In this document: one piece after another, positions 1 through 64,000 of the stretch
Layout: each line of letters starts with the position of its first letter
Numbering within the stretch: position 1 is the first letter of the stretch
Assembly: GCA_964016885.1 (NCBI GenBank)
Contig: OZ024743.1
Coordinates: 260,090,001 to 260,154,000 of the forward strand
Direction of reading: 5' to 3'
Source: Eledone cirrhosa
Taxonomy: Eukaryota
Length of the DNA stretch: 64,000 nt
The notes under the pieces: generated by a model
The model's database searches: none
What the model was told of the DNA's origin: nothing
The model's input: only the letters and a program-made list of their open reading frames with translations
Made by a program: the position numbers and the translations under genes

Positions 1-189
1 ACTATCCTCACAATTTCAGGACTGGAATTCTCTTTATGGATATTCAGCTGATAAAATACATGAAAGAAAGATATTTCTATCAGCTGGAACCGAACCAAGT
101 CCTTTGGAACAAATTAAGTCATTTCTGAAGGAAATAGACCTTTTCCATAAGCCATAGATGTGTGTGTGTGTGTGTGTGTCTGTGTGTGT

Positions 190-226
<37 letters not shown>

Positions 227-1609
227 TTGATAACTATGTAAAGAAAATTACACTTCTGTATGCAAGTAGATACTAACCTTCGACATTTACAGACTAACAA
301 TGTATGCATCTTGTGTAAAACAAGTTGTTTAATCTATCATAATTCACGGTTATTTAATCATTAATTCCTCAATAATTAAGAATGCTATCGATCTATTGCT
401 ATCGTGGTCTCTAGCAACAATTTTACAAAGTGTGAGATGAATCAACTGATGAATAGTTTGGTGATCAGGAATAATGTAATGGACTTCCAGCAGTGTCGAA
501 TTTGTTTGATATTAGAGCTGTCTATTTTACGCCAGGGGAATTGTTACGTTTCTAGACATTCAAAAGTAGAATACTTATTGATCCCAGCAAACCCAACCCA
601 TCAGACATAATAGTAATTCTTTACTTGCCTATATAATTCCGAAATATTCTTGACATAGTCCAATATATTCTTCTTGTACTACGTGCAGAGAATTGTGATA
701 ATGTTTATAGAGACGATTAAAAATAAAGCTCTCCGGACAGTGAAGATTATCTTGACATTAATGCAAGGTTGACCTTAATTTTATATACATGTTTCAAAGA
801 TAAAGTACAATTATGCAGATTAAATATTATTAAATTAAAGTATTTCTTTTATTCTACTTAAAGACAGGTGGCTTAGTTGTTAGGCTGTTGGACACACGAT
901 CATAAGTTTCGTTGGTCCTATCTGACAATCGACTCCTTGTACTGACACCGCTCTGTGCCATACAATACATCAGTCTGTCCACATTTGCCAAGATTTCTGG
1001 TTTGAGATGTAGCATATTACATGGGAAAATGTTGCTAGCTCCTCGCTCAATAATCCTGCATTTTTTGGCAGCAAGGGATACTATTATCAGACCTCTATAA
1101 ACCTCTTACAACACAGCTTAACCAATTTTGTGGAAAAGAAAACAGAAAGAGTCGATTTCAGTCGCTACCTGATACATTATTTACGCACCACGCCAGAATG
1201 AAAACAGTGTTGACGTCGCTGAGACTCGAACTCAAAAGCTGCATGTCACAATATGCTGGAAACATTGCCACCAGGCATTTGTCCAACGCTGTAACGAATC
1301 TGCCAAGCGACTGACTAAAGTAAATTATATATTTCTGACAGTTCCATCTACATAAATGGAAATTTACTAAGATCTTTTGTTATTTGTGACATTTTGAACT
1401 TACAACATACAGGCAAAGAATGGGGACGCCAGCCAATGCTCCACTCCTCCCCCTCCACCACTATACACACATACTTGCACACAAACATACTCTCACACAC
1501 ACAATCCTTGGAAAATTGCCCGTCATTTATTAAATATACATGCTCACACACATGCACACATACAAATATATACAGAGGAAGAGAGAGGTAGATAGATTGA
1601 TATTGATCT

Positions 1610-1611
<2 letters not shown>

Positions 1612-1675
<64 letters not shown>

Positions 1676-1886
1676 GTGCATATATGTATGTATATGTTTA
1701 TATATATATATATGTGTGTGTGTGTGTATGTATATATATATATATATATACACATATATATATACATACACACGTGTGTACATATGCATATATATTTGTT
1801 TGTATATATATATATGTATGTATGTATGTATGAATATCATATACATGCATATGTATACATGTGTGTATGTGTATATGTGTGTGTGT
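1612..1886. repeat. (TA)n/(TG)n/(TATG)n microsatellite cluster
   Basis: Directly visible. Other simple repeats: (TG)n 159-225, (GA)n 3300-3372, (CATA)n 11855-11956 and 12565-12687. Confidence 0.95.
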
Positions 1887-2654
1887 GGAGAGAGAGGAAA
1901 CCACACCTGTCAAGATAGTCTACATATAGGTGGTAAAACCAAGAAACATAACATACCACTCAGGCTTATCAGATGGTATATACAATCACTGTTGGATGTG
2001 GTCTATTATGTGTGTGAATGCGTTGTAACTTCGAGAAAGTCATTTTACTTCACGTTTCTCCTGCCCATTCAGATGGCAAAAATAAATTGTATTTTTAATT
2101 CAAAAGTCACTCTGAATTTCCCTGAGAAATGCGTTTAAATTGAACCTGTTTGTGCAATACTCAGCCACTTGCACGTTAATATTAAAAATTGACTGTTTCG
2201 TTGTTCTAAAAAGTGGAATACTGATCGTTGGAACTGACGGAGATCCAAGAATGTGTGGTGGGTAAGTTCATATACGTGCGTGTATGTGTATGTCTGTGCG
2301 TTTGCATGTGTGTGTGTGTGTTTATCTGTATGTGTGTGTGTTTGCGTGTCTGTGCATAGATCTGTATGTCTGTGAGTGTGCACGAGTTTGTGTGTGTGTC
2401 TGTGTGTGTATGTGAATAATGTATTTTCTATCTACATGAGTGATATTTATATTTTCATTCACATGGCATATAAATAGTGACAGAAAGTAATTCTAGTTTT
2501 TTCACCAACACCTACGAGATCTAGCTACTTCGAAATCATGATTCTTAGATTATTAAACCCTTAATTCTGTCGAGAGAGTATATTCCCCCGAAATAGTTTT
2601 AAAATCAGAATTAATCAGTAATCCTCGTCCAATAATTGGTGGGGAAAAGAACAG

Positions 2655-3139
2655 TTGGAAAAACGGTTTCAGTTATGATGTTTAGTTTTCAACATATGCT
2701 CCATCTACGTCAATTCACTTCTGCAAGTGTTGATACCAGCCTTGAAGTCCATCTGTGTAAAACTGAAGGCCATGCGATTTAAACCATGTCAAAGCAGCTT
2801 TTTTTACATCTTCAACTGGGAATCAGTTTCAACCTCATCTCTTTCACTTCTAAAACGACTTAGCCATTTGTAGGTTGTTGATTTCTTTGGGGCATTGTCC
2901 CCATAAACTTGTTCCACAGCATCAATGATTTGGCTGCTCTTCCACCCTTGCTTCGCCATGAATTTGATGTTTTGATGGAAGCCATGCTGCTCGAGCGAGT
3001 GCTGACTTACGACTGACGGTGCCGCGTTAGAACATGTTATGACACGTAAATACGAGAACATATAGGCGCATTCAGATCGAAATCCCTGCATATGACTTTT
3101 AGCTATGTACTTTTTCGACGAACTTTTTGAAGCCTCGTT
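2655..3139 (-). mobile_element. Internally deleted mariner (irritans/Hsmar2-like) transposon
   Basis: The N-terminal HTH (NIKFMAKQGWKSSQIIDAVEQVYGDNAPKKSTTYKWLSRFR) is fused at about 2820 to the transposase C-terminus (VKKAALTWFKSHGLQFYTDGLQGWYQHLQK*IDVDGAYVEN*). TIR-like ACGAGGCTTCAAAAAGTT at 3121-3138. Confidence 0.85.
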
Positions 3140-3311
3140 ATCAACACTCTAGTCAAGGATAGCTGCAAGTAATTACTTCAAGCTGCTAACAGCAAGCGAT
3201 GGCTGTTCTGTGCGTTTGGTCAATGATTTGTTATTTTAAATATTCATGTAGGAAACTTTATGTGTGACAATGAGACACAGAGAGAAGGAAGGTGGGTCAG
3301 AGAGGGAGGGT

Positions 3312-3342
<31 letters not shown>

Positions 3343-3598
3343 TGAGAGAGAGAGAGGGGGGGGACAGAGAGAGCGAAACTGTAATGACTGAGTGGATAAA
3401 TTATTTAACTATTATTATCCTTTGAGTTATATTTCCAAATCAACTTGAACGTTTCGTTGTGTTGGGACTGTATACGTAATTCTAGTTATCCTGGCTGTCA
3501 GAAATAAGATCAAATCTACGAGAGAAATAATCGCTTACTTATGAATGTCTTTGTTCGTCAATATCCTTTGCAAGTTCTTTTTATTATTTTCTTTACAG

Positions 3599-3753
3599 TC
3601 AATATTAAATTTGAAGATATCAGTTTTGGATGCTGATGATGGGAATGTCTTCCAAAGGGTGGATTATATGGGATACTATTTTCAATTAAAGAAGACATTT
3701 GAAGGACGGAAACTTGAACCTAAAATCCTCAATCTCAAAGGAACAGTAAGCAG
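3599..3753 (+). CDS. Exon: C-terminal part of a C2/MNNL-like domain ([51 protein letters not shown])
   Basis: Polypyrimidine tract plus tttacag|TCA acceptor and AG|gtaaat donor. Beta-strand plus 'VLDADD...VD' resembles C2-domain loops upstream of DSL domains. The phase-2 end joins 8029 in frame. Confidence 0.72.
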
Positions 3754-6415
3754 GTAAATCTTTTGTCATAAAATTCTAACAAAGTTCTCTGTATATCCTT
3801 GTATCTATTAATAATGGTGAAACATAGAGCCACGTTCCTAAGCCAAAATCGATTTCCAGTTGATGATATTTTCTAGAATTTTGCAAATTCTGTGTCCAGA
3901 AAACACAGCTGGCTTATAACAATACTCTTGTATCACAAATGCGGTGCTTATTTTATCGGTAACTGCAAGATGAATCATCAATCTAGTTTTAGTGACATTT
4001 AAACCAAAGTGCCACTTTTTCTAAAGCTGTTCTTCTGTGTTGCCCCACCCACCCACAAAACAATCAGAGAGAAAAATTTGAAAATAATTGACACAGACAC
4101 ACACACATGCGCACGCGCAGATATCATGGTTGATTGAACAGATATTGTTGTCAAGAGCCACAAAAAAAGGAAGTGCCTCCTAATCGAAGAGCTAATCTCA
4201 ACAGATGATAATATATCTCTAAGGGGAATGGAGAAATTATCGAAATCTAGTTAACCTGATTATGTGCACTAAAAACAGAAACTAACTATATATATATAAG
4301 ACAGATATATACATTAAGCCACAAACATGCAGAACCAACAGAAAAAAGCACTACTAGGCATTGCACACTTGTAACGTACAGTGCAATACAAAACCAAAAA
4401 TAACCATTGTATATATTAAAAGTACACAGATATTAATATTTTAATAAAAAATAAGCTATATTTTTACAGATGCTTTTTTTTATTGGCAACTAGGGCCAAA
4501 GAACAAGGGACAATACAAATGGAGGACAGAGGGATTTACACATAATTAAAGAAAACAAATCACACAAAAAAAACGGAATTACAACAACAGAATTCTTCAA
4601 TGGGGGGAGCATCCCACAAGGGGAGTTTAGGAATAACATAGATCCGAAACCACCCTAATATCCAAGAGCACTCTAGGAAGCTGCCCCTCTGCTCTCCGAA
4701 CTTTCCAGCCTACATACTCATGCTAAGAGTAGATCTAATCATCCGAACATTCTCGCTTCATTTACCCACCTTTTAACAAATGTACTGCGGTGGTGGGGAG
4801 CAGTACTTCCATCTACGCCCTCACTTTTCTTTCTGATTGAAAATTGAAATAGTCGATGAGGGCTTGGCCCAAGAGGAAAGTGACTGTCTCCAGTCCTTTT
4901 AGTCACGTCCACTGTATAACCTCTTACGCTAGAGACATCGGGCAGAGGAAAACTGCTTGCCCTTCCCAGCCAAAAGAAGATGGTGCAGCGATCTTCACGA
5001 TGGAGTCGGCCGATATTCGGATTTGTTCCACACGCCATAATAGCTGTTCAACAAAACTACACAAATTAACAATGCCCAGGCACTGGACGAGTGCGGGTAA
5101 AACAGCTTTGTCGTTCTGAAGGCAACTTGAACTGCTCCGTCTGACAGCATTTACATGCATATAGAATATGTTTCGAACCGGCAGAGCGCCCGATAACACT
5201 GTCAGGCCAGGGACTTCTGGAAATTTTCCATAGACTCTGGACCGAAAGTCCTCCATAACGAAATTAGTTCTCACTGACGCCTAGAGTCTCCCCGAGGTCA
5301 TCGCAAATACCTACCACTAGTCCTCTATAAAACACTAACGTGGAATTTCCTCTGACCGCATTGTTTAATTAGTAAAGGGCTGCGAGTGCCTAACAACATT
5401 ACAGATGCCAGTATCAGTCTTCGTTTGACCTAAGACTGCAGCTCAGTCAAAGTGACGAGCTGTGGAAAGTTGTGTCGTATAAACGCCGACCAAGCATGTT
5501 CGCTGCTTAGGAATATATGCGAGTGCCGTAGCCTCAGCGCATGTATGCACATCATCAGTCACGGAAGGTCCAGCCTTCCGCGCAAATAATATTGGCAGCA
5601 GATGGACCGCCTGACCAGTGGAACCTGTTCCTTTCACAAGAAGTGAAGAATGGGTGTTACATAACAATCCCCTGATCTCATCTTTCTTGTTTTCGTCTTA
5701 CTACACCTCGACTTACAGAGCTGGGAATTCTTTTGTTCTGATGCATGGGGGTCGGTTTAATCGACTTTCTCCTCACCTAAAACTGTTGGCCTTGTGCCGA
5801 AAATCAGAAACGATTGATAGGATGAGTTAGAAGAATTTTATTAGTGAGGTATACATTTTTTAATTGATGGCTTTAGTTTGAATTACGAAGGATTGGTAGA
5901 GGATACATAAAAAATATATATATAACCATGTATGCATGGGAGCGACAATGTAAAAGAGTGAGGAGAGCTAACGATGGAGAAAGAAAAATGGGGAGGGAAT
6001 ATGTGTGAAGATATTGAAATATCAATGGGTTTTGTCAGTAACGTTTATTGGAACTAGTTCTTAATTGGCTGACCTGTGAATGTTGACACGCAAGTCAGCG
6101 TTAACACTCTGCCAGTAGAAAAATGGCATAAAGGAACTTAGCAACGCTAGATCGTGAGAAGTCAACCATAATTCATTTCATTTCTTTTGAGATTTTTTCG
6201 GGGGGGGGGGGGTCTGTTTTTTGCGGGGAGGGGGTGGGGGCGAGTTCTACTTAAGTTGTAACAATCTGATATAATTCAGTGGCAGCAGCAGTGGAAAGGG
6301 AAGGGTAATGTGGGAGAGTTCGAAGCATTGTAGTGACACTTTCTTAATTATGTAAAAAAAAAAGAGAAAGGGAAAAAAATAAAGGAATGAGAAGTTATTG
6401 TTATATATTTTTTGT

Positions 6416-6448
<33 letters not shown>

Positions 6449-6449
6449 G

Positions 6450-6506
<57 letters not shown>

Positions 6507-6507
6507 G

Positions 6508-6555
<48 letters not shown>

Positions 6556-6636
6556 CATATGTATATACATATACATATATATATACATATACATATACAT
6601 ATATATATATATATATACATATACATATGTATATAC

Positions 6637-6695
<59 letters not shown>

Positions 6696-6828
6696 CATAT
6701 GTATATACATATACATATATATATACATATATACATACATATATATATACATATATATAACAAAAGATACATAACAATAACTTCTCATTTCTTTATTTTT
6801 TTACATATATATACATATATATATATAC

Positions 6829-6903
<75 letters not shown>

Positions 6904-6904
6904 C

Positions 6905-6951
<47 letters not shown>

Positions 6952-6964
6952 CATATATATATAC

Positions 6965-7001
<37 letters not shown>

Positions 7002-7243
7002 CATATATATAAACATATATATATACATATATATATATACACATATATATAAACATATATATATATACATATATATATATACATATATATATATATATTA
7101 TATATATATATATTATATATATATATTATATATATATATATATTATATATATATATATTATATATATATTTATATTATATATATATATATATATTATATA
7201 TATATATATATTATATATATATATATTATATATATATTTATAT

Positions 7244-7277
<34 letters not shown>

Positions 7278-7356
7278 ATTATATATATATATATATTATA
7301 TATATATATATATTACATATATATATATTATATATATATATATAATATATATATAT

Positions 7357-7388
<32 letters not shown>

Positions 7389-7538
7389 ATATAATATATA
7401 TATATTATATATATATATATATTATATATATATTATATATATATATATTATATATATATATATGTTATATATATATTATATATATATATATTATATATAT
7501 ATATATATTATATATATTATATATATAATATATATATA

Positions 7539-7591
<53 letters not shown>

Positions 7592-7713
7592 CATATATAT
7601 ATATTACTCCTTTGCTTGTATGTACGATGGTTGCGATGTAGTTTCTTGATTTAGATATTGACAGGTGAAACCAAAAAATCTAAGATAATTAAAATCTTGT
7701 GTGGATGTAAAAC

Positions 7714-7758
<45 letters not shown>

Positions 7759-7791
7759 TAATATATATATATATATGTGTGTGTGGTGTGC

Positions 7792-7850
<59 letters not shown>

Positions 7851-8834
7851 TATGCGCGTGACTGTGTATGTGTACATGATCATGTTGCTGTAAAATATTA
7901 GTTTTTCATGTGGTTCTGTATTTTCTACTGATTGGTTATATATATATATATAGGTGTGTGTGTGTGTGTGCGTGTATATAAGTATCCATATATATATATA
8001 TATATATTGCTGTTGTATTCTTTTTCAGTATATTTCTTCAGCTGAAAATGTATTGCAATCAGAACTATTATGGAAGCGCTTGTAAAACTTATTGTATTCC
8101 GACAGATTCTGAGAAGGGCCATTATAAGTGTGATAAAAATACCGGCCAAAAAAAATGCAGCATTGGTAAATATGGCACGTAATTTCGGTCCACCATTTCA
8201 GTCACCCCCTACAATCAACAGAAACCCACATATCATCTACTCTCTCTCCACTACAATCACCCCCAAATATATATATATATATATATTTCTTCTAGTCTCT
8301 GTCTTTGCGCATGCGTTTCCGTGTGTGTTTAATCTTTGGTGTGTGTGTTCGCGTTTGAGTGTATGTGTTTTTGTTTTTGTATTCTATCTTTGTTCACTAG
8401 TATGTGTTTATATGTGTTTGTTGTTATTGTACTTGTGTATATATATATTTATTTATTTATATAATAAATAAATAAATAAATAAATATATACACAAGTACA
8501 ATAACAACAACACAGATAAACGCATACTAATGAACAAAGATAGAATACAAAAACAAAAACACATACACTCAAACGCGAACACACACACCAAACATTATAT
8601 ATATATATCCGTATGTGTTTGACGGCAATACCGAAGTAGAATTTTAATATTCATTTTATTAAGGCTAAATAGTGAGTCTTGTTACTCCGGAGTTTCGCCT
8701 GTTTATCGTAGGGTCATCTTGTCTGATGTCTCTGTAAAAAACAGACGAAATTCCAAAGTTATAAGACTCACTATTTAGCCATAATAAAATGAATATATAT
8801 ATATATATATATATACATATATACACACACATAC

Positions 8835-8865
<31 letters not shown>

Positions 8866-11800
8866 TGTATGTATGTATGTATGTATTTACGTATGTATAA
8901 TTATGCATGTATATACATATAGCCGACTGAACGTACACGTTCCATTTATCCAAAAAGCATTTTTTCCTCTTCTCTATCATTCTACTCTTGCATTTATTTC
9001 TCATTTTATCTTCTGGTGAAGGACTAATGTCCGAAACGTTAAGACCATGTTCTTACTATATCAAGCATTAAATTAATATATATCTTCATTGCTTTGTATT
9101 GTTTTACCGTTTATTTTTCCTATATATATATATATACGTACGTTATTCCGGGTTGAATCGGAGGTAACCACAGTAAGTAAGGTACTCAATACATAGCAGA
9201 GTATAAAAGTTTTAATATAGATGAGATTCTACAGGACTAGAACTGTTTCATTCTTTAGAAATCATCAGGAATCTGGGTATCAAAAAATAAGTATGGTATT
9301 TATAGGTCTCTTCAAGTGGTAGGAGAGGGTAGGGAGTGGGATGGGTATAGGTCATTGGTTGATAGAAAAGGGAATTCATTAAAAGCTAATTCTTCAAGGC
9401 TATAGTTTATTTTTAGAGTAACAAAGGCAGAAAGAATTCTATAAACAAGTTCAGGATGGGGTGCCACTCCTTATTTTTAAGTTTCTCTTAAGCTAACAAT
9501 GCCTATATTTCAGGTGTCTATGTAAACATTTTACAAACTAACAGAGGGAATATACATACCTACACATATATATGCTGTCTTCAGAAATAATTGTTTCTAC
9601 TTTAGGCACAAGGCCAGCAATTACCCAGTGCATTACTGGTACTTTATTTTATCGACCCCGTAAGGATGAAAGGCAAAGTCAACCTCGGCGGGATTTGAAC
9701 TCAGATCGTAAAGGGACGTAACTATGCTGGAAAGCATGGCGTCCGACCCTCTACTGATACTGCCAATCCACCGCCCTTCAGAAATAATGATATTTGTTTA
9801 TTGAAAAACAACAACAAAGATTTAATATAATAGGTCTGTTTGGGAACAGGTTTTGAATTGACCAATAGAAAAGTAGTAAGTGGTCAAGTTGATAGAATAT
9901 AGTAGTAGAAATTTAATTTAGGGGTAGAGGAATGCAGACTTCAGTTTTGAATGGAAAGAATATTTTGAATGAAAAGCTTACTTTGGGGATGAAAAGAGGT
10001 CAAGCCGGTGAAAGGTACACGAAAATGTTATATTATTAAAGAACAATGCTAATGTTAAAATCGAAGGAGAATAAAATTTTAGGATAAATGTGTTAGTGAG
10101 AAATACCAATCTTATTTAAAACATAAGGAATTTAGATCTATAAAAAGAAATTAAATTAATTTAATTGATAGGTATATTTATAGGGATAAATTTATATTAA
10201 TTCATATAGATGTGATAAAAAAGAGTTAGATGTTATTAAAGAATGTTGTTAAAAACGAAGGAAAAAAATGTGGGGGGGGGGGGTAAATGTATTAGTGAGA
10301 AATAACAAATTTATATAGACTACAAGGAACTTAGATTCATAACAGGAAATTAAAATAGTTTATATGTATACTTATAGGTATTAATTTTAGGAAAAGATAG
10401 CTGTAAAAGGGAAATAAAATTATGAAGTTCTCAGTAGTAAAATACTAATTATAGGTAAACCAAATAAAAAAACACTAATTATAATAATTTGTAAAATATA
10501 AGTGTATATTAATTAGGTTTATAATATTTGAAAGTTCTTCTAATTCTATGGTTGCACGATATAATTAATTCTTGTCGCTTATTTAATAGGATGTCCTTAG
10601 ATTTCATTATTTCATCTATTTATCTACATATAAAAATAGCCATTTTGGAAGCCTCAACAATGCAGATGGGTAAATCTCGGGGTAACAGAATCAGGTGGTA
10701 ATGAGAGACAGATGTAAGAGGAAGAGTAGAAAGAGACGTAGAGAGCGTAGGAAAAGAGTAAAAAATAATAACACGAGAATTACCTTGGAAGCGATTTAAT
10801 AGTCCCTATAGTTCGGATTTCACATCCATCAACAGGGGGTTTTCTGAGGGGAAAAGAGTTGTATCGGAGAATGACAAGACGTGGCCTTCGTTTTTTACCC
10901 TGTGCGTACAACTGACATATTCTATCGGGCGTGTGTGCGGGCGAAATTGTTGCGCTAAGATAAAGTTCGAAGCAGTTCTTCTCTACCATATATGTATATA
11001 AATTAAGTATAACAAGACGAATTTTCACAATAGTATTTTTATTGAATATCGTGCGTTTCACAAATTAAGATTCACAAATATATATTTGAGCCAATCATCT
11101 GAGAAACGTACGTAACTGATCGATACATAATACTCTCTTTTACTCCCTCTCTCCCTCACTCGTTCTTACTCTTACCATCACTCATTCTCTCTATCTATCC
11201 TTCACTCTCTCTTCCATTCTCTGTCATTCTTATTCTCACACTTTCTATCATTCTCTCTCTCTTACTCTCTCACTCTGCCTATCTTTCTCACTCACCATAT
11301 TTCTCATTCTTACTCACACTCTCTACCTTACTCTCCCGCTCTCTCTCTCTCATCTCATACAATCTCTCTCACTCTCATTCTCTAGGTTGGATAGGAAAAA
11401 ATTGCCACATAAATCAAGATGACTGTTTGCACAACAGATGCCACAGTGATGCCTCCTGTGTAGATGGTGTTGCATATTACACTTGTCTCTGCCCACCAGA
11501 GAGAACAGGTAAATCACGTAACAACTAAATAACGTTGCAGAAATTAGATACACATATACAGTACATATATACACACATGCACACAGTCATATATATCCTT
11601 ATGTTATATGCACAGTCATATATATCCATATGTTATATGCACAGACATACATACATACATGATGGCTGCAAACTGGTGTTCGAGCATTGCCATCGCCCGA
11701 TAAAATGCTGAAAAATGTGAGGTATGAATGTGGCTTTTTAAACCAGCCAAAAACTTGCACCCTCTGGCACATGCATGGCAACTGTAGGCTCCACCGGGAC

Positions 11801-14800
11801 TTTCCGTTGCTTTGTTCTGGCTGTGTGTTCTCGTGTGTCTTTTTTTTCATACTTACATACATACATAAATACATACATACATACATACATACATACATAC
11901 ATGCATACATACATACATACATACATACATACATACATACATACATACATACATACGTGATGATGGCTGCCCCCTCGTTATCGAGTATGTCCGTTGCACG
12001 ATATAACATTATTAATAATTATCAATTAATTCCATTGTGCAATCCCTGTGCGTGAAGATTTTTTTAAAGTGAGAAAAGACTGTGCACTGAGCCAATCCCA
12101 CTCTCTGAGCGACAGTAGCTATAACCTCAAAAGAAGAAAAGATCAACATCATCGGTAACTACTGAGCCGTAGGTTTTATGTTGGAGTTATCCCAGTTTCC
12201 TGAGTTGCCTTCTCCTAGAAGAATGCCCTGACAAAGGCTAGAGTCCTTCACTCCAAGTGGTTGAAGCCCGCGATCGGATATCCAGCATGACTATTTCTAT
12301 GTCCCTGCGCATATACATAGTATGTACAAGTGTACATACATATTTACACATTTTGGGATGGCCGTTGACTCTTATGAGTTCTTCCGCCCTTTGTCAGGTT
12401 TTGTTTTTTGTCCTGCAGGGTGTCCAAAATCACCCTCCTCACCAAGTAAACTTGGTGGGGTTGCCGGTTTAGTCGCCAACGACCCGACCAGGCGACAGGT
12501 CACTCTTATGTCAGGTCACTCTTGAGTGCTACTGGTAAAATGTAACCCAGTACAACCTGTCGCACATACATACGTACATCCGTACGTACATACATACGTA
12601 CATACATACATACATACATACATACATACATACATACATACATACATACATACATACATACATACATACATACATACATACATACATTTTGTGTTGCAGC
12701 GTTTGGTTGTGTTTTCATACATATTTGTCTAATACTTCATATCTGTTAACAGACAATATTATATAAATCTTCATATTTTTTCGGTTGTTGACAGGAACTA
12801 TTTGTGAGATTTTGCTGCAGGTGACCTCTACACCGGGTGGTGATAAAGTGAACTCAACCAGCAGATGGATTACTCCCACAGCTAGAAATGCAACATATCA
12901 AACAAAATCGCAACATATCGAATTGCAACATATCAAACGAACTGCTTCAGATGAATACAGAAAGACACGCGTAGAAATAAGGACGATGGCTGCTGTTGAA
13001 AGAAGTAGTTTCCCACAAGTCACAACAACTCCGACGTCTAGAGATCGGATCACAAAGATAACAGAGACTAGAGACGATGTCACATTGAGAAGACAGACTG
13101 AAGATGGTGTCACAGTAATAACAGAGACTGAAGATGGTGTCACAGTAATAACAGAGACTGAAGATGGTGTCACAGAAGTAACAGAGACTGAAGATGGTGT
13201 TACAGAAGTGACAGAGACTAAAGATTGTGTCACAGGAGTAACAGTGACTGAATATGGTGTCATGGGAGTAACAGAGACTGACGATGATGTCACTGGAGTA
13301 ACAGAGACTGAAGACGATGTTACAGAAGTAACAAAGACTAAAGATGGTGTCACAGGAGTAACAGAGACTGAATATGGTGTCACAGGAGTAACAGTGACTG
13401 AATATGGTGTCAGAAGAGTAACGGAGACTGAAGATAGTGTCACAGGAGTAACAGAGACTAAAGATGGTGTCACAGGAGTAACAGAGACTGAAGATGGTGT
13501 CACAGAAGTAACAGAGACTGAAGATGGTGTTACAGAAGTAACAGAGACTAAAGATGGTGTCACAGGAGTAACAGAGACTGAATATGGTGCCACAGGAGTA
13601 ACAGAGACTGACGATGATGTCACTGGAGTAACAGAGACTGAAGACGATGTTACAGAAGTAACAAAGACTAAAGATGGTGTCACAGGAGTAACAGAGACTG
13701 AATATGGTGTCACAGGAGTAACAGTGACTGAATATGGTGTCATGGGAGTAACAGAGACTGACGATGATGTCACTGGAGTAACAGAGACTGAAGACGATGT
13801 TACAGAAGTAACAAAGACTAAAGATGGTGTCACAGGAGTAACAGAGACTGAATATGGTGTCACAGGAGTAACAGTGACTGAATATGGTGTCAGAAGAGTA
13901 ACGGAGACTGAAGATAGTGTCACAGGAGTAACAGAGACTGAAGACGATGTCACAGAAGTAACAGAGACTAAAGATGGTGTCACAGGAGTAACAGAGACTG
14001 AATATGGTGTCACAGGAGTAACAGAGACTGATGATGGTGTCACAGGAGTAACAGAGACTGACGATGATGTCACTGGAGTATCAGAGACTGAAAGCGATGT
14101 TACAGAGGTAACACAGACTAAAGATGGTGTTACAGAGGTAACAGAGACTAAAGATGATGTCACTGGAGTAACAGAGACTGAAGACGATGTTACAGAAGTA
14201 ACAGAGACTAAAGATGGTGTCACAGGAGTAACAGAGACTGAAGATGGTGTCACAAGAGTAACAGCGACTAAATATGGTGTCACAGGAGTAACAGAGACTG
14301 AAGATGGTGTCATAGAAATAACAGAGACTGAAGATGGTGTTACACAAGTAACAGAGACTAAAGATTGTGTCACAGGAGTAACAGAGACTGAAGATGATGT
14401 TACAGAGATACCAAAGACTGAAGATGGTGTCACAGGAGTAACAGAGACTGAATATGGTGCCACAGAAGTAACAGAGACTGACGATGATGTCACTGGAGTA
14501 ACAGAGACTGAAAGCGATGTTACAGAAGTAACAGAGACTAAAGATGGTGTCACAGGAGTAACAGAGACTAAAGATGATGTCACTGGAGTAACAGAGACTG
14601 AAGACGATGTTACAGAAGTAACAGAGACTAAAGATGGTGTCACAGGAGTAACAGAGACTGAATATGGTGCCACAGGAGTAACAGAGACTGACGATGATGT
14701 CACTGGAGTAACAGAGACTGAAAGCGATGTTACAGAAGTAACAAAGACTAAAGATGGTGTCACAGGAGTAACAGAGACTAAAGATGATGTCACTGGAGTA

Positions 14801-17800
14801 ACAGAGACTGAAGACGATGTTACAGAAGTAACAGAGACTAAAGATGGTGTCACAGGAGTAACAGAGACTAAAGATTATGTCACTGGAGTAACAGAGACTA
14901 AAGATGGTGTCACAGGAGTAACAGAGACTGACGATGATGTCACTGGTGTATCAGAGACTGAAAGCGATGTTACAGAAGTAACAGAGACTAAAGATGGTGT
15001 CACAGGAGTAACAGAGACTAAAGATTATGTCACTGGAGTAACAGAGACTGAAGACGATGTTACAGAAGTAACAGAGACTAAAGATGGTGTCACAGTAGTA
15101 ACAGTGACTGAAGATGATGTTACAGAGATACCAAAGACTGAAGATGGTGTCACAGGAGTAACAGAGACTGAATATGGTGTCACAGGAGTAACAGTGACTG
15201 GAGATGGTGTCAGAAGAGTAACGGATACTGAAGATAGTGTCACAGGAGTAACAGAGACTGAAGACGATGTCACAGAAGTAACAGAGACTGGAGACGATGT
15301 CACAGGAGTAACAGAGACGGGAGACAATGTCACAGGAGTAACAGAGACGACCCCTCTTGCAAGTGAACAGATCGATGTAACAATGGTGGCAATTAGTAAA
15401 ACGTCGGAGACGGTAATTCAAGATGTAACGCAGAAACAACCAGAAGATATTTCACATGTGAGTTTAGAAACAGTCACATCTAGTCTCTTTTTTATGACTG
15501 ATACAACAAAGGGAGAAGAAAATATTGCTACAATACAACCTTCTATTATAAACCGTTTAATTGAAACAGAAGTAACAGTATCTAACGAATCGTTTACGCT
15601 TACTCAAGAAACAAACACAATGGAAGAAGAACATGTAGAGTCAGACTCAACAACAGATTTCACACTACAACATGATCTTCCAGATAAAACAGAAGACATA
15701 ACAAAAGTAATAATCGATCAAACTACCTCACCATTTGATCGTTTCGCAGACGACATTAGCAGTGCTGTAACCGTGGAAACAGCTATTGTTCCATCTACCC
15801 AGTCCACAGACACAAAACCTCCGGATTATTATATATCTAAAAGTTTTACTGAATTGGCTGAAATTGACCAAACATATCTATCTACACCTGTTGTAGAAAA
15901 TGAAACAGATATCAGTGTATCGTCTACTCAATCAAAAACTACATCACTTTTCTTTGAAACTATTGTAACAAAAGAAGAACAACAGACTACAAATATATCT
16001 GCAATTGCTCCAGTGTCGTCTACTCCAGTTCAAGATATTACTGACAGTGGAACAACAGACAAACTTATGGGATTAGACTCAACGTCAGAAGATACTGTAC
16101 AGACCCATCTTGTAACAGAAGACGATGTTACAAATGTAACAGAATCAACAACATTCAGAATAAATGAAACAGAAATAGAGAATAAAACATTACTGATTGA
16201 TTCCACTATTTCAACATCTGATCAAGTAGCAGACGACAGTAGTGCCGTAACTATGGAAACAAATATCACTTTATCAACCCAGTCTACAGAAACTAAACTT
16301 CCATATTATTATATACCTAAAGACATTACTGAATTGGATGAGATTAATCAAACAAATATATCTACACAAACATCAGAAGTAACAATGTCACATTCATCAC
16401 CAACACAGACTACAGATCAATTCAATACAATAACAGAAAAAGGTTTGTCGAATCTAGAGCATATCACACATTTCTCTGGAGAAAACACGACGAATAAATT
16501 AAAGCAGATCATGGAAAGTACTGCTACATTGCAGACCAACACAATAAGCAAGGCTGGTGAAATATTCTATACTGATACAAAAATAGTCGAAGCAATCTCA
16601 TTACGATCTGAATCTTCTCAAGACATCACCAATACCGTTCCAGCCACTCCACAAATATATACAACAGACGAAATAATCTTCAAAACTCTTCCTTCGATTG
16701 ATGATGGAAAAACTATATATCATACTACAGAATCGATAATGTCTCCTACCGAAACAGCAGACAGTTTGTTCCAAAATGTAACAACTCAAATAAGTCGAGA
16801 AGAAAGCACGGCTATTTTGACTAACTTTTTTGAGACCGAATCTGTAAATAGTGTGAGAAAATACAGTGGATACAGTTCAACAGACTATGATACGAGTACA
16901 AGATCAACAGGGGAAGGAAAACAGTTTAAAACTGATGTTTCATCTAGTACGGTTTCAACGGCAGTTCCGATTAAATGGTCGACAGAGACAGGCCAGATTA
17001 TAGGTAAACTTGATACTGTTACATCGACTTTTCTGAGTAAAACATCTGACAAAGAAGCGTATGAAGAAACTGTAAGTGATGTGACCGAGGACGTGTCTGC
17101 AACTAAATATAATATAACGGGGAGTACAATAGTACTCTCTTCCACAGAGCAAGATGCTGAGACAGGTATAACTACATTTAGGAGATTAACAAAGACAAGT
17201 CAGTCTCAGCGAGAACTCGACAATGACACGTCGGAATTTCATGAAGACACATTTAGCAGTGACTCTCACGGAGTAACAGTAACAAGCGATGTTGTTAAGT
17301 CTACACTTGATATATTCTCCAAAGTAACAAAAGAACAACAGACTACAAATATACCTGCAATTGCTCCAGTGTTGTCTACTCCAGTTCAAGATATTACTAA
17401 CAGTGTAACAACAGACAAACTTATGAGATTAGACTCAACGTCAGAAGATACTGTACAGACTCATCTTGTAACAGAAGACGATATTACAAATGTAACAGAA
17501 TCAACAACATTCAGAATAAATGAAACAGAAATAGAGAATAAAACATTACTGATTGATTCCACTATTTCAACATCTGATCAAGTAGCAGACGAGAGTAGTG
17601 CCGTAACGATGGAAACAAATATCACTTTATCAACCCAGTCTACAGAAACAAAACTTCCAGATTATTATATATCTAAAGATATTACTGAATTAGATGAGAT
17701 TAACCAAACAAATATATCTACACAAACATCAGAAGTAACAATGTCACATTCATCACCAACACAGACTACAGATCAATTCAATACAATAACAGAAAAAGGT

Positions 17801-19519
17801 TTGTCGAATCTAGAGAATATCACAAGTGTTTCTAGAGAAAGCACAACGGATAAATTAAACTACACAACAGAAGGTCGTGCTTCGTTCAGCTCGGAAAGAA
17901 TTATAACCGGAGAACTGTTCAGCACACCAGGCTTTATCGATAGTAGCAAAATGTATAACTTAACTGAATCAATATTCAGCAATACTAATGCTACACATAG
18001 TTTACTTCCAATAACCACAACACAAAGGAGTCAACGGAATGCAAGCGTAACAATCTTAACCAAGCTGTTTGAGGCAGACTTAAATGGAAGTATGTACAAA
18101 AGCACTGCAACATTAGATCATATAAATGTTACAACCTACAAACCTGAACCATTGCATACAGACGTTGATTTCCCTACAACACAACATGCTTCTAAAGTAA
18201 CTTCAGATAAGGAATACCTCTCTAGTAGAAGACTAATCTCAATCCAAAATGCTACAGCAAAAGCAATTTCCATCAGCCCCAAAAGAAGTGATTTTGATCA
18301 ATTCAGAACTAGAGAAATAACAATGTTTTACAAATTGCTTAATAAAACAGAGCTTCCGAAAAGAGACATTTTGACTACGACAATGAAATTGCTAACAACA
18401 GCCCAGTCTTCAGTAATCCCAACTAGATCTAGTACAAGGAAAACAACTATGAAGTCATTTATCAATTTGTGTATCTCCATCAAAATTAAAATTCCGAAAG
18501 CTGTTGCAAAAGCCAGTATAATTATCAATCGTAGGAAATTATCAAAAAGGTTGTGCTGGAGTCTAAGCGACTTATCATTGTTCAAATTTCCAAATCAATC
18601 TTCTCAAAAGCCAGTGGCTACAGATGTTCAAACTGCCATATCTTGGTTATCAAAACATATGATTGCAATACTTCCGGCCAATAATAAATATGCAATATTT
18701 GGCATGAAGGCGAATATTAATTGGATTCAACGAAGATTAAGATATTTTTTCAATTTCAATTGGTTAAATATTCCGAATAAGACGCAACAGCTTAAACCCA
18801 CTTGTATTGTATTAGTCATAAAACCTGTGTATGCTGGTGTTACTTCGCAGCAAACAAAAGTTACTTCAGATCATTTCCGTCCGAATTCTGAATCTGTTGA
18901 CTCAAAACAACCCAAACCTTTAAAACTTCAGGTATGTCGACCAGCGAAGCAAATCAGAATAACTACAACGAGAAGCTCGTTGATTACTTTCAAATCCCAA
19001 ATCAATACAGACGTGGAAGAGAAGCGTATATACCATGGAAAGCCCACGGTTGTCGTCAGAGTTGTGTCTACGGCGAAACGCTATTATCAACATGGAAAGA
19101 ATATAATCAGAAGACTTTATCAAAAGAACAAGGGTATAATTCAGAACACGCTCTACAAACTTTCTAACTTTTGGTGGGGTGCAGGAGCGATAACAACAAA
19201 ACGGTACCGACCTACAGTAAATAGAAACGATGGTGTAGGTAAGCTGTGGAACAATGCTTGGTCAGGGGCAAATAAGGTTTACAAAAGAACACGATTGCTA
19301 GTTAGAAAAGTTTACACGAGATTGGTGGGTGCATTTTCCTCGATGTTGGATCAAGCAAGGTCAAGAGCATCAAGTACCGTCCGTCGATACTATATTACAT
19401 ACAACAAACATTATAATAATTATAGAATACGCGTACAAAATATAGCAGAATCTTTAAAAAAGAATTATGGCTATTACACTAAAAATCTTCAAGTCTATTG
19501 GAGACGTTATGTGGGTTAG
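3599..19519 (+). CDS. Spliced gene (5' end outside the window or not found): C2/MNNL-like - DSL - EGF_CA - acidic decapeptide repeat - mucin-like stalk - basic tail protein
   Basis: Exons 3599-3753, 8029-8165, 11386-11508 and 12795-19519 all have AG/GT boundaries with compatible phases (0/2, 2/1, 1/1, 1/stop). Total 7140 nt is divisible by 3. The DSL and EGF cysteine patterns are completed across the splice junctions. Confidence 0.88.
4474..5400 (-). mobile_element. 3' fragment of an L1/Tx1-like non-LTR retrotransposon
   Basis: Degenerate zf-RVT-like 'ALPVR...[16 protein letters not shown]' and ORF2 C-terminus '[11 protein letters not shown]'. AATAAA plus an A-tail lies at 4474-4485 on the minus strand. 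Confidence 0.65.
6410..7605. repeat. About 1.2-kb compound (TA)n/(TATACA)n microsatellite
   Basis: Directly visible; it generates the many YI/IY ORFs. Confidence 0.97.
8029..8165 (+). CDS. Exon: DSL domain ([47 protein letters not shown])
   Basis: tttttcag|T acceptor and G|gtaaat donor. C-x3-YYG-x2-C-x3-C-x-P-x-D-x3-GHY-x-CD-x3-G-x-K-x-C matches the Delta/Serrate/LAG-2 signature. Confidence 0.93.
9224..9274 (-). ncRNA. Type I hammerhead ribozyme-like motif (PLE-associated)
   Basis: AGATTC-CTGATGA-tTTCtaaaGAAt-GAAA-CAG ttctagtc CTG-TA-GAATCT: perfect 6-bp stem I, intact core, GUA cleavage triplet. The stem II closing pair is non-canonical (U.U). Confidence 0.65.
9592..9775 (-). mobile_element. 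tRNA-derived SINE (Meta/MESC-like core) inserted in the PLE
   Basis: A box TGGCAGTATC, B box GAGTTCAAATCC, core GCCTTTCATCC..GGGGTCGATAAAAT..GTACCAG. 13-bp TSD CTTCAGAAATAAT at 9579-9591 and 9776-9788. Confidence 0.9.
11386..11508 (+). CDS. Exon: end of DSL plus Ca-binding EGF ([42 protein letters not shown])
   Basis: Long CT-rich tract, tctag|GT acceptor and G|gtaaat donor; 123 nt, phase 1-1. NQDDC Ca-binding start, C-x-D-x4-Y-x-C hydroxylation motif and C2-x4-S-C3 O-fucose consensus. Confidence 0.93.
12795..19519 (+). CDS. Giant terminal exon (about 2240 aa): last EGF Cys (GTICE), acidic repeats, Thr/Ser-rich stalk, K/R/Y/W-rich tail
   Basis: gttgacag|GA acceptor is in the frame of the 12785..19519 ORF. 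The 6.7-kb frame has no stop, including more than 4 kb outside the tandem array. AATAAA follows at 19951. Confidence 0.88.
13049..15350 (+). repeat. Coding 30-bp tandem array, about 77 units, consensus GTCACAGGAGTAACAGAGACTGAAGATGGT ([10 protein letters not shown])
   Basis: Columns stay aligned through about 38 consecutive 60-nt lines, so there are no indels, only substitutions. Confidence 0.97.
15965..17815 (+). repeat. Intragenic direct duplication of about 495 bp (15965-16459 and 17324-17815)
   Basis: The block from VTKE(E)QQTTN to TEKGLSNLE occurs twice, almost identical. A more diverged partial copy lies at about 15690-15890. Confidence 0.93.
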
Positions 19520-19950
19520 CTTACAAAACCCTATCTTAACAAAAGTCAGCATTGGACCTGTATCCCTTACTTTTGTTGGAACAGCTATTGTGACGTGTTT
19601 ATACAGATTTCGGAGAGAATCGGGATATTTTACGTTGGTGCTCTCTAGTTTTTGAAGGTTTAACACTCCACAAATATTCTGCTCTGGGGTTTAACACTCG
19701 CACAAATCCAGTTAAATGTTTTATTGAAGAGAGTCGTATACAAACGTGAAAAAAACAACAACAACAAAAGAATAGAATCAAACTCAAATCACATGAATAC
19801 AAATGAGAGATACCGTATAGATAATGCAGAGACTAGCTTTAAAAAGAGGACATGTCAAGAAATAGAATATTGGCAAACACGAATCAATGCTGAGATAATG
19901 TTAATTGTATCACCGTCGTCAAAGGAAATTTCTGTAAATCTGATTGTATT

Positions 19951-19956
19951 AATAAA
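19951..19956 (+). promoter_or_regulatory. Candidate polyadenylation signal of the DSL-mucin gene
   Basis: AATAAA about 430 nt after the stop, followed by AT/T-rich sequence. Confidence 0.4.
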
Positions 19957-20375
19957 TTAAATATATTTATAGTCATTTCTTTCCAATCAATTCATTAGAT
20001 CAGGGATTACATTTGACTAGGCTGGATGAATCCCGCCCAGACTCAGAGCCGTCGCTACTATTAAAGCTAACTGGGCTTCTGACTATAACACAGACATCAG
20101 AGAGACATGCTACTGAAACTTAAGGATCACCGTTTTATCCAAATTTCTCTAATTAACATAAATATATAATAATTTCCAGAGGTCAGTCAATAAATAACTC
20201 GCTATACATTATTGCCACAGAGCAGCTTTGTGGAAATATTCAAATTGTTAGAGACGATTGTATCCTGTAATGACCTGTCACATGATTTAGCGTGGACTGT
20301 GTAGTTGAAAATGGAAGCTCTGTAATTCTCTTAGTGTGGTCAGAGCAAGATGTGTCACTAGTTAGCTCCGTCCCC

Positions 20376-20556
20376 GGTGGATTGGCAGTATCAATAGAGG
20401 GTCGGGTGCCATGCTTTCCAGCATAGAGTTACGTCCCTTTATGATCTGAGTTCAAATCCCACCGAAGTTAACTTTGCCTTTCATCCTTGCGGGGTCGATA
20501 AAATAAAGTACCATAAAGATGATTGCTGGCCTTGTGCTAAAAGTAGAAACAATTAT
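20376..20556 (+). mobile_element. Same tRNA-derived SINE family
   Basis: Near-identical to the 9592-9775 copy in reverse complement. Confidence 0.85.
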
Positions 20557-20589
20557 TTTATTTGGGAGAATGGGGCGCATAGATAGAAG

Positions 20590-21045
20590 AATGGGCTGCT
20601 AAATACCAAGGCACCGATCATCAAGGTGCTTGCCTAGGACACTAGTTATCCAGGCATACATTTTAGAGTTATCTTAGAGCGTTAATTATCCATCCAGACA
20701 TTGTAGGGCTGGCTTAGAGCATTTAATATATAAACACATATTGTAGAGGGCACTAATAACGAGGCACACATTGTAGGGCTAGCCAGGGGCACTAAATGCC
20801 GAGGTACACATTGTAAAACCAGATTAAGGCACTAAATATCAGGTGCACATTGTAGGACTGACCTAGGGTACATACTATCTAGGCACATATTATAGGACCA
20901 GCCAAGGTTATTAAATACCAAAGCACACATTATAGAGCCAGCCTAGAGAATTAAATATCTAGGCACACATTGTAGGAAAAGACCAGTGTAGTATGTATCC
21001 ACAGATACATTATAGAGCCAGCCTAGGGCACTAAATACCCAGACA
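20590..21045. repeat. Degenerate minisatellite, about 40-bp unit, about 11 copies (AGGCACACATTGTAGGGCTAGCCTAGGGCACTAAATATCT-like)
   Basis: CACATTGTAG / ACTAAATA recur at about 40-nt spacing. Confidence 0.8.
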
Positions 21046-21981
21046 TCGATCATTAATGATTTCCCATTAAAAGTATATACAACTCAGATTCAGCTAATAG
21101 GATTCAATAATCTGTTTCGTCTTCTAAGACTGGCAAAAATAATTTCTTAGATTAGGCATGGCTGTGTGTTTAAGATATTCGCTTGGCAGCCTCGAGGTTT
21201 CGCGTTCGATCCCACTGCACGACATCTTCAGGAAATATCTTCTACCATAGGCTCAGATCATTCATAGCCTTGCGAGTAAACTTTGTGGAAGTAAATCGAT
21301 GGAATCGTTCCATATTCTTTATTGGAGGTTAAGGGTGATATACTTAATCCGGCACCCGATTTAAAAACACTTAGTCTCAGGTCTTGAATAATCCTGCTAC
21401 GGTCAATTTTGCCTTTCATCCTTTCTAGGTCGATAAAAGTCTATTGGGATCAATCCTTTATCTAGGTTTCTTTTTTGCTTCCTTCCTCTCTCTCCTCCTC
21501 TGGAAGAAATCTGTGTTCAGGCATGAAGAGATAGGTTCAGCCAGGCTTTAAAATGGTCCAGACACGCCATATGTCAATGCCACACCCCTGCCCCTACGAG
21601 CTCTCTTTCTCTCTTTCTATGTATATATATTATCACCACCAGTAATTCACTGAATCACATACACTATATATATTGAGAAAACAACACCATACTTCGGGAC
21701 TGGACATATCAAAGGACCGAAATAACGGAAGTAAATTTTGTTCCATCATTATGTTTTTTCTGTTCAAGTTCTGTCTGATGAGGTCATAGCTGTTGAACAA
21801 TGGTTATCACCGAAATATATATATATCAGTGAATATGAATAAACAAAGTTAATTTTAACCTGTTGACTTACACTTCTTGTTTTTAAATTACTCCGTAGCA
21901 AACACACCCACCTGCGCACTCCGTTGAGTGCTCTACCCTGCATACTGAAGTATCGGTAAATAACCAACACATACTCAAATT

Positions 21982-22024
<43 letters not shown>

Positions 22025-22706
22025 CTGAGTGAGACAATCTATTACAGACAATATTGGCTGGTCTGCCGCTTTCTCACAATGTTTGTTGAATTCTGAAATT
22101 AATTGTCTTGTTCATAGACACAATAAAAAGCTACAAAGGAAATTTACCTTATTCTTTCAGAAGAAAACTATTATATTGTTACAATAACAATTTCCTGTAT
22201 CCTGCTTTTTCTCTCATCAGAATTACATCCTGGTCAATTTTCAAACAAAAGATATGGTGCTGTCAGCAACTGGCAACAAGATTTTTCACTCCTTTATTAA
22301 CAAAGTTATTTCTTCGCAGATTGACACCCTGATAAACACCAACTTAATAGTGACTTCCTGCCCCATTACAGGAATGATGGTACGAACTATTGTTCATCAG
22401 CAGTTTTAACACTTGCCAGACAAGTAGTACAAATCTGACAGTTTTAACATTTCCTTTAAAACGAAAATGTGACACGCAGACACTCACACACTATCAGTAA
22501 CAACTTCTGAAATTCTGTGCTGTTTCCCACATTTCACATATTGTTACACTTAGAGCCGACTATTAAGGTCAACTAGGGCACGGACATCAGAGTGACACAT
22601 TACTGAATATTAAAGGATCACAGTTTCATTCAAATTTGTATAATTAAACTAAATATTTTGCTGTAGATCTACCCAAGTCTTGTCTTTTTACCAAATATTA
22701 TTTCCT

Positions 22707-22890
22707 GGATTGGCAGTATCGGTAGAGGGTCGGACGCCATGCTTTCCAGCATAGTTACGTCCCTTTACGATCTGAGTTCAAATCCCGCCGAGGTTGACTT
22801 TGCCTTTCATCCTTACGGGGTCGATAAAATAAAGTACCAGTAACGCACTGGGTAATTGCTGGCCTTGTGCCTAAAGTAGAAACAATTATT
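22707..22890 (+). mobile_element. Same tRNA-derived SINE family (young copy)
   Basis: Nearly identical to the 9592-9775 copy. Further copies lie at about 25712-25920, 32363-32575, 32721-32897, 51655-51841 and 54318-54543 (all minus). Confidence 0.9.
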
Positions 22891-23268
22891 TCCTAACACC
22901 GGTACAAGGTCAGGAATTTTGGGGACGTGTATAGTCAATCATATCGATCCTAATATTAGACTAGTACTTTATTTTATCGACCTTGGAAGATATTTTAAAT
23001 AATTCTATAGACCTATTTAAAATGTGTTGCCAATATGAAGAATCCCCGACCCTCTTCAAGTTACTGATAACAGCCAAAAAATCAGGAATACAAAGAATAA
23101 GAAGAGTAACCATGCCTTTTACTGGGTATCGAATCTGCAGTGCAGATTTGCTTTTCACTATTCTATATCAGTCGAGTTTCTTGTCTATTGAAGGGCGGGG
23201 GCTGAAAGTGACCTATAACGTTCATACATTTCTTGAGACGTTGTTGGATTTCCGTCGTGTGTTCTAGT

Positions 23269-24722
23269 TGATTTGAACAACTGGACAGCTTGTTCGTGAA
23301 ACTAATGTGCAAATGGCTGGAAATACCGCAGACACGTGTACACTTAACGTAGTTCTCGGGGAAAATCATCATGACAAAGATGACCCTTTGAAATACAGGT
23401 ACAGCTCATTAAACTGGAGCAACGTGAAATAAAGTGACTTGCAGAAGGGCACTATGCGCTGCTAGGGATCAACTTCACGAGCTTTCAATTGCGAGCCAAA
23501 TACCTCAACAACTAGGTTCTGCGATTAAATATCCCCGTGGTCAAGCTTTTCATCCTTTCAGAGTTAATAAATAAATCTCTATATCTCTTTCTCTGGAAGA
23601 AATCGGTTGTGTTCAGACCTAAAGATGGATGGACTCCACCAAGTTTCAATATTACGACGTTGCCCCTATAACACTATCAAGAATCAATGCCGCATGGATG
23701 GACGGATTGATAATAACGGTGAGCACCAAAGGCATGGTAAAATCACATAGTATTGAATCTTATAAATAATTTTGAATCCTATAAGTGAAAATGCAGGGTG
23801 GAGTAAATACTGCAAGCCATCTTAATTAAAGTATGGCCATCACAAAGCTTTTTTTGTCTACTCTCCAAATATGCTTAATGGATATCTCTAATCATCAATA
23901 GGCGAGCAATTGACTACAATAATCAGATGGTCCCAGGTTCAAACTCATAGCGTCACATTTTTAGCGCATCTTCTACAATAGCGTTTACATAGACCCGAAC
24001 CGTCTAAGTGAAATTAGATAAACAGACTTTATGCGGTAACCTAGCTAATAGACTGTACGTGTTCCTCGGTTAATCGTCAACAGAGTTGAATGTGTTTAGC
24101 AGAGTCCAACTGTTGTTAATTATTTCGACAATGTCTCCAGTGTGTGACTAACTCCATCTTGAGCTACATATACTACTTCCTATTATAGCCACCAAGATTT
24201 ATTCCTACTTTTGTACTACCAGTCTTGGATGCACTACAAATATTTACGAGTACTACACTTTCTCCTCTGACTAAGCATTATCAATCCGTCCATCCATGCG
24301 GCATTGATTCTTGATAGTGTTATAGGGGCAACGTCGTAATATTGAAACTTGGTGGAGTCCATCCATCTTTAGGTCTGAACACAACCGATTTCTTCCAGAG
24401 AAAGAGATATACAGGTTTATTTATCAACTCTGAAAGGGTAAAAAGCTTGACCACGGGGATATTTAATCGCAGAACCGAGTTGTTGAGGTATTTGGCTCGC
24501 AATTGAAAGCTCATGAAGTTGATCCCTAGCGGCGCATAGTGCCCTTCTGCAAGTCACTTTATTTCACGTTGTTCCAGTTTAATGAGCTGTGCCTGTATTT
24601 CAAAGGGTCATCTTTGTCACGATAATTTTCCCCGAGAACTACGTTAAGTGTACACGTGTCTGTGGTATTTCCAGCCATTTGCACGTTAGTTTCACGAACA
24701 AGCTGTCTAGTTGTTCAAATCA
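23269..24722. repeat. Long inverted repeat: arms 23269-23714 and 24277-24722 (about 446 bp), spacer 562 bp
   Basis: Manual comparison gives about 14 substitutions, mostly transitions, and no indels. The ORF track shows the same peptide on both strands (IFPENYVKCTRVCGISSHL). Confidence 0.95.
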
Positions 24723-25344
24723 GTGGTTTGTATTTCTCACTAGCGCTAAACTCATAGAAAAATACATCTTCAATATTGATTGGATAACAAAAGGTTTTGC
24801 ATTATTTGTTCCTGCTCTCTGTGCACTAATACAGATTCTGCTGAGGTCATCATTGCCTTTCATCCAATAAAATAAAGCACAAGCCCAGTGAGGTGAATTA
24901 GTGGAATCGTTTCAGCGTTGGATGAAGTGAAGGATTTACACCAACACACTTTCATCTCCAGAAAAGAAATAAAATTGGTTATTTTTTCAATGTCGGAACA
25001 GACTGTTTAACATTAATCTCATTCTCCATAACTCCTGGTGGAGTCGTAGGGCTGCCGCAGTGACATGCGGCGTTTCTTGGGCATCTTGTTTAAAACCTGA
25101 CAGAGGCCAACTCTCTAGGTCTGAACACAGCAGATTTTTCTAGAAAGAGAGAGTGAGAGTTGATGACAAAGATGATGATATTGATGAAGAATCGACCACA
25201 GTACTTGACTGGAACTTTATTGACTTTGAAAGGCAAAAATGACTTCAGCAGGATTTGAACTCGGATTGCAGAGAGCCGGAATGAATACCATAAAGCATTC
25301 TATCCAATTTTCTAACAGGCTCTGCCAATTTATCGCCGTTAACA

Positions 25345-26300
25345 CTACTACTTGAGGATAATACTGTTGAAGCCTTTATTCCAAAGCCAGTACATGTTTA
25401 TCATTAAGAAAGACCAGGATTAATGGAAAACATATAGATACACGGAAATCAAACAAGAAGGCATGGCTGACGATAGAAATTTCCACACAGTGGTGTTTTA
25501 ATTTTAATTTTATGTTCTTTTCCAACACTGAAACATTATTGCAAACAATGTAACGATAATGATGATAGTTTGTGGCATTGTTGGTGATTGATAATGTCAT
25601 CGCTACTACTTACATTGTTATTTCAAAAAATGTTCTGAAGAAGTAAATCCCCAAGTTAAATAATCTAACATGGACCTTTGGTAAAACTACCATATCATGA
25701 AAGCTATAGATAATGGTGTCTGATTTAGGCACAAGGCCAACAATTTTGGGGGAACAAAAGTCTATTATATTGACTGCAGTACATTACTGGTACTTTATTT
25801 TATCGACCTTTTGAAGATGAAAGACAAAGCTAACCTCGGCGGGATTTGAACTCAGAACATAAAGGAACTATATATGCCACATAGTATGTTGTACGATGCT
25901 CTACCGATACTGCCAATCCAAAGCGTTTTTTAAGGCAATAGATAATATCAAAGTAACTGAGAAGAGTTGAGAAGAATTTATTGTCAGAAGCATGAAATGA
26001 TTTCCTGGAATCTGACAAAGAAATAATCCCAGCAACCATTAATAACGTTGTTAAGCTACCCAATGAAGTGAGATTGACAAAATATCAGTGTGGAATGTTT
26101 GGAGTAGTTAATAATGTCACATAGTAAAATGTTATCAGTTGAAGAGCTGCAGAAGTTAGTACAGTGAACACATTTAAAGACGTTATTGTAGAACCAGCGA
26201 CACCAGAAAGAATGAATACTATTAAATTCGTCAGTAACTGCATCGCCAAGAAGTAAAGTAAAGGGAGGTTTTTTTAGAAATAATATCCAAATACATTTGA
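25345..26300 (+). mobile_element. Decayed Tigger/pogo-type DDE transposase fragment interrupted by a SINE
   Basis: Scattered frames give KPVHVYH, KSNKKAWLTIEI, ALLVIDN, NYHIMKAIDN and SHSKMLSVEELQKL, resembling Tigger transposase motifs. Confidence 0.55.
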
Positions 26301-27089
26301 GAAAAGTAAAATAATACTCATCTTCTACATTATGTAGATTGCTCTTTTGCTGCTGAAACGGCAAGGGCTCAGCCGTCGGGGTCCCGACTCTTTCAAATTA
26401 CCACACTCTACTATCCTACTACCCCAAGTATTGAGTACTCTAGTGAGTAATGGTCTAAACAAGTTTTTACTGCATCATTTTGGTTTATATATATATATAT
26501 ATATATATATACATACATACACAGAGTAATACAGAAGACCCACCTTTCCATGTGCACGGATTGAAGCATACATCTAGCATGCGCCACTTCCGCTTATTCC
26601 CCGCTTCCATACATCAACCACACTGTAAAGCGGTTGTTTCGTTGCCATGATAAAAAGTACCCAGTCCACACTGTAAATGTGGTTGGCGTTAGAAAGGGCA
26701 TCCAAACATAGAAACCAAGCCAGAAAGTTATGTATGAGCAAGACACCCTTCACATGTCCTGACTTGCCTCAGATAGGGCAACTCGTCTAACACATAAAAT
26801 GTACGTTAAACGATGTTGATGAGATATTATATATATTATACTCTATTACGTGTTCCAGCCGACAGCTTGAGGCCATGCTAGAGCACTGTCATTAATGCTA
26901 CACTTTCAACAGCCAATGATGCAAAGTGGAGTTTGTTTCTGCCGCCTCGTGCTGTGGGTTTATCCGGGATCTTGGTCAGCAGAACGTCGAGATGTCTCAA
27001 ACATCTACATACACACCACGAAGATCTCTCAGATTTTTTTGCAACTTATTAACAAACTGGAGTCCTTTGAATCCCAGGCTATTGCAGTA

Positions 27090-29480
27090 TGTGGCCCTTA
27101 TTCTTGATGGGACCTTTAGCACTACACAGTGGCGTCCTGTTCGTAGGCTGGCCATGCTTTCAATGCCAAAGTTTGGTGCTAACCCTTCCAGGATCTTCTA
27201 TACGTATATCAATGCGTATCTCTCCCATCTTCGCTCCAGGGGTAAAACTTTAGTTTTTTTTTTTATTCAGCCTCTCCCAGTAGCTCATGTCTTTCATTGA
27301 GGCAACCCTTTTGGTATAGCTTTGTTGGATTGCTTCAAGTTCTGCAGTTAGTTTGACAGTGTGTGACGACCACAGCTGAGAGTAATAGTCCAGTCAACTG
27401 AGGATGAAAGTCCTCCAGAGGACCAACATAGTCTCCGGGTCTCTTGTCCTGAAAGTCGTTAGAATCCAACCCACTAGTCGTCTGTACATTGTCGTTATTT
27501 TGGTGATGTGTGCATGAAACGATGCATCATTGCTCATGTCAGTACCCAGATCTCATTGATTTTGACTCTGGGACTTCGATTCGCCCTGGTCCAGTGTACT
27601 TTTGTTGTGTTGATCCTGTTTATGGATTGATAGTGGAGGGCTTGAAACTACCTACATTAAATTGCATATTGTTGTCTTCAGCCCTTTCGTATATGGCACC
27701 TAAATCTTGTAGTAAGAGAGTAGCATCAGCCAGTTTCTGGATTTCCTGTGCTATTTTCATGTCATCAGTATAGCGTGTGAGGGAGGCTATTCTTATTACT
27801 ACAAACAGTAGTGGTCCCAACACGGTTCCCTGGGACACACCACTTGTTATTGACATTTCCTTTGAGAGGGACCCATTGGCTTCAACCATTTGGATTGTCT
27901 TTTAAGAAGTCATGACGTCAGAAGTAAACGTAGTTTACCAGTTATTCCAAAGCTATGTAGTTTATGACATTATTCCATGATCAACTTTGTCAAAGGCCTT
28001 CACAAAGTCGAGATACATCGCATACACATTCGAACGGTCTAGCAGCTGTTTGAGAATCCAGTCACAATGCTGTAACAGTTGCATAAGATAACTTCTACCT
28101 GGGTGTCAGATGACCATTTTCCTCTAGAAAAATAATCAGTTTCCTTCTGATGATTTGTTCCATGACTTTGCTGATATGTGAAGTCAGGGAGACAGATTTT
28201 TAGTTTTCGCTCTGCTTCCTTCTTAATGGATAGGACATATGCAGACTGTATGATGCGTGTATCCGAACAGCGATGTTGCATGGTAGTGAGACCTGGGCGC
28301 TGAAGGTGGAAGACTTACGTAGATTAGAGAGAAACGAAGCCTGCATGCTCCGATGGATGTGTAACAGTAATATACGTGAACGACAAAGCATAAATGAATT
28401 GAGAGAGAGACTGAGCATAAGAGGAATCAAATGCTGCGTGCAGGAGAGGCGGTTACGCTGGCATGGACATGTGATGCGTATGAAGGATGACAGCTGCATA
28501 AAAAGGTGCAGAGCACTAGAAGTTGATGGAAACCGCGGAGTGGGGAGACCCAAGATGACTTGGGATGAGGTGATAAAAGCCGACCTTACCCAACTACACC
28601 TCTCAAAGTCAATGACACACAACCGTGACTTCTGGCGTCACGCAGTAATACAGGGTACCCTACCTCCCATGGGTACATGCTGAAGCATATAAACAATATG
28701 CCCCCCCCCCCCACCGCAAGGTGGTCGTGGAGGTGCCACGGCAAAAAAGCACCCAGCCCACACTGTAAAGTGGACGTGTAGGCGCCACGAAAAAGCACCC
28801 AGCACTCACTGTAAATGAGGTTGGTGTTAGGAAGGGCATCCAGCTGTAGAAATCAAGCCAGATCAGTTCCTGTATGAGCAAGGCATGGTCAGCCGACCAG
28901 ACACTGCCCACAACAGGACAACCCGTCTAACCCATGCTAGCGTGGAAGAACGGACGTAAAACGGTGATGATGATGATGATGATGATGATATGCCTTCTTT
29001 TAGTTTTCTGTGTAGTTTACCACTTGTAAGGGATCTTTAGTGAGGATCTGCAGTGGTTTTGCTAATGTTCGCTTGCATGTTTGCAGGAGGATTGCTGGGG
29101 CCAGCAGCTGAATTTCGACTATGGCTCATATTACATCTTTCACCTTTATATCTAAGTGGTTGATGGTTGCCATTTCTCTGAGTAATGCAGAGGTGTTAAA
29201 GAGCTCATCTAGCTTATTTATATGCATGTCTCATAAGGTGTGTGAAAATACTTTTGTATTGTTCATTCAGAACTTCAATTATCCCTTAGGGGTCTGCAAT
29301 CAGTGAGCCACTTTTATGGAAAAGTGGTCCTATCCCGTAGTGTACCAAGGCTGTCTCTTTTGCTAATTTAAAGAAGGCCTTAGGGTTCATCTTAATGTTT
29401 TCTGTAGCCCTGGCTTCTCTTTCTGCCCTCTCCTTTTCATAGGAGGGTTTGAGTTAATTTTCAAGTTCAAACTATGCCTG
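27090..29480 (-). mobile_element. Decayed CR1/L2-type LINE RT region, split by an RTE insertion
   Basis: Motifs SGVSQGTVLGPLLF, YTDD, DFVKAFDKVDH, SLTSHISKVME and NIKMNPKAF; many stops and frameshifts. Confidence 0.8.
28243..28987 (+). mobile_element. 5'-truncated RTE-clade LINE with (GAT)n tail
   Basis: LHGSETW, RRLRWHGHVMR and GRPKMTW motifs, an intact frame to 28683, a (GAT)n end and TSD ATATGC at 28237-28242 and 28988-28993. Confidence 0.9.
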
Positions 29481-31034
29481 CTTCAAATATATATAAGTAC
29501 AAAAATTTGTGTGTCTTAAAATATCAATATTTCTCAACAAATATGATATGTGTGTGTGCATTTATGTACGTACCAAAAGTTGATCACTATCACTAGAGAC
29601 ATTGAGGTGCCATTAAGGCCCTTCTTATCCTTTTTGGCATGGTTTCTACAGCACGATGCCCTTCCTATTGCCAGTCACCTTACAGGGTGTACTGGGTGCA
29701 TTTTCATGGCACCAACCCAAGAAATGTCAGTCAATGTCTCACTAAAGAGTTCTCTCACCATCGTCACCATTTAATGTCCATTTTTCCACACTAGCATGCA
29801 TGGGTTAGACAAGTTGTTTCATTGAGACAAGCCAGGTCAGATGATCATGTTTTGCTCATACAGAACTGATTTTGACTTGGTTTCTATGGCTGCATGCCCT
29901 TCCTACAACCAACCTCATTTAGTGTGTACTGGGTGCTTTTTGTCATGATACCTACACAACCACTTTACAGTATGGGCTGGAAGCTTTTTGTCATGACTAC
30001 ATGACCACTTTACAGTGTGGGCAGGGTGCTTTTTGTTGTGTCGCCATCACAAGCACTTTACAGTGTTGGCTGGGGATGTGTGTGGCAATTGGAGAGATAA
30101 ATCTTGGGACATGTGAGAGGACAGAGTGTTAGGGTGTGAGTAGAGTGTTAGGATATATATATATATATACACACACATTCCTGCAGACATTTAAACATCA
30201 GGTCTATGTATCAGAAAATGTTTATTTTTCAAACATATTCCATAAACGCAAGCAATTATATAAAAGAAAGAAAATGTTGGGACTAGAAAAATTAACAACA
30301 ATTGGAAAATAAGTTACAGAAATATTCAGAAACGTGTAATTATTGAGAAAAGGTAATTCAGTAATACAATAGAACTTTAAATATTAACATTTTAAGATAA
30401 ATGTAGAGGATATTTTCAAATGTGTCCTGAATTGTAAAGAATGGAAACCAAAATATTTTCAACTCTTGATACCAACCTGGCCAACACCAACTGATTCTTT
30501 GAAAGAAAACCCCCAATTTTAAATGGTTCTTATTTAAATACATATCTTCCAAGAATTTTAGAGATGACCTTGAAATTCTTCCTTAACTATTTTGATACCA
30601 CTCTGGCCAAATCTAGCCATGGCATTTTAAAAGGTTCCAATTTAAATTAAAATCTTCCAACATAGTTTTATATAGAAACCATGTTAAGTTATAATTTAAA
30701 CATAAGAGTGTATTTTATTAGAAATAGAGTAGTGAAAGAAGTAAATATTATTAATATTTCCAAATGTGTCCTGTATTACAAAGCATGAAAAACAAAATCT
30801 TTAATCTGTATACAGGTAAACAATATCTTAATGAAACAAACATTAGGTCTTTAACCTCAACTGTGGAAAATGTTATCTTTTGTTCTTAGACTTTAACCAT
30901 CAGTGCTCTTACATATGCCTGCATCATACAGTTTATTATACTTCACTCACTAGCATAGCTGAATTTCAATTGTAAAAATAATAAAATAACGACATATGAT
31001 TGTATGAATATATACATACAGTATGTCTGTGTGG

Positions 31035-31074
<40 letters not shown>

Positions 31075-31352
31075 ACACACACAGGTTTTTATATATATAA
31101 ATAATCCTTATCGAGCCCTCTTCAGATTTTAGTCTTCATAAATTATTATTACTATATATATATATATATATATATATAGTTATAATAATAAATGTGAAGA
31201 CTAAAATCCAAAAAAATCTCAATAAGGATAAATATATATCAAATATATAAGAACCCTAGAGCAAATATCTATTAAAATAACACATTAAAGTTTAAGCAAA
31301 GAATTGCTGCTTTCACCCTGCAGCGATTCTTTGCTTAAACTTTAATCTGTTA

Positions 31353-31400
<48 letters not shown>

Positions 31401-34087
31401 TTCACAATGCAAACCAAACAACCAACATATTTTCTTTGGGTTTTCAGTTTGCTGCTTGTTTTAGTTTGTTTTTCTTATATTTTAGTGGCTTGTTACATTG
31501 TTCTTTTTCCTCCAGACCATTCCTGTATGGTTCTAGTTTTGGTGCAAGCAATAAACTAAAAAAGAGGAGGAAACAAATCACATGTTAATCAAAGCAAAGA
31601 ACAACAGCAGACTAGCTGAGAAACTGCAGCTGATAAGAGGAAACAAAACAAAGATTAACCCCTTTTATAACAGAACTGCCTGAAACTACCACTGGTTCTA
31701 TGATACAAAACTGTTTACTGTAAAATGTTTATATTTATCTAAAAACCTTGCATCATAAATTTATATAAGAACTTTTGTTATTCCATTAGATTGAAACCGG
31801 CCATATCCAGCCAGAATTCTCTCACCTTTTTCTGTACAAAACATCTGTAACCGGCCACTCATACTGATGTTAAGGTATTGTTCTCAAAATAAATATCAAA
31901 ATCTCATAGATTCAATATTATGTGAGATAATTATGTACGGTAAAACTTTTACTGTGAAAATATAATAAATATAGAGTAATGTAAATGCTAAAGGGTTAAT
32001 TTGTGTTCTTGATTATTTAAAAAATTATAGACAAAATAATTCATTACAATTACGCTAGCAAAAGGGTCAAGCAATGTACATATTATCAGAGCAGAAAAGA
32101 TACATGACCTAATAGTTAGTGTCGAACTCAAGAACATAAGGTCATGGGTTTGATTCTTGAATCAAGTATTACATTGTGTTCTTGAGCAAGCCACTTCATT
32201 TCACACTGTTTTTCATGATAGGACTGGGGCCCTACCATTAAAACACCTAAGAAACGTCTAATGAACTGCATACTCATGGGAAGCCACAGAAACCTGCATA
32301 GGTATGAGCTGTAAATTCAATTTAATTTTCACATTAACAGAACAGGTATGTTCGAATAATAATAATGGTTTCTGATTTAGATACAAGGCCAACAATTTGT
32401 TGGGAAGGGAAAGTCGATTAAATCAAATGCAGTGCTTTACTGGTGCTTCATTGTATCGACTCCTGTAAGGATAAAGGCAAAGCTAACCTTCGCGAAATTT
32501 GAACTCAGACTGTAAAGGTCTGTGAGCAAAAATACTTGAATGCATTTTGTCCTAAGGTTTTAACAAATTTGCCAAGTAGTACACTAACAGAATGACACTA
32601 TACTCTAGATAAAAAATATATACATACACACACACAGAAACAACACAGCTACACACCTCTCAGGAACATGGAGTACACCAGGTGGACCAGTATACACTCC
32701 CATGAAACAGTCGATGAAATAAAAATTGTTTCTATTTTTGGTACAAGGCCAGCAATTATCCAAGAGCATTACTGGTATTTTATTTTATCGACCCCGTAAG
32801 GATGAAAGGTAAAGTTAACCTCAGCGAGATTTGAACTCAGACCATAAGGAACGTAACTATGCTGCAATGCATGGAATCCGACCCTCTACCGATACTGCTG
32901 TCCAAAAGGGGCCAAGGCATTAGGAATAATACAAGGACAAAAGGAAACAACAGAGTGAGATTTACATCAAGCGAAGGAAAGAGGACATCACTGAAAAGAA
33001 AACAATAGGTAAAATAATTTGTAATGAATAACAAATGTCAACAAGGTCCAGTTCCCCAATAGTGGAGAGTGTTGAAATTTAGGGTAATTCCAGGGAGTGT
33101 TCCCACACAAAACCCTTGGTTATACTGTTATCTCACAGGTATTGAAAGTGCCCTCTCCTACTTTCTTTCTTCCTGCATAGACAATTAATCATCATCATCA
33201 TCATCAGGTTTAGCATCCGTGTCCCACGCTTGCATGGGTTTGGACGGGGGTTTTCCCAATTGAGGCAAGAGTGGTTGTCTTGCTCGCATAGGACTGTCTG
33301 GCAGGTTTTCTACAGCTGGATGCCCTTCCTAACACCAACCACATTTACAGTGTGGGGCTGGGAGGTTTTTACCATGTTGCCTACAGGGCCACATTACAGC
33401 GTGGACTGTCTGGCGGGTTTTCTACAGCTGGATGCCCTTCCTAACACCAACCACATTTACAGTGTGGGGCTGGGAGGTTTTTACCGTGTTGCCTACACGG
33501 CCACATTTACAGCGTGGACTGTGGTTTTTTTTGTCGTGACACCTACACGATCTCATTTGTCTCATTTGTTTCGGCCTGGATGTTGTGGGACCAACATAAC
33601 TTTACATTGAAAGGGGCGGTGTGGATGGGGTGGGACGGGGGGTGTGTTTTGATAGAGATGCCTACTGACTGTAGTAGGTTTTTACTTTGTATTTAGGTAA
33701 GGCGGGTCTTCTCTATTACTGAGTACCGCCAAAGGTCTCGGTCCAGTGACATTGTCTTGGAGAGGTGTAAGCGTGTGAGGTCGGAATTTATCATGTCGTC
33801 CCAGGTTTTTCTGGGTCTGCCTACTCCGTGGCTACCGTCTATCTTTATTGCCCTGCACTTTGTTATACAGCTGTCGTCTTTATAATAACAATCAGAATAA
33901 TAATTACATTTTTAAGACAAGAGAGCTACCCAGACAGATTGGTGTGGTATGCAAGCTGGGTACAATGCAACAATCTAGATGTATTATCACCATGGAAACA
34001 TACTTTACTGAACTTATCATAGAAGGGAGGAAACTTCTGACAAGAACAGCTTTTTATTATAACAGAAAATATTTTTATCACAAAATA

Positions 34088-37000
34088 AGTGGTGGTGATA
34101 TTACTGTTGTTGTTGGTGGTGGTGGTATTACTGTTGGTAGTGGTGGTGGTGATATTATTGTTGTTGGTGGTGGTGGTGGCGATATTACTGTTGTTGTTGG
34201 TGGTGCTGATATTACTGTTGTTGTTGGTGGTGATATTACTGTTGTTGTTGGTGGTGATATTACTGTTGTTGTTGGTGGTGATATTACTGTTGTTGTTGGT
34301 GGTGATATTACTGTTGTTGTTGGGGTGATATTACTGTTGTTGTTGGTGGTGGTGATATTACTGTTGTTGGTGGTGGTGGTGATATTACTGTTGTTGTTGG
34401 TGGTGGTGATATTACTGTTGTTGGTGGTGGTGATATTACTGTTGTTGGTGGTGGTGGTGGCGATATTACTGTTGTTGGTGGTGGTGGTGATATTATTGTT
34501 GGTGGTGGTGGTGGTGGCGATATTACTGTTGTTGATGGTGGTGGTGGTGGTGATATTACTGTTCTTGATGGTGGTGGTGGTGATATTACTGTTGTTGGTG
34601 GTGGTGGTGGCGATATTACTGTTGTTGATGGTGGTGGTGGTGGTGATATTACTGTTCTTGATGGTGGTGGTGGTGATATTACTGTTGTTGTTGGTGGTGG
34701 TGGCGATATTACTGTTGTTGATGGTGGTGGTGGTGGTGATATTACTGTTCTTGATGGTGGTGGTGGTGATATTACTGTTGTTGTTGGTGGTGGTGGCGAT
34801 ATTACTGTTGTTGATGGTGGTGGTGGTGGTGATATTACTGTTCTTGATGGTGGTGGTGGTGATATTACTGTTGTTGGTGGTGGTGGTGGTGATATTACTG
34901 TTGTTGGTGGTGGTGGTGGTGGTGATATTACTGTTCTTGATGGTGGTGGTGGTGATATTACTGTTGTTGGTGGTGGTGAGATTACTGTTGTTGTTGGTGG
35001 TGGTGGTGGTGGTGCTGGTGGTGGTGATATTACTGTTGTTGATGGTGGTGGTGATATTACTGTTGTTGATGGTGGTGAGATTACTGTTGTTGTTGGTGGT
35101 GATATTACTGTTGTTGTTGGTGGTGGTGGTAATATTACTGTTGTTGTTGGTGGTGGTGGTGATATTACTGTTGTTGGTGGTGGTGGTGGTGATATTACTG
35201 TTGTTGGTGGTGGTGGTGGTGATATTACTGTTGGTGGTGGTGATAGAGATATTACTGTTGGTGGTGGTGGTGGTGGTATTACTGTTGGTAGTGGTGGTGG
35301 TGATATTACTGTTGGTAGTGGTGGTGGTGATATTACTGTTGTTGGTGGTGGTGGTGGTGGTATTACTGTTGGTAGTGGTGGTGGTGATATTACTGTTGGT
35401 GGTGGTGATAGAGATATTACTGTTGGTGGTGGTGGTGGTGGTATTACTGTTGGTAGTGGTGGTGGTGATATTATTGTTGTTGGTGGTGGTGGTGGTGATA
35501 TTACTGTTGTTGATGGTGATATTACTGTTGTTGGTGGTGGTGGTGGTGGTGGTGATATTACTGTTGTTGATGGTGATATTACTGTTGTTGGTGGTGGTGG
35601 TGGTGGTGGTGCTGGTGGTGGTGATATTACTGTTGTTGGTGGTGGTGGTGGTGGTGGTGATATTACTGTTGTTGATGGTGATATTACTGTTGTTGGTGGT
35701 GGTGGTGGTGGTGGTGCTGGTGGTGGTGATATTACTGTTGTTGTTGGTGGTGGTGGCGATATTACTGTTGTTGATGGTGGTGGTGGTGGTGATATTACTG
35801 TTCTTGATGGTGGTGATAGAGATATTACTGTTGGTGGTGGTGGTGGTGGTATTACTGTTGGTAGTGGTGGTGGTGATATTATTGTTGTTGGTGGTGGTGG
35901 TGGTGATATTACTGTTGTTGATGGTGATATTACTGTTGTTGGTGGTGGTGGTGGTGGTGGTGATATTACTGTTGTTGATGGTGATATTACTGTTGTTGGT
36001 GGTGGTGGTGGTGGTGGTGCTGGTGGTGGTGATATTACTGTTGTTGGTGGTGGTGGTGGTGGTGGTGATATTACTGTTGTTGATGGTGATATTACTGTTG
36101 TTGGTGGTGGTGGTGGTGGTGGTGCTGGTGGTGGTGATATTACTGTTGTTGTTGGTGGTGGTGGCGATATTACTGTTGTTGATGGTGGTGGTGGTGGTGA
36201 TATTACTGTTCTTGATGGTGGTGGTGGTGATATTACTGTTGTTGTTGGTGGTGGTGGCGATATTACTGTTGTTGATGGTGGTGGTGGTGGTGATATTACT
36301 GTTCTTGATGGTGGTGGTGGTGATATTACTGTTGTTGGTGGTGGTGGTGGTGATATTACTGTTGTTGGTGGTGGTGGTGGTGGTGATATTACTGTTCTTG
36401 ATGGTGGTGGTGGTGATATTACTGTTGTTGGTGGTGGTGGTGGTGATATTACTGTTGTTGGTGGTGGTGAGATTACTGTTGTTGTTGGTGGTGGTGGTGG
36501 TGGTGCTGGTGGTGGTGATATTACTGTTGTTGATGGTGGTGGTGATATTACTGTTGTTGATGGTGGTGAGATTACTGTTGTTGTTGGTGGTGGTGGTGGT
36601 GGTGCTGGTGGTGGTGATATTACTGTTGTTGATGGTGGTGGTGATATTACTGTTGTTGGTGGTGGTGATATTACTGTTGTTGTTGGTGGTGATATTACTG
36701 TTGTTGTTGGTGGTGGTGGTAATATTACTGTTGTTGTTGGTGGTGGTGGTGATATTACTGTTGTTGGTGGTGGTGGTGGTGATATTACTGTTGTTGGTGG
36801 TGGTGGTGGTGATATTACTGTTGGTGGTGGTGATAGAGATATTACTGTTGGTGGTGGTGGTGGTGGTATTACTGTTGGTAGTGGTGGTGGTGATATTACT
36901 GTTGGTAGTGGTGGTGGTGATATTACTGTTGTTGGTGGTGGTGGTGGTGGTATTACTGTTGGTAGTGGTGGTGGTGATATTACTGTTGGTGGTGGTGATA

Positions 37001-39000
37001 GAGATATTACTGTTGGTGGTGGTGGTGGTGGTATTACTGTTGGTAGTGGTGGTGGTGATATTATTGTTGTTGGTGGTGGTGGTGGTGATATTACTGTTGT
37101 TGATGGTGATATTACTGTTGTTGGTGGTGGTGGTGGTGGTGGTGCTGGTGGTGGTGATATTACTGTTGTTGATGGTGGTGGTGATATTACTGTTGTTGGT
37201 GGTGGTGATATTACTGTTGTTGTTGGTGGTGATATTACTGTTGTTGTTGGTGGTGGTGGTGATATTACTGTTGTTGTTGGTGGTGATATTACTGTTGTTG
37301 TTGGTGGTGGTGGTGATATTACTGTTGTTGTTGGTGGTGGTGGTGATATTTCTGTTGTTGGTGGTGGTGGTGGTGTGATATTACTGTTCTTGATGGTGGT
37401 GGTGGTGATATTACTGTTGTTGTTGGTAGTGGTGGTGATATTTCTGTTGTTGGTGGTGGTGGTGGTGGTGATATTACTGTTGTTGGTGGTGGTGATATTA
37501 CTGTTGTTGTTGGTGGTGGTGGTGATATTACTGTTGTTGTTGGTAGTGGTGGTGGTGATATTACTGTTGTTCTTGGTAGTGGTGGTGATATTACTGTTGT
37601 TGTTGGTAGTGGTGGTGGTGATATTACTGTTGTTGGTGGTGGTGGTGGTGGTGGTGATATTACTGTTGTTGGTGGTGGTGATATTACTGTTGTTGGTGAT
37701 GGTGGTGATATTACTGTTGTTGTTGGAGGTGGTGATATTACTGTTGTTGTTGGTGGTGGTGATATTACTGTTGTTGGTGGTGATGATATTACTGTTGTTG
37801 GTGATGGTGGTGATATTACTGTTGTTGTTGGAGGTGGTGATATTACTGTTGTTGTTGGTGGTGGTGATATTACTGTTGTTGGTGGTGGTGGTGGTGGTGG
37901 TGATATTACTGTTGTTGCTGGTGATATTAGTTGTTGGTGGTGGTGATATTTCTGTTGTTGTTGGTAGTGGTGGTGATATTTCTGTTGGTGGTGGTGGTGG
38001 TGGTGTGATATTACTGTTCTTGATGGTGGTGGTGGTGATATTACTGTTGTTGGTGGTGGTGATATTACTGTTGTTGTTGGTGGTGATATTACTGTTGTTG
38101 TTGGTGGTGATATTACTGTTGTTGTTGGGGTGATATTACTGTTGTTGTTGGGGTGATATTACTGTTGTTGTTGATGGTGGTGGTGATATTACTGTTGTTG
38201 TTGATGGTGGTGGTGATATTACTGTTGTTGGTGGTGGTGATATTACTGTTGTTGTTGGTGGCGATATTACTGTAGTTGATGGTGGTGGTGGTGGTGATAT
38301 TACTGTTCTTGATGGTGGTGGTGGTGATATTACTGTTGTTGGTGGTGGTGGTGGTGGTGGTGATATTACTGTTGTTGATGGTGGTGATATTACTGTTGTT
38401 GGTGGTGGTGGTGATATTACTGTTGTTGGTGGTGGTGGTGGTGATATTACTGTTGTTGGTGGTGGTGGTGATATTACTGTTGTTGATGGTGGTGATATTA
38501 CTGTTGTTGGTGGTGGTGATATTACTGTTGTTGTTGGTGGTGATATTACTGTTGTTGGTGGTGGTGGTGGTGGTGATATTACTGTTGTTGTTGGTGGTGG
38601 TGGTGATATTACTGTTGTTGTTGGTGGTGGTGGTGATATTACTGTTGTTGTTGGTGGTAGTGGTGGTGATATTACTGTTGTTGATGGTGGTGATATTACT
38701 GTTGATGGTGGTGGTGATATTACTGTTGATGGTGGTGGTGATATTACTGTTGTTGTTGATGGTGATATTACTGTTGTTGATGGTGGTGATATTACTGTTG
38801 ATGGTGGTGGTGGTGGTATTACTGTTGTTGTTGATGGTGGTGGTGATATTACTGTTGTTGGTGGTGGTGATATTACTGTTGTTGCTGGTGGTGGTGGTAT
38901 TGCTGTTGTTGTTGGTGATATTACTGTTGTTGGTGATGGTGATATATTACTGTTGTTAGTGGTGGTGGTGGTATTGCTGTTGGTGGTGATATTGCTGCTA
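34088..39000. repeat. About 4.9-kb satellite, unit GATATTACT(GTT)n(GGT)n
   Basis: A constant GATATTACT core with variable trinucleotide runs, repeated on the order of 150-200 times; extreme G+T strand bias. Confidence 0.97.
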
Positions 39001-39573
39001 TTAATATTGCACCAATACACACATTAACACCCACATATATAAATCACACACATACATTCAACCAATTTTAATCCCTCCAAGATAAGCTGAGAACTTGAGA
39101 TTTATACAACTGCTAACAGAAATCTTGAAGCTTCAAAACCTTAATTCCTGTAAACATATTGTCAAAATCATTTTACCAGGCCATTAATTTTAAATGCCCA
39201 TACACATATACATTCAAAGAGGAGTTTAAAACTGGCACACCATGGAAACTCAGAAACAAAATGGCAGGCATGAAAGAAAAAAAAAAGAAAATCGTGAATT
39301 GAAAAGCCTAAAAGTTAACATAGCAAAAAGTAGGTCTTGATAAATAAGAAGAACAAAGTTGTTACCCATGATGGAAGTAGCCTTCCTCGATGTGTTGAAA
39401 AGGGTGGACAGAAACTTCATAAGTAGTATACAGTGTAATCTATGAACACACAAGGTATAGTGGAGAGCAGGCATGTTAACAGAGAAGACTGACTTTATAT
39501 GCAGTAGATACTCAGAAGTAAGCAACAAGTATACACAGGAGACCTGCTAGAAGTTGTTTACAGCTTTTGTTAC

Positions 39574-39792
39574 TTAACCCTTTAGCATTTAAACCGGCCA
39601 TAATTCTCTCACCACTTTCTGTTCAAACTGGCCATAACCAGCTGCTCATACTTATATTAAGGTATTGTTCTCAAAATATATAATATTAAAATCTCATAGA
39701 TTCGATATTATGCGAGATAATTATTTGAAATAAAGTGTTTCCTATGAAAATACAATAGTAAATATAGAGTAATGTAAATGGCAAAGGTTTAA
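39574..39792. mobile_element. TTAA-flanked piggyBac-like MITE
   Basis: TTAA-CCCTTTAGCATTT start and AAATGGCAAAGGT-TTAA end. A related copy at about 31790-31999 ends AAATGCTAAAGGG-TTAA. Confidence 0.6.
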
Positions 39793-40270
39793 GGGACCTA
39801 ATAATCAGTAAGGAAGGATGCTCTGAAAGTGTGACAGCCAAGGTAAGAATGGGCTGGAAGAAGTTTAGAGAGTTGGTGCCTCTGCTGACAAAAAAGAGCT
39901 TCTCTTTCAGAGTGAAGGGTAGACTATGATGCCTGTGTGCAAACTGCAATGCTACAAAGCATTAAGATGTGCACTGACTGCAAAAGACCTAAGAAGGCTA
40001 GAGAGAATTGAAGCGAGTATACTCCGATGGATGAGTAACATTAGTGTGCATGAATAACATAGTATATGCAAGCTGAGGAAAAAACTCAGCGTTAGTGGAA
40101 TTGGATATAGTGTGGAAGAGAGAAGACTGTATTGGTTTGGAAAAGTGTTGTTTATGGAAGATAACAGCTGTATAAAGAAGTGCAGAGATATCTCAGTGGA
40201 TTAAATTTGTGGAAGTGGCACACTCAGGCTTAGGATGAGGAGTGAAGACCAACATGATGTGTTGGTGAAG
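39793..40270 (+). mobile_element. Older RTE LINE fragment
   Basis: VRMGWKKFRELVPLL...RVKGRL and ERRLYWFG motifs, similar to the 28243 element; degenerate. Confidence 0.75.
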
Positions 40271-41624
40271 ACTTATCTACCTGCATAAAACTTAACCTGA
40301 CCCATCAACTATCACTGTCATAATACACCCCCTTAGTAACTATTCTTAAAATCACTACATCCCCACCCCATTCAGGTCTCTTCCCCCGACCACCAACGAA
40401 GCTATTCTCAGCATTACTGTATACCCCCACTGTATCCAGGATCACTTCCACCACCCTTAAATCCTAACATCCACACTATCTAAGGCCACCATTCATCCTC
40501 CCACTCTAAACCCTGACATACCAGTCATAGCCCACTTGTAGCTGTTACCACTACAATGCCCCCTACACTGTCGGAGGTCACCCTTCCCTTCCACCCCCAC
40601 CCCACCAACCAGTCAAATCCTTCCACACTTAGCACATACCCATGAGATACATCCCACGCTTGTTCATAGGGGAGAAAGGGCTCTTCAGTTGAGTCAATGA
40701 ATAACAACCTCTCTAGTACTGGTGCCATGAAATGTGGTGGTTGGCATGAAATATGGAAGGGCATCCTGATGTAGAAATCACACCCAAAATGGTCAAAGGA
40801 CTCTTTAGTTGTGTCAGGGGTACAACAACCTCTAGTGCAGGGATCTACACAAAAGCACCCAGTACACTCTAAAGTGGTTTGTGATAGGAAGGATATCCAG
40901 CCATAGAAAAACTGTCTAACAAAGAGTTTAGAGGACTCTGCAGTTGTGTCAAAGACACAACTTCCCTGTGTTGGGGCCACAATAAAATACACTCAGAGCA
41001 CAGGATCATATGTCAGGTCCCCAGCCAACCTGGATGTCAGTGACTCTACGTAGGTACTGACCTGTTTGTGTTGACACATCCAACCCTTGTTAGCAGGAAA
41101 AATGGATAAACAATGACAATGGTGAAGCTAATAAATCCATACATATGTATAAGGTGGTTGGTGATAGGAACGGCATCCAGCTGTAAAACCCATGCCAAAA
41201 AATAGGTTAAGAGGACTCTTTGGTTGTGTCAAGGGCATGTAAACCTCTCTAGAGTTGGTGACATGATAAAATGCACTTAGTACATTCTGTAAAGTTATTG
41301 GTGATAGAAAAGTCATGTAGCCATAGAATACTTGCCAAACAAATACTATATAAAATTATATACACTACAATAACCATAAAACTATGCATTACTGAAACTT
41401 TTCTATGTAAAACTACAATAACATTTATATATATATATATACTAGGAATCATCAGCTTTACACCCACCTTTCCATGCTATGTTCAACAACCAGATGCCCC
41501 TCTTAACACCATCCCTTTTAGTTGCCCCTTACAACATGCAGGGATATGGTGTATGTGCCATAAGAGGAAACTAAGATGTAAATTAATAAAGTGAAGACAG
41601 CAAAACAACATAACTTACCCTTGT

Positions 41625-41732
41625 CTACTGGGATTTACTCTTTTTGGCAAGGTAACGTGATCGAATGCCAAGATGTTGATTCTTCACATACCATGTGAGC
41701 AATGTAGATGGGATTTTGCTGATAAGCCAACC
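41625..41732 (-). CDS. HSD17B12: HSD17B12 last coding exon: GWLISKIPSTLLTWYVKNQHLGIRSRYLAKKSKSQ*
   Basis: tttcag|GGT acceptor, TAG at 41627-41625, dilysine ER-retrieval tail. Confidence 0.88.
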   Translation of the reverse strand, partial: GWLISKIPSTLLTWYVKNQHLGIRSRYLAKKSKSQ

Positions 41733-44700
41733 CTGAAATAAAACAAAGTTCATGTAGAGGGCACAGTGACATAATGAGGTTAACTCACTTTACCCTAAGT
41801 ACTTCCTTAATTAATGGCCTTATACAAATGTGAAAAAAAAATAAAAATCAAGTATATATTTTTTTTAAATCCATAACATCCTGAACTGCATGAAACCACA
41901 TTAATATGACATTCTTAGAAAGTACAAAACAGAACTGTGACTGCATCACATTGAAAATTAAAACCTTATCTCTAATACAGCAAATTTTGACAATCTGTTT
42001 ACTAGTAAAGATAGTATAAACATTTGAATTAACAAACCTGTTTTTAGATATTTTCTGCTAACTCAATGCAGGATGTTAAGAGTTAAAGAAAACATTTCAA
42101 CTCACCAATAGATTGTGGGAGTAGTAACCATATGTGCAGTTTGATATTCCTAAAGAAGTGAGGGCACTTTTCACATAGGATTTAGGGCTTGGAATCATCA
42201 GGCTGGTTTTGCGGAGTTTGCTCATTTTGGTGGTCACATAAAATGGCATTACACACTGAAAGATTGAAAAATATTCAGTCACATAACAATACAATATCAA
42301 GTTTACCAAGCACCCGAATGTAAGGCTGTATTTAACCCTTTGGCTACCAACTGCGCCCTAAAAAACCTAACCATTTTAAAGAATTCCTATTTAAATTAAA
42401 ATCTTCCAACATAATTTTATATAAGAACCATATGTTATTTTAAAATCTTAGTAATAAAATAAATCCCTCAAAATTCTTCATTAAATAATTGAAATAGAGT
42501 GTATTTCATTAGAAATGTGGCCACAAAAAGGAAAAATATTAAATTATAGCTTACCTATGAGATAGGGGTATATTTGTGTGTATATCCATGCTTGAATGGA
42601 TTAGATAGGTTGTAATGTTCAGAAACCAGACAGGTCACAACATGATTTCATTTCACTCATACTTTCTAGTCTGGCATTGTTTCTACGGCTGAATGTCCTT
42701 CTTAATGATAACCACTTCATGTTGTGCAAGGTGCATTCTATCAGAGCACCACCACTACCATTTTGCAGTGGCCTGGGTACATTTTATTGTGGCACCAGCA
42801 TTACCGCTTTTCTTAACTAGGGTTTCTGTCTTGTAAGCTAGGCTGAGCGATATGAGGGGGAACAGTGATAGAGATTGGAAGATGAAAACAGAGGTAGACT
42901 ATAATTTGCTTGCTGAGAGAGAGAAGGGGAGGGGGTTTAAGGTGAGTGAGTGATATCCAGAGGTACATTGTGGGACCAAGAAACTCACTCAGATGGTGGA
43001 TGGGTGCTACACGAGAATGCTGAGGATGGCTCTATGGCGACAAGGAAGGTTGCTTGACCACGTCTTGACCAAACAAAATATAATATTTTCACCAAAAACT
43101 GCCCTTTAAACACATGTCAGATGGATTACAATATTCATTATTACAATTACTTTGACTGTTCCCTGACAATTAGTACCAGTTTCAAGATAGAATTATCTTA
43201 AAGTATATATAATTTGACTTGATTTTCGCCAACAAACCACGTGTGGACATGGACGGGGAAAAAAGGAAAAAAAACAAAACAAATCACTACATCCCTTAAG
43301 GATCGCAGTAAGTACTCCACAAAACATATAAACAACAATATACACACAGATTTATATACAGATATATACCATATGCATATACACACACGTGAAAAGAAAC
43401 CACACTATTTCGTGTGAGACACTATACCGGCCAATTTTACCAATTTACATTGGTAAAATATTTCTTAACATTGACTTCGCTTCTAACCCACATACACCTT
43501 TTAATTATATATATATACTAGCAGCTGAAAGTTAATAATTTGAAAAAAAAAAATATTATTGAAAGTTTATTATAAAGAAGCAGTATCAGGGGAAAAAAAA
43601 AAAAAAAAAACGTTATTTCGCTGTGAATAAACAACTGCCTTCTACAGTACGTTTCATTTAACTTATGCAGCATAATTATTTGTTTACATGCACAGACTCT
43701 TCTGTACACACACATTTAGGAAAACGGAAACAAAATACACAAAAAAACAAAACAAAAAAACAGACATTTAATTTCTATCGTAATCAAGTGCGCTAAACCT
43801 ATATTGTTTACATTCTGTGTTTTTCTACGGATGGGTAGAAATAACAAAATTGCCATGGTGATATCCATCGATGAAGTATGCGACAAAACTGGTCGATGTC
43901 CCAAAATAGAACATTGCCCGGAAGATCACACCTGCCATATCTGTACGGAACCCGAAAACTCGTTCCATAATCGTTGGGTTGAATGTGGAACCTGTCGCAT
44001 CTCTGTCTGCCTTCAATGCGCCACAGGCCAAAATAAGAAACATCATATTGCTACGATGGATAGACTCTGGGAGATGGTCCAGCTAACAAACTGGTCCTTT
44101 CAGTGCCTGGACTGTATGCCTGCTTCTCCCATTGCTGCGGAACAACAAAGACCGAAGATCGTGTTTTCTACCATTGTTCCTGAACAACAACAACAAAAAC
44201 CGAGGATCGTGTCTTCCTCTACCATTGTCCCTGAACAACAGCAAAAACCAACGACCGTAGCTTCTGCTACTACCCCCGTTGAAGGACTTCATCAACAACA
44301 GCAACCCATGTCTTCCTCACCCGTTACTTTTCAACAACAACAACCGACGACTGTGTCTTCTACCATGCCTGTTGAAGGAGAAGAACAACAACAAAAACCG
44401 ACCGTCAATACGGAGTTTGAGGAAATACGGCAAATGATTTCCGCTTTAAGTCAAGAAATAGCGGAAATAAAATCAAGCGTTCGTGTAGAACCCCACAATG
44501 AGGGATCTTACCGGAGTGCCTTGTTAAAAAATCTCCGCGTACCTCATGTTGAACCTAGACGCATTGAGAATGCCACTGAATCTGCAAACCACGAAGTGAT
44601 TGCCATTGGTGTGCCGGAAGACATAGTTGATCTTCAGGCATTTGCTGCCAGTTCATCCAAAGACCTGGGCTGTGCTCCCGCAAAGGGTGCTCTACGCCTT

Positions 44701-47700
44701 GGCCGACCAGGCCCGAAACCCAGGTTAATTAGACTGTTGTTTTCAAACTCAACTGAGGCACGTTCATACCTTGTAGCCTCTGATAAAGCTAGGCGTGAAA
44801 GTCGGATTGCTTTCCGAACACGTCCTGGTCTTCCACCTGATGTCCGCCCAAAGTTGCGTGCTGCAGCTTCCCTAAACCGCAGCTCGGCAGAACATGAAAG
44901 CTTCAGCCTACGAGATGACGGGCAGATATGGAAGTTTGTTAAGGCTGGCGAATCATGGAAAAGAGACACCAGCTGGTCTGAAAACACTGTACCCACAACA
45001 ACTGACAATAAAGAAACTGAAAAAACTCTGGGAAACTAAATCAGAACAACCTGCCATCCCCTGCACATAATCATAGACTGGAATCAAAGTACAAATTGTC
45101 CTTGAATGCACGTAGTCTATGCAATAAGATTCATCTTTTTGACTCCTACGTCAAAAGTATCAACCCGGACTTCATTACAGTCACGGAAACTTGGGCACAT
45201 CCCTTACTCTGTGATGGGGTTTTCAGCATGACTGGCTACAACCTGTTTCGTAAAGACCGTATTAATCGTGGTGGTGGTGGTGTAATGGTCTACATTCGGT
45301 CAAATCTGTCAGCAATTCCTTGTGCTGATTTGAACCAATCACAGCAGGAAGTTTTTTTCTGCGATATACGTATGACCATGTCAACACTGCTACTTGGAGT
45401 CGTTTACCGTCCCCCAAATTACCATCAGGACACTCAACTTTGTGATATCCTCAGAGCTGCTGCCAGGAAGACAGCCACTTATGTTTTCATTGCAGGTGAC
45501 TTCAATCACCCTGAGATTGACTGGGAGACCTTTCGTTGGCCGCCAAGTGCAAATGACTTCCTTGAGCTGGTGCTGGACTCGAGTTGGTCCCAGGCGGTCA
45601 CCTCCCCAACGAGAGGGGACAACACTTTGGACCTACTCTTCACCACTACTCCTGAAACGGTCATTAGTGTTACTGCTGAGGAACCTTTAGGTGACTCTGA
45701 TCATGCTATGATCATTGCCAATCTATCCCTCATGGGCAGTAACAAGAACCACAACCATCTCCAAACTGCTCACTTTGACTGGAATAAAGCAGACTGGAAC
45801 TGTTACTGCACCAAGTTGCAACGGCCAAACTGGCTTGAGTTCTACGACTCTGGAGATGTCAACACTGTACTCCAGAACATCCTGAGCTCAATATGGACAG
45901 CATGTACAGCATCGGTGCCACGTAAGCGGAAAAAACATCCCAAAAGCGCAATTTGGGAGACTGCAGCAGTCCGTCTTGCCAGAAAAGAATGGCACAATGC
46001 TGAACGTGAGTACAAACTTCACAAATCAGACATTAATAGGAAGAGGCGAAATAGATCGTCCAACCACCTCAAACAGGTGACAAAAAAGGCAGCGCTTCAA
46101 TTTGAGCAGCGCATAGCAACCAGCCCTGACAGTAAGGTGTTCTGGAAGTATGTGCACTCAAAGCAGAGGCCTCACTCTCCAGTTGGTCCTCTTCGCAATC
46201 CCCACACAAGCCAGGTTACTGACGACCCCCAAGGAATGCGCAGAGCTCATTGCTGAATGCTATGCAGGCATTTTCACTATTGAAGACCAGAGTGTACCAT
46301 CTCCACCACCTATGACACCGGACTCTATTACAACCATGGAATTTACACCTGCAATGCTGCGACGTCACCTAAAAAATAAACGCAACCATGCCTCTCCTGG
46401 TCTTGATGGTGTTACGTACCTGCTTCTTAAACGTGGTGGGTACTTCCTTCTACACTAGTTATCACGCTTCTTCCAATTCTGTCTGAACAACAGTGCTACT
46501 CCAGAACAGTGGAAAACTGCCAGTGTCATTCCTCTGTTCAAAAAGGGTGACCGCACATCACCTGTGAACTATCGTCCAGTCAGTCTTACTAGTTGCATCG
46601 CCAAACTGATAGAATCCTGTGTCAGAGAAACACTTTGGAACTTCTGGAGCTCTCACAGTCTTATCCGGCCCTCGCAATTTGGATTTATCCCCAACTCCAG
46701 CTGCTGTGATCAACTTATAGAGTTTCTTGAGGGCATCACCCGGATCACTGATGGCGGCTCATGGGTGGATGTTGTTTACCTTGACTTTGCGAAGGCCTTC
46801 AATTCTGTGCCACACAAAAGGCTTATGGCAAAACTCTCTGCAATGGGTGTGAAGGATGATCTTTTTAACTGGTTGAAGTCCTTCATTCTCAGTCGAAGAG
46901 AGGTAGTCACGGTTCTGGGACAGCATTCCTCACCATATGAGATGTCATCTGGTGTACCACAGGGATCTGTTCTTGGCCCCCTTTTGTTTGTGGCATATAT
47001 TAATGACATAGATGCCAACTTAAGGAATGTCACAGTACTAAAGTACGCAGACGACATCAAGCTGTACCTTGAGATAAAAAGGACAGATCCTGAACACTAT
47101 AGATCTTGCTTGCAGTCTGACCTGGACACAATGCAACAGTGGATCTCAGACTGGCAACTCAAGCTAGCTGTGGACAAGTGCACCACCATGCATTTTGGGA
47201 GTAAAAACCCAGCGTCCACATACTCCCTCCACAGCACTAATATCAAGAAGTCTTCCTGTGAACGTGACCTGGGCATTACGGTCAGCAGCGATTTGCGTTG
47301 GACGAGGCACGTCTCTAAAATTGTCAAGAGGGCCGAGGGTGTCTTAGCATCACTCAGCAAGACCTTTGTCAGCCGCTCTCCAGATATCTATTTAAGGCTG
47401 TATACAGCTATGGTGCTATTTGCATCACCAGTCTGGAACCCCTATCTTGCTCAGGACATTGACCGCCTGGAAACTGTTCAGAGACGTGCAACCAAGCGAA
47501 TACCCTCCATCAGGCATCTACCATACTCTGAGCGCCTTGCTTCCCTGGGCATGGATTCATTGAAGCTCCGACGCCTGGCAACTGACTTGGTAAACACCCA
47601 CAAAATTGTTAACCATGTTGCCAACAACAACCCTGAGTACCTTTTCGATTTCCATGTGTCTAACACACGTGGACATGCCCACAAAGTAAGAAAACAGCAC

Positions 47701-50700
47701 AGTTCCCATGACTTTCGGAAACATTTTTTCACGCTCAGAGTTGCTGAAGCATGGAACAAACTACCTGCATCAGTTGTTAGCTGTCGAGACACTGCATCCT
47801 TTAAGGCCTCCATGCTTCCCGAGATCCGCCAACAGAACAGCTAACACATACACACATGTACTTCCCTGACATTTGTGTATTATTCTATGCACTATATTGA
47901 CGAGTTGTAGTGCACCTGAGCACTTTACACAATAATTTCATTATTATTATTATATTAATCAGTATACACTGAAGATGAAAAACTCAGCTGTATGGAAACC
48001 TCCCAAAAGTCAGCTCAAAAGTGACACAGAGGAGATTGAGGTTAGCTGGACATGCTCACCGACATCCAGAGTTGACATTGCACTCAGTGCTCCTGTGGGA
48101 GCCCCTACATGGACACACTGGAAGAGGAAGACCAAGGTTAATGTATGCCCTAAGGACAGACACTGGTCTGTTGGAGACGCAGGACATGGCAGCGATAATG
48201 AGGGACAGAGACCGCTGGAGAGAACTCGTCCATGCATCTCGGGAATTTTACCCACCCTAGAAAATTGTGGGGTGCGCACAGCTTTCCATGACGTGGTTGA
48301 ATGAAGATGTAATAATTCAGGGTTGAGTGCGAAGGTTTATGTGTTGGGTTGTAGAAGTTGTCTGAGAGAGAGAGAGAGAGGTAGATCATCACCATCGTTT
48401 AACGTCTATCTTCCTGGCAGTACACTGTAGAGGTGCATCTATCATTCCATGTTGGCAAGGGTTTGACAGAGAATGAGAAATCAGGGATGTGAATGGGACA
48501 GAAGGAACTAAAATAGGGGAGGTGGAAAAGGAAGATGGCATATTGCCATGGTACCTAAATAACATTATCTATATTTTCCTATCATCCTCCCCATGCTCAT
48601 TTCATTTCATTAATGTAGGAATGTGAGTCGTCTGTAGTACAGCATAGCATCAGTTGTCTCATTGAACTTCACATACTAAATTATTAAAAATACACATTTT
48701 CAACTATTTGTCATCTACTCTGAACGCCTTGCTTCCCTGGGCATGGATACATTGAAGCTCCGACGCCTGGCAACTGACTTGGTAAACACCCACAAAATTG
48801 TTAACCATCTTGCCAACAACAACCCTGAATACTTTTTTGATTTCCGTGTATCTAACACACGTGGACATGCCCACAAAGTTAGAAAACAGCACAGTTCCCA
48901 TGACTTTCGGAAACATTTTTTCACGCTCAGAGTTGGTGAAGCACGGAACAAACTACCTGCATCAGTTGTTAGCTGTCAAGACACTGCATCCTTTAAAACC
49001 TCCATGCTCCCCGAGATTCGCCAACACTACACCTAATGTTCCCCCTCCATACACATACACACATGTATATCATGACTCATAGACTATTCACTTCCCTGAC
49101 ATTTGTATATTATTCTATGTACTATACATACACCTTTGGCGAGTTGTAGTGCACCTGAGCACTTTACACAATTTCATTATTATTATAAAAAATCATCAGT
49201 TAACGTATATTTTTCAAAGCTAGCATAGGTTAGATAAGTTGCCCTTTGTTAGACAGGTCGACTGTCTCTTGTTCTCACAGAATTGTTTCTGGCTTGGTTT
49301 CTTCAGCTGGATGCCCTTAACATGTTCATAGTGTGGACTGAGTGATTTTTATCGAGGCAACAAAACAACCACTTTACAGCGTGGACTGGCTACTTTTTGT
49401 CATGACACCAACAGTCTTATTCAAATCATGATTCCTACTTCATATTTTGTTGATACCTATGCAGAAATTGGTACATGCTGAACTAAATACCTTGTATTTA
49501 TTTAAGTCTCGTCTTTACATTTGAAGTTCAAATCCCCTTTACCCCTATGAAATTGATGAAATAAGTACTGGTAATATACTGTTATACATTCAATTAAATA
49601 TTTTGTACCACTGTTAAAATCTCAATAGTCTATTTGTGGTTGATGCAACAAAAAAACAAGTCTCTTTGTTTCAAACATGTAAATATAAAGTAAGTACATT
49701 ATTCTACTGCAGTCTATATTATGTATGTTATCATAAACTATAATATAATTAGACTATTTGGAATCCTCAAAATGAAACATTTCACTTGATGCTCCATATG
49801 CAATATAATCATTGCAGTGTACACTTACCAATGAAACACCTCATACAAGGCTCTTTTCATTTTCTAGAAATACATTTTGGTGCCATGAAAAAAAAAACAC
49901 TCAGTCAACCGCGCTGTAAGCATAAGCCTTCCTAATGCTGTGTTGGCATTAGGAAGGGCATCTAGCCATAGAAACCAAGCCAGAAACAGTTCCATATGAT
50001 ATGAGCAAAGCATGGTCACCTGACCTAACTTGTCTAATAACATGACAACCCATCCAAGCATTAAAATAGACATTAAATGGTGATGATAAAGATGATGATA
50101 ACATCTAATCTTGACATTGTATTTGTTTGATTTAATCAGAGGTCTTGTGTTGAAAGTAAACTGGTTCCTTTGGGATTGCTTTTGTGACCAGGTCGTAAAC
50201 AATGCAACAAAAATAAATGATAAATGTAAAGTGAAATTAAGAGTTTGTTTGTATTTTGAAATGGCTAGAATGATTCTTCCACACTATAATTGTTTCTACC
50301 AAATCAACACTCCTGGAATAATTTATATGCATTGTTATGCACACTATTCAAAATAGTATGTAAAGAAGAATTGCTAGAAATAAACATCAGAGAAGAAATC
50401 CACCTTATTACCTGAGTGATAACTCCTTTGTCGCTGTATTCTGAACAGAGCCCTTCAGAGAAGCGTTTCACATAAGCCTTAAAACAAAACAAGGCAAAAT
50501 TAAAATTAAGATGAAAAATACAAAATAAAAAGAGTTTCAAAATAATAAAATAAATCCTTCCTTGACCATCTAATAGAAATACATTAAAATTTATCATATA
50601 TACTCGAATATAAGCCAACCCCCTATTTTATGTCTGAGAAATAGACAAAAATTCAAATCCTGTGTCTAAGCCAAGGCAACTAATCAATACATTATGTTTA

Positions 50701-53700
50701 GATGGGGCAATTTTGAAATTCTCATGAGTGGAGAAAATATCTATGGAGTTTTGATATTTAAAATGCTTTAAGTGACATTTAGATTTTAGTTTTACAACTC
50801 CATTACAATGATTTTTTTTTTATCAATTTCTGATCTGTTTTGAAGGCCATATTCATTCAAAACACATGAAAAAAAAAGGATAAAAAACAAAATTTCACCT
50901 TTTTTATGTAGAATTTGAAGTTGGTGAAAATCGGCAATATATTTACATTGAATATATAACAATCCCCAGTTTACTATCAACATTTTTATCACTTATTTCT
51001 TGGCTTATATGATACTTCATTCATTACATATCTTCACATATAAATAATATAAATATAAAAGCAAGAGATAACCAGCCACGTTAGAGTTGGTGGCTTAACA
51101 CTGCAAGTGTATTCATTCATTTAGAGAAATTCATGTATATCATCTCAAAGTTTGGCCCTCCTCTTCAGGGCCCCAAAGTATTTCAGCTTGAGCAATTACT
51201 GGCTTAGGTGAACCCCACAACGTGATGCTGCTACAGAAATACACACACACAATATGGACTGGCCTCAAGCTAAAGACCAACAACAATAAAAAAACAAGTT
51301 TGTGAAATATCTTCGTCAGTGACTTAAATTCATTGAAGACCATCAAAGAAACCAGTTAATAAAACTTTTATAAACTACAACCAACTTGTTAGGTTGACTT
51401 AATGATTGCTTAAATACAAGAAGCTTACCAACCTTGCAAGCAGAATAGGCTGTTAAAAGGGGGCAGCTCATGGTACCAGAAGCAGAAGCCACATTGATGA
51501 TTACACCACCACCTTTTCCAACCATTTTCGGTAAAACAAGACTTGTCATCTAAAAATAAAAAAAATAAAAACAATAAGATTTTTAAACACATAACACTGC
51601 AAGAAAAAAGACATCTTTAATATGTGAAGATAAAATGACAAGAAATGTTCATATAATTGTTTCTACTTTTGGCACAAGGCCAGCAATTATCCCAGTGTAT
51701 TACTGGTACTTTATTTTATCGACCCAGTAAGGATGAAAGGCAAAGCTAACCTCGACGGGATTTGAACTCAGACCGTAAAGGGGCGTAACTATGCTAGAAA
51801 GCATGGTGTCCGACCCTCTACCGATACTGCCAATCCACCGCATAATGTGCTGCTTACAGATATCAATATCCTACATGTAAAGAGCTATGTTGAGTGTGCT
51901 GATAGAAATGTATAGGACACAAGGCAATATTCAGCACACTAGACATCATTGCACCACCCAATACACAATGCCTGCCCGACACACTGAATACAATGCCTGC
52001 CTGACACACTGAATGCAAAGCCTGCCGGACAGTGAAGGCAATGTATATTGTGCTTAAAGAAGAGTAGAATGGTTCTAAAGTAATCTGAAGAGCACCTAAA
52101 ACAAACCAAAGTGCAAAGGCAATGTACTGCTCAAAAACAAGAAATGCATACATAGGTTCCAATTTTGACATGGTGCCTACAGCTGGATGACCTTTATTAT
52201 GCAAACTAATTTACAGAGTGTACTGCATGAATTTTATCACTAGGGAGGTTGTCATGTCATTGCCACAACTGAAGAGTTCAGTCAACCCTTTGACAAAGTT
52301 TAAATAGCTATAAGTTAGAAACTTATAGCTACAGAAGATGTGTAACAGAAGAAGTGTAACTTTCTCTGATGAAGATCTAAGAAGTCTTGAAACTAATCAG
52401 ATTAATGCCACATGTTCTGCCTATTAAGAGATAAACATCTGGTGAAAATATTTTCTTTACTGCTCACAGCATTGCTAAAATTCCATACTTATTAAAAGAA
52501 GCATAACTTGTAATTTATAAGAATACTTTATGAAATTTTAGTAGGCGCTCACCATTGTCATAGAGATAATATTGATCCAAATCAAATCAAGGAGTGTCTA
52601 AAATAGAAGAAATACAAAGTGAAAATATGACAACAAAATACAAATATATTCATAAATATAATTTAAAATCAAAATACTTACACACAAATTTATTTATGTG
52701 TAAGTATTTTATATATATATACATATACATATATGGAGGCACATGGCTTAGTGGTTAGAGCATTGGGCTTGCAATCGAAAGGTTGTGAGTTCAATTCTCA
52801 GACCGGGTGATGTGTTGTTTCCTTGAGCAAGACACTTTATTTCACATTGCTTCAGTTTACTTAGCTGTAGAAATGAGATGATAGGGACTGGGGTCCATAT
52901 CATTCCACTGCAAAGTGGTCGTGGAGGTGCCACGGAAAAAAAAGCACCCAGCACTCACTGTAAATGAGGTTGGTGTTAGGAAGGGCATCCAGCTGTAGAA
53001 ATCAAGCCAGAATCAGTTCCCATCCCACCCTTGCAAGCAGGGAAAAAGCGGACGTAAAATGAAATGATGAAAATGAAAAGATGATACATATAATTTATTA
53101 ACACATTACATAAATATTTCTTCTCAGAGATATAAAGACCACCTTCAGTCACGAATGACCATGGGTTTTGCACCTAGAAAGTTTCCCTCTGAAGCACAAG
53201 ACTGGTTAAGGTGTTTTTGTGAAAGACCAGCAGTCGCCCATGCATACCAGTCTTCCCTCTCCTTGCCACCAATATCATACAAGGGAGAGGAAAAAGTCGA
53301 TACAGCTTGGCACCAGTACGTCATAGCATATATATATATATATATATCGAAAGTCGATCGTCAAATCGGACCAAGGGACCAATGTTTCCACTGGTCTTTC
53401 CAATTGCTAATACTATCTATCAGTCGCAACTCCAGGTAGAAGGAGCAACATGAAATAAAGAGTCTTGCTCAAGAACATAACGCATCACCCGGTCCAGGGA
53501 TCGATGATTTCTCTCGAATGAAACAGCTCTAGTCCTGTAGAAGCCATTTCTATATTAAATATATATATATATATACTATACATGCACACTTTAAAGTATA
53601 TATACACGATATGTGATGTCCCAAGAGAAACTGAAAGGCCAATACAACTTGGTACCAGTGACATCTGAGAGAACTGGAGTAGCAGCAAATAAGGTGTCTT

Positions 53701-56700
53701 GCTCAAGGACACAACACATCACCCAGTCTGGTAATCAAACTGAAAACCATGACTGTAAATCCAACTCTAACCACTAAGCCATGCACTTTCACACATGCAT
53801 ATATTTTACAACTAATACATTATACACACATTTATACATATATTTTACAATTAATACATTTAGGCATTCATATTTATACACATGCTATGACATTCAAACT
53901 AGTTCCAATCGGTTAGTTTAGCAGTCAAAGATTAGGATATTCATCCAAATTTAGCAGTGTATAATATTTCATCACAGAAATTCAAAACAAAATTATGCAT
54001 ACATTATACATATATTACACTACATACACTATTCATGCATTATACATATATTACACTACATACATTATGCATACATTATACATATATTACACTACATACA
54101 CTATTCATGCATTATACATATATTACACTACATATATAACGGCTCTGTTCTTGTACATTGAGCTAACGCAATACTGTCATAATACAACACGGTGGATGTG
54201 TGTTTATGCACATATGCTCCGTGCTATACGTAAATAAATATATTACACTACCTGCATTATACATACATTACATGTTCTACTAATACTGCAAATTCTCCCC
54301 CTTTGCACAGATTATAATAATTGTTTCTGATATAGGCACAAGGCTATCATTTTTTTTTTTTTGAGCGGGGGAGGAAAGTAGATAAAATTGACCCCAGTGT
54401 ATTACTGATGCTTTATTATTTCATCAACCCTGTAAGGATGGAAGGAAAAGCTAGCCTTGACAGGATTTAACCTCAAAATGTAAAGGGACGTAACTATATG
54501 CTGCACAGCATGCCCTATGCTTCACTAATACTGCCATCCACCAACTTAGACAGGTTATAATAATAATAATAACAACCTTTTCTCTGTCTGGAATGTCTAG
54601 AAGATATTCTGGGTACTGGTAAGACATGCCCACATTGTTGACTGTAAAAAACAAACAAACAAATAAAAAAATAAATTCAATTAATAAATATCAAAACACT
54701 TGTAAGAAATTTGCAGATTGAATTTCAAAGATTAATCACTAAAGAAAAGCAGCTTAATGCATTTGTGTGTATGTGGATAGGGGAGGGAAGTGATGCTGAA
54801 GAGTAATTGTAGTGTTGTATACTGAACAAAAGATCAGAGATTGAAAGTCACAGAGAAACTAGCTCGCCAACACCAAGCTCAACCTTAATAAAACTAATGA
54901 ATGGAAACACTGTATCACTTCCATTTTAATGTTAAGCAATAAGAATCACATCCAACACCAATATACTATATACTCTAGCAATTAATGGAAACTATGTAAA
55001 TTTGTAACTCCAAACTATGGTTGCAAAGGAATACAGAAAAAAAGAAAAAGTATAAAAGTTATGTGCAAACAGGATGTTTTTATGAATATTTTACAACCAA
55101 ATGGGAATACACACAGCAAGATACAAGAATAAAATCATATTACCTAAAGTAGAGACTTCAATATCCTTTAAGACTTCTCTTACTTCATTATAATTCAATT
55201 TACGATCAGAAAAATCCAAAACAACTGTTTTTGTTTCAACTTTGTACCTAGTTTCTGAAAAAAAAATAGAGGGAAAAAACATCCTTAGAAAAATATATAA
55301 AATAAAACATAATAAAATTTCTTTTTTAAATTAAAAAAGACAAATTAGCTGAAAAGAGAGTCTCTTAGTGGTTACTTGCTCTACTAGAAATTGCAGTCAA
55401 ATCTCCCTCAAACAATGTTTGTCTTAAATAAAGCAAAGATATATTAGATAATGAAGCACAAGACAAACTTAAGAACATAAATAACAGTTGGTTACAGCTT
55501 TTGATCCTAATTCGATCTTATCAGAGGCGACCACAGGCTAAACTACAACATAGTAATCTAGAGAAATGGTAACATTTAAACATTTAGAACATATGGGTCA
55601 TGGCACGACAAATTATAGAACGCATTCTCCTGTCATGAAAGAAATGTCTTTTAATTACAGGTGATTTACTACATGCTCCTAAAATAGAGGTTATAGAGTA
55701 TCTATATAGTAGCTGAAAGGCAATAAAAATAAATAAATAAATAAAATTATTTTATTAAAAAATTAGTATGGTTTTGAATCTCATTGATGGGGCAGTAATA
55801 GGCTGTTTTAATCATGCCTCCCATCTTTGCTAAATTAAGTTGGGGGTCACGATTTGTAGATGATAAAAGACATATTAAATTAAATAAACTGCAACAAACG
55901 AAATTTGTTGGCGCAAGTCCATATCTTTTCCATTTCGAAAATGTAGTTTTCTCTTTTCAAATATTTGTTTGGCTATATTGATAGATTCATTACACTCAAA
56001 CACATAAAATAGCAGAAAACTGAGTGGAAGGCAGTATTTTTGCTAGTGTACAATAAAACTGATAAGTCAAGTTAAGTTATTGTATTACAGAGAATATTTA
56101 CGATCCATCTACTACATTTAACCTTTTGCATACCAAGCCACCTGAAATTACCTCTAGTTCTATGATATGAAACTGTTTTATCTAAAAAAATATTTCATCA
56201 TAATTTTATGTAAGGAAATTTTGTTTAAGTTCCAAACACCAGCTTAAAAATAAAGTTATATTACTAAATCCCGATAAAGTCTTGATTATTTTCAAATTTA
56301 ATTCAGAACCACATTTCATTAGAAATATGATAAGGAAAATGTTGAAGTAAATTTTTTCACAAATCACAATGTTTAAATACCATACTAGTGACTTAGAAAA
56401 AGAAGGACATATTGGATTATATAGTGCTGGATGGTTATGGCTGGAATACCTTTCATTATAGGTTTGCTTGACCATGCCGACCTGGGGCTAAATAACAGCA
56501 ACAACCTTGAAGTAAAAATGGAATATGTTGTTGAGCTAAACTGAGATATACAGAGTTATGTAGCCTGCCAAGGACCACACCAAGATAGCTACAGTAGGGT
56601 TTGAACTGTCGTCAATTAGCAACAATTAAACTATGACCAGAAAACTACATAACACTTCATACAAAACATTTGTACTGAGGAACTTCCACATAGATAGAAT

Positions 56701-59700
56701 TTTATAACAAAAGACAGAGAACACTCCAGTTGTATCAAGGGCATGACAACCTCCAGTGTTAGAGCCAAAATAAAACACACCCAGCACACACTATAAAATG
56801 GTTGGTGTTAGGAAGGGCATCTTGCCAAACCATGGATCAGGAGGACCTTTCATTTGTGTTAATCCTTATGTTACCATATTTCTAATGAAAAACACTATAA
56901 AATCTTTCAAATACTTTTGAAAATCATTCAAAATTTAGATGTATTTAGTAATATAACTAACTTTCTCTTTATTAAGCTGTTGGTTTTTGGAACATAGATG
57001 TTCTTATACGAAATCATGATGGAATATTTTTAGATAAATACAAACAGCATCATAGCATAGAATTCCAGGCAGTTTGGTATCATATGGGTCATATATTTAC
57101 AAAAGAAGATAGATATTTACCAATTTCCTTGGCAACAGAAGCTAGTTTTTCTGGTGATCTACTTACTAGAACAATATTCAGACCCATAGAAGCCAACTGT
57201 GTAAGGAAGAAATAATTATTATTATAAGGATAAAAACTGAAAAATTCATTTATAAATTCTATGACAGAATAAATAAATAAATAAATTGCAATTTGAATCT
57301 GTGAAGTGTGACGAGAGTTGTAAAGCTGACAAAATAGTTTATATAACAATGGAAGCAAACTTTAATAATAGAAGTAAGTAAATAAATAGAACAATGTTAT
57401 TATAGGTGCAGCCGTAGCAGTGTGGTTTAAATGCTCACTTGGTAAACAAGTTTAATCCCATTGCATAGTACCCGAGACAAGTGTCTTCTACTGTAGTCTC
57501 AGATTACCCAGTTTTATCTGTTGAATTTTATATGAAAACTGTGAAACCTTTCATATGTGTGTATGTATTTTGTGTTGCTTTATGGTCCTCAGCTTATAGG
57601 CTTGATAAATAGCGGTCGATAAAAAAAGTCCCAGACTAATGTGACATAGCGAAATTAACTCCAACAGAGTTATGTCCCATGAACGAAAGAGGGCAAGAGA
57701 GAGACAGAGATTTTAAACATACTAGCAATAACATTGTGTTGCTTGGATTCGTAATTAATTTTAAAAGGTTTTAACCTATCCACTTCACCTGAAATTTATC
57801 AAAACATTCAGTAAAATGCACCAAAACAATCGGCAATAATTGTAAATAAAATTAAAAGTGAACATTACCTGAATTATATGTATAATTATATGTATAATTA
57901 TATGAATGAATTATTATTAGAGAAAATTACTGAAGTCAAGTGATATAACATTTTACAAAATGGATAAAAATTAAGTTATAGGATAGTAATGTCTAAAACA
58001 TTGTAAAACTGCATAAAAGTATTATGTTCACTGCAGTTGCAGAAAAATTCGTCATGTTCAAAATACAAAATTTACGGAGATTACCAGAAATATTTCTGAT
58101 GTTAAACTGAAAAATTACCAACTGTAATACAGTGAAGAATGATGAAAGCAAAGAAAATACTGCATGCCACAGTAGTTTTTATATTTTATTTCATCGAGGA
58201 GGAAATTATGGAAGTGAACATATAACTTTATTTAAAATATAATAAACAACTCCTAGAAAATGTAGAAATCTCAAACGCAGAAAATAACTGTAACCACAGT
58301 TGACTGCGATAATAGCTTAGAAAACTCAGTAAAATACGCTTATAGGCAGAAAATTCCAGCTGAGTGCTCTGTACCATTGAGTTAAATGACTTCTGCCAAT
58401 GATCCATGGTACAGTGCACTCAGCCAGAATTGAATCGATGCAGCTGCACTGAAGCCAGTTTTGAAGTCAAATTAAATAGCCACAAATAAACAATTTGGAA
58501 AGATCCATGTTGCTTCTCCTTTGGCAGTGTAACAGAAAATGAGAAATGCACATAGTGCATACCAACGCCATTTATATGTGCACATACACAACCTTCAACA
58601 GAAAACTCTACCAAAATACTTCATTTTAAAAAGGAACTTTCTGCTTATTTATAGCTTGCACTGTTTTGTTGTTTTTACTGGTTTCATTCATTAGATTGCT
58701 TTCATTTAGTAGATTATATCAACCAGTTTTGTTAAACCCCTAAATTACGGAACCTGAACAGATACAAACATAAACAGATAGATATGTACGTATATATATA
58801 TATATATATATAGATATATAGATATATAGGTACTTCTTCTGCATATGCTTTACCACACATTTATAAATATGCTTCTGTAAATTTCCAGCTTTTCAAATTC
58901 CACTCACAAAGTATTAGTTAATCTAAAAGACTTGCTGAAGGTGTTGTTCAACAGAACTGAACCCAGAACCATGTGGTTGCAAAGTGAACTCCTTAACCAC
59001 CTAACAATGCCTGTACTTAGATAAGTTTTCCATGTAACTCGATATCAAAGAAACACCTCAAGTTTCTACATTATGTATTTTCTGTTTGAAATGTAAATAT
59101 CTTGAAATAATTCCATTCCCAAGGAAAGAAAACTTGCCTGATAATTTATCTAAACATTGAGTTAGAAAAACAAACACTATGTTGTTTGGTTTGAAATACC
59201 AGTTTATCTATCATGCAGATAACATTCTTATTGTATTGCCTATATAAGTTATTCATCACTTTCCTTATTACCTAGCCAAACACTACTTGCTACTAAATCA
59301 GATTCTTTTACAACATAGCTTAGTGGTTAGGGTGTTGGACTCATGATCATAAAGGCATAGGTTTAAATCTTGGACTGGGTAGTGTATTATGTTCTTGAGC
59401 AATATGTTTCATTTCATGTTAATTTTCATTAGAGGACTGTGGCCCCTATCATTAACAGCTAAAAAATCACCTATGAAAAGCAACATTGTAGGACAGCTAA
59501 CCTACATAAATGTACAACAATGTGTTAGGACAAGGGGTCCTTTCATTAAAATATCCAAAGCCTCCAATGAGATGTAACTATGTAGGCCAGCTAAACTAAT
59601 ATAGGTGAGCTGCGAATTTCAATATTTTATTTTAATATAAGACAACAGAGCCTAGCTCTTTAAGAATATAAAAAATAGCACCTAGTCAGTCCGCACTGCA

Positions 59701-60749
59701 AATTGGTAATGCTGCTGTCATGATAAAAAGCACCCAGTCCACTCTGTAAAATTAGTAGTGCTACTGCCACAATAAAAAGCACCCAGTCAACACTATATTG
59801 GTAGTGCTGGAGCCACTAAAGCAACCAGTCCAGTCAGGTAGTAGTGGTTGTGTCACAATAAAAAGCACCCTGTCAGGTGATAGTGATGGTGCCATGATAA
59901 AATGCATCCAGCACATGCCATGAAATGGCTGGCATTAGGAAGGGCATCCAGCTACAGAAACCATGCTAGAAAAGAACACGAGGAAAGTGCAGTCTAGCCT
60001 CAAACTGTGACAATCTGTCAAACCCTTTCAAATATGGAAAATAGATGTAATGCAGCAATGATGATGATGATAAACCCTTTAAAAGTTTTATATTCCAGAA
60101 TGAGGGGTAGTTTCAGGTGACTTTGAATTTTTTTTAACCCATAACTCCTGATGGAGTCGTAGGAGTGCCGGCATACAGCATTTCTTGGGCATTTTTTAAA
60201 CCTTGTGGAGCCCATCTCCTCTCCAGTTCTGAACACAGCTAATTCCTTCCAGATGAGGAGAGAGTGTGGTAGAGAGGAAATGAAAAATGACATAGAAGAA
60301 GAATCACACTGATACTAGACTGGTACATTTTTTATTGACCTCAAAAGGATGAAAGGCAAAGTTGAGCTGGAATGAATATAGCAAAGCATACTATCCAATG
60401 TTCTAAAGACTGCCAATTTACCACCACAGCTTAGTATCAAAAGTGTTAAAAGATTTGGTTTACATATCTATAATATACCTGTTTATATCTGAGGCCATTA
60501 ACACTAAATAAATTATTGTTATTTAACAGAATTGGCAATGGCATCTAATATGAAACATAATATCACACCTATTTAGTCCAAAACAAATTCAACTTAGCAA
60601 TACTGATAAAAAAATATACGGTGTCGATTCTGACACAATGAGAGAGAACAACAAAATGAACAGTAGTTAGTATGAAATATAAAAATATATATATATACGT
60701 ACTTCTTCTGCATATGCTTTACCAATTCCATCTGTAGATCCAGTCACAA
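41625..60749 (-). CDS. HSD17B12: Very-long-chain 3-oxoacyl-CoA reductase / 17-beta-HSD12-like SDR; 9 exons in the window, first coding exon upstream of the window
   Basis: Exons 60749-60703, 57196-57121, 55254-55144, 54641-54577, 52597-52553, 51549-51433, 50477-50412, 42255-42106 and 41732-41625 all have AG/GT boundaries and consistent phases. Motifs: TGSTDGIG (NADPH binding), VNNVG, NVASASG, YSACK (catalytic YxxxK), PFYVTTKMSK and a C-terminal KSKSQ (KxKxx ER retrieval). Confidence 0.93.
42106..42255 (-). CDS. HSD17B12: HSD17B12 exon: CVMPFYVTTKMSKLRKTSLMIPSPKSYVKSALTSLGISNCTYGYYSHNLL
   Basis: 150 nt, ttcag acceptor and gtgagt donor. Confidence 0.93.
43831..45039 (+). CDS. LINE ORF1: PHD-like Cys cluster, Q/P-rich repeats, coiled coil, RRM-like domain
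   Basis: CHIC...WVECGTC..VCLQC...FQCLDC; EEIRQMISALSQEIAEIKS; VIAIGVPE...RLGRPGPKPRLIRL. Intact 402-aa frame. Confidence 0.85.
   Translation: MGRNNKIAMVISIDEVCDKTGRCPKIEHCPEDHTCHICTEPENSFHNRWVECGTCRISVCLQCATGQNKKHHIATMDRLWEMVQLTNWSFQCLDCMPASPIAAEQQRPKIVFSTIVPEQQQQKPRIVSSSTIVPEQQQKPTTVASATTPVEGLHQQQQPMSSSPVTFQQQQPTTVSSTMPVEGEEQQQKPTVNTEFEEIRQMISALSQEIAEIKSSVRVEPHNEGSYRSALLKNLRVPHVEPRRIENATESANHEVIAIGVPEDIVDLQAFAASSSKDLGCAPAKGALRLGRPGPKPRLIRLLFSNSTEARSYLVASDKARRESRIAFRTRPGLPPDVRPKLRAAASLNRSSAEHESFSLRDDGQIWKFVKAGESWKRDTSWSENTVPTTTDNKETEKTLGN
45030..47844 (+). pseudogene. LINE ORF2 (AP endonuclease + reverse transcriptase), recently inactivated
   Basis: NARS, ETW, GDFN and SDH (APE); NYRPVSLTS, LDFAKAF, GVPQGSVLGP and YADD at 47044 (RT). 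One frameshift at about 46225-46232, an in-frame TAG at 46456-46458 and an apparent small deletion near 47412. Confidence 0.92.
48712..49186 (+). mobile_element. 5'-truncated second copy of the CR1/L2 LINE 3' end
   Basis: Highly similar to 47520-47950, including the 3'UTR and the TTCATTATTATTAT tail. Confidence 0.9.
50412..50477 (-). CDS. HSD17B12: HSD17B12 exon: AYVKRFSEGLCSEYSDKGVITQ
   Basis: 66 nt, taag|GCT acceptor, CAG|gtaat donor. Confidence 0.92.
51433..51549 (-). CDS. HSD17B12: HSD17B12 exon: MTSLVLPKMVGKGGGVIINVASASGTMSCPLLTAYSACK
   Basis: 117 nt; catalytic Ser and YxxxK. Confidence 0.94.
51655..51841 (-). mobile_element. Same tRNA-derived SINE family
   Basis: Same head, core and tail as the 22707 copy. 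Confidence 0.87.
52553..52597 (-). CDS. HSD17B12: HSD17B12 exon: TLLDLIWINIISMTM
   Basis: 45 nt, phase 0-0, ttttag acceptor and gtgagc donor; fills the SDR helix carrying the conserved Asn. Confidence 0.85.
52737..53075 (+). mobile_element. Second SINE family: tRNA head + core + RTE-derived 3' tail
   Basis: TGGCTTAGTGG A box, GAGTTCAATTC B box, core CCTTGAGCAAGACACTTTATTTCAC. The tail is near-identical to the sequence after the RTE stop at about 28720-28870. Related heads lie at about 32103, 59315 and 63190. Confidence 0.75.
53995..54133. repeat. 36-bp tandem repeat, about 4 copies (CATTATACATATATTACACTACATACA...)
   Basis: HYTYITLHTL recurs every 12 codons in the ORF track. Confidence 0.8.
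54577..54641 (-). CDS. HSD17B12: HSD17B12 exon: VNNVGMSYQYPEYLLDIPDREK
   Basis: 65 nt; NNVGMSY motif typical of the family. Confidence 0.92.
55144..55254 (-). CDS. HSD17B12: HSD17B12 exon: ETRYKVETKTVVLDFSDRKLNYNEVREVLKDIEVSTL
   Basis: 111 nt, phase 1-1, ttcag acceptor and gtaa donor. Confidence 0.9.
57121..57196 (-). CDS. HSD17B12: HSD17B12 exon: LASMGLNIVLVSRSPEKLASVAKEI
   Basis: 76 nt, acag|TTG acceptor, G|gtaaat donor. Confidence 0.92.
60703..60749 (-). CDS. HSD17B12: HSD17B12 exon: (V)VTGSTDGIGKAYAEE
   Basis: 47 nt, gtag|TT acceptor, GAA|gtacgt donor; Rossmann TGxxxGxG motif. Confidence 0.93.
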
Positions 60750-61238
60750 CTACAACAAGCAGAAAATAAATAGGTTAATTGTTTTTAATAATAACTAAAA
60801 AAAACTGTGAGAAATAATATATGGAAAATAAATCTGAATTTTACAGAATACAGCAGCTCTTAGTGAGAGGAAGCTACAGTAGAGAAAAGCCAAGGAAAAT
60901 TTTGGCTGAGGTGGTGAGTGTGGATTTCAAAATGCTAGTCCTGACAAAGATAAAGTAACGCGACAAGTGGAAAGAACCTGTGCTGGAAAATACACATCTA
61001 GCCCATGCATGCATGGAAAAGCAGATGTAAAAGGATGAAGATGATAACATCTTGAGAAATAGTAAAAGATTTTTTAAATCCTTTTCATACAATGATGTCT
61101 GAATGCCTGATTTTACAATACAAAGCTATTTGTTTGAAAGTGTCTATAGTTACAAACCGAAAGAAAGAAAAGTAAGGATGTGGAGGGTCCAGTGGACAAG
61201 ATGGCAAAAGTATTGTTATGGAGTAGCACCAGTGATAC

Positions 61239-62250
61239 CTACTCCAACCATTCCTTCCGCCCTGCAGACAAGACTGCAAAAGCATTCCTGCGGATAATGG
61301 CCAGCAACACCCGCTGCAACAGCCACCCCACCTCAGACATTCTGATCTTCCGGAGGATCTCAGCAGTACAGAGTCCAAGTATGCCTGAGGAAGTGGCCGG
61401 ATAATCCCCAGTATTTATCTTCATTTCCTCAGCATAGCGGGCTGCAATACTGAAGTTTGTGGCTGAAGTGGCATCCCAGATGAGGGATCTACCTCCTTCA
61501 AATGGGAAGAAGGTGGTTCCATTGGGGCACTTGAAGTCTCCGCGGTCAAGGCCAACTGGCTCAAGTTGTGATAGGAAGCTAGCTGCATCAGGCTCCTTCT
61601 CAATATGATGTTGAGAACAGCATGTCGGAGGAACCAGCTCTCTGGCGACAAGAACGTGGGTGCAGGCCAAACTTGTCAACGACTGCTCCGCAACAGCATT
61701 TATTTGACTCACACATGTGGAGGCTGAGGTGTTGGGCCACTCTGATGTGAATGCACTCATCAAGAACGGTGCCGGTTGATGAAAAGGACATCAAATTGAG
61801 CTATGCACCACTGTTTGAACATTTGTATACAGGAGGACAGAAAGGCCTTCACCTGTCCAGTCGGCCAGAGTGTGTCCAAGCTCTGGGGCCACATCAGGTT
61901 TGGTTGTCTAGCTGAGAACCTTGGTGATGAGAGCGTGACTGGAGGAGATTGAGGAAAGATAGGCAGGTAGAGCCATATCTGAAGCTGATCAGAGGCCAAG
62001 GCTACCAAACCTCGCTGAGAGCTTTACCTTTAACCAGCTGGCGCTGTCCAAACTGACATTGCAGATGAGATCCGCAGTGTTGGATGGTGGTGTCGAGTTC
62101 ACTTAGAAGATCTGTGTGGGGGTGATAAGGTGCACCGCGCAGCATGAATAAAAATTTGGGGAGGACGAAGCAGTTCCTCAAGAAGAGCACCAGGTGAGCA
62201 TCAATGAGACACAGCCTGTCTGCCATTAGGGACAAATCTGCATGCTTGGT
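61239..62250 (-). mobile_element. CRE-like non-LTR retrotransposon relic (restriction-like endonuclease type)
   Basis: CCGAVVDKFGLHPRSC knuckle, RHAVLN, EPVGL..DFKCPNG...LIWDAT, AARYAEEMK and QRVLLAIIRRNA motifs across shifted frames. Confidence 0.72.
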
Positions 62251-64000
62251 CTCCAGGCATCATTTACTACCAAATGGAGATAAAAGTTAGAAAAAACAAA
62301 ACAACAAAAAAAAAACAATTTCACCCCTGAAACTATTAACTCATGACATTTTACTTGAACGTTTTCATTTAAAAAGCTGAATTAAGAGGAATGTAATTAA
62401 ATGTGATAAAAGCCTTTTATATAGACGCTAATCAATACAGAAGCAGTAGTTTATTTGCAGTAAGCTTCTTAAGATATTAGTTTCATGACAGACATATCAA
62501 ACAATAATACATTAAATCAAATATATTTTTATCTGGTAAACTCCTCTAGCTAAATTATGAGAAACAAAAAAAAAAAAGTCAAATTCACAGTTAAATATTT
62601 AAACCCTTTTGTAACCATATTTCTAATGAAATACACTATATTTCAATTAATTAGTGAACAATTTGGAAACTGGCATTGGTCTGCATTGTAAAAAGTCAAA
62701 TCAATAATTTCTTTCCTGATAGTAACATTGGAATTTTCTTCTTGTTTTACACAGACTTGTTCAATCTGTTGTCACAAAATACAATAAACAGGAAAAAAAT
62801 GATATACAAGCATCGCTGTGTGGTTAAGAAGTTTTTTTCTGTAACCATATGCTTTGGAGTTCAGTTCATCTACTGTGGAACATTGACTGAATAACCTTCT
62901 AGTATTGACTAAGATTGATTAATGACACAGAAATTGTGCAGAAGCCTATTGTATCTATAGATGTGAGTGCATATTTATGTTAGTCTCCATCTCTTTACAT
63001 TAACACTACTTAAAAAACGATGCTGTCTGTTATGTCCCATAACTTAAGAGTTTGACTAAAATATGTATTGGAGCTGATAAGACTGACTCAACCATTCAAA
63101 ATACCCCAGCATGGCCACAGTTCAATAACTGAAATCAATAAAAGAAAAAGAAAATCATTGTTCTTTGATAAAGATCATCTACAAAGTGAAGGCATAGTGG
63201 CTAGGGTGTTGGGCTCACAAGCATAAGGTTGTGGGTTGATTCCTGGACCAGTAGACATATTGTGCTCTGAACAAGATACTTCATATGTTGCTTTTCATAA
63301 TAGAACTGGGTCCCCTATCTCTAAATCACCTTAAAAACCTCCTGCGAGATGCAACCTCATATAAGGCGAGCTAAACTTGCATAGACATAAAATTTCATTT
63401 TTAAAGGGTTCTCTGTAAAAATGTTGGAATATATTATTTATTATGGCAGCATAAATAGCACAAAATATTTTTACATTATCAATTTTTTACTGTTTTTCTT
63501 TTTCTTTATTATTTGGAATAATGATTTTGCCATTTTACAGCATCACTGAGACAGGTATGGCTGAGTGGTAAAGAAGTCCACTTCATAACAGCATTGTTTT
63601 GGGTCCAATCCCACTGAGCAGTCTCTGGGGCAAGTGACTTGATTTGACCAATGACTTATGAGTAGAATTTGGTAAAAAGAAACTTCAGAAGCCCAGTTGT
63701 GTGTAATCATCATCATCATCGTTTAACATCTATCTTCCACGCTAGCATGGGTTTAGACGGGAATTGTCCCACTTGAGGCAAGATTGGTTGTCTCGGTCAT
63801 ATAGGACTGTCTGGCAGGTTTTCTACAGCTGGATGCCCTTCCTAACACCAACCACGTTTACAGGGAAGTTTTTACCGTGTTACCTACACGGCCACATTAC
63901 AGCGTGGACTGTGTGTTTTTTTTGTTGACACCAACACCTCATTTATTTAGGACTGGATATTGTGGTACCAACTTAACAGAGAAAGGGGTGGTGTTGATGG

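Follow-up and report, generated by a model that had tools for sequence, protein, structure and literature searches.

What does the head of a Notch ligand do on a giant acidic protein that appears never to cross a membrane? The question is raised by a locus of the octopod Eledone cirrhosa, analysed here in a window of 64,000 nucleotides (contig OZ024743.1, positions 260,090,001 to 260,154,000) and in the sequence flanking it. A preliminary description had taken the largest open reading frame to be the last exon of a spliced gene, preceded by three small exons encoding the head. Our analysis agrees: the four exons (Table 1) join in frame, with AG/GT ends and compatible phases at every junction proposed there, and the spliced frame, starting at 3602, runs for 2,378 aa without an internal stop. 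It encodes, in this order, a C2 fragment, a DSL domain, one EGF, an acidic Thr/Ser stalk of about 1,880 residues and a basic tail. The giant exon has no in-frame stop, whereas each of its halves contains 79–108 stops in the other frames of the plus strand. The start of the gene lies outside the window, some 150 kb further upstream, a distance that the preliminary description missed; it also overlooked the paralog discussed below and the conservation and amphipathic character of the tail. The remaining C2 exons are found 138–151 kb upstream together with a candidate signal exon, and with these exons the full predicted model reaches 2,500 aa. Further AATAAA motifs stand at 20189 and 20502. Three read sets for the species behave as DNA, the assembled contig running through the donor at 8165 into the intron.

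Table 1. Features of the gene and its surroundings (plain positions count from the first letter of the window).
Feature	Position	Strand	Remarks
Head-to-head paralog	~C4:259855522-259928201	minus	Outside window; 1,005 aa
Candidate signal exon	C4:259939165-259939236		Outside window, upstream
C2 exon 1	C4:259944875-259945041		Outside window, upstream
C2 exon 2	C4:259951913-259952036		Outside window; followed by an inferred 141.6-kb intron to 3599..3753
Third C2/MNNL exon	3599..3753	+	58% identity to O. vulgaris and O. sinensis models
End of C2 and DSL domain	8029..8165	+	Pfam DSL, E 2.7e-10; aligned to Jagged1
Single classical EGF, five of six cysteines	11386..11508	+	Pfam EGF, E 1.3e-4
Giant last coding exon	12795..19519	+	6,725 nt; terminating TAG
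Acidic 10-residue repeat	13121..15346	+	74 units; net charge -178; TRF
Non-tandem Thr/Ser stalk	15347..18454	+	~32% S+T; 27 N-glycosylation sequons
Tail module 1, four-cysteine domain	18455..18950	+	Predicted beta-beta-alpha-alpha-beta-beta
Tail module 2, cationic Tyr/Trp-rich amphipathic helix	19037..19516	+	11-residue periodicity
First AATAAA after the stop	19951..19956	+	Candidate poly(A) signal, from sequence only

The architecture is not an accident of one assembly, since four independent octopod protein models combine the DSL domain, one EGF, the stalk and the tail. These orthologues, XP_036364437.1 (O. sinensis), CAI9731589.1 (O. vulgaris), XP_014785705.1 (O. bimaculoides) and GAB1601705.1 (Argonauta hians), resemble the Eledone gene in having an acidic stalk and the same tail. 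They bear only automatic names, either 'mucin-5AC(-like)' or 'Delta-like protein', and all four models lack the signal peptide and the first C2 exon. Six accessions of the family, two of the four orthologues among them, did not occur in the full texts of papers. The 'mucin-5AC-like' protein reported in a paper on ink is a different one.

In the head, the MNNL/C2 domain is spread over three exons, the first of which matches Pfam MNNL (E 1.4e-7), while the second and third align to the orthologues and to the paralog. The length of the third, 155 nucleotides, equals that of the corresponding paralog exon. Both DSL and EGF scored above the Pfam cut-off, and MNNL was recovered through the upstream exon. 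The C2 exon inside the window had no Pfam match on its own, and EGF rather than EGF_CA was the matching profile. The sixth EGF cysteine does lie inside the giant exon. The C2, DSL and EGF parts are 58–84% conserved, DSL and EGF being the best-conserved parts (65–84%); the EGF, present as a single copy here and in 4/4 orthologues, is 72–80% identical to that of the four. Such conservation suggests that the head binds something, possibly Notch through another surface. A search with the head region recovered, among 154 candidates, only two proteins, both paralog orthologues.

The surface by which Jagged1 binds Notch comprises F199, R201, R203, D205 and F207 (PMC3415683). None of these five residues is kept in the Eledone DSL domain, which has Y, I, T, S and K at those places, lysine thus replacing Phe207; the face is degenerate in three orthologues as well. 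Canonical Notch ligands are present elsewhere in the genome, where four canonical DSL exon matches keep three to five of the five residues. On inspection, the DOS-type pair of short-loop EGFs that would follow the DSL domain is also absent, its place being taken by the single classical EGF. We infer that the head is no longer a canonical Notch activator, and the suggestion that the protein is a Notch modulator is weakened by the same two observations, the loss of all five face residues and the missing DOS-type pair.

The absence of a hydrophobic helix before the stop was confirmed. The highest 19-residue Kyte-Doolittle mean is 1.31, compared with 2.05 for the transmembrane-like end of another open frame of the same genome, and past residue 45 the maximum did not exceed 1.71 in any of the 33 sequences scanned. 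The protein is presumably secreted, to judge from the signal-like starts in the paralog family, the candidate signal exon and the probable disulfides of the tail. Hence the earlier reading as a secreted DSL-mucin holds insofar as the product is a spliced, probably secreted DSL protein lacking a transmembrane segment. Proline is scarce in its stalk (0.3% in the repeat, 3% after it).

The stalk opens with the 10-residue repeat (TRF period 30, 0% indels), which was not seen in the sequences of the four orthologues. An internal duplication with a core of 129 aa (97% identity, spacing 452 aa) is also present. Serine and threonine make up 30–32% of the stalk, which is likely glycosylated. Both stalk length and repeat type vary between species, and identity to the orthologues is only 28–42%, whereas the helix that ends the protein is 53–57% identical among octopods. 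Strong charge blocks of opposite sign stand in the two parts: the stalk has two of -178 and -88, the tail two of +24 and +31.

The tail is where our results depart most from the preliminary description, which regarded all of the roughly 2200 aa beyond the EGF as low-complexity sequence. The last ~360 residues form two conserved, ordered modules, and in the searches run neither had a Pfam or solved relative: the best Pfam E value for this gene's tail was 0.21, there was no significant PDB sequence match (one weak bacterial match of the tail profile, E 0.016, was disregarded), and the ESM Atlas gave no usable match. A comparison of folds, which barely probed the four-cysteine module, yielded nothing beyond helical hairpins of a generic kind (Z up to 10.1). 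The first module was seen only in cephalopods. Its four cysteines are kept in 11 of 13 aligned members, the other two having lost the third and fourth together, and AlphaFold2 places its core blocks at pLDDT ~80–90. Most members are not significant by profile, the match between the two paralogs being weak (best E 3e-5 to 1e-3 at Z=1000), so that homology here rests on cysteine positions and context.

The second module is a predicted helix of ~150 residues interrupted by one conserved proline, with homologues in cuttlefish and gastropods; it also ends the paralog. Over these last ~150 residues the mean hydrophobic moment is 0.37–0.46, compared with 0.20–0.22 after shuffling, and in 17/17 sequences none of 500 shuffles reached the observed value. 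The period after the conserved proline is 3.64–3.69 in all 17; before it, two of them, this gene and the paralog, have no helical-periodicity peak. Net charge ranges from +11 to +29 in the same 17 sequences. In the 12 sequences compared, hydrophobic and aromatic residues occupy four of every eleven positions, with Lys/Arg adjoining and acidic residues opposite, a 3-11 amphipathic periodicity of the kind found in apolipoproteins and perilipins. AlphaFold2 confidence over the helix is low (~40–65); a model from 5 sequences was uninformative (pLDDT 45.6), and one from 22 sequences reached 59.3.

The paralog has the same exon plan and matching exon phases, five EGFs and a short stalk, only 129–170 residues in three orthologues, yet the tail is present. 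Its DSL face is acidic, although one paralog-type protein keeps two of the five face residues. Orthologues of the paralog begin with hydrophobic signal-like peptides, and among solved structures Delta-like protein 1 matches one of them best (E 4.7e-69). A single contig of 4,901 bases, most simply a spliced transcript, encodes a paralog-type protein of 1,126 aa that combines a signal-like start, the full head and the tail with no hydrophobic span. Linkage of the two genes in other species is read from neighbouring accession numbers and contigs of equal size. A Delta-like gene already carrying the tail was probably duplicated to give the pair, after which the copy studied here would have kept one EGF and acquired a stalk about tenfold longer. 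In a tree of the helix, which was not used for the order of events, gene A, gene B and 'other' sequences are each set apart by a branch, with bootstrap values of only 70–78. The helix also follows Thr-rich sequence in two snail EGF/mucin proteins, XP_070199909.1 (Littorina saxatilis) and KAG5689563.1 (Batillaria attramentaria), with E values of 2e-11 and 1.4e-12, a score reached by none of 50 phase-preserving shuffles. There it is shorter and is followed by further C-terminal sequence, and the present models of both proteins lack the DSL domain, C2 and the four-cysteine module.

Taken together, these observations are best explained, at a probability of roughly 0.45, by a secreted glycosylated protein whose tail would form an amphipathic helix lying on lipid or another anionic surface, while the stalk would hold the head at its far end, where it would serve for adhesion or as a spacer and not to activate Notch. 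The helix occupies the C-terminus, the position of the membrane anchor in Delta. The a-d-e-h pattern of its core, that of a hendecad, also fits an 11-residue coiled coil. A structural secretion is a rival, if a somewhat unlikely one: tails would oligomerise as such a coil, or pair electrostatically with the acidic stalks, to build an adhesive, an egg coat, a cuticle or a gel whose binding knobs would be the heads. It would accommodate the opposite charge blocks, the Tyr content of the tail (7–18%) with its abundant Lys/Arg, the variable stalks and the snail proteins. On the other hand, the high positive charge and bulky aromatic face would poorly suit a homomeric coiled coil, for which a three-copy complex prediction of the helix (score 0.00) gave no verdict either way, and the paralog retains the tail on a short stalk. 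Gel-forming mucins of the MUC5AC type are VWD/C8/TIL assemblies with a cystine knot; Pfam matched none of these polymerising domains here. Nor was the O. vulgaris orthologue of either gene found in the searched portions of the ink and skin-mucus proteomes.

Alternatively, the secreted head might still bind the Notch receptor of octopuses, acting as a decoy or as a ligand over long distances, fixed by the tail to membranes, particles or matrix. The completeness and conservation of the head, the paralog-type protein with two face residues, the secreted one-EGF ligands of C. elegans (PMC3415683, PMC2504490) and a molluscan Delta2 without a transmembrane segment (PMC8166818) all speak for this idea. 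We nonetheless consider it doubtful, given the degenerate or acidic faces, the missing DOS pair and the canonical ligands encoded elsewhere in the genome. Notch activation depends on endocytic pulling through the intracellular tail of the ligand, and this protein has no such tail. Still less probable is a bolder variant, in which the coleoid pair replaced the transmembrane anchor by an apolipoprotein-like helix: carried on extracellular membranes or lipid particles, the head would meet its receptor across a gap set by the stalk, short in the paralog and 1,000–1,900 residues in this gene, a ruler-like, contact-independent form of DSL signalling or adhesion. Finally, the gene model might be incomplete, the main product being a membrane-anchored isoform or the distant C2 exons belonging to another transcript. 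The donor-like site at 18931, the inferred nature of the 141.6-kb intron, the transposon-like sequence that replaces C2 at the start of the O. bimaculoides model and an internal gap in the tail of the O. sinensis model would allow this. It is very improbable, since the same exons are joined across the long intron in two of the orthologue models, exon phases match those of the paralog, and the tail is conserved up to the stop in 5/5 orthologues. Cutting at 18931 into a transmembrane exon, which the preliminary description had named as the outcome that would overturn it, is unlikely as the main form: the surrounding residues and the 183–203 residues beyond are conserved in 5/5 orthologues, and of 310 acceptor candidates in the 145 kb downstream, just 2, at one site, were followed by a transmembrane-like frame, compared with 1 of 346 on the opposite strand.

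Our results define a two-gene cephalopod family hidden by names such as 'mucin-5AC-like', 'Notch homolog 2' and 'uncharacterized', with two tail modules for which the searches found no family. Should the tail be a lipid anchor, a Notch-ligand head would here be displayed in a new manner, with no passage through the membrane; should the head have abandoned Notch signalling, the gene would clearly exemplify how a module from a developmental ligand can be co-opted for a secreted protein of the surface. Our literature searches found no description of the DSL-stalk-tail architecture or of the tail, although DSL proteins without a transmembrane segment are already known and the orthologues stand in databases with both domains annotated.

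How does this protein relate to known systems? Delta is defined by a signal peptide, MNNL/C2, DSL, at least nine EGF repeats, and transmembrane and intracellular parts (Gazave et al. 2017, PMC5356439). The gene shares the MNNL/C2, DSL, EGF order with Delta and Delta-like proteins, but differs in its single EGF without a DOS pair, its degenerate receptor face, the added stalk and tail, and the lack of a transmembrane or intracellular part, for which no credible downstream exon was found. That scheme sets aside as 'DSL-like' the proteins that join DSL to another conserved domain, and this one would be among those excluded. The 16 EGFs and VWC domain of Serrate/Jagged were likewise absent from Pfam scans. 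Molluscan Delta2, a Delta duplicate truncated by a premature stop (He et al. 2021, PMC8166818), is also a DSL protein without a transmembrane segment, whereas ours is extended by more than 2,200 residues; the octopus Delta accessions tabulated there differ from those of both our genes, so the two are not identical. Similar in design is C. elegans DSL-1, a secreted protein that acts in Notch signalling with a DSL domain, one EGF and no transmembrane segment; the relevant parts of PMC3415683 and PMC2504490 describe no stalk or tail. As for the tail itself, its 3-11 periodicity is shared with exchangeable apolipoproteins, perilipins and alpha-synuclein, where such helices are tied to lipid-dependent folding, and its hydrophobic moment is similar to that of apolipoprotein A-I, 0.39 (PMC5889406). 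No significant sequence match to these proteins came from Pfam or the PDB; here the helix is strongly cationic and aromatic, and is carried by a protein with the head of a Notch ligand.

The four exons proposed in the preliminary description of the DSL-mucin gene appear, from their sequence, to be real: all introns are GT-AG, phases are compatible, and the joined frame stays open up to a TAG stop at 19517-19519. A Pfam scan confirmed both the DSL domain (E 2.7e-10) and an EGF (E 1.3e-4), but the suggested EGF_CA label found no match, and nothing significant was detected in the giant last exon. The reported absence of a hydrophobic helix also held, with a maximal 19-residue hydropathy of 1.31 against 2.05 obtained by the same code for a transmembrane-like ORF end elsewhere in the 3.0-Gb genome. 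Upstream of the window, which occupies C4:260090001-260154000, the exon at C4:259951913-259952036 matches the first 38 residues of the O. vulgaris model and lies 141.6 kb before the window's first exon. An additional exon (C4:259944875-259945041) matches MNNL in Pfam, and a 72-nt candidate signal exon (C4:259939165-259939236), the top of 112 candidates, combines a hydrophobic stretch with a strong phase-0 donor. Phases are compatible across all of these exons, and the full model comprises seven coding exons, including the candidate signal exon, ~170 kb and 2,500 residues.

Features of the window (window positions)
Feature	Position	Strand	Remarks
Coding exons	3599-3753, 8029-8165, 11386-11508, 12795-19519	+	GT-AG introns, phases fit
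Tail module 1	18455-18950	+	four-cysteine module
Tail module 2	19037-19516	+	amphipathic, cationic
Minisatellite, 27/30-nt, 4.9 kb	34089-38982		four of six frames open over 34400-37300
LINE-type element	43720-47841		Pfam: endonuclease E 1.2e-15, reverse transcriptase E 6.3e-39, different frames

The closest named proteins are octopod. A tail search singled out 4 proteins from 2,040 candidates (O. vulgaris, O. sinensis, O. bimaculoides and Argonauta hians), all four octopods; these orthologues are 49-54% identical and every one has a DSL. Identity is highest in DSL (65-84%) and EGF (72-80%), followed by the tail modules (46-57%) and the non-repeat stalk (28-42%). The stalk spans ~1,880 residues here and 1,000-1,681 in the three orthologues measured; by eye, an acidic 10-mer of 74 units occurs in this gene alone among the orthologue models, its place being taken in the Octopus models by long internal duplications. 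Residues 31-90 of the O. bimaculoides model (XP_014785705.1) match the minus strand 10 kb before the window, in sequence resembling a transposon protein, and the N-terminus of that database model is probably a mis-joined exon. Against 1.84 billion representatives, the tail profile gave 12 matches at E <= 0.001: octopod copies of this gene and its paralog, one Sepia pharaonis protein, Littorina and Batillaria proteins, and five without a name.

The tail, previously described as low-complexity, resolves into two modules. The four cysteines of module 1 are present in 11 of 13 aligned members; the remaining pair, which are nearly duplicates, lack the third and fourth together, a pattern suggestive of two disulfides in an extracellular setting. 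In the AlphaFold2 prediction the core of module 1 reaches a pLDDT of ~80-90. So far as could be detected, module 1 is absent from the four most distant tail matches. Module 2 is strongly amphipathic, with a mean hydrophobic moment of 0.37-0.46 versus 0.20-0.22 in shuffles (17 of 17 sequences; none of 500 shuffles each attains it), only roughly comparable to the value of 0.39 given for apolipoprotein A-I in PMC5889406. The net charge of the module is +11 to +29 in the 17 sequences, and the period after an invariant proline is 3.64-3.69; before the proline, all but this gene and its paralog (15 of 17) show a peak near the helical angle. Hydrophobic and aromatic residues occupy 4 of 11 positions (12 of 17 sequences tabulated). 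Since the four distant matches far outscore their own reversed sequences and none of 50 phase-preserving shuffles attains their scores, the shared module 2 reflects homology, not just amphipathy. Neither module is explained by a Pfam family, solved sequence, Atlas cluster or specific fold, although such blanks do not prove novelty.

One further significant tail match in the genome (E 1.9e-18), on the opposite strand, belongs to a paralog with DSL, C2 and signal-like exons of its own. Its start codon (C4:259928201) lies ~11 kb from the candidate start of this gene, head to head, and it encodes 1,005 residues with five EGFs and a short stalk. Both genes have exons 155, 137 and 123 nt long and follow the same phase series, 0-2-0-2-1-1. 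Because the Argonauta models have consecutive accessions and both models lie on contigs of equal size in three species, the linkage looks old. A 4,901-base contig encodes an unnamed 1,126-residue protein of the paralog type, which opens with a signal-like start and carries DSL, eight EGF matches and the tail. Here the matching head is divided among many exons, so the simplest view of that contig is a spliced transcript, indirectly supporting the paralog only. A 200-base N run (C4:259908308-259908507) lies in the paralog's first intron.

Our preferred reading, at a probability of about 0.45, is a putative rod, secreted and glycosylated, with a cationic amphipathic helix that would rest on a lipid or anionic surface, standing in for a transmembrane anchor, and a head that would have lost Notch activation. 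A structural secretion assembled by coiled coil or charge seems doubtful; among the entries covered in the supplements to two O. vulgaris proteomes, of skin mucus and of ink (PMC10138644, PMC10142993), neither accessions nor six peptides of the two genes occurred, which at that coverage is weak evidence against a protein abundant in mucus or ink. A tethered Notch modulator is less likely still. DSL and EGF are the best-conserved regions, so the head is constrained for some partner; yet, aligned to Jagged1, whose receptor face is given as F199, R201, R203, D205 and F207 in PMC3415683, the DSL carries Y, I, T, S and K at these sites, keeping none of the five. The degenerate face is common to three orthologues, with a gap there in the Argonauta model, and the EGF next to the DSL is of the classical type, not DOS.

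A membrane anchor gained by splicing was among the outcomes that the preliminary description regarded as fatal. A cut at the donor-like site 18931 into a transmembrane exon is unlikely as the main form, as the site sits in a motif kept in 5/5 orthologues and 183-203 conserved residues come after it. Of 310 acceptor candidates in the 145 kb that follow, 2, both at one site, open a transmembrane-like frame, and the control strand yields 1 among 346; none of 33 sequences scanned exceeds a hydropathy of 1.71 past residue 45; a minor membrane-anchored isoform may nevertheless exist. An erroneous gene model is very improbable.

Among 11 DSL exon matches in the genome, four retain 3-5 face residues and seven 0-1, non-canonical exon matches thus being more numerous than canonical ones. 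Divergent DSL exons that keep 0-1 of the 5 face residues, three in tandem and two others, lie at C2:90872035-90972766 and C2:355406053-355593189. At C6:93803354-93907911 a canonical Delta-type C2-DSL region occurs twice, ~75 kb apart, with identical DSL exon translations, reflecting either recent duplication or an assembly artefact. Another C2-DSL-multi-EGF gene (C1156:40865-60679) has its C2 divided over exons in a similar way, with a DSL that lies outside the 11 Pfam matches. At C4:34804172-34822170 a C2/MNNL-like exon lies 13 kb ahead of a 1,595-aa Thr/Ser-rich frame that closes with a transmembrane-like segment of hydropathy 2.05 plus three basic residues; no DSL was found there, and this is possibly a second, membrane-anchored C2-mucin gene, with putative exon joining. 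Within the window, one minus-strand minisatellite frame reads as repeated N-glycosylation sequons, but the openness of four frames points to repeat composition rather than coding.

The DSL-mucin observation is real, and its architecture is described nowhere in the literature searched, whose coverage took in few subscription papers; the text covered of an invertebrate Notch review (PMC10970066) contains nothing resembling it. Because Delta and Delta-like, as defined in PMC5356439, both demand a transmembrane and an intracellular domain, this gene is neither, falling into the 'DSL-like' bin left unexamined there. Molluscan Delta2 is without a transmembrane segment owing to truncation (PMC8166818), and its octopus accessions are not the ones found for either member of the present pair; C. 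elegans DSL-1 is a secreted ligand with one EGF (PMC3415683, PMC2504490). What distinguishes the present gene is its conserved tail and its membership of a gene pair.
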